Part shown: one piece after another, positions 1 through 64,000 of the stretch
Layout of the letters: each line of letters starts with the position of its first letter
Position numbering within the stretch: the first letter of the stretch is position 1
NCBI GenBank assembly: GCA_963847185.1
Contig: CAWJYV010000010.1
Location: 384,001 to 448,000 of the forward strand
Source of the DNA: an uncultured Methanosarcinaceae archaeon
GTDB lineage: Archaea > Halobacteriota > Methanosarcinia > Methanosarcinales > Methanosarcinaceae
Direction of reading: 5' to 3'
DNA length: 64,000 bases
Translations under genes and position numbers: made by a program
The notes under the pieces: generated by a model
Seen by the model: only the letters and a program-made list of their open reading frames with translations
Databases searched by the model: none
Told to the model about the DNA's origin: nothing

Positions 1-480
1 TTGGATATTACCTGTTTTAAGTTCACCTACGTTTTGTGGATTTGTTGTGGATTCGACATGAATATAGTCAGATTCTGAGGCTAGAGTTGCTTCGATGCCC
101 TTGGCTATTGTACAATCCTGTTCTGCGCTCATTTCGGCAACAGCAATAAGCTCTTCCTTGGAATCCGGTATAAGGTTCTGATTCGCATTCAATCGCTTCA
201 TACCTTCAATAGTGCCTTTATTTTCAAGCATCACCTGAAGGTCTACAGTTTCTCCTCCCTCTAACTCTGTATCTCCTATTATAGAGGCTTCAATAGTGGG
301 TTCTCCATAGCTTCTGTAATAGTCAACAGTGTATCCATAACCTGGAAGCAGAAGGTTTCCCCCATTATCACTGCTTCCAAGAGCTGGATACATACTTGTT
401 GAGAAAACTGAAAGGAAAACTGCGACTGATATAAATATTTTCACGATGTTCTGTATTGTGTACTTCTGGGGTTTCTTCAT
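1..480 (-). CDS. COG1361-type S-layer/surface protein, runs off the window start (not in ORF track)
   Basis: Open from ATG 480: MKKPQKYTIQNIVKIFISVAVFLSVFSTSMYPALG (signal peptide)...YGEPTIEASIIGDTELEGGETVDLQVMLENKG. ATGA overlap with the RND stop; usual partner of archaeal RND exporters. Confidence 0.75.
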   Translation of the reverse strand, partial: MKKPQKYTIQNIVKIFISVAVFLSVFSTSMYPALGSSDNGGNLLLPGYGYTVDYYRSYGEPTIEASIIGDTELEGGETVDLQVMLENKGTIEGMKRLNANQNLIPDSKEELIAVAEMSAEQDCTIAKGIEATLASESDYIHVESTTNPQNVGELKTGNIQ

Positions 481-2825
481 TGGGTGTCGGCCCCCTTGAT
501 ATTATTTGGTATCGTCTGCGGAGCCTGTATTCCTCTTCTCTTTTCCCTCCAGGTGTCCATTAATACTATAAGAGGTGGAAATACCAGGAAGGTTGCAATC
601 AGTACCAGTACAATATCAATAACTGTCACTGTTCCAAAATCGCTTATTAAAGGAAAAGAAGATATCGTCAGAGCTGCAAACCCACCAACAACTGTCGATC
701 CTGAGGCGAGGAGTGCGGCACCGATACTGTCACTTGTCCTGTATATAGCTTGCAGGGGATCGGCTCCGTGATCCTTTTCTTCAAAGTATCTTTCCATCAT
801 GAGGACTGAGTACTCACAACCTATTCCAATGATCAGTGCTCCCATGGTTGCAGTCATTGGAGTGTACTCAATTTGCAGAAACTTCATTACCAGCCCTGAC
901 CAGCCAGTAACTATGAACATTGGAATTATTGCAGCCAGAGCTTTTATCCAGTCTCTGTAAACCACTAGAAGTCCTCCTAAAACAAGAAACAGCCCAAGAT
1001 ATGTCATTAGAATTCTTCCGCCTGTGAGCGCGCCCAGAACTTCGATAAAGACCACTGGGTTCCCTGTAATAGTAACTTTGACGCCTGGAGGAGCCTGCAT
1101 CCACTGTATATCTTTCTGAATTATGCTGGTTAAATCCTCAATCCCTGCAGTCTTTATGTCGGAAACGGCATTTCCAATGTTAAAATTTAAGAGAAGCATA
1201 TTTTTGCCGTACACATATCGGTCCTTCTGGGATTCAGGAATTTCTTCATATATTGCCTCGATTTCGTCCTGGGTTTCCGGAATTGTACCTCCATTATACT
1301 CCTTTACAAGAGGCACGATACTTGAAGCGCTTAAAATGTATCGCCTTTGAGTTTCATGTTCGCTAAACCTGTCAATCCACTTAAGAACTTCAGGGTTAGA
1401 ATTATCCTCTACCTTTATTATGAGGTTAAGTGTATCAGTTCCCCCTATGACATCTTTCAGATGGTTCAGGTCCAGAAGAGCTGGCATATCCGAGGGAACA
1501 AAAGATTTTGTATCAGTTTGGGCACCCACAGATTCGTCGGCAATCATGCCTCCGATACAGAGCAGAGTTGCTATCCCGAGTACCAACATACTATTCTTTA
1601 TCGAAAAATTGTTGATCTTTTCAAGAAGGTGTTCTACTAGTCTGGGTTTCGGTTTTCCGGAAGAAGTATACTCTGCATTTTTTTGTGTTTGTTTTAATTC
1701 TTTTTTCCCTTTCTTCGACTGAAGTTTTTCCGAAATATCGTCAAAGATATAAACTGTGACTACCCCGACAAACATGGCTGCTAAGTAGCACATTATTATG
1801 CCGATCGTGAGAAGTTTCCCAAAATCCTGAATCATAGGGACTGTGGATGTAAACAGGGAAAAGAAGCCCAGAGCAGTCATGGTAAGAGCTATGAGTACAG
1901 CAGGCCCTGTGTGTTTTATTGTTGATATAATGGCTTTGGATTTGTTTCCTTCTTTATGTAGCTCTTCTTCAATTCTGTTATGGAACTGAATAGCATAATC
2001 AATACCAAGCCCTATCAGTACCGGAAAAGCTGACATGGAAACCATTGAAAGTGGAATTTCCAGGAAACCCATCGCTCCAAAGGTGTATATGATACCGAGT
2101 AAAACAATCGGTAAAGGCAACAGTTTCCAGCGAACATGCCGGAAAACAAGGCTTAATACGATTACCATAAAAACGGCAGCAAGCCCGAGCAATGGTGCCA
2201 TACCGGTACTCATCTCCTCGCTCATTGCAATCTTGTAAGCTGGATCGCCTGTTACTATGAGATTGTAAGAAGGAGGAAAGTCAGAAAATTTGACAGCTTC
2301 TTCGGCCATCGTTATTATTTCTTTTTGCTTGTCCTCTGAGACTGACCCGCCCATCGTTACATAGATCAACATATGTGTATTATCAGGAATTAATTGTCCG
2401 AATGTATCCGGATAACCGTCAATAATTGCCTTGATCTCTGCATCTGTATCGGGGATCTGGGTCCTTCCTGTTATCTGGGAATTTATTTTCTTTGTAATAG
2501 AAGCCGGACTTGTGACTCCAACAACTCCTTCTGTGGACTCTAGCTGATGTTCAAGCCGATCTGCAGCTTTCATTAAATCCGCAGACTTTACATCGTTTCC
2601 CTCTACCATCACTATAATAGAGTTGGTTCCAAATATGTTTGAGTAAAGGTGATCATAGTTCTGATAGAGTTCCGAACTTTTGCTTACAAAGGTCTCCGTT
2701 CCTGAGGCCATAGAAATTTTCTGGGCACCCTGCATTGACAACAAGATGAGAAGGAAAAAGATCAGAAGTATGGTCATGCGGTTGTTGTGGACAAACACTC
2801 CAAGTTTTTCAAAAATATTCTTAAT
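477..2825 (-). CDS. RND/MMPL-family exporter (HAE3 type)
   Basis: Two MMPL halves with GLGIDYAIQFHNR and GIGCEYSVLMMER motifs and about 12 TM segments. Start extended to ATT at 2825 behind RBS GAGAGGGA; an in-frame TGA lies just upstream. Confidence 0.9.
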   Translation of the reverse strand: MKNIFEKLGVFVHNNRMTILLIFFLLILLSMQGAQKISMASGTETFVSKSSELYQNYDHLYSNIFGTNSIIVMVEGNDVKSADLMKAADRLEHQLESTEGVVGVTSPASITKKINSQITGRTQIPDTDAEIKAIIDGYPDTFGQLIPDNTHMLIYVTMGGSVSEDKQKEIITMAEEAVKFSDFPPSYNLIVTGDPAYKIAMSEEMSTGMAPLLGLAAVFMVIVLSLVFRHVRWKLLPLPIVLLGIIYTFGAMGFLEIPLSMVSMSAFPVLIGLGIDYAIQFHNRIEEELHKEGNKSKAIISTIKHTGPAVLIALTMTALGFFSLFTSTVPMIQDFGKLLTIGIIMCYLAAMFVGVVTVYIFDDISEKLQSKKGKKELKQTQKNAEYTSSGKPKPRLVEHLLEKINNFSIKNSMLVLGIATLLCIGGMIADESVGAQTDTKSFVPSDMPALLDLNHLKDVIGGTDTLNLIIKVEDNSNPEVLKWIDRFSEHETQRRYILSASSIVPLVKEYNGGTIPETQDEIEAIYEEIPESQKDRYVYGKNMLLLNFNIGNAVSDIKTAGIEDLTSIIQKDIQWMQAPPGVKVTITGNPVVFIEVLGALTGGRILMTYLGLFLVLGGLLVVYRDWIKALAAIIPMFIVTGWSGLVMKFLQIEYTPMTATMGALIIGIGCEYSVLMMERYFEEKDHGADPLQAIYRTSDSIGAALLASGSTVVGGFAALTISSFPLISDFGTVTVIDIVLVLIATFLVFPPLIVLMDTWREKRRGIQAPQTIPNNIKGADTQ

Positions 2826-2918
2826 AGCACATCCCTCTCATTGCTTTTTTGAAGTATAGTTGTAAAGCACATATGAATTTACTAATAGGAATTTGCTTTC
2901 CAAAGGCTCTGTGCTGAC

Positions 2919-3371
2919 TCAAATACGCCGATGCGCAATTTTATTTAAAATCCTCACTGTCGTCTCGAGGCTCTGTAAATATTCATTGACATCCTTCTCA
3001 TCTACAAGTTCGAGAAGTTCATCGACGATTTCATTAAAATAATTATAACATTCCATTCCCTTGTCTGTCAAGGAAACAAGCACTTTCCTTCTGTCTTCAG
3101 GATCATTTTTTCGAAACACCATCCCTTTCTTTTCCAGATCATCAATCATCCGGGTTAGGCTGCTTTTCTCCATACCTGTGTAATTCCCGATGGTTGAAGG
3201 CATGATCTCACTTTCCATACCTATGATCTTGATCACCATAGGCTGATTCTTGCTCAGTTCCTTAAATCTACTGAGAATTTTTTTCTGGAAAGTGTGTTCG
3301 AAAATCATATTATCAAGAGCATCTCTTTCCATCATCAGAAGAATTGTTTTCTTCAAAATCGCGTCATCCAT
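2919..3371 (-). CDS. MarR-family transcriptional regulator
   Basis: wHTH signature KSSLTRMIDDLEKKGMVFRKNDPEDRRKVLVSLTDKG; lies directly upstream of the exporter. Confidence 0.92.
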   Translation of the reverse strand: MDDAILKKTILLMMERDALDNMIFEHTFQKKILSRFKELSKNQPMVIKIIGMESEIMPSTIGNYTGMEKSSLTRMIDDLEKKGMVFRKNDPEDRRKVLVSLTDKGMECYNYFNEIVDELLELVDEKDVNEYLQSLETTVRILNKIAHRRI

Positions 3372-3464
3372 TTTTTACCACTATCGCCTCTTTTATGCCG
3401 GATCTTTCAGATAAGTGCTGTTTCCCAGCCAATAATTTAGAGAATTATAAAATTTAACTCGATA

Positions 3465-3555
3465 TTGATTTTTCAATTATCAATTATCATATAATTGAAT
3501 TATAAGTTATTGAATATCGTATAATTGAATTAACAATTATTGATAAATCAACAAT
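3465..3555. promoter_or_regulatory. Cluster of palindromic/repeated sites, candidate MarR operators
   Basis: TTCAATTAT(3472-80)..ATAATTGAA(3491-99) palindrome, a repeated ATAATTGAATTA and TTGATAAATCAA upstream of marR. Confidence 0.4.
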
Positions 3556-3810
3556 ATTTTGATAATATTTAAATCAAACGGTTGAAAAAATATAACATAG
3601 ATTATGCAAAAATTAATCGTTTTAAATTTTGCAAAGACAAAAATTAAGTATTAATACTCTTTGAAATAGAAAAAGCATTAATTAAAATCCATATTTACAA
3701 TTTTATATATTGGAAAAGTAATTCTAAATCTGATAAAAATAAAAAAAGTAATATTAAGATAGAACTCGGACGAATTGGAATGAGATAATCAGATCGAAAA
3801 TAATCTTTCA

Positions 3811-5304
3811 TTAAAGCATTAATTCTGTTGTTGGATCTGGCAATTTAATTATGAAGGATGAACCTTTTCCCACTGTACTTTCCACCTGGATATCGCCGCC
3901 GTGCATTTCAACATATTTTTTTACCAATGTAAGGCCAAGCCCTGTTCCTTCAAAAAGGCGATTTAATGAAGAATCAATCTGAACAAATGGCTTAAAAATG
4001 TCGTCTATTCTCTCTTCAGGGATTCCAATGCCTGTATCTTTAATAGTTATAAATACAGAATTCTGTCCTTTTTGCGAGAAAACTTTAACAGAACCACCAG
4101 AAGGTGTGAATTTAACAGCATTGTTTAAAAGGTTGTATACTATCTGATGGAATTTACTCATGTCTGCATATACATGTATTTTTTTACTCTCAGACTTATA
4201 AGTTAATGTAATATTTTTCTCCAGAGTCTGCGGGAGTATCATTGAGACAGCTCTGCAGATAGACTCGTGAACGGGAAGAACTTCTTTTTTAAGCTCTTCC
4301 TTTCCTGACTCGGCTTTAGATAGATCTAGAATATTATTTATAATATTTAGAAGGTTTTTTCCGCTTAAAGAAATAAATTGAACGTACTTTAACTGCTTTT
4401 CATTCAAAGGTCCGGCTATTCCTTCTTTTAGCAAATCGGAAAATCCGATGATTGAATTAAGAGGAGTTCTTAATTCATGACTCATATTCGTCAGAAATTC
4501 ACTTTTTGTACGGTTTGCCGCTTCAGCAGCTATTTTTGCATTAATTAAAGATTCTTCTGCTTTTTTTCTAAGAGTTATGTCTCTGATAAGAACAATATTT
4601 GCCGGCTTGTCATTGTAGGTTATTTTGTTGCCAAGAGCTTCTATCCAGACTTTCTCCCCTTTTGAAGAAATCATTTTATAAGTGTTCAGATAACTGCCCA
4701 AATTAAGAGTATTTACATGATTTTCTCTTGCATAAGATCTCGATTCGGGAGCAATAAATTTCTCAAAATGCGTACCATTTATTTCATCGAGTCCCATATT
4801 TAGGATTTTTCCGACAGCAGAATTTGCCGTAATAATCCTGCCTTCAATGTCAAGTATGAATATACCATCGAGAGTATTATCAACAAGGGTAAAGAAATTT
4901 TTTTCGCTCTCTTGTAAAGCATTATAATTCTTTTTTATTCTGATTAAAGACTTTATTCTCGTTTTAAGTTCAAATTTATCTATAGGTTTGCTGATAAAAT
5001 CATCAGCTCCGCACTGAATCGCTTTTATCTTGTTTTCTTTTTCGAAAAAACCTGAAATTACAATTATAGGTATGAATTTAAATCTGGGGTCTTTCTTGAA
5101 CATACTGCAAATTTCATAGCCATCGCTTTCGGGCAGCATAAGATCAAGTAAAATCAAATCAGGAACTTGAGCTTCTACCAGTTCAAGGGCTTCTTTCCCA
5201 CTATGTGCAGATATAGGAAAATAATCATCCTTAAGCTGCAGGCATAGCAATCCAACCTGCGCCCTTTCGTCATCAACAATGAGAATTTTTGGTTTTCCAG
5301 ACGT
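3811..5304 (-). CDS. Hybrid sensor kinase: receiver + PAS + HisKA + HATPase_c
   Basis: KILIVDDE...PDLILLDLMLP receiver, NMSHELRTPLNSI H-box, GTGLGL G2 box. The receiver N-terminus is only encoded if translation starts at ACG 5304. Confidence 0.9.
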   Translation of the reverse strand, partial: TSGKPKILIVDDERAQVGLLCLQLKDDYFPISAHSGKEALELVEAQVPDLILLDLMLPESDGYEICSMFKKDPRFKFIPIIVISGFFEKENKIKAIQCGADDFISKPIDKFELKTRIKSLIRIKKNYNALQESEKNFFTLVDNTLDGIFILDIEGRIITANSAVGKILNMGLDEINGTHFEKFIAPESRSYARENHVNTLNLGSYLNTYKMISSKGEKVWIEALGNKITYNDKPANIVLIRDITLRKKAEESLINAKIAAEAANRTKSEFLTNMSHELRTPLNSIIGFSDLLKEGIAGPLNEKQLKYVQFISLSGKNLLNIINNILDLSKAESGKEELKKEVLPVHESICRAVSMILPQTLEKNITLTYKSESKKIHVYADMSKFHQIVYNLLNNAVKFTPSGGSVKVFSQKGQNSVFITIKDTGIGIPEERIDDIFKPFVQIDSSLNRLFEGTGLGLTLVKKYVEMHGGDIQVESTVGKGSSFIIKLPDPTTELML

Positions 5305-5824
5305 ATATTAATCCTCACAGATACAGTTTATTATCTAAGCAAATCTTTCATATTTTTACCAACATACTAATATAATTTGAAAAAAAACTCCAAGATATAA
5401 GTCTCAAATATATAATTTATTTAATAAGTATGTATTTAATATAAAGTTAAAAACCGTTTTCAATTTAACTTGTTTTCATATAATAATTCTAAAATTAAAA
5501 AGCCGTTGTAAACGTTATTTCTCATTCGATTCCTCTACGAAATATCTTTGAGAAATAACTGTATTTTAATTAGTCTAATTGATATATCTATTTTTTTATC
5601 TATGTCTCAATTAAAAATAATTTGTTACCAGGAATTATTTTATTTATTGTTGAAAATAAGTGAAAAGTATAAATTTCGAATCTATATTGAAAAAATTTGG
5701 GAAATAGTGGAAATATTGGTAATCGACGATCGGCAAAAAACCAAGATAAACAAAGAGAACGAAAAATAAAATAGAAATTGAAGAAAACAAAAAGCAAAAA
5801 ATGCAAAAAAATACTTAGTGAATG

Positions 5825-6118
5825 TTATTCTTCAGCTTTTTCCCAGAAATTTTCAGCTTCCTCCTCCATTTCTTCGAGTCTGTCATAGTAATCAGGAAAT
5901 TCATTCAGGTGAGCCAGAGCGATTTTTCCTGTTATTATGGGGTCATCGTTAGTAACGTTTGTCCATGGATCCCGGGTTCCATGCTCCAGTTCTACGTCCA
6001 TACCTCTGCGGAACTGGTCTACATCGAACTTATCCCATTTTATTCCCAGTTGTTCCCCAACTGCCTTTGCTTCTTCAGCCGTGAAATTTTTTTTTGTCAA
6101 GACCATCACTTCTGCCAA
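5825..6118 (-). CDS. Small conserved protein, DUF5661-like
   Basis: FRRGMDVELEHG...KIALAHLNEFPDYYDRL motif. Confidence 0.75.
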   Translation of the reverse strand: MAEVMVLTKKNFTAEEAKAVGEQLGIKWDKFDVDQFRRGMDVELEHGTRDPWTNVTNDDPIITGKIALAHLNEFPDYYDRLEEMEEEAENFWEKAEE

Positions 6119-6314
6119 TTGTTAAACTTTTACGTAATTATTTAATCTTTAACAATTATTTAATCTTTGCATTTATTTAATGTGGGTTGTAATTAAGAAT
6201 TAGCCTTCAAAAATGTATGCTATTTTGTTACTCTTTACGCTGGACAGAAAGTTTTTATCTTTGATTAGTGGGATTTCCGACAGCAATTAATAAGAATGTA
6301 AATGAGAGAGAAAA

Positions 6315-6788
6315 ATGCCAGATAATGATTTTTTGTTTATGAGAAGAGCAATTGAGCTATCCCTGGAAAATGTAAAAAAAGGAGGTGGCCCTTTTGGCGC
6401 TGTAATAACGATAAATGAAGAAACTCTTGCAGAAAGCTGCAACCTTGTCAGTGCGCTTAATGATCCTACAGCCCATGCAGAGATTAATGTAATAAGGGCT
6501 GCAGCCCAGAAACTGGGCACTTTTGACCTTAGTAGCTGCGTTATCTACTCTTCCTGCGAACCCTGTCCTATGTGCCTTGGAGCCATTTACTGGGCCAGAA
6601 TCAAAAGAGTTGTTTTCGCCAATACCACGTCTGATGCCAAAAGTATCGGTTTTGATGACTTTCTAATATATGAAGAAATCTCGCGTCCCATTCAGGAAAG
6701 AAAAATTGAATTCCGGCAGCTCCTCAGGGAAGAGGCACTGGAGGCTTTTAAAGCATGGGAAGAATCTGAGAATAAGGTCGAATACTGA
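6315..6788 (+). CDS. Nucleoside/guanine deaminase (CDA fold, GuaD-like)
   Basis: DPTAHAE and SCEPCPMCLGAIYWA zinc motifs; GFDD motif of GuaD-type enzymes. Confidence 0.88.
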   Translation: MPDNDFLFMRRAIELSLENVKKGGGPFGAVITINEETLAESCNLVSALNDPTAHAEINVIRAAAQKLGTFDLSSCVIYSSCEPCPMCLGAIYWARIKRVVFANTTSDAKSIGFDDFLIYEEISRPIQERKIEFRQLLREEALEAFKAWEESENKVEY

Positions 6789-7066
6789 AAAACAGAGTAA
6801 CTACTTTCTAATTTTTATTCTGTTTGAAAACTCATTTCTATCATTAATGACTAATTTAATCAGGGACTCAAATTTAATCCAGGAACATTAAATAGGGGAC
6901 GGAAAAAAATTATTGAATTATATAAAAAACTCTAATCAATGCACGAAAAATTCAAAATATCTACTAAAAATATTAAATTAGTGCAACTTAGAATAAAGTG
7001 TCTAAATTTTTATTTTTATTTCTACTTTTTTATCTATAATACTGATTTTAGAAGGGGTTCTGGGAA

Positions 7067-9478
7067 ATGCCTGTAAATAAAAGCAAGTACATTCGCTGGT
7101 TTGAAGAAACCACAATCGATGATGTCCCGCTTGTAGGCGGGAAGAATGCTTCCCTCGGGGAAATGTACAGAGAACTTAGCTCGAAAGGTATCAGGATTCC
7201 AAATGGCTTTTCAGTCACTGCTGAAGCTTACTGGCATACCCTGGAAGCCGGAGGGATTCTTGAAAAACTCAAAACAACAATGGAAGGACTTGATACTGCG
7301 GATGTTGCAGACCTTGCAAAAAGAGGGAAAAGTGCAAGAGATCTAATCCTTGGGGCAGGAATTCCTGATGACCTCTGGAAGGAAATCAAAACTGCATATG
7401 ACATCCTCTGCGAGCAGTACGGAGAATATACGGACGTAGCTGTACGGAGTTCGGCAACAGCTGAAGACCTGCCAACTGCTTCTTTTGCGGGCCAGCAGGA
7501 AACTTACCTGAACATCAGGGGATATCCTGCACTTCGGGATGCCTGTACACGCTGTTTTGCATCTCTTTTTACGGACAGAGCCATTTCTTACCGCGTGACC
7601 AATAAATTCGACCATTTCAAGGTAGCTCTTTCCATAGGAATCATGAAAATGGTCAGGTCGGATCTGGCTTCAAGCGGAGTTATTTTTACTCTTGATACAG
7701 AAACCGGCTTCAGGGACGTTGTTTTCATTACAGGCTCATACGGGCTTGGAGAAAATATCGTACAGGGGCAGGTTAATCCAGATGAATTCTACGTTTTCAA
7801 GCCGACTTTCAGGAAAGGATATAAGCCGATAATCAAGAAAAAAGTCGGAAGCAAAGAGATCAAGATGATCTATGGGCGGGGTGACTCAAAAGTACTCACC
7901 CGAAACGTGGAGGTTCCTGAGGCCGACAGGCTGCACTTCTGTATTGATGATCAAGAAGTGCTCGAACTTGCAGGATATGCGATTACTATCGAAGATCATT
8001 ACTCGAAAAAGAGTGGGGAATCAAGGCCCATGGATATCGAGTGGGCAAAGGACGGTATAACAGGAGAACTCTTTATAGTACAGGCAAGGCCTGAAACTGT
8101 CCAGTCCCAGAGAAGTAAAGAAGTTCTGGAAACATATGTGCTTGAAAATAGATCGAAAATTCTTGCAAAAGGCAGGAGTGTGGGGGATAAAATCGCTGTT
8201 GGAAAAGCCCATGTAATTCCAGATGTTTCGGATCTTCCTTCGTTTAAACCTGGAGAGATTCTGATTGCAGACACCACAACTCCAGACTGGGAGCCTGTCA
8301 TGAAAACGGCGGCTGCAATTGTCACAAATAAAGGAGGAAGAACCTGCCATGCTGCTATTGTCAGCCGAGAACTTGGAATTCCTGCAGTTGTAGGAACAGG
8401 TAACGCAACCGAAGTTCTGGAGACAGGACATGAAATCACTGTAAGCTGTGCGGAAGGAGAAGATGGGCTTGTTTATGAAGGTATACTTCCTTTTCATAAA
8501 AACATCCTGAGCCTCAAAAACATGGAGCGTCCGAAAATAGAGATTATGATGAATCTTGGAAATCCTGAAGAAGCTTTTGCTTTATCCATGATCCCAAATG
8601 ATGGAATCGGGCTTGCCAGGCTGGAATTTATTATTACGAGCTATATCAAAATTCATCCGATGGCTCTTGTTCACCCTGAAAGGGTCAAAGATCTTAAAAC
8701 TCTTAATGAAATTGAGCAGCTTACCATGGGCTACAAAAAAGAGGAATTTTTTGTCGAACAGCTTGCCCAGGGAGTTGGGACGATTGCTGCGGCTTTCCAC
8801 CCAAAACCTGTTGTAGTTCGCATGAGCGATTTCAAGACCAATGAGTATTCAAGCCTCCTTGGGGGTAGCTACTTTGAAATGGAAGAAAGTAACCCCATGA
8901 TAGGGTTCAGGGGAGCTTCCCGTTATTTTGATGAGCGTTACAGGGAAGGTTTTGCCCTTGAATGCAGGGCAATGAAAAAGGTCAGGGATGAAATGGGACT
9001 TACAAACCTCATTCTTATGATTCCCTTCTGCAGGACTGTTGACGAAGCAAGGAAAGTGATTGCCGAAATGGAGAAAAACGGGCTCAAGAGAGGAGAAAAC
9101 GGGCTTCAGGTCTATGTCATGTGTGAAATCCCAAATAACGTTCTTCTGATCGATGAATTCAGTAAGTTTTTTGATGGCTTCTCCATAGGTTCAAACGACC
9201 TGACCCAGCTAACTCTTGGTGTTGATAGAGACTCCGAACTGCTTGCCGCAGAATTCGATGAAAGAGATCCAGGAGTTATGAAAATAATGGCAATGGCTGT
9301 GCAAGGAGCAAAAAGAAACGGGAGACACAGCGGGATCTGTGGACAGGCTCCGAGCGATTTTCCCGAAATTGCAGAGTTTCTTGTAAAAGAGAAAATCGAT
9401 TCCATTTCACTCAATCCTGATTCAGTTATGAAAATTACTCTTAAAGTTCTGGAAACTGAAAAAGAACTTGGACGATAA
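7067..9478 (+). CDS. ppsA: Phosphoenolpyruvate synthase
   Basis: VGGKNASLGEM, AVRSSATAED, GGRTCHAAIVSRE phospho-His and SIGSNDLTQL motifs. Confidence 0.97.
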   Translation: MPVNKSKYIRWFEETTIDDVPLVGGKNASLGEMYRELSSKGIRIPNGFSVTAEAYWHTLEAGGILEKLKTTMEGLDTADVADLAKRGKSARDLILGAGIPDDLWKEIKTAYDILCEQYGEYTDVAVRSSATAEDLPTASFAGQQETYLNIRGYPALRDACTRCFASLFTDRAISYRVTNKFDHFKVALSIGIMKMVRSDLASSGVIFTLDTETGFRDVVFITGSYGLGENIVQGQVNPDEFYVFKPTFRKGYKPIIKKKVGSKEIKMIYGRGDSKVLTRNVEVPEADRLHFCIDDQEVLELAGYAITIEDHYSKKSGESRPMDIEWAKDGITGELFIVQARPETVQSQRSKEVLETYVLENRSKILAKGRSVGDKIAVGKAHVIPDVSDLPSFKPGEILIADTTTPDWEPVMKTAAAIVTNKGGRTCHAAIVSRELGIPAVVGTGNATEVLETGHEITVSCAEGEDGLVYEGILPFHKNILSLKNMERPKIEIMMNLGNPEEAFALSMIPNDGIGLARLEFIITSYIKIHPMALVHPERVKDLKTLNEIEQLTMGYKKEEFFVEQLAQGVGTIAAAFHPKPVVVRMSDFKTNEYSSLLGGSYFEMEESNPMIGFRGASRYFDERYREGFALECRAMKKVRDEMGLTNLILMIPFCRTVDEARKVIAEMEKNGLKRGENGLQVYVMCEIPNNVLLIDEFSKFFDGFSIGSNDLTQLTLGVDRDSELLAAEFDERDPGVMKIMAMAVQGAKRNGRHSGICGQAPSDFPEIAEFLVKEKIDSISLNPDSVMKITLKVLETEKELGR

Positions 9479-9654
9479 TAAGGAAGAAAGAATGGAAGAA
9501 AAATAAAAAGGGAAAAAGAAAGAGCAGTAAAAAAGGGGAAAAAGGAAGAAATAGAAAATAGGAAAAGGGTCTCATATAACTTCAAAAGAAAAATATATGA
9601 TTCTAGAATCCTAACTGTTAGGATAAGTTTTAGAGATTCTTTTACCTGATCCCT

Positions 9655-10923
9655 ATGATAGAAAAAGAAGTAAACACCCTATGTAATCAGTACGGCCTGA
9701 AATCAACCAATCTTGCAGAACTTACCTTAAAAGTTTATTTTTCAAATGATAATCTGGAGAGGAGTTTTACTGAGGAAGAAAATTCATTATATCTACCTCT
9801 TTATGAGGAGCTTTACGCAACTTCTTCTCTTTTCGGAATTGGAGCTGAGTATAAAGCTTATATCCAGTTTATTCTTAATCCTGAGAAAGCAAATTCAGAA
9901 TACCTTTCGGATTTTTTCAATAGTCCTCTGGGCCTGAAAATTCGGAAAAACTGGGTAAAGAGAAATTTTATATGGTCGTCTGAAACTCCTTCTGACTCAA
10001 ACGAGTTGACCATGGATTCTCCAGAAGGTCCTGTTCTTGAGGCTGTCACTCAGAAGACTATGTTTTTAGGGGAACCCAAATTTTACGGAATACCCTTGCT
10101 TGTAGAAGAAGCAGGATTTACAGACAAAGATTCTGTTGAGGCCATATGCACAGAGATTGATGAAAACACGGACTCAGTTCCAGACCCTAAAGTTCCTGAT
10201 GTTCCAGAAATTTTGTCTCCGTTCAGGATAGACATCGATTTTCTTATGCACAGTAAATTATACCTCCCGGATATTAAAACCCAGATAAAAATACTTAAAA
10301 TCAAAGCTCTTACAAAAGAATTGATTTTCCAGCTCAGCCTTTTCGAACGCAGGCTTTCGACTTATCCTAAGAATGTCGCACACATCGAAGAGAAGCTCGA
10401 ACTTATTCAGGAAGCTGTCAAGCTTGCAAATGACTCTGATTACTTGCTGGAGTTAATCCGACGGGGTGAAAGCAAAAAGCTGGAGTTTAAATCCACGCTT
10501 CGAAAGAATCTTATGAGCGGCAATCCTGACTGGAGGGTCGAACATGCTGTGCTAAAAACAATAGTAGCTTACCTCAATACAGATGGGGGTACTCTTCTTG
10601 TAGGTATTTCGAACAGTGGGGAAGTGCTCGGAATCGAAAATGATAATTTTCTCAATGAAGATAAATTTCTCCTTCATTTCAAACAGCTAATCAAGCAGCA
10701 TATAGGACTTGCCTATGCTCCTCTGATTGAATACAGCCTTGTGCCGGTTAACGGCAAAAAAATTCTGAAAATAGATTGTCGGAAAAGTGATGAAGCTGTA
10801 TTCCTCAAAATGGACCAAAATGAAGAAGAGTTTTACATCAGAATCGGTCCTTCAAGTGAAAGGCTTACAGGCAGCAAGCTAATTGAGTATGTTAATAGAC
10901 AATATAAAAAGCAGGTTAACTGA
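9655..10923 (+). CDS. Protein with C-terminal Schlafen/AlbA_2 domain
   Basis: GESKKLEFKS...IVAYLNTDGGTLLVGI...FYIRIGPSS; the N-terminal ~260 aa is unrecognised. Confidence 0.82.
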   Translation: MIEKEVNTLCNQYGLKSTNLAELTLKVYFSNDNLERSFTEEENSLYLPLYEELYATSSLFGIGAEYKAYIQFILNPEKANSEYLSDFFNSPLGLKIRKNWVKRNFIWSSETPSDSNELTMDSPEGPVLEAVTQKTMFLGEPKFYGIPLLVEEAGFTDKDSVEAICTEIDENTDSVPDPKVPDVPEILSPFRIDIDFLMHSKLYLPDIKTQIKILKIKALTKELIFQLSLFERRLSTYPKNVAHIEEKLELIQEAVKLANDSDYLLELIRRGESKKLEFKSTLRKNLMSGNPDWRVEHAVLKTIVAYLNTDGGTLLVGISNSGEVLGIENDNFLNEDKFLLHFKQLIKQHIGLAYAPLIEYSLVPVNGKKILKIDCRKSDEAVFLKMDQNEEEFYIRIGPSSERLTGSKLIEYVNRQYKKQVN

Positions 10924-10928
10924 TTCAG

Positions 10929-11050
10929 ACTGTTTTACGCGCATTTTTGTGCAGAAAGCCTGATGCAACTTTTACACACCATAGGAACTCGTAAATCCTG
11001 TTGCGTCAATTGCTGCAATGGAGATGTTTTCTCCGTGTAAGTAAAACAGT
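10929..11050. repeat. ~120-bp nested inverted-repeat element
   Basis: ACTGTTTTAC/GTAAAACAGT perfect 10-bp IR, with inner TGATGCAAC/GTTGCGTCA; lies between convergent genes. Confidence 0.45.
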
Positions 11051-11277
11051 TTTAGAACCCTTGACTCATTACTTTTTTATCTGGGAAATTTGAGGTATTC
11101 TCTTTATGTGACTAGTGAACCTTATTTTCAAAAAGGTTTTTAATGGCATCATTTTTGCAGGAGACAGTAATTCAAATCCTTTTTAGTAAATATTGCTCTT
11201 AAATTGTCAGAATGTTTATCTAACAGATCCAGCAAAAAGCTTCAATTATTTATGTATTTTTACTTGTCACAAAAGAA

Positions 11278-11976
11278 TCAATTATCGCCTGGAAAAATTT
11301 CTCTTTTTATCTGTTTTTCTGGTACTTCCAGCTCCCTTAAAAGAGAGATCATGGACTCTACCATTTTCGCTGGGCCGCATGTAAAAAATGTACAGCCCAG
11401 GTAATCTGGTATAGATTTTTTGACCATTTCGGCATTGATCCTTCCTGTAATCCCCTTCCAATCGGGTCCTGGTCTGGTGATTGTATTAATTACTTTTATG
11501 TTGGGATGCTCCTTCTTCACAAGTTCCAGTTCTTCCCTGAAAGCTATATCGGTTTCGCTGCTGTTGGAGTAAAGCAGAGTTATATTAACGCTGATCTTCT
11601 TATCGATCGAATATTTGATCATGCTTCTCAGTGGAGTTATGCCTATACCTCCTGAGAGCATGCCTATATTGTTACACTCTTCCTGAAAGGTGAACATTCC
11701 ATAAGGCCCGTTTATTGAAACTTTATCTCCTGGCTTCAGTTCTGCCAGAGCATTTGAAAAAGGATGGCCTGTCAGCTTCTTAGTTATCTCAAGAAAGTCT
11801 TCTGTAGGGCTGCTGGATAAGGTAAAAGGTTTTTTCATCTGGTTAGGGCCGTCGCCCAGAATCAGGACTATGTACTGGCCTGGAAGATAATTGAACTCCG
11901 AGGGTTTTTCAAATCTGACGCTCTTTACATCAGGTGTTCTCTGAATAACCTCAATCACATTGGTTTCAAAAGGCAT
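11278..11976 (-). CDS. FAD/NAD(P)-binding oxidoreductase (ferredoxin-NADP reductase fold, no Fe-S domain)
   Basis: YLPGQY, KPFTLSSSP, GPYG, SGGIGITP and TCGP motifs. Confidence 0.88.
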   Translation of the reverse strand: MPFETNVIEVIQRTPDVKSVRFEKPSEFNYLPGQYIVLILGDGPNQMKKPFTLSSSPTEDFLEITKKLTGHPFSNALAELKPGDKVSINGPYGMFTFQEECNNIGMLSGGIGITPLRSMIKYSIDKKISVNITLLYSNSSETDIAFREELELVKKEHPNIKVINTITRPGPDWKGITGRINAEMVKKSIPDYLGCTFFTCGPAKMVESMISLLRELEVPEKQIKREIFPGDN

Positions 11977-12194
11977 TTTTCCTCAACACTATCAGCTATT
12001 TGAAAATTGTATATTTTTATAAATTAAATAAGTTAATATATAAAAGAGTTTGTAAATAAGTCAATATATAAAAAAGTTTATTTTCATCTCTTAACTGATG
12101 GTGAAAAAAATTAGACAGTATAAGTAAAAATACACGCTTATTTTCATAAACTATGGTTAATTCCTTATTTCCTCCACCAATCCAAAAAAAAATA

Positions 12195-12274
12195 AACCAC
12201 TGAAGGCGCGGAAAACACGGAATAAAGCGAACAAAGGCACAATTTCTTCAGCGCTTTCAGCGTTTTCCGCGGTT
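12195..12274. repeat. REP-like imperfect palindromic element
   Basis: AACCACTGAAGGCGCGGAAAACACGGAA...TTCAGCGCTTTCAGCGTTTTCCGCGGTT, with 9-nt periodicity and inverted symmetry. Confidence 0.6.
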
Positions 12275-12431
12275 AGAGAAACAAAAGCATATTTTTCTGT
12301 GCCCTTGAAAGTGAGGAAACTTAAATTTCCTGGCTGGTGAAGGTATTTTCCCTATATCCTGCAGTTAAGTGTAAATATTTATGTCAAAAACTATAGTTTA
12401 TTTTTCAATTGAAATTGTTTTGTGATTTGAA

Positions 12432-13658
12432 TTATTTGAATAATTTATTAATTGTAAAAGTAGCACTTGAGAGATGATCTTCCTTTACACTTCCAGCGCC
12501 TCCTGATCCGAAATGGCTGGCGAGCCAATTATAAAATCTCTTCGATAATTTTACACCTATTATGTCAACATATTTGTAAAACAGATAACTCAAAGGTAAT
12601 ATTAAAAGTAGAGACACGAGACATGAAATTAAAACAGCCGCTCCATATGGTAATAGTGGGTGCAGGAACAGGAATAATGCAGAGGTGAAAGTGCTCACCA
12701 CCAGGAAATGTATCAGGTACAGGGAGTAGGAGATTTTTCCGAGGAACACCGGCACAGGGGAAGAAAAAAAGTTTTGCAGCCTGTGGCTGTTTAATAAAAC
12801 ATACATAATCATGCCTGCGCCTGTAATATGATAGGTCAGCTTTGGTGTCGGGAAGATGCCGTTATTGAGAAAACCGTATAAAGAATCAGCTGTCACGGTG
12901 CCAATGGGATATGACCCGATAAACAGGCCCGAAAATAGTATAATGGACAATATTATTTTGTTGCTTGTTTTAAGCATCGGCTTCTTACTGTTGAATATGT
13001 CAGCGAACACCATTCCTATTATGAAAGCCAGATAATAAGAGTTGAAGAGAAGGACGGCTGCTGCCAGGTAGAATGTCCAGCGGGTACGTTGCGATCCGAA
13101 CAGAAATGATATTGCGAAAACAAGCATAGATCCATAAAATTCTGTTGTCATCGTCCACAGGACCGGATTATAGGTGTCAGCACCCGTAAAAAACGATCCC
13201 CACACTGCTTCTTTAATTGCATCGACCAGGTTTGGCGTAAAAGTCCAGTAATTGGCATAATTATTATTTCCGGAAACCGTTACAGCTTCGATATAATAAT
13301 GAAATAAGCCGGTTGATGCTATTAGATACGCTAACATTATTGCTGAGAATACAGGAATAAACAATCTTATGTATCGGCGCACTGCACTACTTACTATTAT
13401 TTTTTTGTCCTTCGTTAAAAAGTATTTTTGAGTTAGTACGTAACCACTCAGAACGAAGAAGATACATACCGAAAAGTTACCAGCGCCAATCAGTCCCAGG
13501 GGCGTGCCCGAAAAAAGGAGTTCAAAATTTCCAAGATGCAACGGCATCCGATTACCGTAAATCATTGCCGGGGCTAATACAATAAAGAAATGCATTATCA
13601 TAACATTAACCGCAGCTATACCGCGTAGCCCATCAAGATAGGTGATCTTTCCGGTCAT
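12432..13658 (-). CDS. Membrane O-acyltransferase (acyltransferase-3/OafA family)
   Basis: YLDGLRGIAA, IFFVLSGYV, RRYIRL, LWTMTTEF and GKISYSLYLIH motifs; ATG 13658 preferred as start. Confidence 0.9.
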   Translation of the reverse strand: MTGKITYLDGLRGIAAVNVMIMHFFIVLAPAMIYGNRMPLHLGNFELLFSGTPLGLIGAGNFSVCIFFVLSGYVLTQKYFLTKDKKIIVSSAVRRYIRLFIPVFSAIMLAYLIASTGLFHYYIEAVTVSGNNNYANYWTFTPNLVDAIKEAVWGSFFTGADTYNPVLWTMTTEFYGSMLVFAISFLFGSQRTRWTFYLAAAVLLFNSYYLAFIIGMVFADIFNSKKPMLKTSNKIILSIILFSGLFIGSYPIGTVTADSLYGFLNNGIFPTPKLTYHITGAGMIMYVLLNSHRLQNFFSSPVPVFLGKISYSLYLIHFLVVSTFTSALFLFLHPLLPYGAAVLISCLVSLLLILPLSYLFYKYVDIIGVKLSKRFYNWLASHFGSGGAGSVKEDHLSSATFTINKLFK

Positions 13659-13900
13659 TTTATCTCTCAAAGGATATTCCAAAGTGAAATAAGTCTTTCC
13701 ATTTGTTTTAATCAAGTCTTTCCATTTGTTTTAAGTAAGTAATGTGGAAAATAACAACCAGCAAAAAAGGAGGTTTCATGATAGCGTTGATAAATTAGTT
13801 TTCCACCCCTCGGTAGGTAACTGAATATATGGAAAAAATTAAACAAGCGGTTGGAAACAATATATCATTAAATCAAAAAAGAGAATAGATTGTCAGATAA

Positions 13901-14368
13901 TTAGATATTATCCAACAGAGAGTTTTCTCCTAATCTCGGCAAATACCCTTCTTTATATAAGGCAATTTTATAGTTATTTATTGCTTTGCATAACTTGTGA
14001 GTATGATTTATACAATTTTGACCTATTTCTCCTTTAAACAACAGTTTTTCTGCCCTATCAAAGTATTCTGGCGATAGATATATCATTTGTGCTTTCGTGT
14101 GCAGGAACATAACTGCAAAGTTTCTGTGAATGTTCATACTTATTCTAAGCAGTTCAGTATGCAGCTTGCTTTCAGGAAGATGGGGTGTAAATTTAAAAAG
14201 TGTATAAAAATCTGCAATTTCCTTGTTCAAAGAATGAAGAATTAAATGCAGTGCGTTGTCCGTTTTAGGGAAAGGAATATCCGTAAAATCCAGAAGTTTA
14301 ACATCTAGGGTTTCTTCTTCGATATTGTTTTTATCTTTGGGGTTGTTCGGGTTTATTTTTATCACCAT
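13901..14368 (-). CDS. Hypothetical protein, paralog of 50583-51035
   Basis: Shared motifs IPxPKTDN, SLNxxIADFYTL, IHRxFAVxFLHTK, LLFKGE and YKIALxxEGYLP. Confidence 0.75.
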   Translation of the reverse strand: MVIKINPNNPKDKNNIEEETLDVKLLDFTDIPFPKTDNALHLILHSLNKEIADFYTLFKFTPHLPESKLHTELLRISMNIHRNFAVMFLHTKAQMIYLSPEYFDRAEKLLFKGEIGQNCINHTHKLCKAINNYKIALYKEGYLPRLGENSLLDNI

Positions 14369-14945
14369 AGAATGATGTTTATGGTAGGATAATCTGGTGG
14401 CTTCTGTTAATACAAATGGTTTTAGAACATACTTATCAACTAGGGATGTTGTAAGAGTGTCTATTGATTTGATTTTATTGTACCAATCAGCTTAAAGAAG
14501 TTGCAGGTAGAAAATTAAACGCTCCGTTTTCCATTGCAAATCTAGCCTTATGGATCAAACTTCATTAGTGAGACCCGGTATACCTCCATCAATTAAGTAT
14601 GGAGAATGAATTCTGTTTTGAGAGGCACATCACCAATTTAGTATGACACTTGAATTGTTATCATGTATATGTATAAAAAGATTTACCACTTTAAAACAGT
14701 ATAAATATATTAATGATTTATCCGCCGCTCAGACTCTCAAATAAAAAACAGATGTTCTCTATCCGAACAGTAATTATCAAGTTCTATTTTGATCCACACG
14801 AGGCCACAGCAATAAGCAGCTGCAATCCCGTAGTACATTGTCAGGATTCTCGACTCTTTTTAGAGCATCTTTCAGCTTTTTCTCGGAATTTATTACATCT
14901 TCGATTCAAGCCATGTATAAATAAAAAAGGATGAAGGTATATTAA

Positions 14946-15194
14946 TTAACTCTCCAGGTCTCCGACGGGAACACTGATTACTCTGTCTTCTAGCCAGATT
15001 CTGTAATTTTCAGAAATTAAGCAGCCTTCTTCTTTTGTGAATGTTGAAGAGTGCTTATAATAATCTAATTTTACAGTGTCAAGGGTTTCCTTATAGAGTC
15101 CGCATTCTTTGAATTTTTTATTAATATAAACATCGAATGTGCCGTCGTCGTGGAGGATGAAGTGAGTTGTTTTGTTGGTATATTTTCTGGGCAT
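14946..15194 (-). CDS. Small hypothetical protein
   Basis: 82-aa ORF with RBS GGTGA before the ATG. Confidence 0.5.
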   Translation of the reverse strand: MPRKYTNKTTHFILHDDGTFDVYINKKFKECGLYKETLDTVKLDYYKHSSTFTKEEGCLISENYRIWLEDRVISVPVGDLES

Positions 15195-15643
15195 GATGGA
15201 TCACCGATTTTGATATTAGATAACTGCATATCTGAGTTTTAAACTTCATGCAGAATCTTATTCATAGGGTTTCATTTATAGGGTTTCAATTATGGATTTT
15301 ATTCACGGGCTGTATTCATGCATAGGGATTTTATTCAGAAATTTTTATTCATAGGGTTCGTGTTCATGCATGAGATACTATTTTTGATGTTGACTTATTT
15401 CAAGTATATATTATCTTCTATTTTTATAATTCTCATAGCATTTAAATTTATAACAGACAAAAATAATGGCAAAACAGAAGTTCCAGTAAGCGACAACAGG
15501 ATACTTTTTTAATATTGCATCTGTCTTCAAAATTGGTCGGTTTTCGGAATCGGTTGAATACATCTGATCATGATGGCACAGAAAGAACATATAATCACAT
15601 ATAGTATTACTTGATCTTTTGAAACAAACATTTTAATAACACT

Positions 15644-15716
15644 TTTTTTTAGGAAAGTATATATAGAAAAATCGTTTTAAGTATATCATTCTTAATAATC
15701 GTATGAAAAATATTAC
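15644..15716 (+). promoter_or_regulatory. BRE/TATA promoter plus candidate operator of binding protein 1
   Basis: TTTTTTTAGGAAAGTATATATAG block, also found at 17767; followed by TTAATA-N13-TATTAC. Confidence 0.6.
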
Positions 15717-15836
15717 AATAATAGTGCTTTTAACTAGAAAAGTATTATTGACTGCCCTCTATAATTGGGAAAATACTGGTTCAGAAAGCACTGTAAGAAT
15801 CATGAAGATTCTGATTAAAATTGAGGAGGAATTTAG

Positions 15837-17522
15837 ATTAAGAAAAACCAGCAGTATTTATTTAAGGGATCAGTAGTCGCAATTATAGCGGCTATTGTTC
15901 TTATAAGTTCTATATCAGGTTGTGTATCCAATTCTGCGTCAGATAACTCGACTTCGCACGTTTCTGATGAACAGGTAAATTCCCAGGGTTCTGATAAACT
16001 GGTAGAATCAGCAGGTTCTGATGAGTTGATAGCAGCCATAGGGACCCATGGAGGGGAACCGGAAGCAGGGTTTAACCCTATCACAGGATGGGGGTACAGT
16101 CGTGAACCCCTGGTTCAGAGTACTCTTTTCAAAAAAGACAGCAAGGCAAATCTGATAAATGATTTGGCCACAAATTATTCTGTCAGCAGTGACGGATTAA
16201 AGTGGACTGTTAAAATAAGAAACGATGTTAAATTTCATGATGGTGTGCCTTTAACAGCCGAAGATGTAGCATTCACATTTAACACGGCAGCAAATGCTGG
16301 CAGTGTGGACTTATCCGTGCTGGAAAAGGCTGAAGCAATCGATAATTATACGATTGAATCCGAATTAGGTGATCCTCAGGCTACTTTTATTAATAAACTT
16401 GCAGCAATTGGCATCGTCCCTGAACATGCTTACAATGAATCTTATGGTGAAAACCCTATAGGATCAGGCCCATACAAATTCGTGCAGTGGGATAAAGGTC
16501 AGCAGGCAATCTTTGAAGCAAATCCAGATTATTATGGCCAAAAACCGTATTTTAAAAAGATAACCATGCTCTTTATGGGATCGGACGCTGCTTTTGCGGC
16601 AGCTAAGTCTGGACAAATTGATCTGGCTGAAATTCCTGCTTCATATGCCAATCAAACAGTAGATGGGATGAAGATAGTATCTCTGGATTCTATTGATGCT
16701 CGTGGGATAAGCTTCCCGATGAATCCGGATAAGGGCAAAAAAACTGAAAACGGCGATTCAATCGGAAATAACGTAACTTCTGACCCTGCAATAAGAAAAG
16801 CCCTGAACATCGGGATAGACAGGCAGACACTAATCAAAGGAGCCTTAAATGGGCAGGGTAAAGAAGAATTTACAGGTGTAGATAAATTACCCTGGGGTAA
16901 TAAAGAAGCTATTTTCGAAGACGGGAATATAGAGGAAGCAAAGAAAACTTTAGCCGACGGTGGCTGGAAAGATACTGATGGCGACGGTATTGTTGAGAAA
17001 AATGGTTTAAAAGCCGAGTTTACTTTAACGTATCCTTCTAGTGCACAGGAAAGACAAGCTTTAGCCGTTTCCTTAGGTGAGGAAGCTAAAAAACTGGGTA
17101 TAAACATTAAAGTCGAGGGTAAAAGCTGGGATGAAATTTACACCCTTTGCTCTTCTACTCCAAATGTCTGGGGTTACGGTTCGCTGGATCCGACTGACAT
17201 ATACTTAAGATACTACAGTAAGAGTTACGATCCCTCAACTCATAACAACGCAATAATGTACAATAATTCTGTTGTGGATAATTACCTGAGAACAGCCATA
17301 GCCAGTTCTGACCAGGATACTGCTATTAAAAACTGGCAGCTGGCTGCCTGGGATGGAACAACAGGATATTCAGAAAAAGGAGATGCTGCGTGGATGTGGA
17401 TGGCAACCATTAATTACACATTCATAATGGATGATGACATCGACATCGGAACTCCAAAGATACAGCCCCACGGCGCAGATATCTTCGGAAATATTTTAGA
17501 GTGGAAGCGCACAGAAAATTAA
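15837..17522 (+). CDS. ABC substrate-binding lipoprotein, family 5 (Ni/peptide), copy 1
   Basis: KFHDGVPLTAEDVAFT and PIGSGPYKF motifs. The signal peptide with lipobox SG-C is encoded only from ATT 15837 behind GAGGAGGA. Confidence 0.92.
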   Translation: MKKNQQYLFKGSVVAIIAAIVLISSISGCVSNSASDNSTSHVSDEQVNSQGSDKLVESAGSDELIAAIGTHGGEPEAGFNPITGWGYSREPLVQSTLFKKDSKANLINDLATNYSVSSDGLKWTVKIRNDVKFHDGVPLTAEDVAFTFNTAANAGSVDLSVLEKAEAIDNYTIESELGDPQATFINKLAAIGIVPEHAYNESYGENPIGSGPYKFVQWDKGQQAIFEANPDYYGQKPYFKKITMLFMGSDAAFAAAKSGQIDLAEIPASYANQTVDGMKIVSLDSIDARGISFPMNPDKGKKTENGDSIGNNVTSDPAIRKALNIGIDRQTLIKGALNGQGKEEFTGVDKLPWGNKEAIFEDGNIEEAKKTLADGGWKDTDGDGIVEKNGLKAEFTLTYPSSAQERQALAVSLGEEAKKLGINIKVEGKSWDEIYTLCSSTPNVWGYGSLDPTDIYLRYYSKSYDPSTHNNAIMYNNSVVDNYLRTAIASSDQDTAIKNWQLAAWDGTTGYSEKGDAAWMWMATINYTFIMDDDIDIGTPKIQPHGADIFGNILEWKRTEN

Positions 17523-17766
17523 ACAGGGAGCTTAAATTCAACTTAAACTCCCATTTTTTTTCTTTTTAATATTGTTTAGCTTTAAGCCTCAGTTTATGAT
17601 GTAATAATGAACTCTTCCAGCAATTATTTTGCCTCTAATATTCCTCAGAAACCATCAAAGTTATACATATTTTTAGCATTCAATAGCAGCTGATAAATAG
17701 TCAGATATGAGTAAAAACTTACATTTCGTGCTACAATATTTCAAAAATAATGGATTTAGTAACATA

Positions 17767-17839
17767 TTTTTTTAGGAAAGTATATATAGTAAAATTGTTT
17801 TAATTCAAGATATCTTAACAATTTAGTAAAAAATAACAC
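17767..17839 (+). promoter_or_regulatory. BRE/TATA promoter plus candidate operator of binding protein 2
   Basis: Same block as 15644, followed by TTAACA-N13-TAACAC. Confidence 0.6.
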
Positions 17840-17970
17840 TTTATTAGCATTTTAATTTACGAAGATAATATTTAAAGATATATTCGATAATTATCGATCA
17901 TTACAACACCGGAAAAGAGGATTTTGTCAAATAATTTAGAGTTTTGAGTGAAAATCGAGGAGGAGTTCAG

Positions 17971-19689
17971 ATTAAGAAAAACCAGAAATATTTGCCTATA
18001 TTGTCAATAATCGCAATCATAGCAATTGTTGGCATTATCAGTTCTATATCCGGCTGTTTATCCGGTTCTATGCAAAGTTCCGAGCTTGGTTCTGCATCAA
18101 ATTCGGAATCAGGCTCTTCATCAGGTTCTGCATCGGACAGCTCGATTTCCCAGGCTTCAGATGAACTGGTAGTTAATGTATATTCGCATACCGGAGAACC
18201 AGAAGCAGGATTTGATCCTCTTCTTGGACGGGGATGCGGGCATGTGAATTTTGAGCCATTGATACAGAGTACTCTTTTCAAATCAGCTGATGATGGCAGT
18301 ATGATAAATGATCTTGCTACAGGTTATTCTGTCAGTCCTGATGGGAAGACATGGACTGTAAATGTAAGAGATGATGTCAAATTCACAGACGGAGAGAAGT
18401 TAACAGCTGAAGACGTAGCTTTTACATTTAATACGGCAATTGGAAGCAATTCTGAACTGGATATGAGTAATCTTGAAAATGCTACAGCAATAAATGATAC
18501 GGCAGTTGAATTCAAACTAAAAGAACCCCAGTCCAGCCTTATCTGGAGACTCAGATACGTTGGAATTGTGCCTGCACATGCATATACTAAAGAAACCTAC
18601 GGATCAAATCCAATAGGATCAGGACCATATAAACTGGTTCAGTGGGACAAAGGCCAGCAGGCTATATTCGAGTTAAACGAAGGTTACTATGGGAAAAAGC
18701 CTTTCTTCAAAAAAATAACCCTGCTATTCCTGGATAAAGAAACCGCATTTGCAGCCGCAAAATCCGGCGATGTGGACATAGCTGAAATTGACATAAACCA
18801 TGCAAATCAAACAGTAAAAGGATATAACTTAATATCTCTTCCGGCAGCAAGGGCATTTGGTGTTTCATTCCCTATGCAGTATAAAACAGGTAACAAAAGC
18901 CCGAGCGAAGACCCGATAGGCAACAATGTAACAGCAGATGTAGCGATTCGAAAGGCTTTAAACATAGGCATTGACAGAAAAGCCATACTTGAAGGAGTAC
19001 TGTATGGAAAAGGGGATGTAGAATACACAGGCGTGGATCAAAGAGAATTTGGAAACCCTGAAGCAAAAATAACTGATTCTAATCCAGAAGAAGCTGTTAA
19101 AATACTTGAAGAGGCAAGCTGGAAAGACAGCGATGGAGATGGAATTAGGGAAAAAGACGGGACTAAAGCAGAATTTGACCTTTATTATTCTTCATCGGAC
19201 CAAACAAGGCAGGCTCTTTCAGTGGCTGTAAGCGAACAGGCCAAAAAATTAGGCATAAAAATAAACCTTGTAGGCACAAACTGGGATGAAATATATGCTA
19301 ATCAGTACAGTTCAGCCGTATTATATGCTTACAGCAGTATAGATACTTTCAATTTATACCTGCAGTACCACACTAAAGAAGCTGATGACACATACAAAAA
19401 TCCAGGTCTTTACAGTAATCCTGTTGTAGATGAGTATCTGGAAAAAGCTTTGAGATCTCCAGACCAGGACCAGGCTACAAAATACTGGCAATTAGCCGCA
19501 TATGATGGAAAAACCGGTTATGGGCCTGCAGGAGACGCAACGTGGTTATGGCTGGTGACAATGGACTATCTGTATACTGTAGATGAAACCATAGATATAG
19601 GGACTCCACAAAAAAATGCTGGGTCTGATATTTTAGGAAATATCTATGAATGGACAAGAATAGATGCAACCAATTCGACTTCAAAGTGA
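17971..19689 (+). CDS. ABC substrate-binding lipoprotein, family 5 (Ni/peptide), copy 2
   Basis: Paralog of copy 1; RBS GAGGAGGA then ATT AAG AAA AAC CAG; lipobox SG-C. Confidence 0.92.
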   Translation: MKKNQKYLPILSIIAIIAIVGIISSISGCLSGSMQSSELGSASNSESGSSSGSASDSSISQASDELVVNVYSHTGEPEAGFDPLLGRGCGHVNFEPLIQSTLFKSADDGSMINDLATGYSVSPDGKTWTVNVRDDVKFTDGEKLTAEDVAFTFNTAIGSNSELDMSNLENATAINDTAVEFKLKEPQSSLIWRLRYVGIVPAHAYTKETYGSNPIGSGPYKLVQWDKGQQAIFELNEGYYGKKPFFKKITLLFLDKETAFAAAKSGDVDIAEIDINHANQTVKGYNLISLPAARAFGVSFPMQYKTGNKSPSEDPIGNNVTADVAIRKALNIGIDRKAILEGVLYGKGDVEYTGVDQREFGNPEAKITDSNPEEAVKILEEASWKDSDGDGIREKDGTKAEFDLYYSSSDQTRQALSVAVSEQAKKLGIKINLVGTNWDEIYANQYSSAVLYAYSSIDTFNLYLQYHTKEADDTYKNPGLYSNPVVDEYLEKALRSPDQDQATKYWQLAAYDGKTGYGPAGDATWLWLVTMDYLYTVDETIDIGTPQKNAGSDILGNIYEWTRIDATNSTSK

Positions 19690-19976
19690 ATGATGTAAAA
19701 TGAGTGATATCATCATTCTATGATGAAATTTGAAGTCAGGTTAGAGACATGAAGTCAAGTGATGAGATAATGAATAAATTGATGTTATAAATATCACTCA
19801 TTTTACCTTTTTTGTTTAGAACGGGATGAAAGGAGACAATTGAAAAGAATATAAAGACCATTTCTTTGATTCACTCGTATGAAAATTTTAATAAAAATTA
19901 ACAATTATTATACTTAAAATAAACAATCTTTAACATGATAGTTGACATACAATGATTAATATTCTGAGGTTACAGC

Positions 19977-20969
19977 GTGCTGGACAATGAAAAAATAGCT
20001 GGTTTTATTGGGAAAAAAATGCTCAGGTTGATTAGTCTTTTGCTAGTAGTCTGTTTTGTAAGTTTCATGCTTATTCAATTTTCGCCTATAGATCCTGTCA
20101 GGGCTTACATTGGAGAAATGTCTGTTAGTGCGGAGCATAAAGCTAAACTTGAAGAATACTGGGGAGTTAACACGCCTCCACAGGAAAAATTCCTGAACTG
20201 GGCAGGAGACGCTTTTAAAGGAAACCTGGGAGTCTCATTGATTTACAGGACGCCCGTTACTGACGTAATCAAAGAAAGGTTTACGGCATCTCTTGTTCTC
20301 ATGACGGCTTCATGGCTGTTTTCAGGAATACTGGGTTTCATTTTGGGGATAATAGCTGGAGCAAAAAAAGGGACGTGGATCGATAAGGCAATAAAAACTT
20401 ATTGTTATGTTCTGGCAGCCACACCAACTTTCTGGCTTGCATTGATTCTCTTAATGATATTTTCAGTGTATCTTGGATGGTTCCCCATAGGTCTGAGTGT
20501 ACCTATAGGCGTCACTGCAGAAAATGTGACATTTTTTGATTGGTTCCTGCGTTTAATTCTCCCTGCATTAACTTTGAGTTTGTTAGGAGTTGCTCAAATT
20601 GCGCTGTTTACCCGGGAAAAATTGATAGAAGTCCTATCCAGCGATTATGTATTATTTGCACAGGCAAGAGGAGAAAAAGGACTGGACCTTGTGCTCAGGC
20701 ATGGGATTAGAAATGTTGCGCTTCCGGCTATTACACTGCAGTTTTTAGGGTTCAGCGAATTATTCGGAGGAACAGTCCTGGTGGAACAGGTATTTTCCTA
20801 TCCCGGGATCGGACAGGCCGCGGTAGCAGCAGGTTTAAGATCTGATGTACCTCTGCTATTAGGAATAGTTATTGTCAGTGCCTGCTTTGTCTTTTTTGGG
20901 AACTTATTTGCTGATATTATATACCAGTTTGTCGACCCCAGGATAAAACAACGGGAGGCATCAGTATGA
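19977..20969 (+). CDS. ABC permease (DppB/NikB type)
   Basis: EAA loop DYVLFAQARG...RHGIRN; VEQVFSYPGIG. Confidence 0.93.
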   Translation: MLDNEKIAGFIGKKMLRLISLLLVVCFVSFMLIQFSPIDPVRAYIGEMSVSAEHKAKLEEYWGVNTPPQEKFLNWAGDAFKGNLGVSLIYRTPVTDVIKERFTASLVLMTASWLFSGILGFILGIIAGAKKGTWIDKAIKTYCYVLAATPTFWLALILLMIFSVYLGWFPIGLSVPIGVTAENVTFFDWFLRLILPALTLSLLGVAQIALFTREKLIEVLSSDYVLFAQARGEKGLDLVLRHGIRNVALPAITLQFLGFSELFGGTVLVEQVFSYPGIGQAAVAAGLRSDVPLLLGIVIVSACFVFFGNLFADIIYQFVDPRIKQREASV

Positions 20970-21823
20970 GTACTGCTGTTGTAACAGTTAACAAAGGAGT
21001 ATTTAGAGGTCTTAACTTAAGACAGAAGACCCTTTTAATAATAGGCTTCACATCCCTTCTGCTATTTGCAATTGTAATTTCGAGCATTTTTTTAGGCGAA
21101 GAATCACTGCAAACTAATTTTGGTTCAAAGAACCTTAATCCTTCCCCTGAACATCCTTTCGGGACTGATTGGATGGGGAGGGACATGTTTGTAAGGACTC
21201 TGGAGGGCCTTGGCTTAAGCATACTTATCGGAGCTTTTGCCTCCACAATCAGTACCATACTTGCTATAATTCTGGGCTTGCTTTCAAGCGTAGGGAAGAT
21301 AGCGGATTCTACAATATCCTGGCTGGTAGACCTGTTTCTTTCAATCCCACATCTTCTTTTAATAGTTCTCATTTCCATAGGATTAGGCGGAGGAGCAACA
21401 GGGGTTATTATTGGAGTTGCATTAACACATTGGACAAGTTTAACAAGAGTTGTGAGGGCGGAGATTAAACAGCTGAAAACTCAGGAATATATCCATATTT
21501 CCAGAAATCTTGGTAAATCAAAATGGTGGATAGCTACAAAACATATCTTACCCCATTTAATTCCTCAGATCTTTTTGGGCACTATCCTAATGTTTCCGCA
21601 TGCTATTTTGCATGAAGCTTCAGTAACTTTTCTGGGTTTTGGCCTTTCACCTCATGACCCGGCAATTGGTATTATTTTATCAGAGTCTATGAAATACCTG
21701 TCAGCAGGGTACTGGTGGCTTGCATTCTTCCCGGGCTTATCACTGTTAATTGTAGTCCTAGCGTTTGATATGATAGGAGATAACTTGAGAAAGCTGATGG
21801 ATCCAAAGAGTGCTCATGAATAA
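20966..21823 (+). CDS. ABC permease (DppC/NikC type)
   Basis: HPFGTDWMGRD and EASVTFLGFG; ATGA overlap with the previous gene. Confidence 0.93.
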   Translation: MSTAVVTVNKGVFRGLNLRQKTLLIIGFTSLLLFAIVISSIFLGEESLQTNFGSKNLNPSPEHPFGTDWMGRDMFVRTLEGLGLSILIGAFASTISTILAIILGLLSSVGKIADSTISWLVDLFLSIPHLLLIVLISIGLGGGATGVIIGVALTHWTSLTRVVRAEIKQLKTQEYIHISRNLGKSKWWIATKHILPHLIPQIFLGTILMFPHAILHEASVTFLGFGLSPHDPAIGIILSESMKYLSAGYWWLAFFPGLSLLIVVLAFDMIGDNLRKLMDPKSAHE

Positions 21824-21966
21824 AAAAGTGCTCACGAACAAAAAAGAGTTCATAAACGAAAAAACTTCTCGTGGACAGGTTTTCTGGCTATCTTGAAAGG
21901 GTTTTCTGAAAGCCATAAATTAACAGCAAAATATAGCTCCAAAAATGATGAAACCCGGATTCAAAG

Positions 21967-22953
21967 GTGAGAAATATGAGTAAACAAATTGAAATAAATA
22001 CTAAAGAAGAAAAAAAGACTAAAGCCCTCATAAAAGTAGAAGATCTTTCACTTTCATTTATTCAATATGCTACAGGACTTAGACAAAACGAATTAAAAGT
22101 GATATCAAGTTTGAGTATAGAAGCTTACGAAGGCGAGATTTTAGCTGTAGTAGGATCAAGCGGATCTGGTAAAAGTCTCCTGGCTCATGCAATATTAGGA
22201 ATTTTGCCTTCAAATGCGAAACTTGAAGGGAAGATAGAATACAACGGTCAGGAACTTACTCAAAAGAGAAAAGAAAAATTAAGAGGTAAAGAAATAGCTC
22301 TTGTTCCGCAATCTGTAAACTATCTTGACCCTTTAATGAGAATCTCCAATCAGGTAATAGGAGCTGTTGAAGAGGAAAAAGAAGGCTCAATGAAAAAGCT
22401 CCAGAGAGAAATTTTTCAGAGATACGACTTAAAACCTGAAGTTGAGAGAATGTTTCCCCATGAGCTCTCAGGAGGAATGTCCAGAAGAGTTCTGGTTTCT
22501 ACTGCCGTAATAAGCTCTTCAAAGCTCATAATTGCAGATGAACCGACCCCGGGATTGGATGAGAAAACATTGAATGAGACCCTGAACCATTTCAAAGATA
22601 TGGCAAATAGAGGTTGTGCGGTGATCCTTATAACTCATGATATAGAGGCAGCCTTAAAAATCTCTGATAAAATTGCAGTGTTCTATGCAGGTACTGTTCT
22701 GGAAGTAGCAAATGTTGAAGATTTTAATAATGATGGGGAAAATTTAAGGCACCCCTACACCCGCGCACTCTGGAATGCTCTTCCTCAGAACAAATTTCAG
22801 GCAATTAAAGGTCATCAACCAATGCAGGATGAAGTCGTTGACGGATGCATTTTTTATGAAAGATGCTCCCGGAAGAATGAGCTTTGCTCTAAAGGTATTC
22901 CTCAATTTAAAAATGTAAACGGTGGAATAGTGAGGTGCAATAATGTGTCTTAA
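21967..22953 (+). CDS. ABC ATPase (DppD/NikD type)
   Basis: GSSGSGKS, LSGGM, IIADEPT and HPYT motifs plus C-terminal Cys motif. Confidence 0.93.
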   Translation: MRNMSKQIEINTKEEKKTKALIKVEDLSLSFIQYATGLRQNELKVISSLSIEAYEGEILAVVGSSGSGKSLLAHAILGILPSNAKLEGKIEYNGQELTQKRKEKLRGKEIALVPQSVNYLDPLMRISNQVIGAVEEEKEGSMKKLQREIFQRYDLKPEVERMFPHELSGGMSRRVLVSTAVISSSKLIIADEPTPGLDEKTLNETLNHFKDMANRGCAVILITHDIEAALKISDKIAVFYAGTVLEVANVEDFNNDGENLRHPYTRALWNALPQNKFQAIKGHQPMQDEVVDGCIFYERCSRKNELCSKGIPQFKNVNGGIVRCNNVS

Positions 22954-23566
22954 AGCTGAAAACATAAGCTTCGGCTATAAAAGAGGCCAGTTAATTTTGA
23001 ATAACGTGAACATATCCCTGAACCGTGGAGAAGTACTGGGCTTAATTGGGGACAGCGGAAGTGGGAAGTCAACCTTATGTAAAATATTAGCTGATTATGA
23101 AACTAATTACCTGGGAAAAGTAAGTATTGACGGAAAAGAAATTACATCAAAAAAATATAACCCTGTCCAGCTTGTCTTTCAACACCCAGAAAAAGCGGTA
23201 AATCCAAAATGGAAAATGAAGGACATTTTAAATGAAGGACACAACGTTTCCCACGATATTTTAGATTCATTCGGAATAAAAAAGAGTTGGCTTAATCGGT
23301 GGCCAAATGAACTTTCAGGAGGCGAACTTCAAAGGTTTGCTCTTGCAAGGGCTTTGGGGCCTGAAACCAAGTACTTAATAGCTGATGAAATAACCACAAT
23401 GCTGGACGCGATTACTCAAGCTCATATCTGGGATACTGTTTTAAGAATAGTCCAAGAGATGAATATTGGAGTACTTGTTGTTAGTCACGAAAAAAAATTG
23501 ATTGAAAGATTATGCCACGATGTCGTTTATTTCGATGAAATAAATAACGTTAAAAACCCTTCATAA
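22943..23566 (+). CDS. ABC ATPase (DppF/NikE type)
   Basis: GDSGSGKS, LSGGE and LIADE motifs. Confidence 0.92.
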   Translation: MCLKAENISFGYKRGQLILNNVNISLNRGEVLGLIGDSGSGKSTLCKILADYETNYLGKVSIDGKEITSKKYNPVQLVFQHPEKAVNPKWKMKDILNEGHNVSHDILDSFGIKKSWLNRWPNELSGGELQRFALARALGPETKYLIADEITTMLDAITQAHIWDTVLRIVQEMNIGVLVVSHEKKLIERLCHDVVYFDEINNVKNPS

Positions 23567-23743
23567 TCCTGAATTACAGGCAAATTGTATTATAGACTAT
23601 AATCAAGCTTAAAGACAAAGATATAATAAATTAAGTGTTCCCCATAGTGAAAAACCTCTTGAGCCAATTCTGGTGCCTCTGTTTAAAAAAGCACCAGTTA
23701 ACAAGACTATAATAGATGTGAGAAGAGTGGTCAAGTAGTAAGG

Positions 23744-23974
23744 TTATTCAGTCGGAGTTATCATTCCTGAAACTATTTTGACTTCTTTTTGAAACTCAGC
23801 ATTGCTTATTTTTATGTGATTCATTCCTGATGCTTCCAGTGTAAAAGAGAAGAAATCTATAATTCATGTTTCGGGTTCATAGGATGCATCGATTTCTTTT
23901 TTCCATGAAAGTTCTTTGTTTTGCGGATCAATTACAGATACATTCAATAATTCAGAGCTGGGAAATTGTTCTTT
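23744..23974 (-). pseudogene. Possible 3' remnant of a gene cut off next to the MITE
   Basis: 77 codons with one internal stop (KEQFPSSELLNVSVIDPQNKELSWKK...MITPTE*); no start codon; abuts the MITE at 24006. Confidence 0.3.
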
Positions 23975-24005
23975 CGTTTTAAAAAAGAATCATTTTTTTG
24001 TTAAA

Positions 24006-24134
24006 GAGCTGATCCCAAAACTCAAAAACTGCTATTTCAATTTCGATTTTTAATAATCAATTAATTTACAGATCAGGAAAATAGTATGAAATTCCTATGG
24101 ATATGGAAACAGAAACGGATTTTGGGATAGGCTC
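24006..24134. mobile_element. 129-bp MITE
   Basis: TIRs GAGCTGATCCCAAAA / TTTTGGGATAGGCTC (13/15 match); non-coding interior. Confidence 0.75.
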
Positions 24135-24436
24135 AAATAAAAAGTAGTAGACGGATTTAACAAATAGTTACAGTTTTTGTCAACCAGAAAGTTACAGTTT
24201 TTTATCAGTTAAAGTAATTTAAAATCCGAACTCCCAATTTTCCGAGGCTTCGTGGAATATGATGCGTAACATTAATATACAACAGAGTATAAAATATTCT
24301 TATGTTGTAAGAAGCTCTAAGGGGGAGCTTCCAAATTATTAAATTCTTTTTGGTCTAATTCCAGCATGCATTACCTGAAAAAGAATTTGAGAATTATAAA
24401 AATACATTTTTGAAATAAGAAACATACTAGCAGTGG

Positions 24437-24766
24437 GTGGTAATAGTGGGAGAAGTGTTTGAACAAATCGATTATGCAAAATCTGCCAGAAAAAAGCTTA
24501 AACCTATAAGTAAAACATTAAGAACAGATATATACACGGATGAAAATGAAATTTTGTACTGGCTTGTACATAAGAATGCTAAACAAAAAATAGATTATTA
24601 CGACAAAAAAATATCCGAAATGGAAAAAAAATATAAAATGGACTTTTCTACTTTTAAAGATAAAATTCACTCGAGGATGGAAGAAAAAAGTCTTGAAGAA
24701 TGGAACGATTTTGTTCTATGGGTAGGTTATCTCAAAGCATACAGATACTGGGAAGAGTTCTGCTGA
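24437..24766 (+). CDS. Hypothetical helical protein, possibly antitoxin-like
   Basis: KISEMEKKYKMDFSTF...EEWNDFVLW pattern recalls small archaeal proteins found in toxin-antitoxin-like pairs. Confidence 0.55.
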   Translation: MVIVGEVFEQIDYAKSARKKLKPISKTLRTDIYTDENEILYWLVHKNAKQKIDYYDKKISEMEKKYKMDFSTFKDKIHSRMEEKSLEEWNDFVLWVGYLKAYRYWEEFC

Positions 24767-25030
24767 TATGAAAACCTGATATTCAACAAACTTTTTTCTT
24801 AGCAGACTTACTTTTTAACTTTTATAAGTCTCATTTTCATAGGACAACTTATTATATTTTCATGAAAGATCCCATAGTTACAGGTCTGATTTTATGCCAA
24901 CGCTTAAATAGACTTAATTATAAGAAGGCCCTCAATTCCGAATTAATGGACCTCGAGAAAATATCAATAAGAGAAATCTTTTCTGTCGATGATTCACAGG
25001 TCTTTTCTGCAAAATAAGCTGCCCCCATTC

Positions 25031-25330
25031 GAAACAAAGCGAAATCTCAACAACTTTACTTGAGAGAAAAACCTGAATTTTAGGCAGGATAACAAGAGAG
25101 TTTCAAGAAAAACAATAGGGTTTTCAAAAGTCAAAGAATGCTTAGAGAATCATATGAAGCTCTACTGTACGCATTTTAACTTCTGTAGAGGTCACGGAGG
25201 ATTAAGATATAAGGATGAAAAAGGAATAGAATGCAAAAATACTCCGGCAACAGAAGCAGGGATTACAGACTCAAAATGGACTTTGAATGAATTGCTGAGA
25301 TTTAGGTGTATCAAAATATCAATCAAATAA
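25031..25330 (+). pseudogene. IS1-family transposase C-terminal remnant
   Basis: QSEISTTLLER, a frameshift, then FRQDNKRVSRKTIGFSK...HFNFCRGHGGL...TPATEAGITDSKWTLNELL. Confidence 0.85.
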
Positions 25331-25428
25331 AGATGGACCATCAAAGTAAAAGATCTGGTAAATTAAAAAAGGAAAGAAGAGAGGTGCAGAGGATCAGCAG
25401 GAATCTCTCAACAAGCTATATTTCTGTT

Positions 25429-27024
25429 TCAGTAAACGGTCTCCTGTTTTGTCTTCGTATTAAATGCCCTGTATTCATCTGCTTTTTTATCCTGCAGGTA
25501 AACATATGCATATGAAGGAGAATTGAGCCTTTTCCTGTATTCTTCTCTGGCTTCAGCCTGACAACTGTTACAGGCGTAAATAGGAACAGAAACTCCAAAG
25601 ATTCTGGCATTATTAATACTGCTATGGGCTTGAGAATCAATGGTTATATAGCCCAGGCAGTCAGGGCAGATACGGACTGTTTCTTCCTGCAGTTCCTGAA
25701 TCATATCAGTGTCGTAAAAGATCTGTTTTTTCCGACTGTAAAAGTCTCCGTATTTTGCCAGTTCTGCTTCTACAAGCCTGTCCCTGTTTTTCCAGTTCTC
25801 GAGCTGAGTTGAGACTATAGTTTCCAGTGTTTGCCTATCCCTTTCAGCCTGAACAAACATCCCTGGCCTGTAGTCAGGCTCTCTAACACAGGAATAGTCA
25901 AGCCCTGCCATTGCAAGGATTATGCCGGTATTTACATAAGGCAGTGCAGTCTGGATTGCATAGCCTCCTTCAAGAACTGCCATATCAGGAGCGAGTTTCT
26001 CGTTCAGTTTTGCGTAGCCCTGTGCGGAAAAGCGCATATTTGCAAGAGGGTCAGTATAATGATTATCCTGCCCTGCAGAATTCAAAACAAGTTCCGGTTT
26101 GAAGTCTTCAAGAATCGGAAGCACCAGAGAATCGAGAATATAGAGTATACCCTCATCCGGGGTTGCAGGAGGCAAGGGAATGTTAATTGTCCTTCCAAGG
26201 GCTTTTGGGCCTCCCAGTTCGTTCATGAAACCGGAACCTGGATAAAGCGTCCTTCCGTCCTGGTGGAAAGAGATAAAAAGCACATCAGGATCATTATAGA
26301 AGATTTCCTGTGTCCCATCCCCGTGATGGACGTCAGTATCCACAATTGCAATCCTGCGGATCCCGTATTTCTTTCTCAGGTACTCTACAAGGATGGCTTC
26401 ATTATTGATATTGCAAAAACCCCGGTTTCCGTGAGCTACTGTCATGGCATGGTGACCAGGCGGGCGGACAAGGGCAAAAGCGTTTTTGACTTCCCCTTTC
26501 ATCAGGGCATCTGCCAGAACCAGACAGCTGCCTGCTGCAATAAGGTGAGGAGTCGTAGCCTGGGCTTTAATGTCAGGAACGCAAAAATGTACTCGTGCAA
26601 TATCCCTGTAATCAGCAAGGCGAGGTTTATATTCGGCTATCTCAGGCAGGTCCATAAGGCCTTCTTCAAAGATCTGGTCCCTGGTGTAGAGCAGGCGCTC
26701 TTCTCTTTCCGGATGTGTAGGTGAAATTGCCCAGTCGAAAGCAGGGAAGAAAATAAGGCCTGTCTTTCCGGCTTTGCTGCGGTCTGCCGGATACAAGGAT
26801 CCATTTTCCGACCCTTTATCACTTGTTTTCAATTCCACATTAACTCCATCAGGGGATTTTGAACTATTTCCTTCTGACTTTATAATCTGGACTTCTCTTG
26901 CGTTTTCAGAACTTGCCTTTTTTTCAGAACTTGCCTTTTCTGCGTCTTCTTTTTTCTCTTCCGGAATGTGCTCTTCAACTCCGCCTTTAAGTACATCCCT
27001 GATTTTTCCAAGTCCTAACTTCAT
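25429..27024 (-). CDS. Histone deacetylase/acetylpolyamine amidohydrolase family protein
   Basis: HPE, RPPGHHA, DTDVHHGDGTQ, SAGQD and LEGGY motifs; C-terminal CxxC...CxxC; ATG 27024 overlaps the upstream stop. Confidence 0.92.
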   Translation of the reverse strand: MKLGLGKIRDVLKGGVEEHIPEEKKEDAEKASSEKKASSENAREVQIIKSEGNSSKSPDGVNVELKTSDKGSENGSLYPADRSKAGKTGLIFFPAFDWAISPTHPEREERLLYTRDQIFEEGLMDLPEIAEYKPRLADYRDIARVHFCVPDIKAQATTPHLIAAGSCLVLADALMKGEVKNAFALVRPPGHHAMTVAHGNRGFCNINNEAILVEYLRKKYGIRRIAIVDTDVHHGDGTQEIFYNDPDVLFISFHQDGRTLYPGSGFMNELGGPKALGRTINIPLPPATPDEGILYILDSLVLPILEDFKPELVLNSAGQDNHYTDPLANMRFSAQGYAKLNEKLAPDMAVLEGGYAIQTALPYVNTGIILAMAGLDYSCVREPDYRPGMFVQAERDRQTLETIVSTQLENWKNRDRLVEAELAKYGDFYSRKKQIFYDTDMIQELQEETVRICPDCLGYITIDSQAHSSINNARIFGVSVPIYACNSCQAEAREEYRKRLNSPSYAYVYLQDKKADEYRAFNTKTKQETVY

Positions 27025-28733
27025 TCTATTCCCCTCCTCGTCCATTCGGGGATCAGGCCTGCAGGAATCTGCATTTCCACATCAAAAAGCTTTCCTACAG
27101 TGTACCAGCCGCTGACAACGTTAAAAACTTCACTACTGACAATCTCTGCCTCATCCGTATAATCGGCAATTCCAAACTTTTCCGCACGTTTCCTGAGAAG
27201 TTTTGCAGCAAAGGCTTCAACTTCCTCTAAACCCATTTTATTGAAATTTCCTGTATCAGTTGAGGTAAGACTTATAATTTCTCCCTCTTCAGCGATTGAA
27301 TATGCTTTCTGTTCAGTATCGATGTGCAGGCTCAAAGTAATTGTGGGCCTTGCAACAGCGGCCCCTATGGCATTTCCTACCTCTGCATGATCAGGAATGA
27401 CGGGTTTTGCATCAAGTTTCCTGGCAATTCCTGTAATGAGCCCTCTTGCTCCGCCTCCTATGCCTACCACATTTTGAGGCCTTTCCTTCTTTTCTTGAAG
27501 GACTTCCCATATCCTGTAAGCAGGTTCCTGTTCCCATTCAAAAAACATCTCATGGACTGCTTCAGAGATCATTTGCGTGGTTTTGTCCACTATCAGAGAT
27601 GCAGTTTCAGTTTCGGATTTTCCCCATCTTGACGCTGTAGTTGCTACTGCTTTTCTTGCACGTTCGAGACTTCCAACTTCAATAAGCCCAAGTACCCTCA
27701 GCGCATCAGTAGGAGTGGTTTCCGCCCCTCCCATGCAGCAAGCAGGACCTGCTCTATCAGGGCCAATAGTTATTATTTTTGCACCGCTTTTCGAATCCTC
27801 AACTCTTACTACACTATCCCCTCCTACAGGTATTGAGCGAACTGCAAAAGCCCGGACATGCGTAAGAGAAGAACCGAGTTTTACACCTTTTGAGGCAAGA
27901 AGAGGATTTCCTGAAAGAATAAGTGCAAGATCCGTTGTAGTTCCTCCTATATCCACTACCACAGAAGTTTCTCCTTCCGGAGTAAGGGCAAGGGCTCCAA
28001 TTGTGCTTGCAGCAGGACCCGAAAAAATGGTTTCCACAGGAAAATCGATTGATTTCTCAATAGGAAGAGTCCCGCCATCGGCTTTCAGGATGAAGACAGG
28101 AGCTTTGATATCTCTCTTCTCAAGGGCTGTCCGGATTTTCTCAACAAACTCCTGATAGCGCTCCCTGGTAGCAGAGGCAAGCATAGCAGTTGCAATTCTC
28201 CTTGGAAAGTTAAGTTTCCCCGAAACCTTATGTCCCAGTTCCAGTTTGCAATCCGGATAAATTTCCCTGAATATTTTTTCTATCATGAGCTCGTGGGAAG
28301 GATTTCTCTGCCCGAATTTACTTACAACAGCGGCCCTTAAAAGTCCCTGTTCTCTGATCAGGTTAACTGTTTTCCGAATCTCAGCTTCATCCAGAGGCTG
28401 GATTTCTCTACCTCTATAATCTATGGCCCCTTTGAGACAAAAACTATCAGGAAAAGAATAACTTGCAGGATTAATCCCAGGCCCTGGAATGAGCAACAGG
28501 GCAACTCTATCGGTTTTGCCTTCAGCAATTAGATTTGTTATAACGGTTGTGCTAAGTACTATTCTTTCCAGTTCTTTGGGGGAGATATCGCTGCTGATCG
28601 CATCAAGGGCTTCAAGCAGGGAATTCAGAAGACTTCCCTCTTCAGTGGAAACCTTGGCAGTACTGTATACACTTCCGTCCCGGATCAGCACCGCATCTGT
28701 AGTAGTGCCTCCGACATCGATTCCTATTAACAT
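27021..28733 (-). CDS. Hydantoinase/oxoprolinase A-type (ASKHA) protein
   Basis: IGIDVGGTTTD, SGPAAS, DIGGTTTD, TPTDA and NAIGAA motifs. Confidence 0.92.
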   Translation of the reverse strand: MLIGIDVGGTTTDAVLIRDGSVYSTAKVSTEEGSLLNSLLEALDAISSDISPKELERIVLSTTVITNLIAEGKTDRVALLLIPGPGINPASYSFPDSFCLKGAIDYRGREIQPLDEAEIRKTVNLIREQGLLRAAVVSKFGQRNPSHELMIEKIFREIYPDCKLELGHKVSGKLNFPRRIATAMLASATRERYQEFVEKIRTALEKRDIKAPVFILKADGGTLPIEKSIDFPVETIFSGPAASTIGALALTPEGETSVVVDIGGTTTDLALILSGNPLLASKGVKLGSSLTHVRAFAVRSIPVGGDSVVRVEDSKSGAKIITIGPDRAGPACCMGGAETTPTDALRVLGLIEVGSLERARKAVATTASRWGKSETETASLIVDKTTQMISEAVHEMFFEWEQEPAYRIWEVLQEKKERPQNVVGIGGGARGLITGIARKLDAKPVIPDHAEVGNAIGAAVARPTITLSLHIDTEQKAYSIAEEGEIISLTSTDTGNFNKMGLEEVEAFAAKLLRKRAEKFGIADYTDEAEIVSSEVFNVVSGWYTVGKLFDVEMQIPAGLIPEWTRRGIE

Positions 28734-29082
28734 TCACAATTCGCCTATCCTCACCTTTATGTATTCTTATTTTCGTTTCTAATTGTATTATAAGAAATTA
28801 TCCATTAGTTTTCAGATAAGAGTCATCAATAATTCTTAGATTGTGAGATTTGACACAAAGCTCATAGATAAAACTATTAAAAATATCTAATTGTAAGCTT
28901 TGAGAATGTAGCCGTTGATAAGGTTATTGTTATGATAAAGAATTAGAACTCTTCGGTATATGTATTGACAGATCCACTTTTTTCATCCGGCCAACTTTAA
29001 CCAATCTATCAATAACCAATCTATCAATTTTAATCGATCTATCAACTTAACAGGTTTATCAATTTCAACCAGCTTATTATCC

Positions 29083-31899
29083 TTACCCCTGAGATCCCTT
29101 GTCATTAAATCTGATGGTAAATTTTGTATCTTTTCCTTTTTCAAGCTCAATTGTTCCATCGAGCTGGTCAACCAAAGCATTTACGAGTTGCAAACCAAGA
29201 GTTCCGGGATTTTTAAAACTAATATTTTCAGGGAAGGACCCGCCACTATCTGAGTAAACCAAGGTAAATGTGGGATATATTCCAGAAGCTTTCGGGTCTG
29301 CACCTGCTTCAGGTGCTTTGCTCGATTTCGGGGCTTTTGTCTCAGATTCTTTATTAAGAACTATCCTGATCTTCCCTTCCGCACCTTTCGGAAATGCATA
29401 TTTAAGGGAATTTGAGAATAGTTCATTAACTATGATGCCCAGGGGAATTGCCGTGTCAATCCCAAAAAAAGTGCTGTCAGCCTCAAGGAGAAGCTGGATA
29501 TTCTCATTTCCAACCCTATAAGAGTGAAGAAGCTCAGCAGTCAATTTCCTTAGATATGCAGCAAAATCGATGCTTGCTACATCCTCTGATTTATAAAGCT
29601 CTTCATGGATTATGGACATTGAAGATACGCGGTTTTCGCTTTCTCTGAAAGCTTCTATAACATCCTTATCTTTGAACTTTTCAGCCTGCAGACTGAGCAA
29701 AGAAGAAACGACCTGGAGATTATTTTTGATCCTGTGGTGAATTTCTCTCATACCGATCTCTTCGGCTCTTGCAACGGCTTCTTCGGCTTTTTTCCTCTGA
29801 GTAATATCATAAGCATAACCCTGGATAAACATTATTTCTCCTGAAGAATCGGAGATATCGTGAATTAATTCATGAACCCACTTTACAGTCCCATCCTTCC
29901 GTCTGAGCCTGTAATCATGTTCCATAATGGAGTGTGAGGAAGAATTCACTTTCTCCAGATATTTCTTGATCACTGACCTGTCTTCCGACTCAATGAGATC
30001 AAAAAATTTTACTCTACCAAAGAGAAAATCTTCTTCCGTATACCCGGTTATCTCTTCGACAGCTCCTTCCAAAAAAAGAGGAGTAAAGTACCTGTCCAGT
30101 TTGAAAGAAATCCCTTTAAAATTCTGTAAGAAAGAACGGTAAAGCTCTTCACTTTCCCGGAGCTTTTGAGAGGAAAGTTTAATTTCAGTAACATCTTTCA
30201 TTACCCCAAGAGCTCTGCATATACACCCTTCCTCGTCTTTAAGGTATACTCCTTTATTTTCCACACAAAAATAACTTCCATCTTTTCGCCGGAACCTGAA
30301 TTCTTCGTTGAATCTTTCCCCTGTGTTCCAGCACCTTTTAAATGCCTGCTGTATTCTCTTGCGCTCCTGGGGATGAATATGTTTGAGCCAGTCATAAAAA
30401 TCGAAGTTTTCTATTTCTTTAGAACTGTATCCCGTAAGTTCATTGATGGCTCCTGCCCACTCAACAGACCCGTTTTTAAGGTCAATGTCATATATCAACT
30501 GCCCAGTTTGCTCCGCAATAAGGCGATATCTTTCTTCATTTTTTTGCAATTCATTTTCCATTCTTTTGCGCCCTGTGACATCAAGCATTACTCCTACCAA
30601 TCCCTCGACATCCCCGTTAAGACTTATGTATGTAGCTTTATTAAAAAGAAAATCCCTCTTCAGCCCATCAGAGCACATTACCTTGGACTCATAAACCTGA
30701 CAGCCTCCCCTCTGAAGAAGCTGACGATCCATTCCTTTATAAACCTCTCCAAGTTCTAAAGGAATTAGCTCGGAAAGCTCATCTATAGAGCGTCCTGTTA
30801 CCTCTTCTTTTGAGCTTCCGAGAATCATCTTTGCAAAGAGTTCATTACATCCCTGGTAAATGCCTTTCCTGTCCTTGTAAAACACAGGAACCGGGATAGT
30901 ATCCAGCAATGTTTCCAGGAAATTGACCTTATTTCTAAGGGCATCTTCCACTTCCTTCCGTTCAACAGTCAGGGAGATAAGTGATGCCACTGCGCCCATG
31001 AAATAAGCATCTTCTTTTGTAAATCTCTCTTTTTTCGTACTGTGAGCTGTCAAAACTCCATAAGGCTTTTCCACGCTTCCGATAAGAACACTTATTCCGC
31101 TAATTATTTCCGGATAACCTTCAAATCCGATTTTATTTATTGAAATCTTTTTATTCATATTTTCGATAAATATTGGCCTGCTTGAAAGCACAGTATAACC
31201 TGCTATCGAGGCCACATTCTTCCTGATTATCTTCCCTGTTTCTTCCGGCCTCCAGCCAATTCCTTTTTCAAATAGAAAACTTCCATCAGGTAAAAGTTTC
31301 AAAATTTTGCAGTATTCCACGTCAAGTGTGGCTGCAACAAGAGGCAATGTTTCGTCCATCAGAGTCTCGAGAGCAGGGGCTTTGAGAGACATTTCGGCAA
31401 TTAAGGAAAGAATTTCATGCTTCCGATTTATTGAAAAAAGTTTTTTTTCAGCTTTTTTGGAAGAAGTAATATCGAATGCTGAGAGGATAATGCATTCGTC
31501 CGCAGGCAAGGGAGTTAAAGTGATAGAGTATATTTTTTCCTTTACTTCCAATTCCATCTTTTCAGGTCTTTTTCGGAGATAGATTCGCCGGAAAGTACTC
31601 AACATTTCCACTGGAAACTTGTCTCCCTCCTGGCTTTTGAGGAGCTCCAGCAAAGACTTTCCTGCCTTATTTGCATAAAGAACAGTCCCCTCTTTTCCAA
31701 TTCTCAGGACAGGAGCAGGGCTATTTAAAAGAAATTCTCCCATCCAATTTTCCTCCATCCTACCTTCTTCCATCCTGCTTTCTTCCATCCTGCCTTCTTC
31801 TTTTATTTCATTTACATTTTCTTTGTTGTTTATACCAGAGCCACCTGATAATTTATTTTTGTATTTGCTCATCTCTTTCTGCAAGTTATTTCTTACCAC
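29083..31899 (-). CDS. PAS/GAF sensor histidine kinase (HisKA_2 type)
   Basis: EIHHRIKNNLQVVSSLL, NELFSNSLKYAF and TLGLQLV motifs; GAF plus several PAS/PAC domains. Confidence 0.93.
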   Translation of the reverse strand: MVRNNLQKEMSKYKNKLSGGSGINNKENVNEIKEEGRMEESRMEEGRMEENWMGEFLLNSPAPVLRIGKEGTVLYANKAGKSLLELLKSQEGDKFPVEMLSTFRRIYLRKRPEKMELEVKEKIYSITLTPLPADECIILSAFDITSSKKAEKKLFSINRKHEILSLIAEMSLKAPALETLMDETLPLVAATLDVEYCKILKLLPDGSFLFEKGIGWRPEETGKIIRKNVASIAGYTVLSSRPIFIENMNKKISINKIGFEGYPEIISGISVLIGSVEKPYGVLTAHSTKKERFTKEDAYFMGAVASLISLTVERKEVEDALRNKVNFLETLLDTIPVPVFYKDRKGIYQGCNELFAKMILGSSKEEVTGRSIDELSELIPLELGEVYKGMDRQLLQRGGCQVYESKVMCSDGLKRDFLFNKATYISLNGDVEGLVGVMLDVTGRKRMENELQKNEERYRLIAEQTGQLIYDIDLKNGSVEWAGAINELTGYSSKEIENFDFYDWLKHIHPQERKRIQQAFKRCWNTGERFNEEFRFRRKDGSYFCVENKGVYLKDEEGCICRALGVMKDVTEIKLSSQKLRESEELYRSFLQNFKGISFKLDRYFTPLFLEGAVEEITGYTEEDFLFGRVKFFDLIESEDRSVIKKYLEKVNSSSHSIMEHDYRLRRKDGTVKWVHELIHDISDSSGEIMFIQGYAYDITQRKKAEEAVARAEEIGMREIHHRIKNNLQVVSSLLSLQAEKFKDKDVIEAFRESENRVSSMSIIHEELYKSEDVASIDFAAYLRKLTAELLHSYRVGNENIQLLLEADSTFFGIDTAIPLGIIVNELFSNSLKYAFPKGAEGKIRIVLNKESETKAPKSSKAPEAGADPKASGIYPTFTLVYSDSGGSFPENISFKNPGTLGLQLVNALVDQLDGTIELEKGKDTKFTIRFNDKGSQG

Positions 31900-32326
31900 A
31901 TGGGCAGATTATTCAAGGATGAACTGATTATTCAGGACGAAAACTTTATTCGGAAGGATTGCTTATTCAAGGACCCCAATCCAAGAATCTGTTTCTAAGA
32001 TGTTGTTTTTGATAATCAGTAAATCCTAATAACATATTAATATTCTGCTGATTTTAACAAAATAAATTACAGGAGTTATTAAAAAAGCATCAGCGGGAAC
32101 TAAAACTTTAGTTAAGCATTGGTTTTTATAAAAAGTCGGTATTTAAGAATATATAAAATACCAGTGAATTGTTAAACAGTCCTGAAAAATATTCGTAATG
32201 GAAGATTTTGCGATACGAAATTAAATAATAATGAAGATAATTAAAGAATAACAAATAAAATCCAAAACGATGAGATTGAAAACATAACTCAAAACATAAA
32301 TTAAAGTTTTATAAGGAAGATATTTT

Positions 32327-32506
32327 ATGGAGGACTTTTACCAGCTTAAAAGGAAGCTTGAAGGTATGACGCCTTCGGAACTTTTTGATTATGCAAAGGA
32401 AAAATATCCTGATAACGAAAATCTCGGACTCGGATCCAAAAAGATAGTCGTCAGAAGAATCCTTAACCTTGAAAGAAACAGAATGAATGAACAGGAAAAA
32501 GCCTAA
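32327..32506 (+). CDS. 59-aa small protein (below the ORF-track cutoff)
   Basis: MEDFYQLKRKLEGMTPSELFDYAKEKYPDNENLGLGSKKIVVRRILNLERNRMNEQEKA; purine-rich RBS; co-oriented with the JAMM gene. Confidence 0.6.
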   Translation: MEDFYQLKRKLEGMTPSELFDYAKEKYPDNENLGLGSKKIVVRRILNLERNRMNEQEKA

Positions 32507-32573
32507 CATTAAAGATACTTTTGCCTTCAGAATGAAGAGATAAGCATATACATTTTCAGGAGAAGAATTATCT

Positions 32574-32969
32574 ATGCAAATTAAGGGAATAGCCCGAGAT
32601 ACCTTGACTTTTATTCTAGAGGCCAGCAAGTCCATGGCTCCGGAAGAGTTTGCAGGACTTTTGCAGGAAAAAGACGGCATCATTACTGAGGTGCTTATAC
32701 TGCCAGGCACGGAGTCCAGTGACACAAACGCAGTTTTGAGACTTTACATGATGCCGAATGTCAAAGCCGCAGGCTCTGTCCACAGCCATCCGGGCCCGAA
32801 CCGCAGACCTTCGCAAGCTGACCTTCACCTTTTCTCAAAAACAGGAAACTGCCATATAATAGTGGGCCGTCCCTATGACAGACAGAGCTGGACCTGTTAC
32901 GATAGAGAAGGAAATGTCAGGGAACTCGAAGTACTTGATGTAGAGTTTGAAGACGAGGAAGAAATTTAA
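32574..32969 (+). CDS. JAMM/MPN+ metalloprotease
   Basis: EFAGLL...HSHPGPNRRPSQAD matches E-x-HSH-x7-S-x2-D. Confidence 0.92.
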   Translation: MQIKGIARDTLTFILEASKSMAPEEFAGLLQEKDGIITEVLILPGTESSDTNAVLRLYMMPNVKAAGSVHSHPGPNRRPSQADLHLFSKTGNCHIIVGRPYDRQSWTCYDREGNVRELEVLDVEFEDEEEI

Positions 32970-33421
32970 CTTAAAGCTCCTGAAGAAACATTTTTAAGGT
33001 TCCGGAAGAAATTATTAAATCTTCGTAAGAAACTTGCTTAAAGCTCCTGAACATCTTCATCTTTTTTGACCGGCAAAAACTTTCTGTATTGAGATATAAA
33101 TAAACTCATTTCGATTTCGAGCAGCTACGGCAGTCCCTGTCTACTACGACAATCTTTTATCGCAGGACCTTACCCCTACCTGCCTGTTCCTGAGTTCTAC
33201 TGTTAAAGTGAAAACCATAAAACCTTTACTTTCTCAGGTTACTGCCCCTCCTTTTAAATAGTCTACCAAAAATGTTTTATTTACAGATACATATTGTTTA
33301 GAGGATACTTCTTCGCATTAAAATATACGAAGAAAGCGATTCTTCGCTTCAGAAGTTGTATCCGGGCAAACGTCTGGGAAGAGAACCAGATGGCCTTCAC
33401 ATTCTGGAGGTAGTAATCCGA

Positions 33422-33598
33422 ATGCCTACATGCCAAGATTGCAGATTTTATACGGCTATTGATGAGCTAAAAGGCGAATGTTTCAGCCTTGGTTTTGAAG
33501 TACGTGGTAAAACCGATTCCAAGAAGTGCCCGGAGCGGGCTTTCAGGCCAGATAAAGGCGGTCCCAAACCGAAAAAATCCGGAGCAGCAAGATATTAA
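33422..33598 (+). CDS. 58-aa four-Cys protein, probable Fe-S/Zn binder (BssC/TutF-like spacing)
   Basis: RBS GGAGGT; MPTCQDCRFY...GEC...KKCPERAF. Confidence 0.65.
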   Translation: MPTCQDCRFYTAIDELKGECFSLGFEVRGKTDSKKCPERAFRPDKGGPKPKKSGAARY

Positions 33599-33826
33599 AA
33601 CAAGTTGCTAAAGAATAGGGGACGAAAAAAGCTCAGAAAAGAGGTTTAAAACATAACTATGGATTGAAACATACCTCAAGCCTGGAAATCTGCCGGAAAG
33701 CGCCAAAGATTTTCTTTTTTTGCTTGCCGGAATTAAATGAGCTTAAATAGATCTCATTGAATTTATTTTTATATCTGCTTTTTTTCCTTTGAATGACGAA
33801 GGACAAAATGAATTAACATAGGTTAT

Positions 33827-34031
33827 GAGAGAATTAACGAGAAATTAATGAGAAATTAACGAGAAATTAATGAGAAATTAACGAGAAATTAATGAGAAAT
33901 TAACGAGAAATTAATGAGAATTAACAAGAAATTAATGAGAATTAACAAGAAATTAATGAGAATTAGCGAAATTAATGAAATTAATGAAAGAATAAATGAG
34001 AAATTAATGAAAGAATTAATGGATAATTAAC
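33827..34031. repeat. 11-bp tandem repeat GAGAAATTAA(C/T), degrading rightwards
   Basis: Alternating C/T units give a 22-bp higher-order period; lies just past the pcc1 stop. Confidence 0.95.
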
Positions 34032-34035
34032 AAAA

Positions 34036-34287
34036 CTAGCAACGAGAAGAGTCCGCAGCTTCAAGGACTTCCTGCGCGATCTGGATCAGCCTGAACCAGG
34101 TGTTCAGCGCCGAGCGAAGAGAAACCGGATCTTCAGCCTTTACGCTAAGCACCAGCGTGTTCTTATCCTCAAGAGATAGGCCTATTGCAGACCTTTCTGA
34201 GAAATTGTCCTCAAGCTCAGGCAGGACAGCCCTGTAGATCGTTTCTGCAGTTTCGGCTTCAAAAGTAAATTCTGCAAACAGTTTCAA
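34036..34287 (-). CDS. pcc1: KEOPS complex subunit Pcc1
   Basis: IYRAVLPE...AEDPVSLRSALNTWFRLI; follows the Brix gene. Confidence 0.9.
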   Translation of the reverse strand: MKLFAEFTFEAETAETIYRAVLPELEDNFSERSAIGLSLEDKNTLVLSVKAEDPVSLRSALNTWFRLIQIAQEVLEAADSSRC

Positions 34288-34320
34288 AGAATTCCTCCGG
34301 GAAAAATAAGGGTATTAAGG

Positions 34321-34794
34321 TCAGTATTTTTTAAAACCTTTTATATTAAGCTTAAAAAGAGACTTTCCATCGCCCTTAAAATCAATCTCCTTCTCCCCAA
34401 CCACAATTAAGACAGACCTGGCAGGAAGCTGGTCGATTTTATCGCTCTCAATCCTCGGGAAGTGGAAAAAGCTCCCAAGAGCATCTGCAATCTCCCCCTT
34501 CCCTGTAAGCACGGATTGAACATCCGGAAACCAGTAAGACTCGATTTCTTTGGAATACCAGTCCACAAACCTGAGGGAAAAAAGGAACTTCCCAGCTTTG
34601 TCAAAAAAACTGAGCTCCCCTGGGTTTCCGTGGTACTCTCCCACAACAATGAGAGCCCCGCCCCCAGCAGATTCCACAAGTTCCTGCATACCCATTTTTC
34701 CGCGTGCAATGCACTTTCCGGCTGCGACCCGCGAGAGCAACTTGCAAAGCGTCCTTGTCTTTGCAGACGGTTTGCGAGAAGTAGTAATTAGCAT
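34321..34794 (-). CDS. Brix-domain ribosome biogenesis protein
   Basis: [18 protein letters not shown]...RGKM...EYHGNPG. Confidence 0.9.
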
Positions 34795-34895
34795 ACTTCC
34801 CCTGACGAGTTAAGAGTATTTTTCACTTTCGCTCCGCCTGGAGAGTATTTTTTCTGTTTGACAAATCCATGCGGATAGATATTGAAAAAGCTAAA

Positions 34896-34955
34896 GGTCC
34901 AGATCTTAAACTTCGCACCCTCATTGAGGGTTAGAGACATCAAAAAAGTAACCCC
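34896..34955 (+). other. Second, more degenerate candidate casposon target/end junction
   Basis: GGTCCAGATCTTAAACTT-CGCA+10 nt-GGGTTAGAGACATCAAAAAAGTAAC has the same geometry as 35941. It could instead be the Brix 5' UTR hairpin. Confidence 0.35.
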
Positions 34956-35078
34956 GTTTTGCAAGATTTATATAAAACTTCTTTCAAAAATTGCCCCATT
35001 CATAAGTAATTATCTTTTTACAATGATCGTCTGAAAAAAATTAAGTTATTTTGGATGTTATTTTGAGTTATTTTGATG

Positions 35079-35603
35079 TTATTTTGGATGTTCCTTTTCG
35101 TTTGAAGTTTTCCCTTCATCCTGAAGAAGAGCAAGATCCAAAAGTTCTTCGTACACTTCCTTATGATGCATTCCAACTACACTGGCCTTGAATCGGTCCG
35201 TGCCGGTGCTCCCATCCCTTTGCAGATAAACATATTTTCCGTTTTCAATACCCATAATTACAGAGGCGTCGGGAATAATTCTCACGTTAAAGTATTTAGC
35301 AAGGTCCATGTTCTGATCCACATCCACAGCCATGAACGTTACTTTTCCCCCATATTCTGTTGCCAGTTCATCAAAGACAGGCTTCATTCCCCTACATGCC
35401 TTACACCATCGAGATCCGAATTTCAAAAAAACAGGGCCTTTCTGGAGAGATGCATTTATCTGCTCAATAGAGGTTACTTCTATAACAGTATTTTTCTCCA
35501 GGCCTGCATCGGCCTTTGTGGAATTTGCCTGAGTTTTTTCAGCACAGCCTTCTGCAGATATCATCACTGCAAGCAATATCAATAATGTAATTACTTTCTT
35601 CAT
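35079..35603 (-). CDS. Thioredoxin-family lipoprotein
   Basis: Signal peptide with EG-C lipobox, WCKAC active site and cis-Pro motif IP. Confidence 0.88.
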   Translation of the reverse strand: MKKVITLLILLAVMISAEGCAEKTQANSTKADAGLEKNTVIEVTSIEQINASLQKGPVFLKFGSRWCKACRGMKPVFDELATEYGGKVTFMAVDVDQNMDLAKYFNVRIIPDASVIMGIENGKYVYLQRDGSTGTDRFKASVVGMHHKEVYEELLDLALLQDEGKTSNEKEHPK

Positions 35604-35940
35604 ATTAGTCGTCCCCTACTCCACCAGAATATAATAAAGAAAATATTTGAAATGTGAACATACTTATTGGATTTACGCAACTGATTTTTAAACGGTTTAG
35701 ATAACAGGCCTCTTGTTAAAACTAAAGAGTTTAAGCTAGACCTTAGTGCATAGATAGACTACTTTGAAATATAAATGAATAATAGAATAAATTTTCCTTA
35801 TAATTAGTAGTGTTTAAAACGAATAAGGACATATTTTTTTTATTTCTTTCCAAATTATCAATAATTCAGTCGACATATATTTTTGAGTATAATTAAAATA
35901 AGGTTTTCTGCCTAGATAGAGGTCCTGGAAAAAAGAGTAA

Positions 35941-36006
35941 GGTTCGAATTTAATCCCTCGCACTAAATTCGTGGGTAATAGGGATCACGAATTTTTTGTA
36001 CGCAAC
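35941..36006 (+). other. tRNA-Leu-like 3' pseudo-target, 14-bp target copy and candidate casposon terminal repeat
   Basis: GGTTCGAATTTAATCCCT|CGCACTAAATTCGT (35959-72)|GGGTAATAGGGATCACGAATTTTTTGTACGCAAC. Confidence 0.65.
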
Positions 36007-36574
36007 AGACAAATTTTCACAGTATACTTTTTTAAAATACTTTCAAGTTAAAAAAGAGTATATTTTATATTTATAAAAATAAACAAATAATAAATTTTTT
36101 GTACGCAAGTGCATAAGTTACGCAAAACCACTTTTTCTAAAGTGGGTAAGTCAAAAATAAATTATCTCATTTTTGGAAGTTGCCTTAACAAAATTTACCT
36201 TTGTTCTCTTTCAAAAATTACCTTACAAAAATGAGAGGGGTTGTTTAAAAGTTTTGCAGTTAAAAATAAGGTTATTTAATATACAGATATGCTAATAAAT
36301 ATTTTGATATGTCCAATCTGTCAAAAATACTTACTAATTCAAAAAATGGTTGACTAAAACTGATTTTTTTGTAGTTTATTTAACTTACTGTATAATCTCA
36401 TTTTTTGGAATTTAGAATATATTATTCTGGATTTTTTTTCTTATATTGACTAAAAACTTGATGAGTTATTTCAAATTAATTTCAATACATAAAGCGATGA
36501 AAAAAGATCAAATCATATAACTATTTACTCTTTTAGTTTGGTAATAAACTTATACTTTTTTATGGGCGAATCTT

Positions 36575-39500
36575 ATGGAACCAGTTACTCAAATAATACT
36601 TGGAAAATCTATATCTTCTGTAATTAGTTATGGAGTTCAAACTCTGTGCAAAAAGATTCCTAATTCGATATTTGCTAAGGAAGAAATTGGGAGTGTAATA
36701 TTTGATAACTCTTACTTTGACTCCTTAGTAGAGAGAGATATTGAATACATTAACAAAGAAATAAATAATTTAGATAACACCTATGAAATAAATTTTGAAT
36801 CAATTTGTACATTTTTCAAATATCCAGAAATAGAATGTATAATACGTCAAATATACGCAGCTATTTTACCTAGGAATTTTACTCATGATAAGAACATCAA
36901 AGAGATTGAAAAAGAACTTGCACTTTTATTATCACTATACTTTGGTGTTAAACAGGAAAAAATTTCGAACCTTGCATCAATATTATTCGGCATATTGATC
37001 GAAGGATGTCAAGAGACACTCAGCAAGCAAATCTTCAATAGTGAACTTACAGCCCTAGCAATTATGTCAAATTATAATAATAAAATAATTCTTGATGAAT
37101 TAGAAGGAATAAAAAGGAATACTGAATTTCTTTTGGAGGAGGAAATAAACTCTAAAGAAATTCATCGCTTTTTTGGGGTATATCGTGATCTTCTGAAAGA
37201 AAGGCATAAATGGATACCAATTTCAAATTTCGAAGGTAGTGTAAGAAAACCTATTGATAAAATCTATGTATGCCCAAATTTTATCAAAAGAAGCAAGGAA
37301 AATAGAGTCAATAAATCCTTAGAGTTTTTTGATTTCCTTTCGAAAATACATCGCGTAGTAATACTAGGCGATCCAGGTAATGGAAAAACCACCTTCACTA
37401 AAAAAATGTGCTATGAGTTGTCTTCTAGATATTCAGACAGACTTTTTGCAGGAAGAGAACTGGTTCCTTTTTTAATAGTGATCAAAGATTATCAAGCAGA
37501 AAAAATGAAAAATAACATTTCAATAATAGATTTCATAAGTGATGGATTAAATCCGAACTTTCAAATAGAACCGCCTAAGGGTGCTTTTAAGTATCTTTTA
37601 TTGAACGGCTATATTTTGTTGATATTTGATGGACTTGATGAGCTTTTAGATACGAGATATAGAGAACAAATAGTATATGAAATTGAGTCATTTTGTACTC
37701 TTTACCCTTCAATTCCAGTAATAGTCACCTCTCGTAGAATAGGATATGAGGAAGCTGCATTAAGAGATGACATGTTTGAGATATATGAAATGACTTCTTT
37801 TAATAGAAATCAAATTAGAGAATATGTTGAAAAATGGTTTAGTTTAGATTATGAATTAAGTTCAAATCAAAGAATTGAAAAAGCAAGGCACTTCATGATT
37901 GAAAGCGAGAAGGTATCTGACCTTCGTTCTAATTCTTTGATGTTATCTTTGATGTGCAACATATATAGACAAGAAAATTACATCCCAGAAAACAGACCCA
38001 AAATTTATCAAAAATGCGCTGAAATGCTTTTCAAAAAATGGGATAGATATAGGGGAATTAATCCCAAGATCACGATACAAGACTCAAAAATAGAATCTCT
38101 CATTTCTCATCTGGCTCATTGGATATATACAAATGAGTTCTCAAAAGAAGGTGTAAGAGAAGAGGAGTTAATATGGAGAGCAACTGAATATCTTTACGGT
38201 TCTACTTATGAAGATCACGATGAAGCCAAAAAGGTGGCAGAAGAATTTGTAACTTTCTCAAAGGGACGCGCATGGATATTTACTGCTATTGGTACTAATA
38301 CAGATCAAGAATTATACCAATTCACACATAGGACTTTTTTAGAATACTTTACAGCAGAATGGTTTTGCAAAAATTTTGAGGATACATTTGAGTTAACTAA
38401 TGAGCTGATTCCAAAAATAAGTAAAAGAGAATGGGATGTAGTGGCACAGTTAGCATTCCAAATAAGGGGTGAATACTCAGAGAATGCAACAGATAAAATA
38501 TTCAACACTTTGTTGAAAGTAGCAAATGTATCAGAGGAAGTAGAATGTGGAAATTTACTCTCTTTTGCAGCAAAAAGCCTAGAGTTTATGAGACCAAGTC
38601 CAAATGTAGTTAAAGAGCTAACAAAAGAGTGTTTTGAGTTTTCTCTTTCTTTTGGAAATAGTATCACTAAGGGTAGGAATATGCAACAGGGGAGTATACT
38701 GACTCTGAATAGAATTAGAGGTCTTCCTATTAGATTAATTGTAGACCTCAGGCATTCTATAAGAGAAAATAAAATAAAAGTTGTTGAAACATTAAAAGAT
38801 TTGATAATAGATTATATTAAAAACAAAAGAGATTTTGAAGCAACTTTAGCAGCCGAAATCATTTTTGAATTGGCATATGGAAGATATGACGAAGCTTTGG
38901 GTAAAAAAGAACAACTATACTGGTCTGAAATATCGAATACTATATTCCAAGAATGTTATCAACTTAACAAACCATTATTTGAAGAAGATCTTCATTTGTG
39001 CCTACAATCTTATAATACCTCAATTATAATAAAAATAGATACAGTTCTGAAATTACATGGGTTAGAAGGCATATTATCTGATTTTACTAATTTCATGAAC
39101 CCAAATTCTCTCCATTATGGAATTGGATACTCTTTATTAGACAAAATATTTCCATTTGATTTCTATTTAATAAGAACAACAACTGATTCATATACAGAGG
39201 AAACTATCAAAAAAACATCAGAAATATTACGAAAAATTGGAGAATTTTGTTTAGAGAGTACTTTGCCTATAAATTTAAAAGAGGATTTGTGCACTATGGT
39301 AAACCATTATAAAAATTTTTTATCTGATATGAAGCTACAAACGCGATTCACAAATGATGGCATAAAGGTGCAAAATAGAATTAGTATTCTGCATAACTAC
39401 TCAGATTCTACAACAATTTTCGGAGCATTTTGCTTACTTGCTATTTTATTTGAGCTAAATAATAGTCCCAGATCTAGAACATTTATTAAACATTTTATAA

Positions 39501-39706
39501 ATCAAGTTGATACAAAACCTTTAAAAAAGATTTTTTTGGTATGGTTGGGGGGCTGTATAGATTGCAATGAAATAAAAAATGAACTTGACATGGTTGGGTT
39601 CTCGAGTAGACAAAAAGAATTCATAGAGAATTGGGCTCAAAAGAACATCCGTTTTTTAAGGAGTAAAAATAAAAGCTTAAAAGATTATGGGATTAATGTA
39701 TCTTAA
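36575..39706 (+). CDS. NACHT (STAND/NLR-like) NTPase, 1043 aa, probable antiviral protein
   Basis: Walker A GDPGNGKT, Walker B LLIFDGLDE, VTSR sensor, NSLMLSLMC and YQFTHRTFLEYFTA; visibly AT-rich. Confidence 0.92.
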   Translation: MEPVTQIILGKSISSVISYGVQTLCKKIPNSIFAKEEIGSVIFDNSYFDSLVERDIEYINKEINNLDNTYEINFESICTFFKYPEIECIIRQIYAAILPRNFTHDKNIKEIEKELALLLSLYFGVKQEKISNLASILFGILIEGCQETLSKQIFNSELTALAIMSNYNNKIILDELEGIKRNTEFLLEEEINSKEIHRFFGVYRDLLKERHKWIPISNFEGSVRKPIDKIYVCPNFIKRSKENRVNKSLEFFDFLSKIHRVVILGDPGNGKTTFTKKMCYELSSRYSDRLFAGRELVPFLIVIKDYQAEKMKNNISIIDFISDGLNPNFQIEPPKGAFKYLLLNGYILLIFDGLDELLDTRYREQIVYEIESFCTLYPSIPVIVTSRRIGYEEAALRDDMFEIYEMTSFNRNQIREYVEKWFSLDYELSSNQRIEKARHFMIESEKVSDLRSNSLMLSLMCNIYRQENYIPENRPKIYQKCAEMLFKKWDRYRGINPKITIQDSKIESLISHLAHWIYTNEFSKEGVREEELIWRATEYLYGSTYEDHDEAKKVAEEFVTFSKGRAWIFTAIGTNTDQELYQFTHRTFLEYFTAEWFCKNFEDTFELTNELIPKISKREWDVVAQLAFQIRGEYSENATDKIFNTLLKVANVSEEVECGNLLSFAAKSLEFMRPSPNVVKELTKECFEFSLSFGNSITKGRNMQQGSILTLNRIRGLPIRLIVDLRHSIRENKIKVVETLKDLIIDYIKNKRDFEATLAAEIIFELAYGRYDEALGKKEQLYWSEISNTIFQECYQLNKPLFEEDLHLCLQSYNTSIIIKIDTVLKLHGLEGILSDFTNFMNPNSLHYGIGYSLLDKIFPFDFYLIRTTTDSYTEETIKKTSEILRKIGEFCLESTLPINLKEDLCTMVNHYKNFLSDMKLQTRFTNDGIKVQNRISILHNYSDSTTIFGAFCLLAILFELNNSPRSRTFIKHFINQVDTKPLKKIFLVWLGGCIDCNEIKNELDMVGFSSRQKEFIENWAQKNIRFLRSKNKSLKDYGINVS

Positions 39707-39951
39707 ATATTAAACCACATATTAAGCTCCCTGCAAAAATATCTTTTCCAAAACTTATTAAGTTTGCAAACAGCCATTGTTTAACAAAATAGGTACCTTT
39801 AGTGCTTACTTTCAAAATAGAAATAAGACACACATTTTAATTTCATGACTTCAGGAGCGATGTTTATTAAAAATTTGAAATGTTTTTGTGGAAAAAGCCT
39901 CCGTTTTTTTTCTTTTGCTAATTTCCAGCCATAAAACTTGACTTTCCTTTA

Positions 39952-40659
39952 TCAAGTTTTAACCTGACCCCCTAAAACCAAATTTTCCCAAGCCTTAACT
40001 CTCTCCAAAACGTGGCTGTTTAGGGTAAAAGGTTTATCACTCTTGGCGTTCTGTTTCATATAATGTAAAGTACCCTTAGAAAACCCTAACTTTTTCCAAT
40101 CAACATAAGAAATACTCAGGATCTTTTGCCTTATTTCGTGGGAATCAACCCTCTGAACCCCAAATTCAGGGCTAACAAAATCTAATTCCTTTGGTTTTCC
40201 TGTAAGATTATGGGCTAACTCTCTGGCCTTTAGGAGTAATATAGACCCCCAGGTTGTCTGTTTATCCCCGTAATTTACGGGTTTGTTGAGCATGTTAGAG
40301 AACTCGTTAGCTACTTTCTTACCCCCAAGACCCCTTAATCTCAGGTTATAATTCTCGGTTACAATGAAATCTTTCTTATCCATTGTACCATTTTCAACTA
40401 AATTTATGACCGCTAAATCTACAAGAAACCTGAAAGGTTCCTGTAAATCATAGGCTAAACTATTTTTGCTGGGGTTCATTTCATGTAAAAACCCTACATG
40501 AGGGTCTAAACCAACAGTATTTATGACCCTTAAACACTCAGCTTCAAGTAAAGAATACCCATAATTTAGCATGGTACTTACCATATCCCCTGAACCCATA
40601 GGTCTTCTGTACTGGTCAATTCTTGAACAAAACTCGTACTTTTTCGGGATAGCTTTATT
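39952..40659 (-). pseudogene. cas1: 5'-truncated casposase (solo Cas1), fragment 1
   Basis: MLNYGYSLL, GLDPHVGFLH and LAYDLQEPFR motifs plus the tail WKKLGFSKGTLHYMKQNAK. Homologous reading runs back to NKAIPKKYEF (~40659), then TAG at 40678-80; the N-terminal domain is missing. Confidence 0.9.
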
Positions 40660-40790
40660 ATTTAACTTATCTAAGATCTATTATTCTTTTTGATTGTTTA
40701 TAATTATAAGGACTATACAGTTCTCATAATCTAGGGATTCATGAAAAAAAATAGATATGTTTATTAAGCAGTTTATTTTTATTAATTAGG

Positions 40791-40897
40791 TTACGCACTT
40801 GAAGTACCAAATCAACAGCTGTAAGCTTACAACTTTCTGAAATTTAAATTCTAAATCTGATGTTTACTGTACTTGATTTTGAATCTGAAGTGCGTAA
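40791..40897. mobile_element. ~110-bp MITE
   Basis: Perfect TIRs TTACGCACTT / AAGTGCGTAA; a lone similar end GGATTTACGCAACTG lies at ~35669. Confidence 0.7.
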
Positions 40898-40936
40898 GTC
40901 CAGATTATTTACACATAAAACAAACGAAGGGGATAT

Positions 40937-41908
40937 ATTATTAGAAGGACACTAATTTTTTGTTTAATGCTATTGCTTTTGATAAGCACAGCTTCAGCTG
41001 CGACACTTGATGTAGGACCCAAAGCGAAATATCATACGATTCAAAAAGCAGTAGATGCTGCTAAAGATGGGGATACTATTAGAGTTGCTCCAGGAACTTA
41101 TAAGGAAAATGTAAAAATCGATAACAAAACAATCTCATTAATGGGTACAAAATATCCTACAGTATATGGTTTTTGTTTTGAATCTGAGGATTTTGCTGAC
41201 TTCACCCAGTCTTTGAATATTAATGGATTCAAGATATCAAGAGATGGTGTGACCTTCACAGATTCAATTTTTTCTCATGCACCTATTACAACAGTGAGAA
41301 ACAATTATTTCTTAAACTGCAACATTACTATTACTGAGCGTAAGAATGGAATCAGTGTAATAAATAATCAATTCACAGGTCCTAAAGCCGGCATCCGCGC
41401 TTATGAAAGTAGCTATGATAAAGTTACAGGTAATAAATTCACAAATTGTGAAAAAGCAGCATTGGTTCAACTAGGATCAATAATTAAATTGTCAGGGAAT
41501 ACATTTACAAAATGTGATAACTGTGTGTACTCTTCTGAATCAGATTTTGGGGAAGTTTCTGATAATAAGTTTTCACAATGTCCAGTTGGACTACTACTCA
41601 CTGGATACACTCACGTTGATAAAATATCTACAAATTCGTTCACAAAATGTGGGACTGGCCTTAGTGTTATGGAAACAAAAGTTAACGACGTGGTTGGAAA
41701 TACATTTTCACAATGTGAGAAAGGGCTTTACGCTGAATCTTCATTTAACTCTCCATCATTTCCATCATTTGATAAAGTAACTAAAAACACATTTACTAAA
41801 TGTGATGTAGGCGTTACTCTTGTAGGTGTTCCAATTGATCCATTCACTGAAAATAAGTATATTAAAAACAAGAAAAACATAGAAATTATAAAAACAATAG
41901 AAGAATGA
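40937..41908 (+). CDS. Secreted right-handed beta-helix protein (NosD/pectin-lyase-like)
   Basis: YHTIQKAVDAAKDGDTIRVAPGTYKENV, then ~22-aa repeats (GNxFTxCxxG). The signal peptide n-region needs an ATT start at 40937 or 40940. Confidence 0.85.
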   Translation: MIRRTLIFCLMLLLLISTASAATLDVGPKAKYHTIQKAVDAAKDGDTIRVAPGTYKENVKIDNKTISLMGTKYPTVYGFCFESEDFADFTQSLNINGFKISRDGVTFTDSIFSHAPITTVRNNYFLNCNITITERKNGISVINNQFTGPKAGIRAYESSYDKVTGNKFTNCEKAALVQLGSIIKLSGNTFTKCDNCVYSSESDFGEVSDNKFSQCPVGLLLTGYTHVDKISTNSFTKCGTGLSVMETKVNDVVGNTFSQCEKGLYAESSFNSPSFPSFDKVTKNTFTKCDVGVTLVGVPIDPFTENKYIKNKKNIEIIKTIEE

Positions 41909-41924
41909 GAGCTATTAAATTAAT

Positions 41925-42070
41925 GGTTCTGTTGCAAAAAATCTGGTTATTTTACAAAACCAGTGAGAAACATCACAATTGGGATATATAGGAGCCATAA
42001 AACAAGTCAATTATGGAACAAAAAGGATTATCATCCTAAAGGATAGAAAAATTATTTTTGCAACAGGACC
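41925..42070. mobile_element. 146-bp MITE with IS6-like TIRs
   Basis: GGTTCTGTTGCAAAAA / TTTTTGCAACAGGACC (15/16 match). Confidence 0.8.
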
Positions 42071-42299
42071 GCCTAACTTGAGAACAGGAGCAGGAAACAC
42101 TAGTCATGTGAACACGGTTGTTTAACTTGAAGGTTTTTAAACCAGAACTCACCAAGCTATTGGTTTTTAAGGCATTCTTTAACTTATGGAAAAATACTCT
42201 TTTTTAGTTTTTGGGAACTCAGAAACAATATTTTTGAAATATTTAAAAAAAGTTTTTGTGAAAAAAATATTTGGTTTTTTCCTTTCTTTAACCCCCTAA

Positions 42300-42590
42300 C
42301 CTTAAAACTTAACCCCCAAAACCAAGTTTTCCCAAGCCTCAACCCTCTCCAAAACGTGGCTGTTAAGTGTAAAAGGTTTATCACTTTTGCGTTTGTTTCA
42401 TGTAATGCAAATTTCCCTTATAGAACCCTAATTTTTTCAAATCAATGTAAGAAATACTCAGGGTCTTTTACCTAATTTCTTGGGAATCAACCCTCTGAAC
42501 CCCAGATTCAAGCAAAGCATACCCATAATTTAGCATGGTATTTACCATGTTTCCTGAACCCATAGGTCTTCTATACTGGCCAATTCTTGA
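42300..42590 (-). pseudogene. cas1: Casposase cas1 fragment 2 (internal deletion, frameshifts)
   Basis: Matches ~39965-40172, joined directly to a match of ~40550-40626. Confidence 0.9.
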
Positions 42591-42679
42591 TTAAACAAAA
42601 CAGAACAAATGATTTTAATATGTAAAAACACGATTTATAAAAATTGGAAGTAGGGAGTAAATTTTGAACTTTTCGAGAT

Positions 42680-43114
42680 TTATTTAATAACAATAGTCTT
42701 ATGAACCCACATCTTTTTACCACAATCTTTACACTTAATAGTCAAACAGCTAATGTAATAACCGGTTTTTGAAAACTTGTGTACCGGATTTTTTAGTGAT
42801 GAAGTAATTTTTTTTCCTTCGAGATGTTTTCCATCTCCAAAGTCCCATCTGATGTATGTCTCTTTACCTTTTGATAGATCCTTAAATTTTACTACTCGCG
42901 GATCGCTTGAAGAAGCGGCTACCGCTGTATAATCAATGTGAGAATGCCCGCATTTGCAGGACAGACAGGCTGTTGCTGGAGGGGTTCCTGCACCAAGAGG
43001 AGTCTTGGTTACAGAAATTTTTGCAGAGGCTCCTGCAGACAATAAAGTCAATATCATTAATACGGTGAAAACAGATAATGTTATTTTCCATATAGACTTT
43101 CCAGTATTTTTCAT
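42680..43114 (-). CDS. Secreted single-PKD-domain protein, Cys/His-containing
   Basis: Signal peptide; FKDLS...WDFGDG...NPVHKFSKTGYY. Confidence 0.88.
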   Translation of the reverse strand: MKNTGKSIWKITLSVFTVLMILTLLSAGASAKISVTKTPLGAGTPPATACLSCKCGHSHIDYTAVAASSSDPRVVKFKDLSKGKETYIRWDFGDGKHLEGKKITSSLKNPVHKFSKTGYYISCLTIKCKDCGKKMWVHKTIVIK

Positions 43115-43457
43115 ATAATTCTCTCCTGTTTTTTCTTAGTTTTATTCGGGAAACCCGTAACCAAAAGTTCCAGGGAAAATTAACATATAAACATACTTAT
43201 TTTCATGATATCTCATAAAAATCAGAAAGCGGATTTGAAGCTTTGTAATGCTTTATTTTCAGGCTAAAAACATTATGACATATGAAAATAGATTTAATAT
43301 TTATTTGATTTGATTTAAAAAGGGAATGTAAGTCTTTTAGACATGTAACACTGTCAAATCTCTTTAGGTTATTCTAATATGGCAATCGGCAGTCTGTCTA
43401 AAAAAAGATTGATGAATCGGGGAAATAGTGTAAGATTGACTTGGAGAAGAAATAAGT

Positions 43458-43506
43458 GCTAAAATTACAAGAAACCTGAAAAGTTTCTGTTAATAATAAG
43501 CTAAAC
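43458..43506 (-). pseudogene. cas1: Casposase cas1 fragment 3 (~50 bp)
   Basis: GCTAAAATTACAAGAAACCTGAAAAGTTTCTGTTAATAATAAGCTAAAC vs 40412-40460 GCTAAATCTACAAGAAACCTGAAAGGTTCCTGTAAATCATAGGCTAAAC. Confidence 0.75.
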
Positions 43507-43641
43507 ATGATTTATTTAAGCCATTGATAGATATATTTTAAAATAAAATAACATTTTTACAAAGAAATAATTAAATATTAAAACTTTCTTATTATAGATA
43601 GAAAAGCTAAAATTCAATAAGCAAAATCGGGGGATGGATAT

Positions 43642-43773
43642 ATGGGGGACGAAATATCCGACGAGGATAAAAGGAGACTGGCTATTTTCCTGCTTGTCTT
43701 CTGTTTACTGACAATAACAATTACAGCATTTATGGATTATTTCACAATCTTTCAGGCCATTTAGACTTTTTAA
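43642..43773 (+). CDS. Single-TM peptide A (40 aa to the TAG; 43 aa if the amber is read through)
   Basis: MGDEISDEDKRRLAIFLLVFCLLTITITAFMDYFTIFQAI-TAG-TF*; gapless paralog at 44917. Confidence 0.65.
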
Positions 43774-43875
43774 CTTCAGGTCAACGTCAAATATACCATT
43801 ATGATAAAACGACAAGAAATATTATGGGAAAGCATTTTATTTGGATGCTCAGGAGAAAACTTAATCAGAGCTCCC

Positions 43876-44163
43876 GAAACTAGTTTTCCCAGGCCTTAAC
43901 CCTCTCCAAAACATGGCTGTTAAGGGTGAAGGGCTTATCATTTTTGGCACCTTGTTTCATGTAATGCAAAGTTCCTTTAGTTTAGGCTGCAATTTTCAGT
44001 TACAATGAAATTCTTCTTATCCATTGTACTTTTTCAGCTAAATTTATGACTGCTAAATATACAAGAAACCAGAAACCTGAAAGGTTCCTGTAAATCTTAG
44101 GCTAAACTGTTTTTGCTCGGGTTCATTTTTATAAAAACCCCGCATGAGGATCTAAACCAACAG
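43876..44163 (-). pseudogene. cas1: Casposase cas1 fragment 4 (a different internal deletion)
   Basis: Matches ~39975-40080, joined to a match of ~40340-40517; contains a small AGAAACC duplication. Confidence 0.9.
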
Positions 44164-44332
44164 GTAAAATGGCTCAAATGATAGAGTCAATACAAAGAAT
44201 CAAATACCTGAAAACTCTTCAGAACTCTTTGAGATATTCATGGCCAATTGGGAGCAGATACACAGGGGCTTAACCCTGCTATCTTTTTTGTGGAAATTCG
44301 ACGTCCCAATTGAAGCACAAGAGGATTTTTTG

Positions 44333-44719
44333 ATGAAAAAGATATGTCTTTTATTAGTTATGCTACTAATTACGAGCGTATTTAGTGGCTGCATCGGACA
44401 GGAACAAAACTCAGAAGTTAACAATACGACAACACCTTCGTACAACAGTACCCAGAACAGGCATCCCAGTTTCTGGTCAATGATGTTCTGGTCGAGTCTC
44501 TGGAGCAGATATGTAACACCAGGCATCCAGGCTGCAAAATACCGCGCTACTCCCGACACCGCAACAAAAAAAGACGCTTCAACCCCCTCAAAAAAAGTTG
44601 ACGCAAAAGACCCAACAGAAACAGCAAATAAAAAATCAGTAAGCCCGGATTCCGGAAACAAACCAAAACCTAGAGTAAAAACAACTACTGCACGAATTAG
44701 GCGAAGCGGAAGACGTTAA
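44333..44719 (+). CDS. Small lipoprotein with Trp-rich helix and basic tail
   Basis: RBS GAGGA; MKKICLLLVMLLITSVFSG-C; FWSMMFWSSLW; ends RIRRSGRR. Confidence 0.75.
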   Translation: MKKICLLLVMLLITSVFSGCIGQEQNSEVNNTTTPSYNSTQNRHPSFWSMMFWSSLWSRYVTPGIQAAKYRATPDTATKKDASTPSKKVDAKDPTETANKKSVSPDSGNKPKPRVKTTTARIRRSGRR

Positions 44720-44916
44720 TATATATTTTAACTTGGTCATATTGACCTGGTCATGACTTCCAATTCATTTTTTATTTCTCTGAATGCCAGGTACTATTTT
44801 AGCGTTTTTTCCCATATAATTCAATATTTTTACAAAGAAATAGATAAATATTGAAACATCATAATTATCAATATTAAAAATAAAATTGACTCGGCAATAA
44901 TATGGGGTGTTGCTAT

Positions 44917-45048
44917 ATGGAAATAGAAATATCCGACAAGGAAAGAAGAAGGATTACTATTTTCCTGCTAATCTCGTGTTTACTGGCAATAACAGTTACA
45001 GCGTGTATATGTAATTTAACAACCTTTCTAGCCGGTTATCTGTTCTAA
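44917..45048 (+). CDS. Single-TM peptide B, 43 aa
   Basis: MEIEISDKERRRITIFLLISCLLAITVTACICNLTTFLAGYLF*; RBS GGGGTG. Confidence 0.65.
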   Translation: MEIEISDKERRRITIFLLISCLLAITVTACICNLTTFLAGYLF

Positions 45049-45181
45049 CTTTCCCCAGGATACTTTAATCTTGAGTTATAATTCTTATTTACTATTTTCA
45101 ATTACAGTGAACTTAAAAAAGGCAATAAATTAGATAGTAAGTTAGTCTTCTATCCTACTATCAATTGCACTTGATTCTATT

Positions 45182-48121
45182 TCATCTTCGTTTATACAGG
45201 AATGCTCCAAGAAGACCAATTATGCAGGAAATTATTTCAAATCCGGGAGTACTTACGTTTTCTTTCTGAGGAGTATTTGTTTTTTCTGCTTCCTCAGATT
45301 TTTCAACGTCTGATGCTGTAATTCCATTTTTTTGTCCGGGATCCTGTGTGCTGGTTTCAGGCAGGATTCCAATCACATTTCCTTTTCCTGCTGTCCTGGC
45401 AGTTATTGCAAATGGAGAGAATCCAGGGGTTCCTGCTGTGAAATACAGATAGCTATTGTCTTCTTTGACGAAGGCTGTTGGAAGTTCGTTCCATTTCTTG
45501 TCACTGTATCTGTTCAGGATTATTGAAGACTGGTCAATTTCTTTACCTTTTATCCAGTCCTTTTCGACTTTGAAACAGATGACGCCGTTTTCGAGATTAT
45601 CTGCATCACTTCCATAACCCCCGTTTCCAACCCAGATATTGAGGTAGTTGTAGACCTCGCCTTCAGGCGTCTCCGGAGTAAGCGTGGATTTACTTTTAAG
45701 CATCTCGACAATGGCTGTTGTCTTACCAACGGTCTTTTTTGGATCAAAGCATAAGTAAACAATATCAGTGGCATCATTTGTAAAATCAAACTTTGCAGGA
45801 TTTCCACCTGTAATGAAGACCTGACAAAGTTCCTTTACTTTGACATTCTTTGCAGGCTCGGGAGAACCAGCACCTCCACCACTTCCACCGCTTCCTCCAC
45901 TGTTGCTATCGCCGCTTGAACCTGTCTGGCTCAGTGCTGTTATTGTAGCCGTTTTTGTGTCAGTTCCGTCTGCATTGCTCGTTATAAGGCTAACGTCGTA
46001 GGTTCCTGCCGAGGAATAAGTATGCATCGGATTTTGCTCAGTTGAAGTACATTCGTCTCCAAATTTCCAGTACCATGAAGTTGGAAACCCTGTGCTTGTA
46101 TCCTCAAACTGAACGATCAAGGGTATATTTCCATATGTCGTGCTTGAACTGAAGTTCGATGACGGAGGGTGTGATAGGGCTGTGATGTAATTCACTTTTT
46201 GAATAGAATCTGATCCGAATTCATTTACTACGGTCAGGTTAACAGTATAATTTCCGATATTCGAATATTCATATATCGGATTCTGAAGCGTTGATGTATT
46301 TCCATCGCCGAAATCCCACAACCAGGATTCTGGAAGTCCGGTTGATGTGTCATTGAACGCCACACTTAGCGGGCGTGGACCGGTTGTGGAATTGCTGCTG
46401 AAGCTGGCAGCTGGAGCTGTCGGTGGAATAACAGTAATTGCCTGGAGCATGGAATCACTGGAAACTTCATTTGCTACAGTTAGATTAGCCGTATAGACTC
46501 CAGGAGTTGCATACGTATGAGTAGCGTCTGCACTATTACTTACAGGCGAACCATCCCCGAAATCAAGCAGTTCTGTGGTCTGGTTGACGCTGCAATCCTT
46601 AAAAATCACACTTTTTCCAGCAAATATGCTGTTTCTGGAAACTTCATAATTTGCAGTCACACTGGAAAATCTTGGAGGTGGCACCCAGGAAGAATTGCCC
46701 AGATCTCCCATGTGATAGAATGCCCCGCCATTACGACTTGTATAATCAAGAATCGACTCCAGTCTATCCGTTGAAGTCTGATATGAGATAGTGACATTTG
46801 GAGTGATCGTATGCCCATATAACACAAGTACGGTTCCTGTTTTTATTGCGTAATCGATCCCGTCTTCTATAGACTGCAAGCTAGCACCGGACCGGTCATC
46901 TATTTCAACACCATACAGAAGTTGAGAATCGTCCCACTTGTAATAAGCCAGTGTTGTTTCGTTTACGTTCCCGTTTACAAGCGTGGGAGTTCTCGTTCGA
47001 AGTGTCCGGAAATATGGAGATAATGCTACATCTGTATCTGCATTTCTACTCGAATAAGGGTATGCAAGAGTAAAAACCGGATAACCATAGCGGGTGATCT
47101 CTACGATATTAGGGAATATTTCCTGGCTTAGCCATGCTGTAGGAGGGTTATCATTTACAAACTGAACTGAGTTTATGTGATTGTATCCATGGCAGGCTAC
47201 TTCCCATCCAGCCGAATGCAGTGCATTTAATTCATTTATTACGGCCTGTGATCTGGTACTTACTTTATTTACATTAATAGTACACGTAGCATTATATTTC
47301 TGGAACATTGACAAATATGGGTAACAGGTTTCGATATGTGCTGAATCGTCCCAGGAGAGAGCAATGCCTCCAGGTTTGTCTAATTTCTTTATGCTCCGGA
47401 GATCATTGCCATATAAATTTAAGACCTCAGATGGATTTAATGTTCTGTTATACAAATAAAAAGCATAGATTGACCCGTTTAGCCCATACGCAGTATCAGG
47501 GGAAGATCCTATCGTCCAGTTACCCTTCTGATCAGTGATATAGTCTGGACCTGGAGCAGCAGCTGTATAGTTTACACCTTTCCCATTCGCAATTCCATTG
47601 AGATATAATTGAGCGTGAGAGCCATCGTATGTCACAATAGCTTCATAATCTTTATCAGGCTGGATACGGCTCTCACCTGAACCGGAAATAGTATAATCAT
47701 TTGCATTAAATTCATACATCAGCGTTGAATTCCTGTGGTCAATGCCGATCTTGAAAATATTATTGCCTTTGGAAACCAGGTATGTATAACGAGCCGGATT
47801 GCTGGAATTATAACGAAAAAATACCCCACATGTTATATTCGGATCAGTAAATGCCAGCTTTTCATTGTCAGGTATTGTTATCCTATTTTTTCCGTTAAAA
47901 TGCCTTGCTATTTGTTCAGTTGGTAAAATAAAAGTTGTACTGCCGTTATTTATACCATTATTTCCGTATTCGGAATTGTCAACTATAGTATCCCCTGTGT
48001 CTTCACACCAGTTATAATACACGATTTGATTTGCGTCCGCACATGCATTGCCAGCCAGACCTGTTATGAATATGAACAATAGTCCACATATCGCGTATAT
48101 TTTAAAAAACTGAATTTTCAT
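45182..48121 (-). CDS. Surface protein: LamG-like + polysaccharide deacetylase + 3 PKD + PGF-pre-PGF + PGF-CTERM
   Basis: LSWDD/HGYNH NodB motifs, three [LW][DK]FGD PKD repeats, TPGFSPFAIT and a terminal TPGF-TM-KRR archaeosortase signal. Confidence 0.9.
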   Translation of the reverse strand: MKIQFFKIYAICGLLFIFITGLAGNACADANQIVYYNWCEDTGDTIVDNSEYGNNGINNGSTTFILPTEQIARHFNGKNRITIPDNEKLAFTDPNITCGVFFRYNSSNPARYTYLVSKGNNIFKIGIDHRNSTLMYEFNANDYTISGSGESRIQPDKDYEAIVTYDGSHAQLYLNGIANGKGVNYTAAAPGPDYITDQKGNWTIGSSPDTAYGLNGSIYAFYLYNRTLNPSEVLNLYGNDLRSIKKLDKPGGIALSWDDSAHIETCYPYLSMFQKYNATCTINVNKVSTRSQAVINELNALHSAGWEVACHGYNHINSVQFVNDNPPTAWLSQEIFPNIVEITRYGYPVFTLAYPYSSRNADTDVALSPYFRTLRTRTPTLVNGNVNETTLAYYKWDDSQLLYGVEIDDRSGASLQSIEDGIDYAIKTGTVLVLYGHTITPNVTISYQTSTDRLESILDYTSRNGGAFYHMGDLGNSSWVPPPRFSSVTANYEVSRNSIFAGKSVIFKDCSVNQTTELLDFGDGSPVSNSADATHTYATPGVYTANLTVANEVSSDSMLQAITVIPPTAPAASFSSNSTTGPRPLSVAFNDTSTGLPESWLWDFGDGNTSTLQNPIYEYSNIGNYTVNLTVVNEFGSDSIQKVNYITALSHPPSSNFSSSTTYGNIPLIVQFEDTSTGFPTSWYWKFGDECTSTEQNPMHTYSSAGTYDVSLITSNADGTDTKTATITALSQTGSSGDSNSGGSGGSGGGAGSPEPAKNVKVKELCQVFITGGNPAKFDFTNDATDIVYLCFDPKKTVGKTTAIVEMLKSKSTLTPETPEGEVYNYLNIWVGNGGYGSDADNLENGVICFKVEKDWIKGKEIDQSSIILNRYSDKKWNELPTAFVKEDNSYLYFTAGTPGFSPFAITARTAGKGNVIGILPETSTQDPGQKNGITASDVEKSEEAEKTNTPQKENVSTPGFEIISCIIGLLGAFLYKRR

Positions 48122-48790
48122 TGTAATTAAACCCCTTAAATGAAATAAATGTTGAAGTATTCTATCCAAAAAGCAATTTTAGTGCCGCATTTTTCCCTTA
48201 TAGTCCAAATTCCTTCATTTTGACAAAATGAAATAATATTATTCTCATTTTGATTTACTCCAACTTCATTATTGTCTGAGTATTTACATAGTGTGACCCT
48301 CGTGTTAGGACTGTAAAATTCAAAAATTCTTTACTATGATATTGATCTAATAATCACAAAGCCAGGGTTTGAACGAATAATCCAATTAGTAAACAATGTT
48401 AAAATAATTATACAGGTCAAACATTATAACTTTTTTGTCCAGTATGTGATAATTATATAATATACATTATTAATATAGACGCATTTAAGGTAAAGAAATA
48501 CATATAGGAATATAGAAACTAGATATTTCCAATAATGTAGAAAAACAAGGAATGATAAAATGCATAAAGAGAGAAAAAGCACTGTAATTGTCTATGAAAA
48601 CAAAAAATTGATTTATAGAAAATATATCTAAATAAGCCTAATAAGTAGAAAAAATGAATAAGAAAGACTATCTGGACAATAACTCTTTCTTAAGTTTCAT
48701 TTCATTAGCGCAAATTCTCCTCAAATAATCCTGAGATTACAGACAGAAAAAATATTGAGGACTTTTCTTCTTCATCCATTTGAACCGGCA

Positions 48791-50152
48791 TTAGAACACT
48801 CCTTTTGGCCCTGCTGACAACGCTTCAAGCCAGGGGAAGTCTTTTCTCATAGACGCATTCTTAATCACCTGTTCTACATACCCCTTATCAACGTTAACGT
48901 CGGATGTGGAATTTGCGTATAAGTAATTTCCACCGGCGTTGTTTGAGAGGCAGTTGTTTTCCAGGATGAAGGAATGAGTGCCATTCAGCTTATTAAATAC
49001 TGCATATCCTTTTCCGGCTGTACGGCTTGGCTGTGTATTAATAATTATATTATTTTTTACAAGGGTTGTGTATCCGGATTCCGGGGCTGCAAAGGCTTTA
49101 ACTCTTTTGTGGGCTATGGCTGCGCCGTAGCACCCATCAAAGAAATTATTCTCTATGATGGTGTTCTGGAAGCCGTTAAGCACTATGCCGCCTCCCCAGT
49201 CAGCGCCCTGGTTGATGCTGGTGTCATAAAACCTGTTATTATGGATGTATATGTCTTTTGCATCATCTTTGGAGTATTTGGATCCGTAGCCTGTAATCCA
49301 GATGCCTGCGGCGTTGGTTTCATACAGGAGGTTATTGTATATCTCGATGTCATCCATTACGGTTGATGAGCCTTCTTTCTGGATCTGGATGCCTGCGCCT
49401 CCTTCCCCTTCGGAGTTAATGGTGTTGTTGTAGAAATTTATGTGGTTTGAGTTGTAAGCTCTCAGGCCGCTGTTTGTCCTGCAGGTTATTTTGTTGTTCC
49501 AGGCTTCTATGTTTGAGGAATAGACGGCATAGAGGACATCATGACCCAGTTTGTATACTGTGTTATTATAGAACTCGATGTTTGAACACCTACTAACTTT
49601 CAGGCCATCTCCATGGCTATCGTGCATGTACATATCATGAACTTTTATGTTTTCGGATTCAAGGAAATGAATCAGATTGTAATAGCTTTGCCCATTAATT
49701 TTATCCTCGTTCTTGTCGTGGTTTCCGTAGATCTCAAATCCCCTTATAGTAATATCAGTATTTCCGGAGCTGTCCATCTGTGTAATAAGAGGTTTTTCTG
49801 CTGGCCAATCTGCATTATCTTCAAGTTTTATTACAGCTGTTGAATCGCCTTCCAGGATTGTATTGCTTCCAATAAGAATACTGTCTGAGATCACGTATGT
49901 AATATTGCCTTCCAGGTGAACGGTTGAGTATTCAGGATTTTCTGCCACGTAAGCAAGAGCCTTATTTATCTCAACCTGATCATCAACACCATCACATACG
50001 AAATCCCCACTCTCATTAGTAGTTACATACACAATTTTGCCAGAAGGCTCTGGCAGGAAGAAAATTATAATTGAGATTAAAAAAATAAAAAGCAAGAGTG
50101 AAATTACTATTTTTCTGATTCCCCATTTGTTAGTTTGTAGTTCTTCGTCCAT
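48791..50152 (-). CDS. Membrane-anchored right-handed beta-helix protein, disaggregatase-related
   Basis: CDGVDDQVEINKAL, HDMYMHDSHGDGL and NNKITCRTNSGLR motifs; N-terminal TM segment. Confidence 0.85.
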   Translation of the reverse strand: MDEELQTNKWGIRKIVISLLLFIFLISIIIFFLPEPSGKIVYVTTNESGDFVCDGVDDQVEINKALAYVAENPEYSTVHLEGNITYVISDSILIGSNTILEGDSTAVIKLEDNADWPAEKPLITQMDSSGNTDITIRGFEIYGNHDKNEDKINGQSYYNLIHFLESENIKVHDMYMHDSHGDGLKVSRCSNIEFYNNTVYKLGHDVLYAVYSSNIEAWNNKITCRTNSGLRAYNSNHINFYNNTINSEGEGGAGIQIQKEGSSTVMDDIEIYNNLLYETNAAGIWITGYGSKYSKDDAKDIYIHNNRFYDTSINQGADWGGGIVLNGFQNTIIENNFFDGCYGAAIAHKRVKAFAAPESGYTTLVKNNIIINTQPSRTAGKGYAVFNKLNGTHSFILENNCLSNNAGGNYLYANSTSDVNVDKGYVEQVIKNASMRKDFPWLEALSAGPKGVF

Positions 50153-50582
50153 TTTACATCCTCAAACAAATAAAACTATATCTTTCATATATTAAAAAAA
50201 TTTACCTGTTAAAAATTGTAAAAGACCTTTTTGAAGATGTCTGGACATTCAGCAGGGCCCTGACTGCTAAAATCAATTAATAGCTTTCCTGAATACGTTC
50301 TTTGAAGGTTCTATTCCTAGGAAAATTTTCTTTACCATAAAAGAAAGATTTGGCGAAAATATCGGAAAAAGCTCATAATATAATTATATTTTTACAGTTT
50401 TATTATGACAAAATATTATATATTTGGAGATATAACATTTAAATGTCAAATTGAATAAATAGTGAAATGAGCAAACCACCTCAAGTTGAAAATGTAGAAT
50501 TAAGTCGCTTCAAAGCAAAAATAATTATTGAAAACAGAATGCAGGGATCTGGCATCTACAAAATCTCTGGTGAGGTGATAAA

Positions 50583-51035
50583 ATAAGTCCTGATGAATCT
50601 AAAGACAAAAGAGCAGAAAATGAAAACTCAAATAATGAATTTTTTGATCTTACGGCAATTCCCCTTCCAAAAACCGATAATTCACTATATTCGATTTTGA
50701 ATTCCTTAAATCAGAATATTGCAGACTTTTATACTCTTGTGAAATTCAACAGTTATCTATCTGAAGACCACCTGAATGTCGAACTACTTAAAAGAAGTAT
50801 GAGTATTCACAGGGATTTTGCAGTTCTCTTCCTCCATACCAAAGAAGAAATGGTATTCACTGCCCACTCAGAATTTTTGGAGAAAGTGGAAAGATTGTTG
50901 TTCAAAGGAGAAGTGAGTAATAATTGCATAAACTATACCTGCAAATTATGCAGGATAATAAATGACTATAAAATAGCCTTACACATAGAGGGATATCTGC
51001 CAGATCCGAAAATAAGCTCACTGTCTCCAGTTTAG
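50583..51035 (+). CDS. Hypothetical protein, paralog of 13901-14368
   Basis: Homology extends upstream of the called TTG (50697) to ATA 50583 behind RBS GAGGTGA; in-frame TGA at 50571. Confidence 0.75.
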   Translation: MSPDESKDKRAENENSNNEFFDLTAIPLPKTDNSLYSILNSLNQNIADFYTLVKFNSYLSEDHLNVELLKRSMSIHRDFAVLFLHTKEEMVFTAHSEFLEKVERLLFKGEVSNNCINYTCKLCRIINDYKIALHIEGYLPDPKISSLSPV

Positions 51036-51202
51036 TTATCTAATTATCTGCCTGATTATCTGCCAACTTGTCCTTCTCTCCAGGTTTCTTTTTCTAGAAG
51101 TGAAGAAGTATTAACCGGAATCTCTTACCCTAGCTTTCTCACAAAGTACTATGGGATGCAACTATTCACTGCTGCAACCTGATGCAGCGGGCGAAAACAA
51201 TG

Positions 51203-51272
51203 ACTGATAGAAAAGGACTGATAAAAAAGGACTGATAAAAAAGAACTGATAAAAAAGAACTGATAAAAAAGA
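51203..51272. repeat. 14-bp tandem repeat ACTGATAAAAAAG(G/A) x5
   Basis: Directly visible, downstream of rpoP. Confidence 0.92.
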
Positions 51273-51404
51273 ACTTGATATGTAACTGCTGGATAAAAAA
51301 AAGTTGTTTTTGTCCTGCCCATCGAATTATTAGATAGGGGGCTTATTCAAAAAGCCCTGTTTTTATCTAATACTTCTGCTTATACGCCGGAGTAAAAATA
51401 TTCT

Positions 51405-51542
51405 TTACTCGGCATCAACGCGTTTGATGGTTGTAGGACGCTCTTTTACGAGAATTCTGTGTCCGCAATAGGGACACCTTATACCTGTGTACTCGTAGTC
51501 GATTTCTACTTTCTGTTTACAGCGAGTGCATTTATACCCCAT
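51405..51542 (-). CDS. rpoP: RNA polymerase subunit P (Rpo12), 45 aa (not in ORF track)
   Basis: [45 protein letters not shown]; follows rpl37ae. Confidence 0.96.
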
Positions 51543-51562
51543 ACAACCACAACCTTAGAGTT

Positions 51563-51859
<297 letters not shown>

Positions 51860-51872
51860 TTAAAATGTAATT

Positions 51873-51963
51873 CTTGCTCTAAAGTGATCAACTCAGAACC
51901 GATGGTTCAAGGGCCAGTCCCTGGAACCAGAGGAAAGTGGTTCTGCTTATCACCTATTGCAAG
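51873..51963 (-). promoter_or_regulatory. Long interrupted hairpin in the rpl37ae 5' leader
   Basis: Nested pairs CTTGC/GCAAG, GGTGAT/ATCACT, AGAACC/GGTTCT and TGGTTCCAGGG/CCCTTGAACCA. Confidence 0.55.
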
Positions 51964-52022
51964 TGCGCTTAGACCGTAATACTGGCATTTAATATTTATA
52001 TTTAATTAATCACAGCCCTGAT

Positions 52023-52823
52023 TCATTCCTGCTTTACAAGCCCCTCAAGGTAAAGTTCCCTGAGTTCGGCTGCCTTTTCACTTGCCATATCAATTGCTTC
52101 CAGCACCTCGGCCTCTGTGAAAGGAACGGAACCCATCTTTTGCATGCCAGCAACAGATCCATCCGACCTGGAGACAACTGTCAGCTTTGTCTCACAAACT
52201 GCCTCTTCATCCAGTGAAGGGTCTACCATAAGCTTTGAACCAATCTTTGCAAGTGTCACACCAACTGGTAGCTCTTTCATTGGAAGGGGCACATTGTTAC
52301 CAAGTCCATGCTGTTCGTTCGGGACCATTGTCGTCATAAGAGCCGCAATGGAAGCAAGGCAGGACGCATCGACAATATTGCCATCATCATTGAGGACATG
52401 GACATCTATGAAGACGATCCAGACGGACTCTCCGACCGTTATGCAGAGCTTCTTTATATCAATTGCGCCTGATTCCCGGATACCTCTGTCTACAACCCTT
52501 GCCATCTCGATTGCTTCTTCTCTGGGAGGACCTGGCTCGAACTCAGGAGAAGCAATAGGGTTAAGCTCAAGATTGGTAATAATCACACCTTCATCTTGCG
52601 AATCCGGAAAAGGAGTACCTTTCTGAAGTTTCACTCCTACAAGAACCTGGGTGTTTCCAAGAATTACCTTTGCCGAACCTTCGGCTTTGGAGATAACATT
52701 TGTTTCAAGCTTGATATCCCTGAAATCCTTAAATCCGCGCCCATCCTGGCGCTTTCCTTTGACCATAAGGCTATAAATATAATCCCTTTTAAGCGTAGCA
52801 ATAACTTCACTCATTGTTTTCAC
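52023..52823 (-). CDS. rrp42: Exosome complex component Rrp42
   Basis: RNase PH fold; GKRQDGR and LNDDGN motifs; operon context. Confidence 0.96.
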   Translation of the reverse strand: MKTMSEVIATLKRDYIYSLMVKGKRQDGRGFKDFRDIKLETNVISKAEGSAKVILGNTQVLVGVKLQKGTPFPDSQDEGVIITNLELNPIASPEFEPGPPREEAIEMARVVDRGIRESGAIDIKKLCITVGESVWIVFIDVHVLNDDGNIVDASCLASIAALMTTMVPNEQHGLGNNVPLPMKELPVGVTLAKIGSKLMVDPSLDEEAVCETKLTVVSRSDGSVAGMQKMGSVPFTEAEVLEAIDMASEKAAELRELYLEGLVKQE

Positions 52824-54222
52824 CTCTGCTTCCGGCTTCAGAGGGGTCTTTTACTACTTTCCAGGGTCCTCTGGACTTTTCTTCTTCAGCCTTTGCTGCC
52901 TCTTCTTCCTCAGCTTCGACTGCTTCAGCTTCTATTTCTTCGGATTCTGCTTCTTCAGCTCCTATTTCTTCAGCCTCTGCTTCTTCAGCCTCTGCTTCTT
53001 CAGTTTCGAGCTCAATCTCCAGTTCAGATTCAACAGATTCTTCAGGAGCAATTTCTTCAGTCCTAGCTTCCTCTTCAAACTGGATCTCTTCGTTAAACTC
53101 CTCTGACTCAGCTTCTTCCTCGGAAACTGTTTCTTCAGCTTCGACAACTTCTTCTGGTTCGGAAACTTCCTCAAAAGAAGCCTCAAAAGAAGCCTCAAAC
53201 TCAGCTTCTTCTTCAAGGGCTTCTTCTTCGATTTCGGCCTCTATTGCTTCTTCTAAGGCTTCTTCCTCTGGAATAGCCTCAGCTTCTTCAATAATGTCCT
53301 CTAATTCCTCAAACTCAGGAATCTCTTCAGTACTGCAGGCTTCGGCTGAAACAACTTCTTCGGAAGGCGCCTCTTTGAGTTTTTCGGCTTTCTCGAGAAT
53401 CTCCTCGATAACTGCCGCCTCTAAGGCAGATTCAGGAAAGGCTTCTGCTTCTACTATTTCCTTCTCAATCTCTGCAGTTTCTTCGGCTTCTTCTGCAGTT
53501 TCATCAACAGGGGTCTCAAACTTCTTTCTCAGGACTGCCTGCTGGAGTTCGAGGATTTCTTTACACCCTTTCTTCACAAGTTCGAGACCTTTCTTAATTT
53601 CTTCAGGAGTAAGGTGCCCATCCATCTGAAGGAGGGTAATTTCTCCATCCTGGGTCATAGCAACAGGAAAATCAGCCTCTCCATAGTTATCTTCTTCCTT
53701 GTTGAGGTCAAGCACGACCTGCCCGTCAACTTTTCCGAAGGCACAGGAGGTAACGAGGCCTTTCATTGGAATGCCTGCATCTGCAAGGGCTATACTTGAA
53801 GCATTGATTGCTGCCGTCCTTGTTCCTGCATCGGCCTGGAGTACTTCTACAAAAATATCAATTGCCGTTTTAGGAAAAAGCCCGGTAATAATTACAGGTT
53901 CGAAAGCTTCCCTGGAAACCTTCGAAATTTCAATGCTCCGCCTGCTGGGGCCTGGGCGAGCGCGGTCTTCCACCGAAAAAGAAGCCATATTGTACCTGTA
54001 GCGAATAACTGCAGTATCTGCGCGCTGTGTACGACGGGGATGGGCTTCTCTCGGACCAAAAACGCCTACCAGAATCTTATTCCTACCCCATTCAAGATAA
54101 CATGAGCCATCGGCTCTGGAAAGCACACCGATCTCAATTTTCATGGGCCTTATCTCGTCTGCTCGCCTCCCATCCAGGCGCAGCCCATCATCAGTGATTA
54201 ATTTTTCAGGTTTATCACTCAT
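52807..54222 (-). CDS. rrp41: Exosome catalytic subunit Rrp41 with a long acidic C-terminal extension
   Basis: GLRLDGRRADEIRP, LQADAGTR and DLNKEED motifs, then ~230 aa of Glu/Ala-rich tail. Confidence 0.96.
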   Translation of the reverse strand: MSDKPEKLITDDGLRLDGRRADEIRPMKIEIGVLSRADGSCYLEWGRNKILVGVFGPREAHPRRTQRADTAVIRYRYNMASFSVEDRARPGPSRRSIEISKVSREAFEPVIITGLFPKTAIDIFVEVLQADAGTRTAAINASSIALADAGIPMKGLVTSCAFGKVDGQVVLDLNKEEDNYGEADFPVAMTQDGEITLLQMDGHLTPEEIKKGLELVKKGCKEILELQQAVLRKKFETPVDETAEEAEETAEIEKEIVEAEAFPESALEAAVIEEILEKAEKLKEAPSEEVVSAEACSTEEIPEFEELEDIIEEAEAIPEEEALEEAIEAEIEEEALEEEAEFEASFEASFEEVSEPEEVVEAEETVSEEEAESEEFNEEIQFEEEARTEEIAPEESVESELEIELETEEAEAEEAEAEEIGAEEAESEEIEAEAVEAEEEEAAKAEEEKSRGPWKVVKDPSEAGSRGENNE

Positions 54223-54297
54223 AATTAAATCTCCAAAAAACTCTAAACAAATACTCTGCAGAAGCTTCCCTAAAATCCCTCGTGACTTTACCGGAGC

Positions 54298-55080
54298 TCA
54301 ATTCTTGGGGTCCAGCAACACATCGATCTTCCTGTAGATCTCTTCGGAATGATCTTCTTCTGCTGTCTTCGTATCTTTCTTTCCACTTTTAAAAAATTTC
54401 ACAGGCTTGGACTCTTTCTGTTTAGTCCGTTCATCTTTCAAAAAGTTGTAGATCCGATCTGTCAATCCGGAGCGCTGGGCCTCAAGTTCAATTTTCCGGA
54501 GAGCCCTGCTCAAAAGCTCTACATCTTCATCCTTTCCATCGATCCATATTCTGCCGTTCTGGCCAACGAAAATGCTGCAGTTAGTTTCTTTCTTCAGCAT
54601 TGAGATCATGGAACCGCCGTGTCCTATTACACGGGGAACTTTCACAGACTCGACTTCAACAATCTGGCCTGTCTTAAGTTTATGTAAGCTTGAATCCCTC
54701 AGGGCAAGCTCGATTTTCATGGAGTTGTCTACATCTCTCACCCTGAGAATCAAAGAGTCACCTACATCAAGTATTCCAGGCATATCCTGAGATTCAACTC
54801 TTCCTGGATATTCGGATACATGGAACAGGCCGTCATAAGGGGAGGCAATATCCATTATCCAGTTGGATGGTGTGACCGTAGCAACGATCCCTATCACCAC
54901 GTCATTTACTGAGGGGACATAAGCTCCCGCAAGAGGGATTACTCCAACTTTGTCCTCTTTGAGGTTTTCGATACCGCAAAACGAAGAATAGATCTTGTCG
55001 TTCTTGACATAAGTCCCGTATCCGGCTTTTCTAGTATGTTCGGATAACAGGTCACCAGGGATCACTATTTTTTTATCCAT
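54298..55080 (-). CDS. rrp4: Exosome RNA-binding subunit Rrp4
   Basis: S1 + KH domains (KVPRVIGHGGSMI, GQNGRIW). Confidence 0.96.
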   Translation of the reverse strand: MDKKIVIPGDLLSEHTRKAGYGTYVKNDKIYSSFCGIENLKEDKVGVIPLAGAYVPSVNDVVIGIVATVTPSNWIMDIASPYDGLFHVSEYPGRVESQDMPGILDVGDSLILRVRDVDNSMKIELALRDSSLHKLKTGQIVEVESVKVPRVIGHGGSMISMLKKETNCSIFVGQNGRIWIDGKDEDVELLSRALRKIELEAQRSGLTDRIYNFLKDERTKQKESKPVKFFKSGKKDTKTAEEDHSEEIYRKIDVLLDPKN

Positions 55081-55091
55081 CCAACATCCTC

Positions 55092-55784
55092 TTATAAAAG
55101 TTTAGTTTGAGCTTCTCCCTTAGTAAGATGATTTATAAGAGCGTAAAAATCAGTCTGGACTCCTGCAGGAATCCTTACTACTGCAATCCAGGAACCGTCA
55201 CGCTGCCATTCCTCTTTTGTAATGGTCCCAACCTTTGAAATATCTCCATATGCTTTTGGAGCATATTCCGAAGGGATCCTTATAGCAACACTTACTTCTT
55301 CAAAGCGTATGGGTATAAGCGGCCGAATGGCCTTCATTGTAATATTGACCAGCTGTTCCACGCTTTTTAAAGGATCTATATGCACCTTTGCCTCTTCCAT
55401 CGCCTTTTCTATCCGTGCCGGAGGATGGGGTGCTCTTGTCTGGGGATTTATTGCATTTCTGGAAATGGTATAGATAACTTTCTTCTTTTTTTCTTCAAGC
55501 ATTCGCTTTCTCTGCTCAGCAGTGAGCTGAAGTTCACCGCTTTTCAGAATCGCGGCAGCAATTTCAAAGGGGTCCGTTGTCCCAAATGAAGTAATAATCT
55601 CAGATTCTGCTGCTCGGTCCCCTTTGCTTGCGTCTTCAAAGATAGTTTCAACTGCCAGGATATCCTCCAGTTTTACTTCCTCTCCTCGCTTGTAAGCCAG
55701 AGCGCCTTCGGGCTCAACCAGAACCTCGAAGTGCTTGCTGCCTCTCTTGAGCCGGGCAGTAACTGCCTCATCCAGGGACACCAT
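55092..55784 (-). CDS. Ribosome maturation factor SBDS/Sdo1
   Basis: [17 protein letters not shown] and [15 protein letters not shown] motifs. Confidence 0.96.
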
Positions 55785-55895
55785 TTTCAAATACCTTCTC
55801 CAAACATAAATTTGAGAATCAGAAAATTCTCTGATTACTCATTTTCTAAATATTATTTAGGGTTATTCTTTTTATTCAGTTTAGGGTTATTCTTT

Positions 55896-56636
55896 TTATT
55901 CAGTTCCTCGGTGTTTCTCAAGGATCTTCTGAACATAACTCTCAACTTCTTCAGGAACTAATTTTCTAAACTTCTTGTCATGAAGGGACACGACACCCAC
56001 TTCAAGAGTCGAAGCATCAAATTTTCCTTCGGCAGCTTTATAGAGTGCATTCATTCCGAGAAGAATGGCATCATCAATTTTCATATCTTCTCTATAATCA
56101 GCCTCAAAAACCTCAACAACAGAGGTTCTGCCTGCTCCGATAGCCGTTGCCTTGTATTCCAGAAGAGCCCCGCTCGGATCAGTCTCAAAGAGCCTGGGTA
56201 CATTGTCGTCAACACCTGCAATAAGGAGAGCTGTTCCATACGGGCGAACTCCGCCGTACTGAGTGTAGGTCTGCTTGTGATCGCAGATCTTCTTGGAAAT
56301 AACCTCCACACCTATGGGTTCATCATAAGAAACCCTGTTGATCTGAGCTTCTACACGGGCTCTGTCAATAAGGGAGCGAGCGTCTGCCACAAGCCCTGAG
56401 GTTGCTGCTCCAATGTGGTCATCAATCTGGAATATTTTTTCAATCGATTCAGCTTCCACAAGTCTGCTTGTTATTCTCTTGTCAACCAGCAGCACTACCC
56501 CATCGACTGCCTTGATTCCCACGGCTGTTGTTCCCCTCTTGACCGCTTCACGGGCATATTCTACCTGAAAAAGTCTTCCATCAGGGCTAAAAACCGTAAT
56601 CGCCCTGTCATAACCCATCTGTGGTGCCATCTGCAT
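55896..56636 (-). CDS. psmA: Proteasome alpha subunit
   Basis: [24 protein letters not shown]. Confidence 0.98.
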
Positions 56637-57459
56637 ATTCCATATCTCCCTTAAATTCTATTATACTATTTCCAATCTTCCCGGTTGATTACCGGCCTTT
56701 TTTCTTTTAGGATCTCATCCGCAGAACCGTCAGCTAAATAACCGCCTTCCCGAAAAAGGCTTTGGTCAGTAAGCATAATCTGCGGATATCCCGAAAACTC
56801 AGGAGCTTAAATTTCCTGACCTGCATTCAGGTAAGGAAACCGACTTTTGATTTCCTATAACGTATTTCTTCTTTATTAGAGTTTTTAAACTTTTACTAGA
56901 GACTTTTAATCCCTAAAGCTTTTTCTGAACGAAACCAGAGGAAAATATTCAGGTTACAGGAAATTCAAAGATACTTTTAACTCTAAAGTACGTTTTCCAG
57001 AGATGATCTGGATTCGCACACTTGAGTGATCTTCTCAATATTTTTGAGATCTGGTTCCAATGTTAACTAAGTCCGTTAATAAAGTGTATTTACTCAGTTA
57101 TAATGCTTGTGAGAGCCAGGGCTTTCCAAACTACTGGATTTCGACACGGTGGTATCACGGTAATATAATACTACCAGACTTCCGTTGCATCAGAGTTTGA
57201 GGTCTGCCTTTGATCAGGACAGCAATTATCTGCCCCCAGCCAAAATTAAGTTCCGGAAATCCCGGAACAGCAATTTTTCATTCAAATAGCCCTGTCAATC
57301 AATATTATATTTTGTTACATTAATACTAATCTATTATAATATATATTAGACAGCTTCCTGACAGTTTCACAGTTTCGGATTTCAACGTATACATCAAAAT
57401 AAGGTTTCAATGCATGCATGAAAACAAACCAGAAAACCATTCCAGAAAAAGCTGTTTAA

Positions 57460-57870
57460 TTAGCTTTTTGAAAGCTTTCCTGTTCCAGATTCTTCAAGAT
57501 TTCCGAAGTTTGTCCCGGTTTTAGGTTCAAAGACCTTGTGATCTTGAAGAAATTTTTCAGTGACCCTTTTAACCGTACCTGAAGTTCCGAGTATGTGCAG
57601 AGTTGCTCTTTTCCCGTTAATTCGGGTGAGAGATGCCATAGAAGCTCTTATTTCTTTTACTCTGGTATGGGAACACTGTATAATACCCATTCGGTCTTCA
57701 AACCCGAGCATTTTAATATCACATTCACTGGCAGTGACATCTCCAAGCAGAGAGGAGGCAGAAGACATTACTTCTTTTATCACATCACTCCTGAATGCAG
57801 GTTCTTCGGAAATCAGTTCAAAAGCAATGTAGCGTTTTTTCGCACGAAGCGAAGGAAGCAGACGTTTCAA
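57460..57870 (-). CDS. rnp2: RNase P protein Pop5/Rpp14
   Basis: PSLRAKKRYIAFE...GTSGTVK. Confidence 0.93.
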   Translation of the reverse strand: MKRLLPSLRAKKRYIAFELISEEPAFRSDVIKEVMSSASSLLGDVTASECDIKMLGFEDRMGIIQCSHTRVKEIRASMASLTRINGKRATLHILGTSGTVKRVTEKFLQDHKVFEPKTGTNFGNLEESGTGKLSKS

Positions 57871-58578
57871 AAATATTCCTCCTCCTCAAGCACTTCCACT
57901 CCTTCTCTGATATACCCTGGACCAGGGCGGTTCTTTGCAAGGATTTTTTCAGGCACGATACTGATAGCCTCAAGGGCTTCATCTTCTTCAAGCCCGCACA
58001 CTTCGGCCAGAGCAAGGGTTTCCATAGGAGAGCGAAGATCAAAACAGGACATCGCATCGCTTGAAAGGACAAGGGAAACGTCGTATTTCCTGGCAAGATC
58101 AATATTTGCCCTGAGATCCGACAGGATCCGGATGCGTCTTGAGCCTCTTGAATGGAGAACAGGCCTTAATGTCAGGCCGATTGCAACTCCGTTTTCAGCT
58201 GCCGCCTTTGCAAGTACTTGATTTAACCCACTGCTCCTGTCAAATGCCGGGTGGTTCAGAATATCTACCCTGGGATTCTCCAGAGCAGCCCTGTTAATAC
58301 TCTCTGAACCTCCATGTACTATAAGGACATCAACTGACTGCCTGAATCTTCCGATGAGTCCTTGAAGTTTCGAGGGATTTTCCTCTACAAGTTCAATTCC
58401 TCTGAAAATTTCTAACCCATCGATTGAGTTCAGGACAGGCTTTGGTTGAGGAAGTTTATCCGAGTGATTTGCAAGTGCAATCCCGCCGTAACCGAGATAT
58501 CGGGCAAGGAAGGCCATTTCTTCAACAGTATTTTCCCCATCAGGAACTGCATGAACGCAAAAATCGTAAAACCTACGT

Positions 58579-58586
<8 letters not shown>
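57867..58586 (-). CDS. rnp3: RNase P protein Rpp30
   Basis: NRAALENPRVDILNHP and SSDAMSCFDLRSP motifs. Confidence 0.93.
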
Positions 58587-59624
<1,038 letters not shown>

Positions 59625-59630
59625 TCACTT

Positions 59631-59698
59631 ATGTTTCACGGTTCAGCCCTGCCTGCAGGACCACATTCCAACGGGACCTTATCCCGAAAATGAAACAT
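59631..59698 (-). promoter_or_regulatory. Structured rpl15e leader, consistent with the eL15-Euryarchaeota r-leader class
   Basis: Closing stem ATGTTTCA/TGAAACAT, CGG/CCG and inner hairpin GGTCCTG-CAGG-CAGGGCT directly 5' of rpl15e. Confidence 0.7.
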
Positions 59699-60043
59699 GC
59701 GATACAACTAAATCATCTGATTTAAAGCTTTGCTCCTTCACAGGCTCTTTAAGAGCAAAGAATCCTCAAAAAGAGAAAAGATAGAAAGATTGGAAATGAA
59801 AAAACAGTAGCAAACTAAATTATTCAAATTAATATATACTTATGGAATTGTTGATTGGCGGCTTTTTATAACTAGAGTTAATTATATTTCAACTGCTAAA
59901 TACCAAAACAACGAGCTTTGTAACTCTATTGTATAAACAAGTTAGCATATTCAATATTGGAAGAATCCTATAAAATTTATGAATACTGTCATCTTCTTAA
60001 TGACTCCGGCTGCTGGATACTTAATGACTGCTACACAAACTAT

Positions 60044-60748
60044 TCATGCTTGCTCCAGAGCTTTTTTAAGCTCTGGATTACGCAATTGTCTTACTCTTGC
60101 ATCCTGGATGAGGTCAATAAATAATTTTGTTTCTTTTTTTACATCATCACTGCAAACAACTGCTGAGATTGCAACTACACTGTCGGCACCGTTTTCAACC
60201 GCACTCATGCAATTCTCTTCATTAATTCCACCGATAGCAATTACTGGAATTGTTATAGCATTTTTTACATCTTTAATCCTGGCAACACCAATCCCCTTTC
60301 CTGCATCTTTCTTCGTAGAAGTATCAAATACAGGACCAACACCTACGTAATCAGCCCCGGCTTTTTCTGCCTGGATTGCTTCGTCAATGTTGCTAACACT
60401 AAGACCAATTATCTTATCAGGACCTAGAAGTTTTCTTGCAGTTTTAATTGGCATATCGTCCTGACCTATATGGACTCCATCCGCGTCAACTGCTAAAGCG
60501 ACATCAATCCGATCATTTACCAGAAATATAGAGTAATCATTGCATATTTTCTTGATTTCTGATGCTTCACAGATCATCTCTTTTGTGCTCCTGTTCTTCT
60601 CCCGGTACTGAACAATTTTGCAGCCTGATTCTACCGCTTCCGTCACATCAGATAAAGTACCTTTTTTTGAGAGTCCGGAATCCGTTACAAGATAAAAGTC
60701 GATCTCTTTCAACAGAGAATACTTAAGGCTGAAATTTTTCTGGTTCAT
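60044..60748 (-). CDS. thiE: Thiamine-phosphate synthase
   Basis: [26 protein letters not shown] and AIGGI motifs. Confidence 0.96.
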
Positions 60749-60799
60749 AGCTATTTGTATCCATTCAGAATTCGTGTTTCGAAATGAACTTTTTCAAAT

Positions 60800-61600
60800 T
60801 TATCTTTCTTCAAGATTTATTTCTTCAAAGTTGGCCATTTTTTCTACTTTCTCGTCTGACAGATTGAAAACCTCATCGTACAGATTAACTTTAAAGCTTC
60901 CAGGCCCTTTTGACATTTCAGCTGCAAGCTCTCCTGCGACTCCAAAGTAAATCAGAGCATCCCTTGACGCCTCACAAAAATCCGGGTTTACAGAAGCAAA
61001 TGAACCTATTACCGATGCAGCCATGCACCCTGTCCCGACAATTGATCCCATTTGTTCATGTCCGTTTTTTATAATAAATGTCTGTGTTCCGTCGCTTATT
61101 ATGTCTTCTTTTCCTGTCATCACAACAACCGCAGACTTTACTTTTGCAAACTCTTTTGCAACCTGTTGAGGGTCAGCATTGATTGAAGTTGCTTCAACTC
61201 CTCTGGTTTCAGCGTTTTCGCCTGCCAGTTTTGCGATTTCGGAGTAATTACCTTTGATTATGTCAATATGAGCAGAATCAAGAATTTTTTCAGCCATTTC
61301 ATCCCTGAACTTCGTAGCGCCAACTCCGACCGCATCGAGTATAACAGGTATTTCCTTTTCGTTCGCAGCGACAGCAGAGATAATCATAGCATCTATCAGT
61401 TCGGATGTCAAAGTTCCGATATTAAGTACAAGGGCAGAAGAAATTTTTGTCATATCGGCACATTCTTCAGGAGCATGCGCCATTACAGGAAGTGCGCCAA
61501 ATGCTCTTGTCATATTAGCGCAGTCGTAAATAGTAACCCAGTTCGTTATATGATGTATCAGGGGTTTTGCTTCCCTTATTGTTTTTAGCGGGCCTTTCAT
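60800..61600 (-). CDS. thiM: Hydroxyethylthiazole kinase
   Basis: [24 protein letters not shown] and VGTGC motifs. Confidence 0.96.
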
Positions 61601-62047
61601 CAGTTATTCCTCAAAGCGTTTTAAATACTTGGATATCTACAAAGCCTATTAGATTTTAAAAGCATTTTAATATACTTCATTTTAATAATTTAGCATTTAT
61701 TTTTGTTGTATATTAAAATAAGGAATCTAAAACGATATTTCAATGTTCACTTCCTTATAACAATATAGCGGGTTTTAAGGAATTAGACCCTCCATATTTG
61801 ACGAACCAGTTTTAATAATTATTGTTCAAATATTTAAGGGAAGAACAGGAAGAGCACGGTAAAAGTAAATTCCAATTTATACACTTGACCAAAATATCTC
61901 AGATACACCTGGAATTTGTTTTTGTGTATCGCTCCAGTTCACATATAAAAGATCGATATAAACTAAAAATAAGGTAAAAATAGGAAATGGTAAAAATAGT
62001 TAAGGATTTTTAATTTATTCATACTGGATACATGTTATTGGAGTATT

Positions 62048-62491
62048 TTAGGCCTTTTCGCCGAACTCAAGCTTTCTCCCGGCTCCATCTATAACTGTCT
62101 TTTTTCCATCGTTGTAGATATACCTCGCAGAGGTATTCCCATCTGCTCCATATTTTGTCCAGACTGTCGTATTCTTGTCCTCGGACCACATATATTCAAA
62201 TTTTGAGAGATTTTCCTCAGTGCCTGTTTCTATGAACGCTTTACAGAGAGTTTTGCCTTCGAACTCTTCGTTGCCGGCAATTGTCATACCGAGTATTTCA
62301 CCTGTGGCAGGGTTTTTAACTTGAATTAGTGAGCCTTCAGGACACCAGCTTCCATTAACCGCTTCCGGAAGACTGATGTTGATTTCAGTGTCGTTATTTG
62401 AAACGGAAATATTTGTCCCGTGGCTCTCGGTACAACCCGAAGCAAGAATAATTGCTACAAGAAATAGAAAAATTATCTGCTCTTTTGACAA
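62048..62491 (-). CDS. Hypothetical lipoprotein
   Basis: RBS GGTGA; signal peptide with LASG-C lipobox. Confidence 0.8.
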   Translation of the reverse strand: MSKEQIIFLFLVAIILASGCTESHGTNISVSNNDTEINISLPEAVNGSWCPEGSLIQVKNPATGEILGMTIAGNEEFEGKTLCKAFIETGTEENLSKFEYMWSEDKNTTVWTKYGADGNTSARYIYNDGKKTVIDGAGRKLEFGEKA

Positions 62492-62704
62492 GTACTATCA
62501 CCTAAACATACCAGAACTTGTTTCTAGACATAAATAAGGTTAGTTCTGAAAATGATTTGAAGACTCAACTCACAAATCCCATGTAGGGCATCAAACACCA
62601 TTTTTGACAACAGTGAAAATAAATTTATACTCTGGCAATCTTGATTTATACAAAGCTTCTAATCTAATAGTAATATACTTTTGTATCGAACGGAGGCGTG
62701 TGGT

Positions 62705-64000
62705 ATAGATGTTAATGTTATAAAAAATAAAGATGAGTTTACCTGGATGAAGCATCTCCTTTCCACAAGCCCGTATCCCATATTCAGGGTGAAAAGGGAT
62801 GGGACTATAATCTATGCAAACGAAGCATGCTCTCCGCTGTTTAAAGTGTGGGGAATCAGCCCCGGCGAGAAGATTCCCTCAAAAATTCTATTTTTTGTCC
62901 TGAAAGCTGTTCTGGGAAAAGGGATTCAGAAAAGTAAAATAAAAGAGAATGGGAGAGAATACTTACTTAATTTTGAATCGGCTGGAAACGGACACATAAA
63001 TATCTACGGGTTTGACCTCACATTGCTGAGATCGGAAGAAAAAATATCAAACGCTGAGAAAACGTATTATGAAGAAATTCAGGAACCCGGAAAAATAGGT
63101 TTCTTATCTTCAGATTTACAAACACTGCTTGATAAGATTGCAGAAATGACTGCTTCTGCTCTTCAAGTAAAATCCTGTAGAATTTTAAAAACCTCAGATT
63201 ATACCGAAGGAACCTGCAATGGACTGCATTTTCAGGAAATAGGATCGAACAGGAAGAATCAGATCTTACAACAGGAATTTGCTTATGGGATAAGCGTTTT
63301 CGCAAAAATGAATGGAATAAATTTTGCTGTTATAACACTTCAAAAAAATAAACCTGCAGAATTTGTTCTGGAAAATGTGTGCTACCTCAGATATGTATTG
63401 TCATTAGTCATTAAAATCCTTGAGTGCCAGGAAAGTGAAAGAAACCTCAAGGGTAGAACTCATTCTTTGGGAAATCTACTCCAATCCATGCCTGATCCGG
63501 CTTATTTTAGAAACCTATGTGACAGAACTGAAAATGATGGATTTATTGTTAGAGAAGGAGACTTCTCAAACGAAGGGCTTACAGCGAATTCCTTATTTGA
63601 AATAGAGAAAATAATCCATGAAGAGTTTCTATCTGCCGTTAAAGAAAAGGATATTCTAATTTTGAATAAGGAGGTAGGGTTTACAGAAGCAGTGCAGGAA
63701 AGAAAAAGATTAAAGAAAAATGAAGAAACTTTAGAAATTTCCCTTAAAGTACAGAAAGTCCTGTGGAGTGTAATCAATAACAGTCCTGCAGTAGTCTTTT
63801 TGTGGAGAAATGAAGAGAACTGGCCTGCAGATTTCGTTTCTGAAAACATTTCTCAGTTTGGGTATACAGTTGAGGACTTTACATCCGGCAAATTTCTGTA
63901 CGGGAATATTATTCATAGGGAAGATGTAGACAGGGTAAGGGCAGAGCTTGATCACTACACTAAAGCCGGTTATGAGGACTTTAGAATTGAGTACAGGATA
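62705..64000 (+). CDS. PAS-domain sensor protein (probable histidine kinase), runs off the window end (not in ORF track)
   Basis: Frame open to 64000: SPYPIFRVKRDGTIIYANEA...SPAVVFLWRNEENWPADFVSENISQFGY...IIHRED; similar N-terminal layout to 29083-31899. Start is ATA 62705 behind GGAGG or ATG 62747. Confidence 0.85.
   Translation, partial: MDVNVIKNKDEFTWMKHLLSTSPYPIFRVKRDGTIIYANEACSPLFKVWGISPGEKIPSKILFFVLKAVLGKGIQKSKIKENGREYLLNFESAGNGHINIYGFDLTLLRSEEKISNAEKTYYEEIQEPGKIGFLSSDLQTLLDKIAEMTASALQVKSCRILKTSDYTEGTCNGLHFQEIGSNRKNQILQQEFAYGISVFAKMNGINFAVITLQKNKPAEFVLENVCYLRYVLSLVIKILECQESERNLKGRTHSLGNLLQSMPDPAYFRNLCDRTENDGFIVREGDFSNEGLTANSLFEIEKIIHEEFLSAVKEKDILILNKEVGFTEAVQERKRLKKNEETLEISLKVQKVLWSVINNSPAVVFLWRNEENWPADFVSENISQFGYTVEDFTSGKFLYGNIIHREDVDRVRAELDHYTKAGYEDFRIEYRI

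Follow-up and report, generated by a model that had tools for sequence, protein, structure and literature searches.

A dead casposon end, which adjoins a short piece of tRNA-Leu(UAA) that is not a tRNA gene today, was found in the genome of an uncultured Methanosarcinaceae archaeon (4.04 Mb in 10 contigs, tRNA-Pyl present). It lies in a stretch of 64,000 nucleotides, here called the window (G000:C10:384001-448000), to which all coordinates without a contig or locus name refer. The end stems from a family-2 casposon and is ordinary for the genus. According to the best explanation, it is the tRNA-proximal junction of a decayed, MetMaz-C1-like Methanosarcina casposon that landed on an already dead tRNA-Leu(UAA) remnant, and this explanation as a whole is held to be somewhat probable. 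Its parts differ in strength: that the sequence is a casposon junction is nearly certain, and that the tRNA stems had decayed before the last use of the site is modestly favoured.

The junction starts with GGTTCGAATTTAATCCCTCGCA (35941-35962, plus strand), a stretch of about 22 nt that resembles the T-arm and the acceptor of a tRNA and ends in CGCA. It matches tRNA-Leu(UAA) and retains the last two G's of the T-stem, the T-loop TTCGAAT, the 3′-strand of the acceptor (CCCTCGC) and the discriminator A, while the 3′-strand of the T-stem has decayed to TTAAT. The end of this remnant overlaps with the first 4 bp of the single surviving 14-bp target copy CGCACTAAATTCGT (35959-35972, plus strand), the AT-rich tail of which is TAAATTCGT. 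Exactly 14 bp from the CGCA of the remnant the left, tRNA-proximal terminal inverted repeat (TIR) GGGTAATAGGGATCACGAATTTTTTGTACGCAAC begins (34 nt; 35973-36006, plus strand), with the opening letters GGGTAATAGG. All strings and positions of the initial annotation, which had described a tRNA-Leu 3′-like stretch followed by the left end of a casposon relic, were verified. It had also stated that the casposons of M. mazei are found at tRNA-Leu 3′-ends, duplicate 14 bp from CGCA on and have a TIR that starts with GGG, and these facts agree with passages of the published work. The duplication in M. mazei is 14 bp long, starts with CGCA, is AT-rich in its tail and shares its first 4 bp with the last 4 bp of tRNA-Leu (PMC4779613, PMC6977970), and the terminal repeat of MetMaz-C1 begins with GGG (PMC10359463). 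The target copy in the window has the published length and the published CGCA start (PMC4779613).

A position-weight matrix of the TIR, derived from 49 ends of casposons at other loci, was used to scan both strands of the 64 kb for hits of at least 10 bits. The repeat of the window was the sole hit and reached 37.0 bits. The 34-mer was unique in the window, no match was obtained in any of 100 shuffles, and 30 of its 34 positions were identical to the end in locus L020. It represents a subtype, GGGTAATAGGGATC..., that departs from the repeat of MetMaz-C1 after position 10. Neither the reverse-complement search nor the weight-matrix scan of the 64 kb revealed a right TIR, so that the left repeat stands alone, and a second copy of the 14-mer was absent from the window at up to two mismatches; the same two absences had been reported in the initial annotation. 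Thus only one copy of the duplication is seen.

The same arrangement is present at a real tRNA gene of the same genome, at C4:11129-11233. There, the tRNA-Leu(UAA) gene (11129-11214) is followed by CGCACTAAACTTAT and then by GGGTAATAGGTAACTC...; the 14-bp target site with the CGCA start occupies C4:11210-11223. The adjoining repeat starts with GGGTAATAGG, its first 10 nt are identical to those in the window, and 28 of 31 positions match the TIR printed for MetMaz-C1 (PMC10359463), which was the outcome of the alignment to published casposon ends and to the genome's own tRNA-Leu genes that had been proposed as a check. Besides the repeat in the window, the genome contains three further hits, namely the one at the real tRNA-Leu gene on C4, one at a non-tRNA remnant (C10:305570) and one of the distal type (C10:270377). 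The site at C10:305570, outside the window, is a second relic of this kind. Its repeat (33.6 bits) follows a degenerate site and a T-loop-like remnant, and casposase fragments lie 3-5 kb inside (C10:308680-309059 and 310737-310869).

The interior of the element carries the expected gene in truncated form. A casposase (Cas1) fragment is encoded at 39952-40659 on the minus strand and corresponds to residues 174-408 of a protein of 408 aa (Pfam PF01867, E 1.2e-29, profile positions 186-282; the match spans 39952-40599). The N-terminal 173 residues are missing and the remaining 235 codons, the 3′ 58% of the gene, are free of stops. Because it is truncated, this casposase cannot be active. The fragment lies 4 kb inside and points toward the end, like the intact 408-aa gene of locus L014, and together with the arrangement on C4 and the homology of the TIR this bears out the proposal of a casposon left end with its target copy. 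Of its 235 residues 222 (94%) are identical to a full-length casposase of 408 aa of the closest relative (G009:C55; L011:3661-4887), which is located at a tRNA-Leu(UAA) locus orthologous to that on C4, and its DNA is 93.7% identical to C4:16413-16981. The casposase in L011 is intact and the C4 copy in the genome of the window is broken by stops, therefore the loss is recent.

Additional pieces of the casposase gene were detected by self-matches. A second, internally deleted 3′-fragment (42298-42601, minus strand) is 87% identical to 39961-40168 and 40539-40633, a third 3′-fragment was found at 43856-44163 (minus strand), and smaller pieces are present at 43458-43506 and 45053-45095. The resemblance of 73% between two 230-bp blocks in their flanks (43550-43776 and 44823-45051) makes a local duplication probable, so the extra 3′-pieces would be either decayed tandem copies or products of a local duplication afterwards. 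An intact Cas1 of any kind was absent from the genome, which contains just three Cas1 fragments. PolB, the protein-primed family B DNA polymerase, was not found among the scanned open reading frames at 36-45 kb, and PF03175 yielded 0 matches genome-wide, with a model that is possibly unsuited to this PolB; the missing polymerase fits a relic. Between the end and the casposase fragment a gene for a NACHT/STAND NTPase of 1043 aa is located (36575-39706, plus strand; Pfam PF05729, E 2e-14). A helix-turn-helix/HEAT-repeat gene is named among the casposon core genes in passages of PMC4779613, and in the window the NACHT gene stands in its place. Unlike the window, the intact element of L014 carries a pair of HEAT-repeat genes there, on the opposite strand. 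The NACHT gene either belongs to the cargo or took the place of the HEAT-repeat genes later on. A homologue with 74% DNA identity was noticed at the start of a contig in G007.

Within the end, a repeat had been pointed out in the initial annotation and had been taken for a subterminal binding site. The string TTTTTTGTACGCAA indeed has copies at 35992 and 36095, and TACGCAA is present at 36119; in the longer form AATTTTTTGTACGCAA, the first copy lies inside the TIR (35990-36005) and the second, subterminal copy at 36093-36108 (plus strand). By the statistics of the window the repeat is weak, as 40 of 100 shuffles gave at least two matches of TTTTTTGTACGCAA at up to two mismatches. A search for a second copy of the end's own TIR positions 15-31 (at least 13 of 17 matches) was performed with 48 ends that had 280 nt of interior. 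Nine of the 48 had such a copy, eight at +113 to +124 and one at +160, compared with 0 in the reversed control and 3 in the reverse-complement control, and all nine belong to repeat subtypes that end with ...GTACGC or ...GTGCGC. These alignments show that the subterminal repeat is real and conserved at a fixed distance in related ends, and the support for TTTTTTGTACGCAA thus comes from conservation in relatives and not from the statistics of the window. The idea that the 87-bp stretch between the two copies is a recent insertion was rejected, because ends of other species have a second copy at the same distance. An inverted repeat across the junction had been highlighted as well. It is present, with 9 nt (AAATTCGTG at 35965-35973 and CACGAATTT at 35986-35994), but other junctions do not share it: the mean best complement of 43 junctions was 4.44 compared to 4.29 after re-pairing, and 107 of 500 re-pairings reached the observed mean. 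We take it to be incidental.

It was verified that the neighbor of the end is not a tRNA gene. ARAGORN called 0 tRNAs in the 64-kb window, and Rfam yielded no tRNA match in the region 35700-36200 even at E<=10. Only two of the five pairs of the T-stem can form. The missing 5′-half noticed in the initial annotation was confirmed: tRNA positions 1-63, when aligned locally with the upstream 160 nt, gave a score of 13; the mean of shuffles was 13.0, and 524 of 1000 shuffles reached the score. The site therefore has neither the cloverleaf that tRNA finders detect, nor a paired T-stem, nor a 5′-half, as a functional tRNA-Leu would. It is nevertheless derived from a tRNA. The motif GTTCGAAT-N9-CGCA occurs 12 times in the 4.04-Mb genome, while 0.37 occurrences are expected, and the 11 other copies are located in seven tRNA-Leu genes, two tRNA-Gly genes and two tRNA-Leu fragments. 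The combination GGTTCGAAT-N5-CCCTCGCA exists three times in the genome, in the two real tRNA-Leu(UAA) genes and at the site in the window. The proposal of a tRNA-mimicking site therefore stands for the non-tRNA state of today, but the site is tRNA-derived and not an independent mimic. Compared with tRNA-Leu(UAA), 7 of the 10 T-stem positions are changed and 0 of the 11 positions of the T-loop plus CCCT (Fisher p=0.001), a contrast that was partly selected for, as the site had been located via its T-loop. The non-tRNA state is supported for the present sequence, and the state of the site at the time of insertion can be deduced from this pattern with less firmness. Two more partial tRNA-Leu fragments, neither with an adjacent casposon repeat nor called by ARAGORN, were noticed in the genome, at C6:16094 and C2:4290. 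The former has its start at the anticodon loop, and pieces of a casposase gene lie 1.5 kb from it.

To place the junction in the genus, 59 genomes were scanned with the pattern CGCA-N10-GGGWWATAGG, which makes no demand on the tRNA part. The scan yielded 65 places in 36 of the 59 genomes, while the reversed control yielded 2. With the window included, 59 distinct junctions were sorted into classes, the boundaries of which were set by hand; five places with N10 strings that match the chance class were omitted, and a junction truncated by the end of its contig was excluded. Nine lacked a continuation of the repeat and represent the chance class, and six were tandem junctions with another casposon end upstream. 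Seventeen were located at a tRNA called by ARAGORN (15 Leu, one Gly-CCC, one 'Met-CAT'), and for 27, the window and 26 others, no tRNA was called. At the gathering score Rfam found a tRNA in 0 of these 26, compared with 2 of 3 called controls, among which the 'Met-CAT' one was missed.

In the 26 junctions, conservation compared with tRNA-Leu(UAA) was unequal: the identity was 95% in the T-loop (172/182) and 83% in CCCT (86/104), and it was 65% in each T-stem strand (85/130) and 58% in the variable arm (136/234), in a set that includes orthologous sites in kin, so that its members are not independent, and in which some of the T-stem differences stem from other tRNA-Leu source genes and not from decay. 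A fully paired T-stem was present in 6 of the 26 non-tRNA junctions versus 16 of the 17 at called tRNAs. In G013, two casposons sit in tandem on one 14-bp site beside a partial tRNA-Leu remnant, which has the T-arm variant CTAAT versus TTAAT in the window. Another of the 26, the junction in G012, has a 14-bp site and a 31-nt repeat that equal letter for letter those printed for MetMaz-C1 (PMC10359463). The sequence upstream of it resembles tRNA-Leu but is decayed, with the T-loop box intact and the T-arm variant CTAAT, and neither ARAGORN nor Rfam detected a tRNA there.

How such a site might be used can be outlined by analogy with the published M. mazei enzyme. A casposase of the Cas1 type would recognize a DNA target of about 44 bp that is composed of the T-loop box, nine bases ending in CCCT, the CGCA and ten AT-rich bases. 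It would then cut the two strands 14 bp apart and join the 3′-ends of the TIRs to them, and repair of the gaps would double the 14 bp. Of the resulting structure, only the left 14-bp copy, the left TIR together with the subterminal repeat, and 58% of the casposase gene, on its 3′-side, would have survived. A dead remnant could still serve as a landing pad as long as it had kept the positions that the casposase reads. In passages of PMC6977970, a target that consists of the 14-bp site by itself, or of the site extended by 15 bp of tRNA, performs poorly, whereas a site with 30 bp of tRNA-Leu works, and changes of the CGCA, of the preceding 4 bp or of an upstream block ('bp 12-17' of a 40-mer) abolish or severely reduce integration. 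As the T-loop box is located 10 to 18 bp ahead of the CGCA, an extension of 15 bp would cut it. We infer that the upstream block is the T-loop, which would make the T-loop box the upstream determinant. Of the target defined in vitro, the window has the CGCA, the CCCT, the AT-rich tail and, as the putative upstream motif, the T-loop box, all at the spacing of tRNA-Leu.

Taken together, the arrangement on C4, the Cas1 content, the tandem array in G013, the uneven decay, the 26 junctions and the biochemistry argue for the best explanation, and against it counts that the duplication itself is not visible, as neither a second copy nor a right repeat is present, and that the searches in relatives gave no empty site. 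The order of events can be approached by the following argument. After an insertion no force keeps the target intact, yet at this site the stems are ruined while the T-loop box, CCCT, CGCA and the repeat are untouched, and hence the stems had probably been ruined before the site was last used.

The surroundings of the end were compared with relatives. The conserved left flank stops near 34861 and the conserved right flank restarts near 51235, with 16.4 kb between them. Four relatives have 0.74 to 5.3 kb between these flanks, and the shortest gap, the 0.74 kb of G012, lacks a tRNA-like sequence. In seven syntenic relative loci (L003-L009), neither a tRNA nor, at up to two mismatches, the remnant was found, and the remnant was likewise absent at this stringency from the contig of G009 that carries the left flank (L010); the contigs of G009 break at 33206 and 45160. 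Searching for the empty site in relatives, as had been suggested, remained without success: it was found neither in the syntenic loci nor in exact-match scans of metagenome contigs (0 matches) and of genome contigs, which yielded 0 matches for the site of the window and one for its degenerate form (L076). We take the latter to be the occupied junction of G013:C29 that had already been counted. The block may thus have come to this locus by rearrangement and not by integration. The look-alike junction in G013 was rejected as an ortholog, because its flanks correspond to sequences on C4 and C6 in the window's genome, and orthology with G009:C414 is unsupported, as the match is limited to 109 bp at 75%. 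An array of 11-bp tandem repeats, AATTAACGAGA and AATTAATGAGA, with about 11 or more units occupies 33810-34034 in the region of the conserved left flank. The gap of G012 that replaces the island contains three tandem 17-bp units (L005 10557-10610), each of which begins with GGGATAT and lacks a CGCA in front.

Several alternative histories were weighed. That a tRNA-like end and a casposon-like repeat arose by chance in AT-rich intergenic DNA is refuted and has practically no probability left. The insignificance of the 14-mer repeat within the window would agree with chance, but the 34-mer is unique, all 11 other copies of the tRNA motif are tRNA genes or fragments thereof, and homologous junctions exist in 36 of 59 genomes versus 2 control hits, so that chance is excluded for the main features. 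According to another alternative, the casposon inserted beside a live, full-length tRNA-Leu(UAA) gene, which later lost its 5′-part and decayed, and the conserved blocks survived by luck or reflect a bias in finding the site. With two other tRNA-Leu(UAA) genes in the genome a third would have been dispensable, a full-length tRNA-Leu pseudogene, not called by ARAGORN, is indeed present at C10:644150, and in a crude local alignment the similarity of seven of the 27 non-tRNA junctions reaches back to tRNA position 14 or earlier; these seven are decayed whole genes, which indicates that whole genes do decay at such sites. Yet the decay in the window is uneven (7 of 10 versus 0 of 11 positions, p=0.001) beside a well-kept repeat of 37 bits, the 5′-part cannot be told from shuffles by alignment, and the seven syntenic loci have neither tRNA nor remnant. 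Insertion beside a live gene is thus considered quite unlikely.

The origin of a target that was already dead is a separate matter. In the same alignment, seven of the 27 junctions start at tRNA positions 32-40, in or near the anticodon loop, and 13, including the window, match from the T-arm on only. A sharp edge combined with a near-perfect 3′-part was seen in L020, L062, L046, L014, L021 (tRNA start 32-36) and L015, the last of which is excluded from the 27 because its repeat starts with C. An edge at the anticodon loop is what the att site of a tyrosine-integrase element leaves behind. The target could accordingly have been a partial 3′-copy of tRNA-Leu, from the anticodon loop to the 3′-end, that was left by such an att site and was then used by the casposon, which would give the best explanation's dead target one possible origin and would be no alternative to the casposon reading. 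Several junction remnants start sharply at or just before the anticodon loop and have a near-perfect 3′-part, the fragment C6:16094 of the same genome shares its boundary with G009:C414 (L015), and passages of PMC4779613 describe integrase elements in the M. mazei tRNA-Leu gene, the att site of which coincides in part with the casposon target. Against this origin, the likeness to a tRNA in the window ends at the T-arm, and none of the 10 open reading frames scanned at 27-50 kb encodes an integrase. For the window this origin is rated as somewhat unlikely.

The remnant and the left part of the casposon may also have been carried in together by a larger insertion, by recombination between relics or by a segmental duplication, and arrival by rearrangement is a live rival. 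It would account for the distance of 16.4 kb between flanks that are 0.74 to 5.3 kb apart in four relatives, and for the absence of the remnant from the syntenic loci of relatives. The 93.7% identity of the casposase fragment to that of C4, in spite of ends of different subtypes, the local duplication of casposase pieces and a casposase piece in opposite orientation at the same locus of G016 point in the same direction. However, a donor copy of the remnant plus repeat is absent from the rest of the genome, and the genes on either side of the nearest look-alike, in G013, have their counterparts on other contigs of the window's genome. Such an arrival is rated as somewhat unlikely.

Compared with known systems, the junction on an already dead remnant, which is the preferred reading, is closest to the MetMaz-C1-type family-2 casposons (PMC4779613, PMC6977970, PMC10359463), as far as passages of these sources go. 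Common to both are the 14-bp CGCA target with an AT-rich tail, the GGG start of the repeat, the position at a tRNA-Leu 3′-end, the Cas1 casposase gene, the frequency of relics and solo repeats and the reuse of one site in tandem. Unlike the published elements, the element in the window is dead, with a casposase that lacks residues 1-173, a right end that is missing and a PolB that was not found, it has the GGGTAATAGGGATC... subtype of the repeat, and its neighbor is a remnant of about 22 nt and not a gene. In passages of the literature, the site of MetMaz-C1 in M. mazei is called the intergenic region IR1 (PMC4779613) and the site tLEU2 is named for a partial similarity to tRNA-Leu (PMC10359463); the comparisons of 'intergenic' sites in these passages concern the 14-bp sites only. 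To this group, which also includes the tandem pair of Methanosarcina sp. 2.H.A.1B.4, the window is linked by the G012 junction, which equals the MetMaz-C1 print, but the site in the window is at another locus. This suggests that 'intergenic' casposon sites are tRNA-derived. A search of the casposon literature by title and abstract for 'tRNA-like' or tRNA 'pseudogene' sites returned nothing on this point. The leader-repeat junction of CRISPR, which is used by Cas1-Cas2, similarly combines an upstream motif with a few fixed bases where integration occurs, next to which stands a unit that is duplicated (PMC6977970), but the window has no Cas2, array or spacers and is a transposon end, not an immune locus.

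That non-tRNA remnants which keep the T-loop, CCCT and CGCA serve as landing pads is a modest extension of the published biochemistry and agrees with the passages at hand. More tentatively, and still short of probable, Methanosarcina casposons may need a short DNA signature, composed of the T-loop box, nine bases with CCCT at their end and the CGCA, rather than tRNA genes, with many 'intergenic' sites, including that of MetMaz-C1, being dead pieces of tRNA-Leu that have retained it and many of these being att-type integrase fragments. If this were true, other mobile elements would make and spread landing pads that are reused in tandem, and the sites would be a natural counterpart of the CRISPR leader-repeat junction, loosed from its original gene. 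The 27 junctions represent a natural mutagenesis series, of which the site in the window is a clear case, in which T-loop, CCCT and CGCA are kept and the stems drift, and which offers a testable definition of the upstream determinant that was left open by structural work. CGCA and CCCT are needed in vitro (PMC6977970), and so is an upstream motif, for which the T-loop box is a fitting candidate.

A few further observations were made during the scans. Locus L019 (G031:C1:848510-851533, junction at 1501) has a tRNA-Gly(CCC) gene, on which ARAGORN and Rfam (58.8 bits) agree, and at the 3′-end of this gene a CGCA site with a casposon end; the targets named in the passages of the publications at hand are tRNA-Leu and, for A. 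boonei, tRNA-Pro only. In L050 (G031:C1:2762035-2762858, junction at 401) the end lies beside a tRNA-Leu-like gene that ARAGORN calls tRNA-Met(CAT) and that is below the Rfam gathering score; possibly it is a pseudogene, or it descends from tRNA-Leu and has acquired another anticodon. The repeat at L016 1-119 (G016:C54), about 120 bp long, has more than 20 copies with 71-81% identity across the contigs of the window's genome and is possibly a miniature mobile element. This genome also contains ten tRNA-Cys(GCA) genes, most of which are arranged in two clusters, on C1 and C8.

Follow-up and report, generated by a model that had tools for sequence, protein, structure and literature searches.

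Stacked casposase gene remnants and cargo genes beside a tRNA-Leu remnant in an uncultured Methanosarcinaceae archaeon

Results

Casposase gene remnants alternate with different genes in a low-GC island

The window analyzed here, a 64,000-nt stretch of the genome of an uncultured Methanosarcinaceae archaeon, contains a low-GC island (0.23-0.38 GC, versus ~0.39-0.45 in most 500-nt flank bins) in which four pieces from the 3' part of a casposase (cas1) gene, all in one orientation, alternate with different genes. We refer to these pieces as stumps 1-4. Their approximate positions, the accompanying genes, and the flanking features are as follows:

35941-35972, plus strand: decayed 3' part of a tRNA-Leu(UAA) gene covering the T-arm and acceptor end (alignment to relatives)
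35973-36193, plus strand: casposon left terminal inverted repeat (TIR-L) region (nhmmer)
36575-39706, plus strand: NACHT/STAND NTPase, 1043 aa, cargo of unit 1, convergent with stump 1 (Pfam NACHT, E 2e-14)
39964-40656, minus strand: cas1 stump 1, profile positions 529-1221 of 1224, the 3' 57% of the casposase gene
40967-41908, plus strand: NosD-like parallel beta-helix protein, 313 aa, cargo of unit 2 (Pfam NosD, E 6e-22)
42308-42590, minus strand: cas1 stump 2, profile positions 1016-1221 and 559-646, frameshifted, internal deletion
42680-43114, minus strand: PKD-domain protein, 144 aa, cargo of unit 3, N-terminal hydrophobic segment (Pfam PKD_4, E 1e-8)
43458-43506, minus strand: cas1 stump 3, a 49-nt mid-gene piece
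43642-43764, plus strand: small transmembrane peptide ORF 1, 40 aa (ORF translation; no Pfam family)
43871-44175, minus strand: cas1 stump 4, profile positions 1106-1216 and 656-844, internal deletion
44240-44719, plus strand: putative lipoprotein ORF, its translation showing a lipobox-like FSGC downstream of an internal Met (no Pfam family)
44902-45048, plus strand: small transmembrane peptide ORF 2, 48 aa, paralogue of ORF 1 (ORF translation, repeat scan)
45053-45095, minus strand: possible fifth cas1 piece, weak, 74% identical over 43 nt to 40323-40365 (repeat family D10)
45182-48169, minus strand: right-flank surface protein, 995 aa, with PKD domains, polysaccharide deacetylase, and PGF-CTERM (Pfam)

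A first-pass annotation had described four cas1 fragments, three of which keep the segment for the C-terminal tail and each of which bears different deletions, interleaved with NACHT, beta-helix, PKD, transmembrane-peptide, and lipoprotein genes; our searches, together with ORF translations and Pfam, agree with that description. Querying the whole genome with positions 39800-40800 by blastn gave matches at 42306-42510 (87.5% identity over 208 nt, E 7e-66), 42503-42601 (86.9% over 99 nt), 43458-43506 (85.7% over 49 nt, E 2e-8), 43884-43980 (82.5% over 97 nt), and 43991-44163 (85.7% over 175 nt, E 1e-50). Stumps 1, 2, and 4, each reaching the 3' gene end, were also recovered with a nucleotide profile (1224 positions) built from 12 full-length casposase genes; stump 3 was found by blastn only and was not reported by the profile at its E cut-off of 1e-3, and the possible fifth piece matched in neither search. 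Profile coverage of stumps 2 and 4 is split, which indicates an internal deletion in each, and the deletion pattern differs from stump to stump. Stumps 1, 2, and 4 keep the C-terminal extension of the casposase; the extension is termed HTH in the portion of PMC6977970 available to us, a designation that no domain model confirmed here. Homology between stumps 1 and 2 runs on for ~70 nt beyond the cas1 stop codon (repeat family D13).

Stump 1, the proximal one, is the longest and retains an open frame (ORF 39952-40599, 215 aa). Its translation covers positions 186-282 of the 283-position Pfam profile Cas_Cas1 (E 1e-29) and aligns with the solved casposase structure 6opm_A over residues 211-419 of that chain (E 1.5e-105). 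Compared with the intact casposase of the relative G052, stump 1 is 91% identical in nucleotides and 96% in amino acids (dN/dS 0.07), with a mosaic of 81% identity in alignment columns 540-630 followed by 94-98% in 630-810. Copies elsewhere (C4, 93%; G052, 91%) are closer to it than stumps 2 and 4, which are 80-87% identical to it and carry frameshifts or deletions. The fragments are remnants of a family-2-type casposase, the origin first proposed for them, and we regard them as relics and not working parts, with the open-frame stump 1 as the sole possible exception.

The left boundary retains a casposon target and terminus

The final 14 nt of the tRNA-Leu remnant (35959-35972) are a CGCA-type target-site sequence that abuts the TIR, and the target motif, TCGCACTAAAT, has one exact occurrence in the whole window. 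In G040, another species, positions 35941-36028 have an aligned counterpart at locus L034, where a true tRNA-Leu 3' end is followed by the target duplication and a TIR, and they also align with tRNA-Leu remnants in G008, G040A, and G007; ARAGORN and Rfam called no tRNA at 35941-35972. Searching with a nine-sequence TIR profile (nhmmer) identified TIR-L proper at 35973-36028 and a sub-terminal second copy at 36093-36145 plus 36170-36193 that lacks the outer 18 nt (E 2.4e-4 and 1.5e-5 for the two copies), a double arrangement also present at L033, L034, and L045. A weak match lies left of the island (34928-34998, E 5.8), and the window holds no further TIR match with E <1.

The remaining parts of a casposon are missing. 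We found no right TIR in the window or elsewhere in the genome, no second copy of the target sequence in the window, and hence no full 14-bp target duplication pair; between units 2-5 there are neither internal target duplications nor TIRs. Nowhere in the genome, which is 99.8% complete, is there a cas1 5' half, and all 11 cas1 fragments genome-wide start at profile position 529 or beyond. A tblastn search of the whole genome with five core proteins of the G008 casposon found no casposon polB and only a single 31-aa piece of one core ORF, outside the window (C10:309094-309186). The locus is not an intact autonomous family-2 casposon, for which casposase, core genes (family B DNA polymerase, HNH, and HTH), and paired TIRs are all incomplete or absent; it is a casposon-derived remnant, with tRNA-Leu 3' sequence, a CGCA-type target, and a TIR directly after.

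Cargo genes are shared with relatives and probably under selection

The NACHT gene matched no PADLOC family; its nucleotide relatives are 73-75% identical (G015, G028, G018), and none occurs in the 18 loci L024-L041. The beta-helix protein has a hydrophobic N-terminus and orthologues in G054 (89% aa identity) and G040 (83%), each adjoining cas1 stumps; its gene evolves at dN/dS 0.46-0.62, and metatranscriptome contigs span the region (40872-42087). PKD homologues occur at 15 loci outside this genome, six of which adjoin a cas1 stump or TIR (L033, L040, L027, L075, L067, L070). Since the other nine (L061-L066, L068, L069, L071) have no remnant within ~8 kb or only a stump ~7 kb away, the PKD gene may be a regular chromosomal gene that came to lie between casposon insertions. 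The regions containing the two transmembrane-peptide ORFs (43543-43776 and 44816-45051) are 73-74% identical (repeat families D2 and D9), and these two units could represent a local duplication. The putative lipoprotein has orthologues in G053 (93% aa; dN/dS 0.33) and G040 (79% aa).

Across the cargo, dN/dS values of 0.33-0.62 and frames intact in several species suggest that these genes are probably kept by selection. None of the window cargo genes is found in the TIR-bounded intact casposons sampled. The 995-aa surface protein is flank, outside the casposon DNA; its G040 orthologue lies directly after another stump array, which starts at a true tRNA-Leu(UAA) (L034).

Relatives carry intact casposons and an intermediate stage

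In relatives, an intact casposon starts with TIR-L and 2.2-4.1 kb of variable cargo; cas1 follows in the opposite orientation, then the core genes, polB among them, and finally TIR-R. Because the cas1 3' end faces the TIR-L-side cargo in these elements, the placement of cargo beside cas1 3' ends, which the first-pass annotation had pointed out, is normal left-arm anatomy. An intermediate stage is shown by G008 (L027), in which an intact casposon of 10.6 kb lies between a tRNA remnant with the 14-bp target duplication and an identical copy of those 14 bp; beyond this copy comes an older, shortened unit comprising a second TIR-L, a 981-aa HD-CE protein, and a cas1 stump (profile positions 671-1224). 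Here the newest element adjoins the tRNA-side target, and the older, inactivated one is distal. The window would fit the same order, given the length, open frame, and 91% identity to an intact gene of its proximal stump. In G046 (L073), an internal TIR-L is still present right after a stump.

G008 thus displays directly the serial, tRNA-side insertion that had been supposed for the window. The accompanying supposition that all of the casposons arrived at this locus, in this strain, does not hold: the beta-helix-to-lipoprotein units recur in the same gene order at another locus in G040, and partly in G054 and G053, the G053 orthologue of stump 4 being 92% identical. Array genes have dS ~0.17 relative to G040, versus 0.35-0.95 for four flanking core genes. 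This lower synonymous divergence, along with the shared unit order, argues that array blocks were inherited or exchanged ready-made, and by sequence comparison whole blocks appear to be exchanged between Methanosarcina species.

Rearrangement junctions coincide with stumps. Where the window has stump 2, G040A has two stumps, f2 and f3, flanking a 210-aa ORF; the left flank of stump 2 is orthologous to the flank of f2 and its right flank to that of f3. G040 therefore carries one extra cassette between two stumps, which gives one cassette difference between the window and G040 arrays with junctions inside cas1-derived DNA, a pattern that the first-pass annotation had suggested looking for. The first cargo also differs where the beta-helix unit is common, being NACHT in the window, a TPR protein in G040A, and an Mrr nuclease in G054; G054 shares the beta-helix upstream sequence to the right of stump 1, and its stump is shorter by a further 439-bp deletion. 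The Brix-rpoP interval, likewise proposed for comparison, is variable across the genus, with cas1 remnants in 7 of 17 other filled intervals examined.

Casposase 3' fragments are widespread and strongly biased

With the C-terminal half of the casposase as query, 51 of 59 genomes yielded 362 matches in total, and with the N-terminal half 31 genomes yielded 61, including ~12 intact genes and ~13 CRISPR-type cas1. This roughly six-fold or greater 3' bias is not fully explained, as neutral erosion alone offers no obvious explanation. The 5' breakpoints of 53 fragments spread over profile positions 441-1151, as erosion predicts, and seven cluster near 656-694. The layout of several stumps with different cargo recurs at many loci in many species, and this genome has at least four stump-bearing loci. 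Stump length shows no steady fall with distance from the tRNA end: the proximal stump of G040A is the shortest (71 nt versus 148, 169, and 304), and G040B similarly has no gradient. A tree of the common 3' 250 nt does not distinguish a common from a separate origin of stumps 1, 2, and 4, and in it stumps 1 and 2 fall into one poorly resolved group. All window stumps share one orientation and one casposase clade, and among the sequences sampled stump 2 has its best match in stump 1.

Discussion

Casposons are self-replicating transposons related to CRISPR and proposed ancestors of the CRISPR adaptation module. To our knowledge, very little is known of their fate after insertion. We think it likely that the array formed by accretion and erosion of left arms from family-2-type casposons. 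In the published sections available to us, efficient casposase integration at a 14-bp CGCA-type site needs ~30 bp of upstream tRNA-Leu sequence (PMC6977970), a mini-casposon integrates in vivo at the left target site of a resident element to give a tandem (PMC10359463), and both tandem casposon pairs and solo TIRs have been reported from Methanosarcina (Krupovic et al. 2016, PMC4779613). After an insertion, tRNA context stays only with the tRNA-side target copy; each later casposon would enter next to the tRNA remnant, always in a single orientation, and push the elements already present outward. This polarity is seen in G008 and would extend to the present locus. Deletions would then strip away all sequence from within cas1 onward, including polB and the right TIR and, in most cases, the left TIR of the following element, so that a cargo gene and the adjoining 3' end of the convergent cas1 would survive, the latter shrinking further by small deletions. 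We infer from other genomes that units 2-5 were separate insertions, because the window itself has no internal target duplications or TIRs. As the stumps are direct repeats, recombination between them could later remove or swap cassettes, and blocks may pass between Methanosarcina species; genome comparison reveals such reshaping, in a presumed direction.

A more elaborate account, which we consider unlikely, treats the stumps and TIR-L as portable homology, with the stumps serving as functional recombination sites for gene capture: an incoming casposon would recombine with a resident stump, delete its own core, and fix or replace cargo, and cassettes would move between arrays and species. It draws on the single stump here versus two in G040A with orthologous flanks on both sides, the differing left-hand cargo (NACHT here, Mrr in G054) despite shared beta-helix upstream sequence, the stump 1 mosaic, the low dS of array genes, and the several stump-bearing loci of this genome, which could pair. 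Recombination between direct repeats, however, only deletes, and no polarized gain event was seen; no crossover point is resolved, since stump 2 is equally like f2 (80%) and f3 (79%) over 136 shared columns, and where metagenome contigs join stumps, repeats and mixed strains make the joints ambiguous. Nor did the selected, integron-like capture platform of the first-pass annotation find support: stumps (80-87% identity) are no better conserved than adjoining cargo (85-92%) and are mostly frameshifted, and scans of nine ORFs (Pfam) and five ORFs (NCBIfam) from 34.3-45.0 kb revealed no integrase or dedicated recombinase. We hold it as a tentative possibility that resident stumps act as traps or exchange points, where any intact casposon landing upstream recombines with a stump, loses its core, and leaves only its cargo, in place of the old cargo or in addition to it, and from which stump-flanked cassettes move between arrays and Methanosarcina species by homologous recombination. 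If true, stump loci would be a recombinase-free, self-perpetuating capture system for defense and surface genes with CRISPR-like polarity, and a living example of a Cas1-element insertion site turning into an ordered array.

It is improbable that one shortened casposon was copied in place and that the interleaved genes came from unrelated events. The shared orientation and clade of the stumps, the kinship of stumps 1 and 2, and the similar transmembrane-peptide regions, each followed by cas1-derived DNA, would fit such copying; yet stump 1 is closer to the copies in C4 and G052 than to stumps 2 and 4, neighbors and deletion patterns differ between stumps, the same multi-stump layout recurs with other cargo at many loci and in other species, and G008 contains a genuine insertion tandem in which the target duplication is repeated. 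That tandem, joined end-to-end at the target duplication, also speaks against nested insertion, an already disfavored reading to which we give very little credence, in which each casposon entered a resident cas1, splitting the gene, with subsequent loss of the 5' halves together with the cores in one block. The seven breakpoints near 656-694 might hint at a preferred site, but the others are continuous over their range, none of the window stumps has a TIR-L at its breakpoint, and the genome has no mirror array of cas1 5' halves.

As an accretion-and-erosion array, the locus resembles the tandem family-2 casposons and solo TIRs of the sections of PMC4779613 and PMC10359463 available to us in its 6opm-type casposase with a C-terminal extension, tRNA-Leu/CGCA target, TIR type, repeated site use, and decay of the older copy. 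Those sections present (near) full-length pairs or bare solo TIRs, whereas the window has four to five units of cargo plus cas1 3' stump, lacks internal TIRs, and belongs to a genus-wide pattern with strong 3' bias and parts common to several species. Tandem casposon integration is already known, and stacked cargo-stump units are a variation on it. Tn7-type accretion at attTn7 and tRNA-linked islands similarly combines a fixed target by a conserved gene, retained defense-type cargo, and, in the order seen in G008 and presumed for the window, the newest element by the target with inactivated ones behind, but uses TnsABCD or a tyrosine recombinase in place of a Cas1-family integrase, and the casposon relic is consistently the integrase 3' end, not the element ends. 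Integrons share ordered, co-oriented single-gene cassettes split by a recurring sequence, with the entry-side cassette most variable; unlike them, the array has no IntI-type integrase among the ORFs scanned and no attI/attC sites or common promoter that we could find, its recurring sequence is a decaying pseudogene, and its cargo genes run in both directions. Repeat scans of the array found no shared inter-cassette element besides cas1-derived sequence. CRISPR arrays offer an analogy of polarity, with a Cas1-family enzyme, insertion by a leader-like sequence, a distal end common to relatives, and a differing proximal end; here, however, the units are kilobase-sized transposons and not spacers, with no true repeats and no interference module.

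In Methanosarcina, casposons usually end neither intact nor as bare solo TIRs but as a cargo gene fixed beside a cas1 3' stump. Such units pile up at tRNA-Leu-type targets, vary most at the end facing the tRNA, and are exchanged between species as stacks. Through this concrete route, casposons would install NACHT, Mrr, HD-CE, radical-SAM, and surface-protein genes in their hosts for good, and the array offers a natural parallel to the leader-proximal growth of CRISPR arrays.

A stump array interleaved with cargo genes

The window contains a low-GC island (~35.6–45.1 kb; 0.23–0.38 GC vs ~0.39–0.45 in most flank bins) in which the 3′ part of a casposase (cas1) gene occurs repeatedly on the minus strand. 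We mapped these truncated pieces, here called stumps and numbered left to right, by a blastn search of 39800–40800 against the whole genome under study (G000; the window is C10:384001–448000) and with a nucleotide profile of 1224 positions built on the full-length casposase genes of relatives (12 sequences). The cas1 3′ fragments and interleaved genes reported in the first-pass annotation were borne out by blastn, the profile and an ORF listing, which also extended the observation. Where fragments have indels, the fragment-added alignment gives lower identities than blastn.

Features of the stump array (TIR-L, left casposon terminal inverted repeat)
35941–35972: degenerate copy of the tRNA-Leu(UAA) 3′ end, ending in a 14-nt CGCA-type sequence
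35973 onward: TIR-L, starting directly after the CGCA-type sequence; second, sub-terminal copy at 36093–36193
39964–40656, minus: stump 1, profile positions 529–1221 of 1224
42308–42590, minus: stump 2, profile positions 1016–1221 plus 559–646; blastn matches, minus, 42306–42510 (87.5%) and 42503–42601 (86.9%)
43458–43506, minus: stump 3, 49 nt, 85.7%, blastn only
43871–44175, minus: stump 4, profile positions 1106–1216 plus 656–844; blastn matches, minus, 43884–43980 (82.5%) and 43991–44163 (85.7%)
45053–45095: doubtful fifth cas1 piece, 74% match over 43 nt

Stump 1 retains an open frame of 215 aa that matches positions 186–282 of 283 in Pfam Cas_Cas1 and residues 211–419 of a solved casposase chain (6opm_A, E 1.5e-105), and the reading of stumps 2 and 4 is split into several frames. 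The genes between stumps encode a NACHT protein, a NosD-like beta-helix protein, a small PKD protein, a putative lipoprotein (lipobox-like ORF) and two related small transmembrane peptides; PADLOC assigned no family to the NACHT or beta-helix protein. The segments 43543–43776 and 44816–45051 are unit copies, 73–74% identical, each encoding a 40–48-aa transmembrane peptide followed by cas1-derived DNA, and they are either a small conserved casposon gene adjoining cas1 or the result of duplication in place. Upstream of the beta-helix gene, at 40791–40897, lies a pair of 34-nt imperfect palindromes with perfect 10-nt ends, also kept in the relative G054, which might have a regulatory role or mark the end of an element. 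A further inverted repeat (35795–35826 and 40681–40712; 75% over 32 nt) was set aside as probably due to chance in AT-rich DNA.

The left end is a casposon arm severed within cas1

The order of tRNA, target and TIR-L seen at the left end recurs at a true tRNA-Leu(UAA) in the relative G040 (locus L034), and with degenerate tRNA remnants in a second G040 array (G040A, L033), in G008 (L027) and in G007 (L045). ARAGORN called no tRNA in the region of the window, and Rfam gave no match on 34800–51500 at E up to 0.1. Among the loci scanned, TIR-L is double in four (window 35973–36193, L033 1418–1598, L034 2694–2883 and L045 1641–1829); the second copy lies ~100–117 nt inward of the first and is without the outer 13–19 nt, and in the window a 16-nt exact direct repeat begins at 35990 and 36093 within the two copies. 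Because it is present in four loci, we consider the double TIR-L a feature of the element lineage rather than the product of two separate insertions.

Methanosarcina relatives carry intact, TIR-bounded elements, for example L026 5655–15809, L025 6317–17754, L031 7577–17886 and L027 1615–12267. The cas1 gene of each of these four elements is on the opposite strand relative to the left end; its 3′ end faces 2.2–4.1 kb of variable cargo that reaches TIR-L, with the core genes (HTH, HNH, polB) on its other side. Given this anatomy, TIR-L, the NACHT gene and stump 1 together correspond precisely to the left arm of a casposon that was cut within cas1. No right TIR was found near 45.1 kb or elsewhere in the island, nor a second target copy, and motif searches together with a TIR profile detected no target duplications or TIRs between units 2–5. 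One TIR consensus pattern missed even the true TIR of the window, which differs from the consensus.

An intermediate stage of serial insertion on the tRNA side is shown by G008 (L027). There, a tRNA-like remnant and a 14-bp target duplication precede a complete 10.6-kb casposon and the identical 14 bp, followed immediately by a second TIR-L, a 981-aa HD-CE/HATPase protein and a cas1 stump (profile positions 671–1224). In G046 (L073), a partial TIR-L is retained directly behind a stump. The main text of PMC6977970 reports that the M. mazei casposase requires, besides the 14-bp site, ~30 bp of upstream tRNA-Leu sequence, so that after insertion only the copy of the site on the tRNA side stays a good target. 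In vivo, according to the main text of PMC10359463, a mini-casposon integrates at the left target site of a resident element to give a tandem. This target requirement and tandem integration would account for the polarity of the arrays, with newer elements on the tRNA side. The main text of PMC4779613 describes casposons in tandem pairs as well as solo TIRs, and explicitly draws a parallel to Tn7 islands. A tblastn search of 18 loci (L024–L041) gave no match to window cargo inside TIR-bounded intact elements, a small sample that is not proof of absence.

Stumps as relics and as junctions

In the orthologous array of G054, the stump is 86% identical vs 92% for the adjoining beta-helix cargo, and in G040A stumps are 80–87% identical vs 85–91% for adjoining cargo. 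This conservation, no better than that of adjacent cargo, suggests that the stumps are relics and not working parts. The frames of the cargo genes are open in several species, with dN/dS of 0.33–0.62. When stump 1 is compared with the intact gene of G052, dN/dS is 0.07, and most of the divergence in this pair may predate truncation. An IQ-TREE phylogeny of 35 sequences, made on the 250 nt that they share at the 3′ end, was too weakly resolved for its topology to tell whether the stumps arose independently or by duplication.

Where the window has the single stump 2, G040A has two stumps, f2 and f3, enclosing a 210-aa ORF; the left side of stump 2 corresponds to the f2 flank (183/199) and its right side to the f3 flank (83/100). 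The simplest reading is a deletion in the window lineage by direct-repeat recombination, with an insertion in G040 as the alternative. Over 136 shared columns the window stump is as close to f2 (80%) as to f3 (79%), and the crossover point cannot be placed from them. At stump 1, the window and G054 have the beta-helix upstream sequence in common from window position 40675, right of the stump, and a further 439-bp deletion accounts for the shorter G054 stump; the cargo to the left differs despite this shared right side. Stump 1 is itself a mosaic relative to G052, with 81% identity in columns 540–630 and 94–98% afterwards. These three cases are compatible with an inferred scenario in which an incoming cas1 recombines with the resident stump and new cargo takes the place of the old.

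Array blocks are shared between lineages

G040A (L033) has the same order of units as the window: a tRNA remnant, double TIR-L, a 949-aa TPR protein, a stump, the beta-helix gene (91% nt), a stump, the 210-aa ORF, a stump, the PKD gene (88%), a stump, the lipoprotein gene (85%) and further stumps. G054 (L035) carries TIR-L, an Mrr-type nuclease, a stump and the beta-helix gene (92%), and the relative G053 (L039) has stump 4 through the junction with a 995-aa flank gene in common with the window (94%). The tRNA-proximal cargo thus differs (NACHT in the window, TPR in G040A, Mrr in G054), and the distal units are shared. Between the window and G040, the beta-helix and PKD genes show a synonymous divergence of 0.17, vs 0.35, 0.76, 0.93 and 0.95 in four core or chromosomal genes of the flanks, and the G040 array locus is not the Brix-rpoP interval occupied by the window array. 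This low divergence at a different locus argues that the array block moved from lineage to lineage after their split.

The first-pass annotation had proposed several casposons arriving here in series, leaving an integron-like platform for gene capture. Serial insertion is largely right in kind, the array was not wholly built here in this strain, and the integron-like function is unproven.

The Brix-rpoP interval is a recurrent landing site

The island lies between conserved flanks, the Pcc1-Brix genes (up to ~34,860) and a block upstream of exosome genes (from ~51,300). Counted from coordinates, 36 genomes have both flanks on one contig within 100 kb; the distance between them is at most 0.7 kb in 17 and 1.4–90 kb in 19, including G000 at 17.2 kb. 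The interval varies across the genus: among the 19 intervals examined (17 filled, two empty), seven of the filled ones contain cas1 stumps (L043, L044, L045, L048, L050, L052 and L054), and L044, L045, L054 and L050 have TIR matches. The interval is a recurrent casposon landing site, and its empty form is without a tRNA. The stretch 34860–51300 is an insertion hot spot with contents that vary between species; further genes there in G000 are a thioredoxin-like one, one related to disaggregatase and that of the 995-aa surface protein. The G040 orthologue of the 995-aa gene, which lies on the right flank, follows another stump array, which begins at the true tRNA-Leu(UAA) (L034) and has a DzbB-like protein and two radical-SAM proteins among its cargo.

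In metagenomic and metatranscriptomic searches no run had half of the sampled words. A near-identical NACHT region was present in one sludge data set, in which the depth summed over stump sequences was very high, as a repeat common to many strains should give. Contig joints between stumps were rejected as evidence of recombination on account of repeats and mixed strains. RNA-library contigs from the same sample cover 40872–42087, the beta-helix gene, at ~97% identity, which hints weakly at transcription in a related strain, with DNA carry-over as a possible alternative source; the NACHT gene had no RNA contigs, and uncovered parts are uninformative.

Retention of the cas1 3′ end across the genus

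A scan of the whole G000 genome found no intact cas1 and no casposon polB. It contains 11 stumps in all, in the window and at five or six loci on contigs C2, C4, C6 and C10, every one of them (11/11) at profile position 529 or later.

Other stump loci in G000
C4:11129–16981: true tRNA-Leu(UAA), TIR-L, three cargo ORFs and a stump
C6:16059–18430: tRNA-Leu 3′ fragment and two stumps
C10:303515–310887: TIR-L, three stumps and a 31-aa piece of a core ORF
C10:31055–31158 and C2:70293–70372: isolated stumps

The stump at the true tRNA-Leu(UAA) on C4 is 93% identical to stump 1, and an intact casposon with other cargo occupies the orthologous site in G052.

Across the genus, a C-terminal half query gave 362 matches in 51/59 genomes, vs 61 matches in 31/59 genomes for an N-terminal half of similar length; the latter include ~12 intact casposases and ~13 CRISPR-type cas1 genes at 23–31% identity. 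Co-oriented multi-stump arrays are present in G040 (two), G002, G035, G041, G046 and G009. Among 53 fragment clusters, which belong to loci collected with a 3′ query (the own-genome scan and the paired searches of the genus alone are free of this bias), 5′ ends range over positions 441–1151, with a loose group of seven at 656–694, and only one cluster falls wholly within the 5′ third. This spread is compatible with erosion starting at the core side. Use of stump length as a clock was rejected, as neither G040A nor the other G040 array (G040B) shows a gradient. Selection on adjacent cargo together with erosion explains the strong bias only partly.

Stump-adjacent cargo in relatives is often defence-like.

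Defence-like cargo beside stumps in relatives
L027 12693–15638: HD-CE/HATPase protein with a PADLOC match to a DRT-associated domain
L035 541–1983: Mrr-type nuclease with a ZorD-like C-terminus
L034 3217–4551, 7376–8500 and 9996–11366: DzbB-like protein, and radical-SAM cargo that includes a viperin-like protein

The main texts searched, including PMC4779613, PMC10359463, PMC6563490 and PMC6977970, describe tandem pairs and solo TIRs and gave no earlier description of multi-unit cas1-stump arrays or of the 3′ bias; the supplementary lists of PMC4779613 may include some remnants. Partial casposase C-terminal matches also occur in records of Methanolobus, Methanococcoides, Methanohalophilus and Methanomethylovorans (L089–L156), sometimes several per chromosome. 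Judged from these sequence matches, stump formation may reach beyond Methanosarcina.
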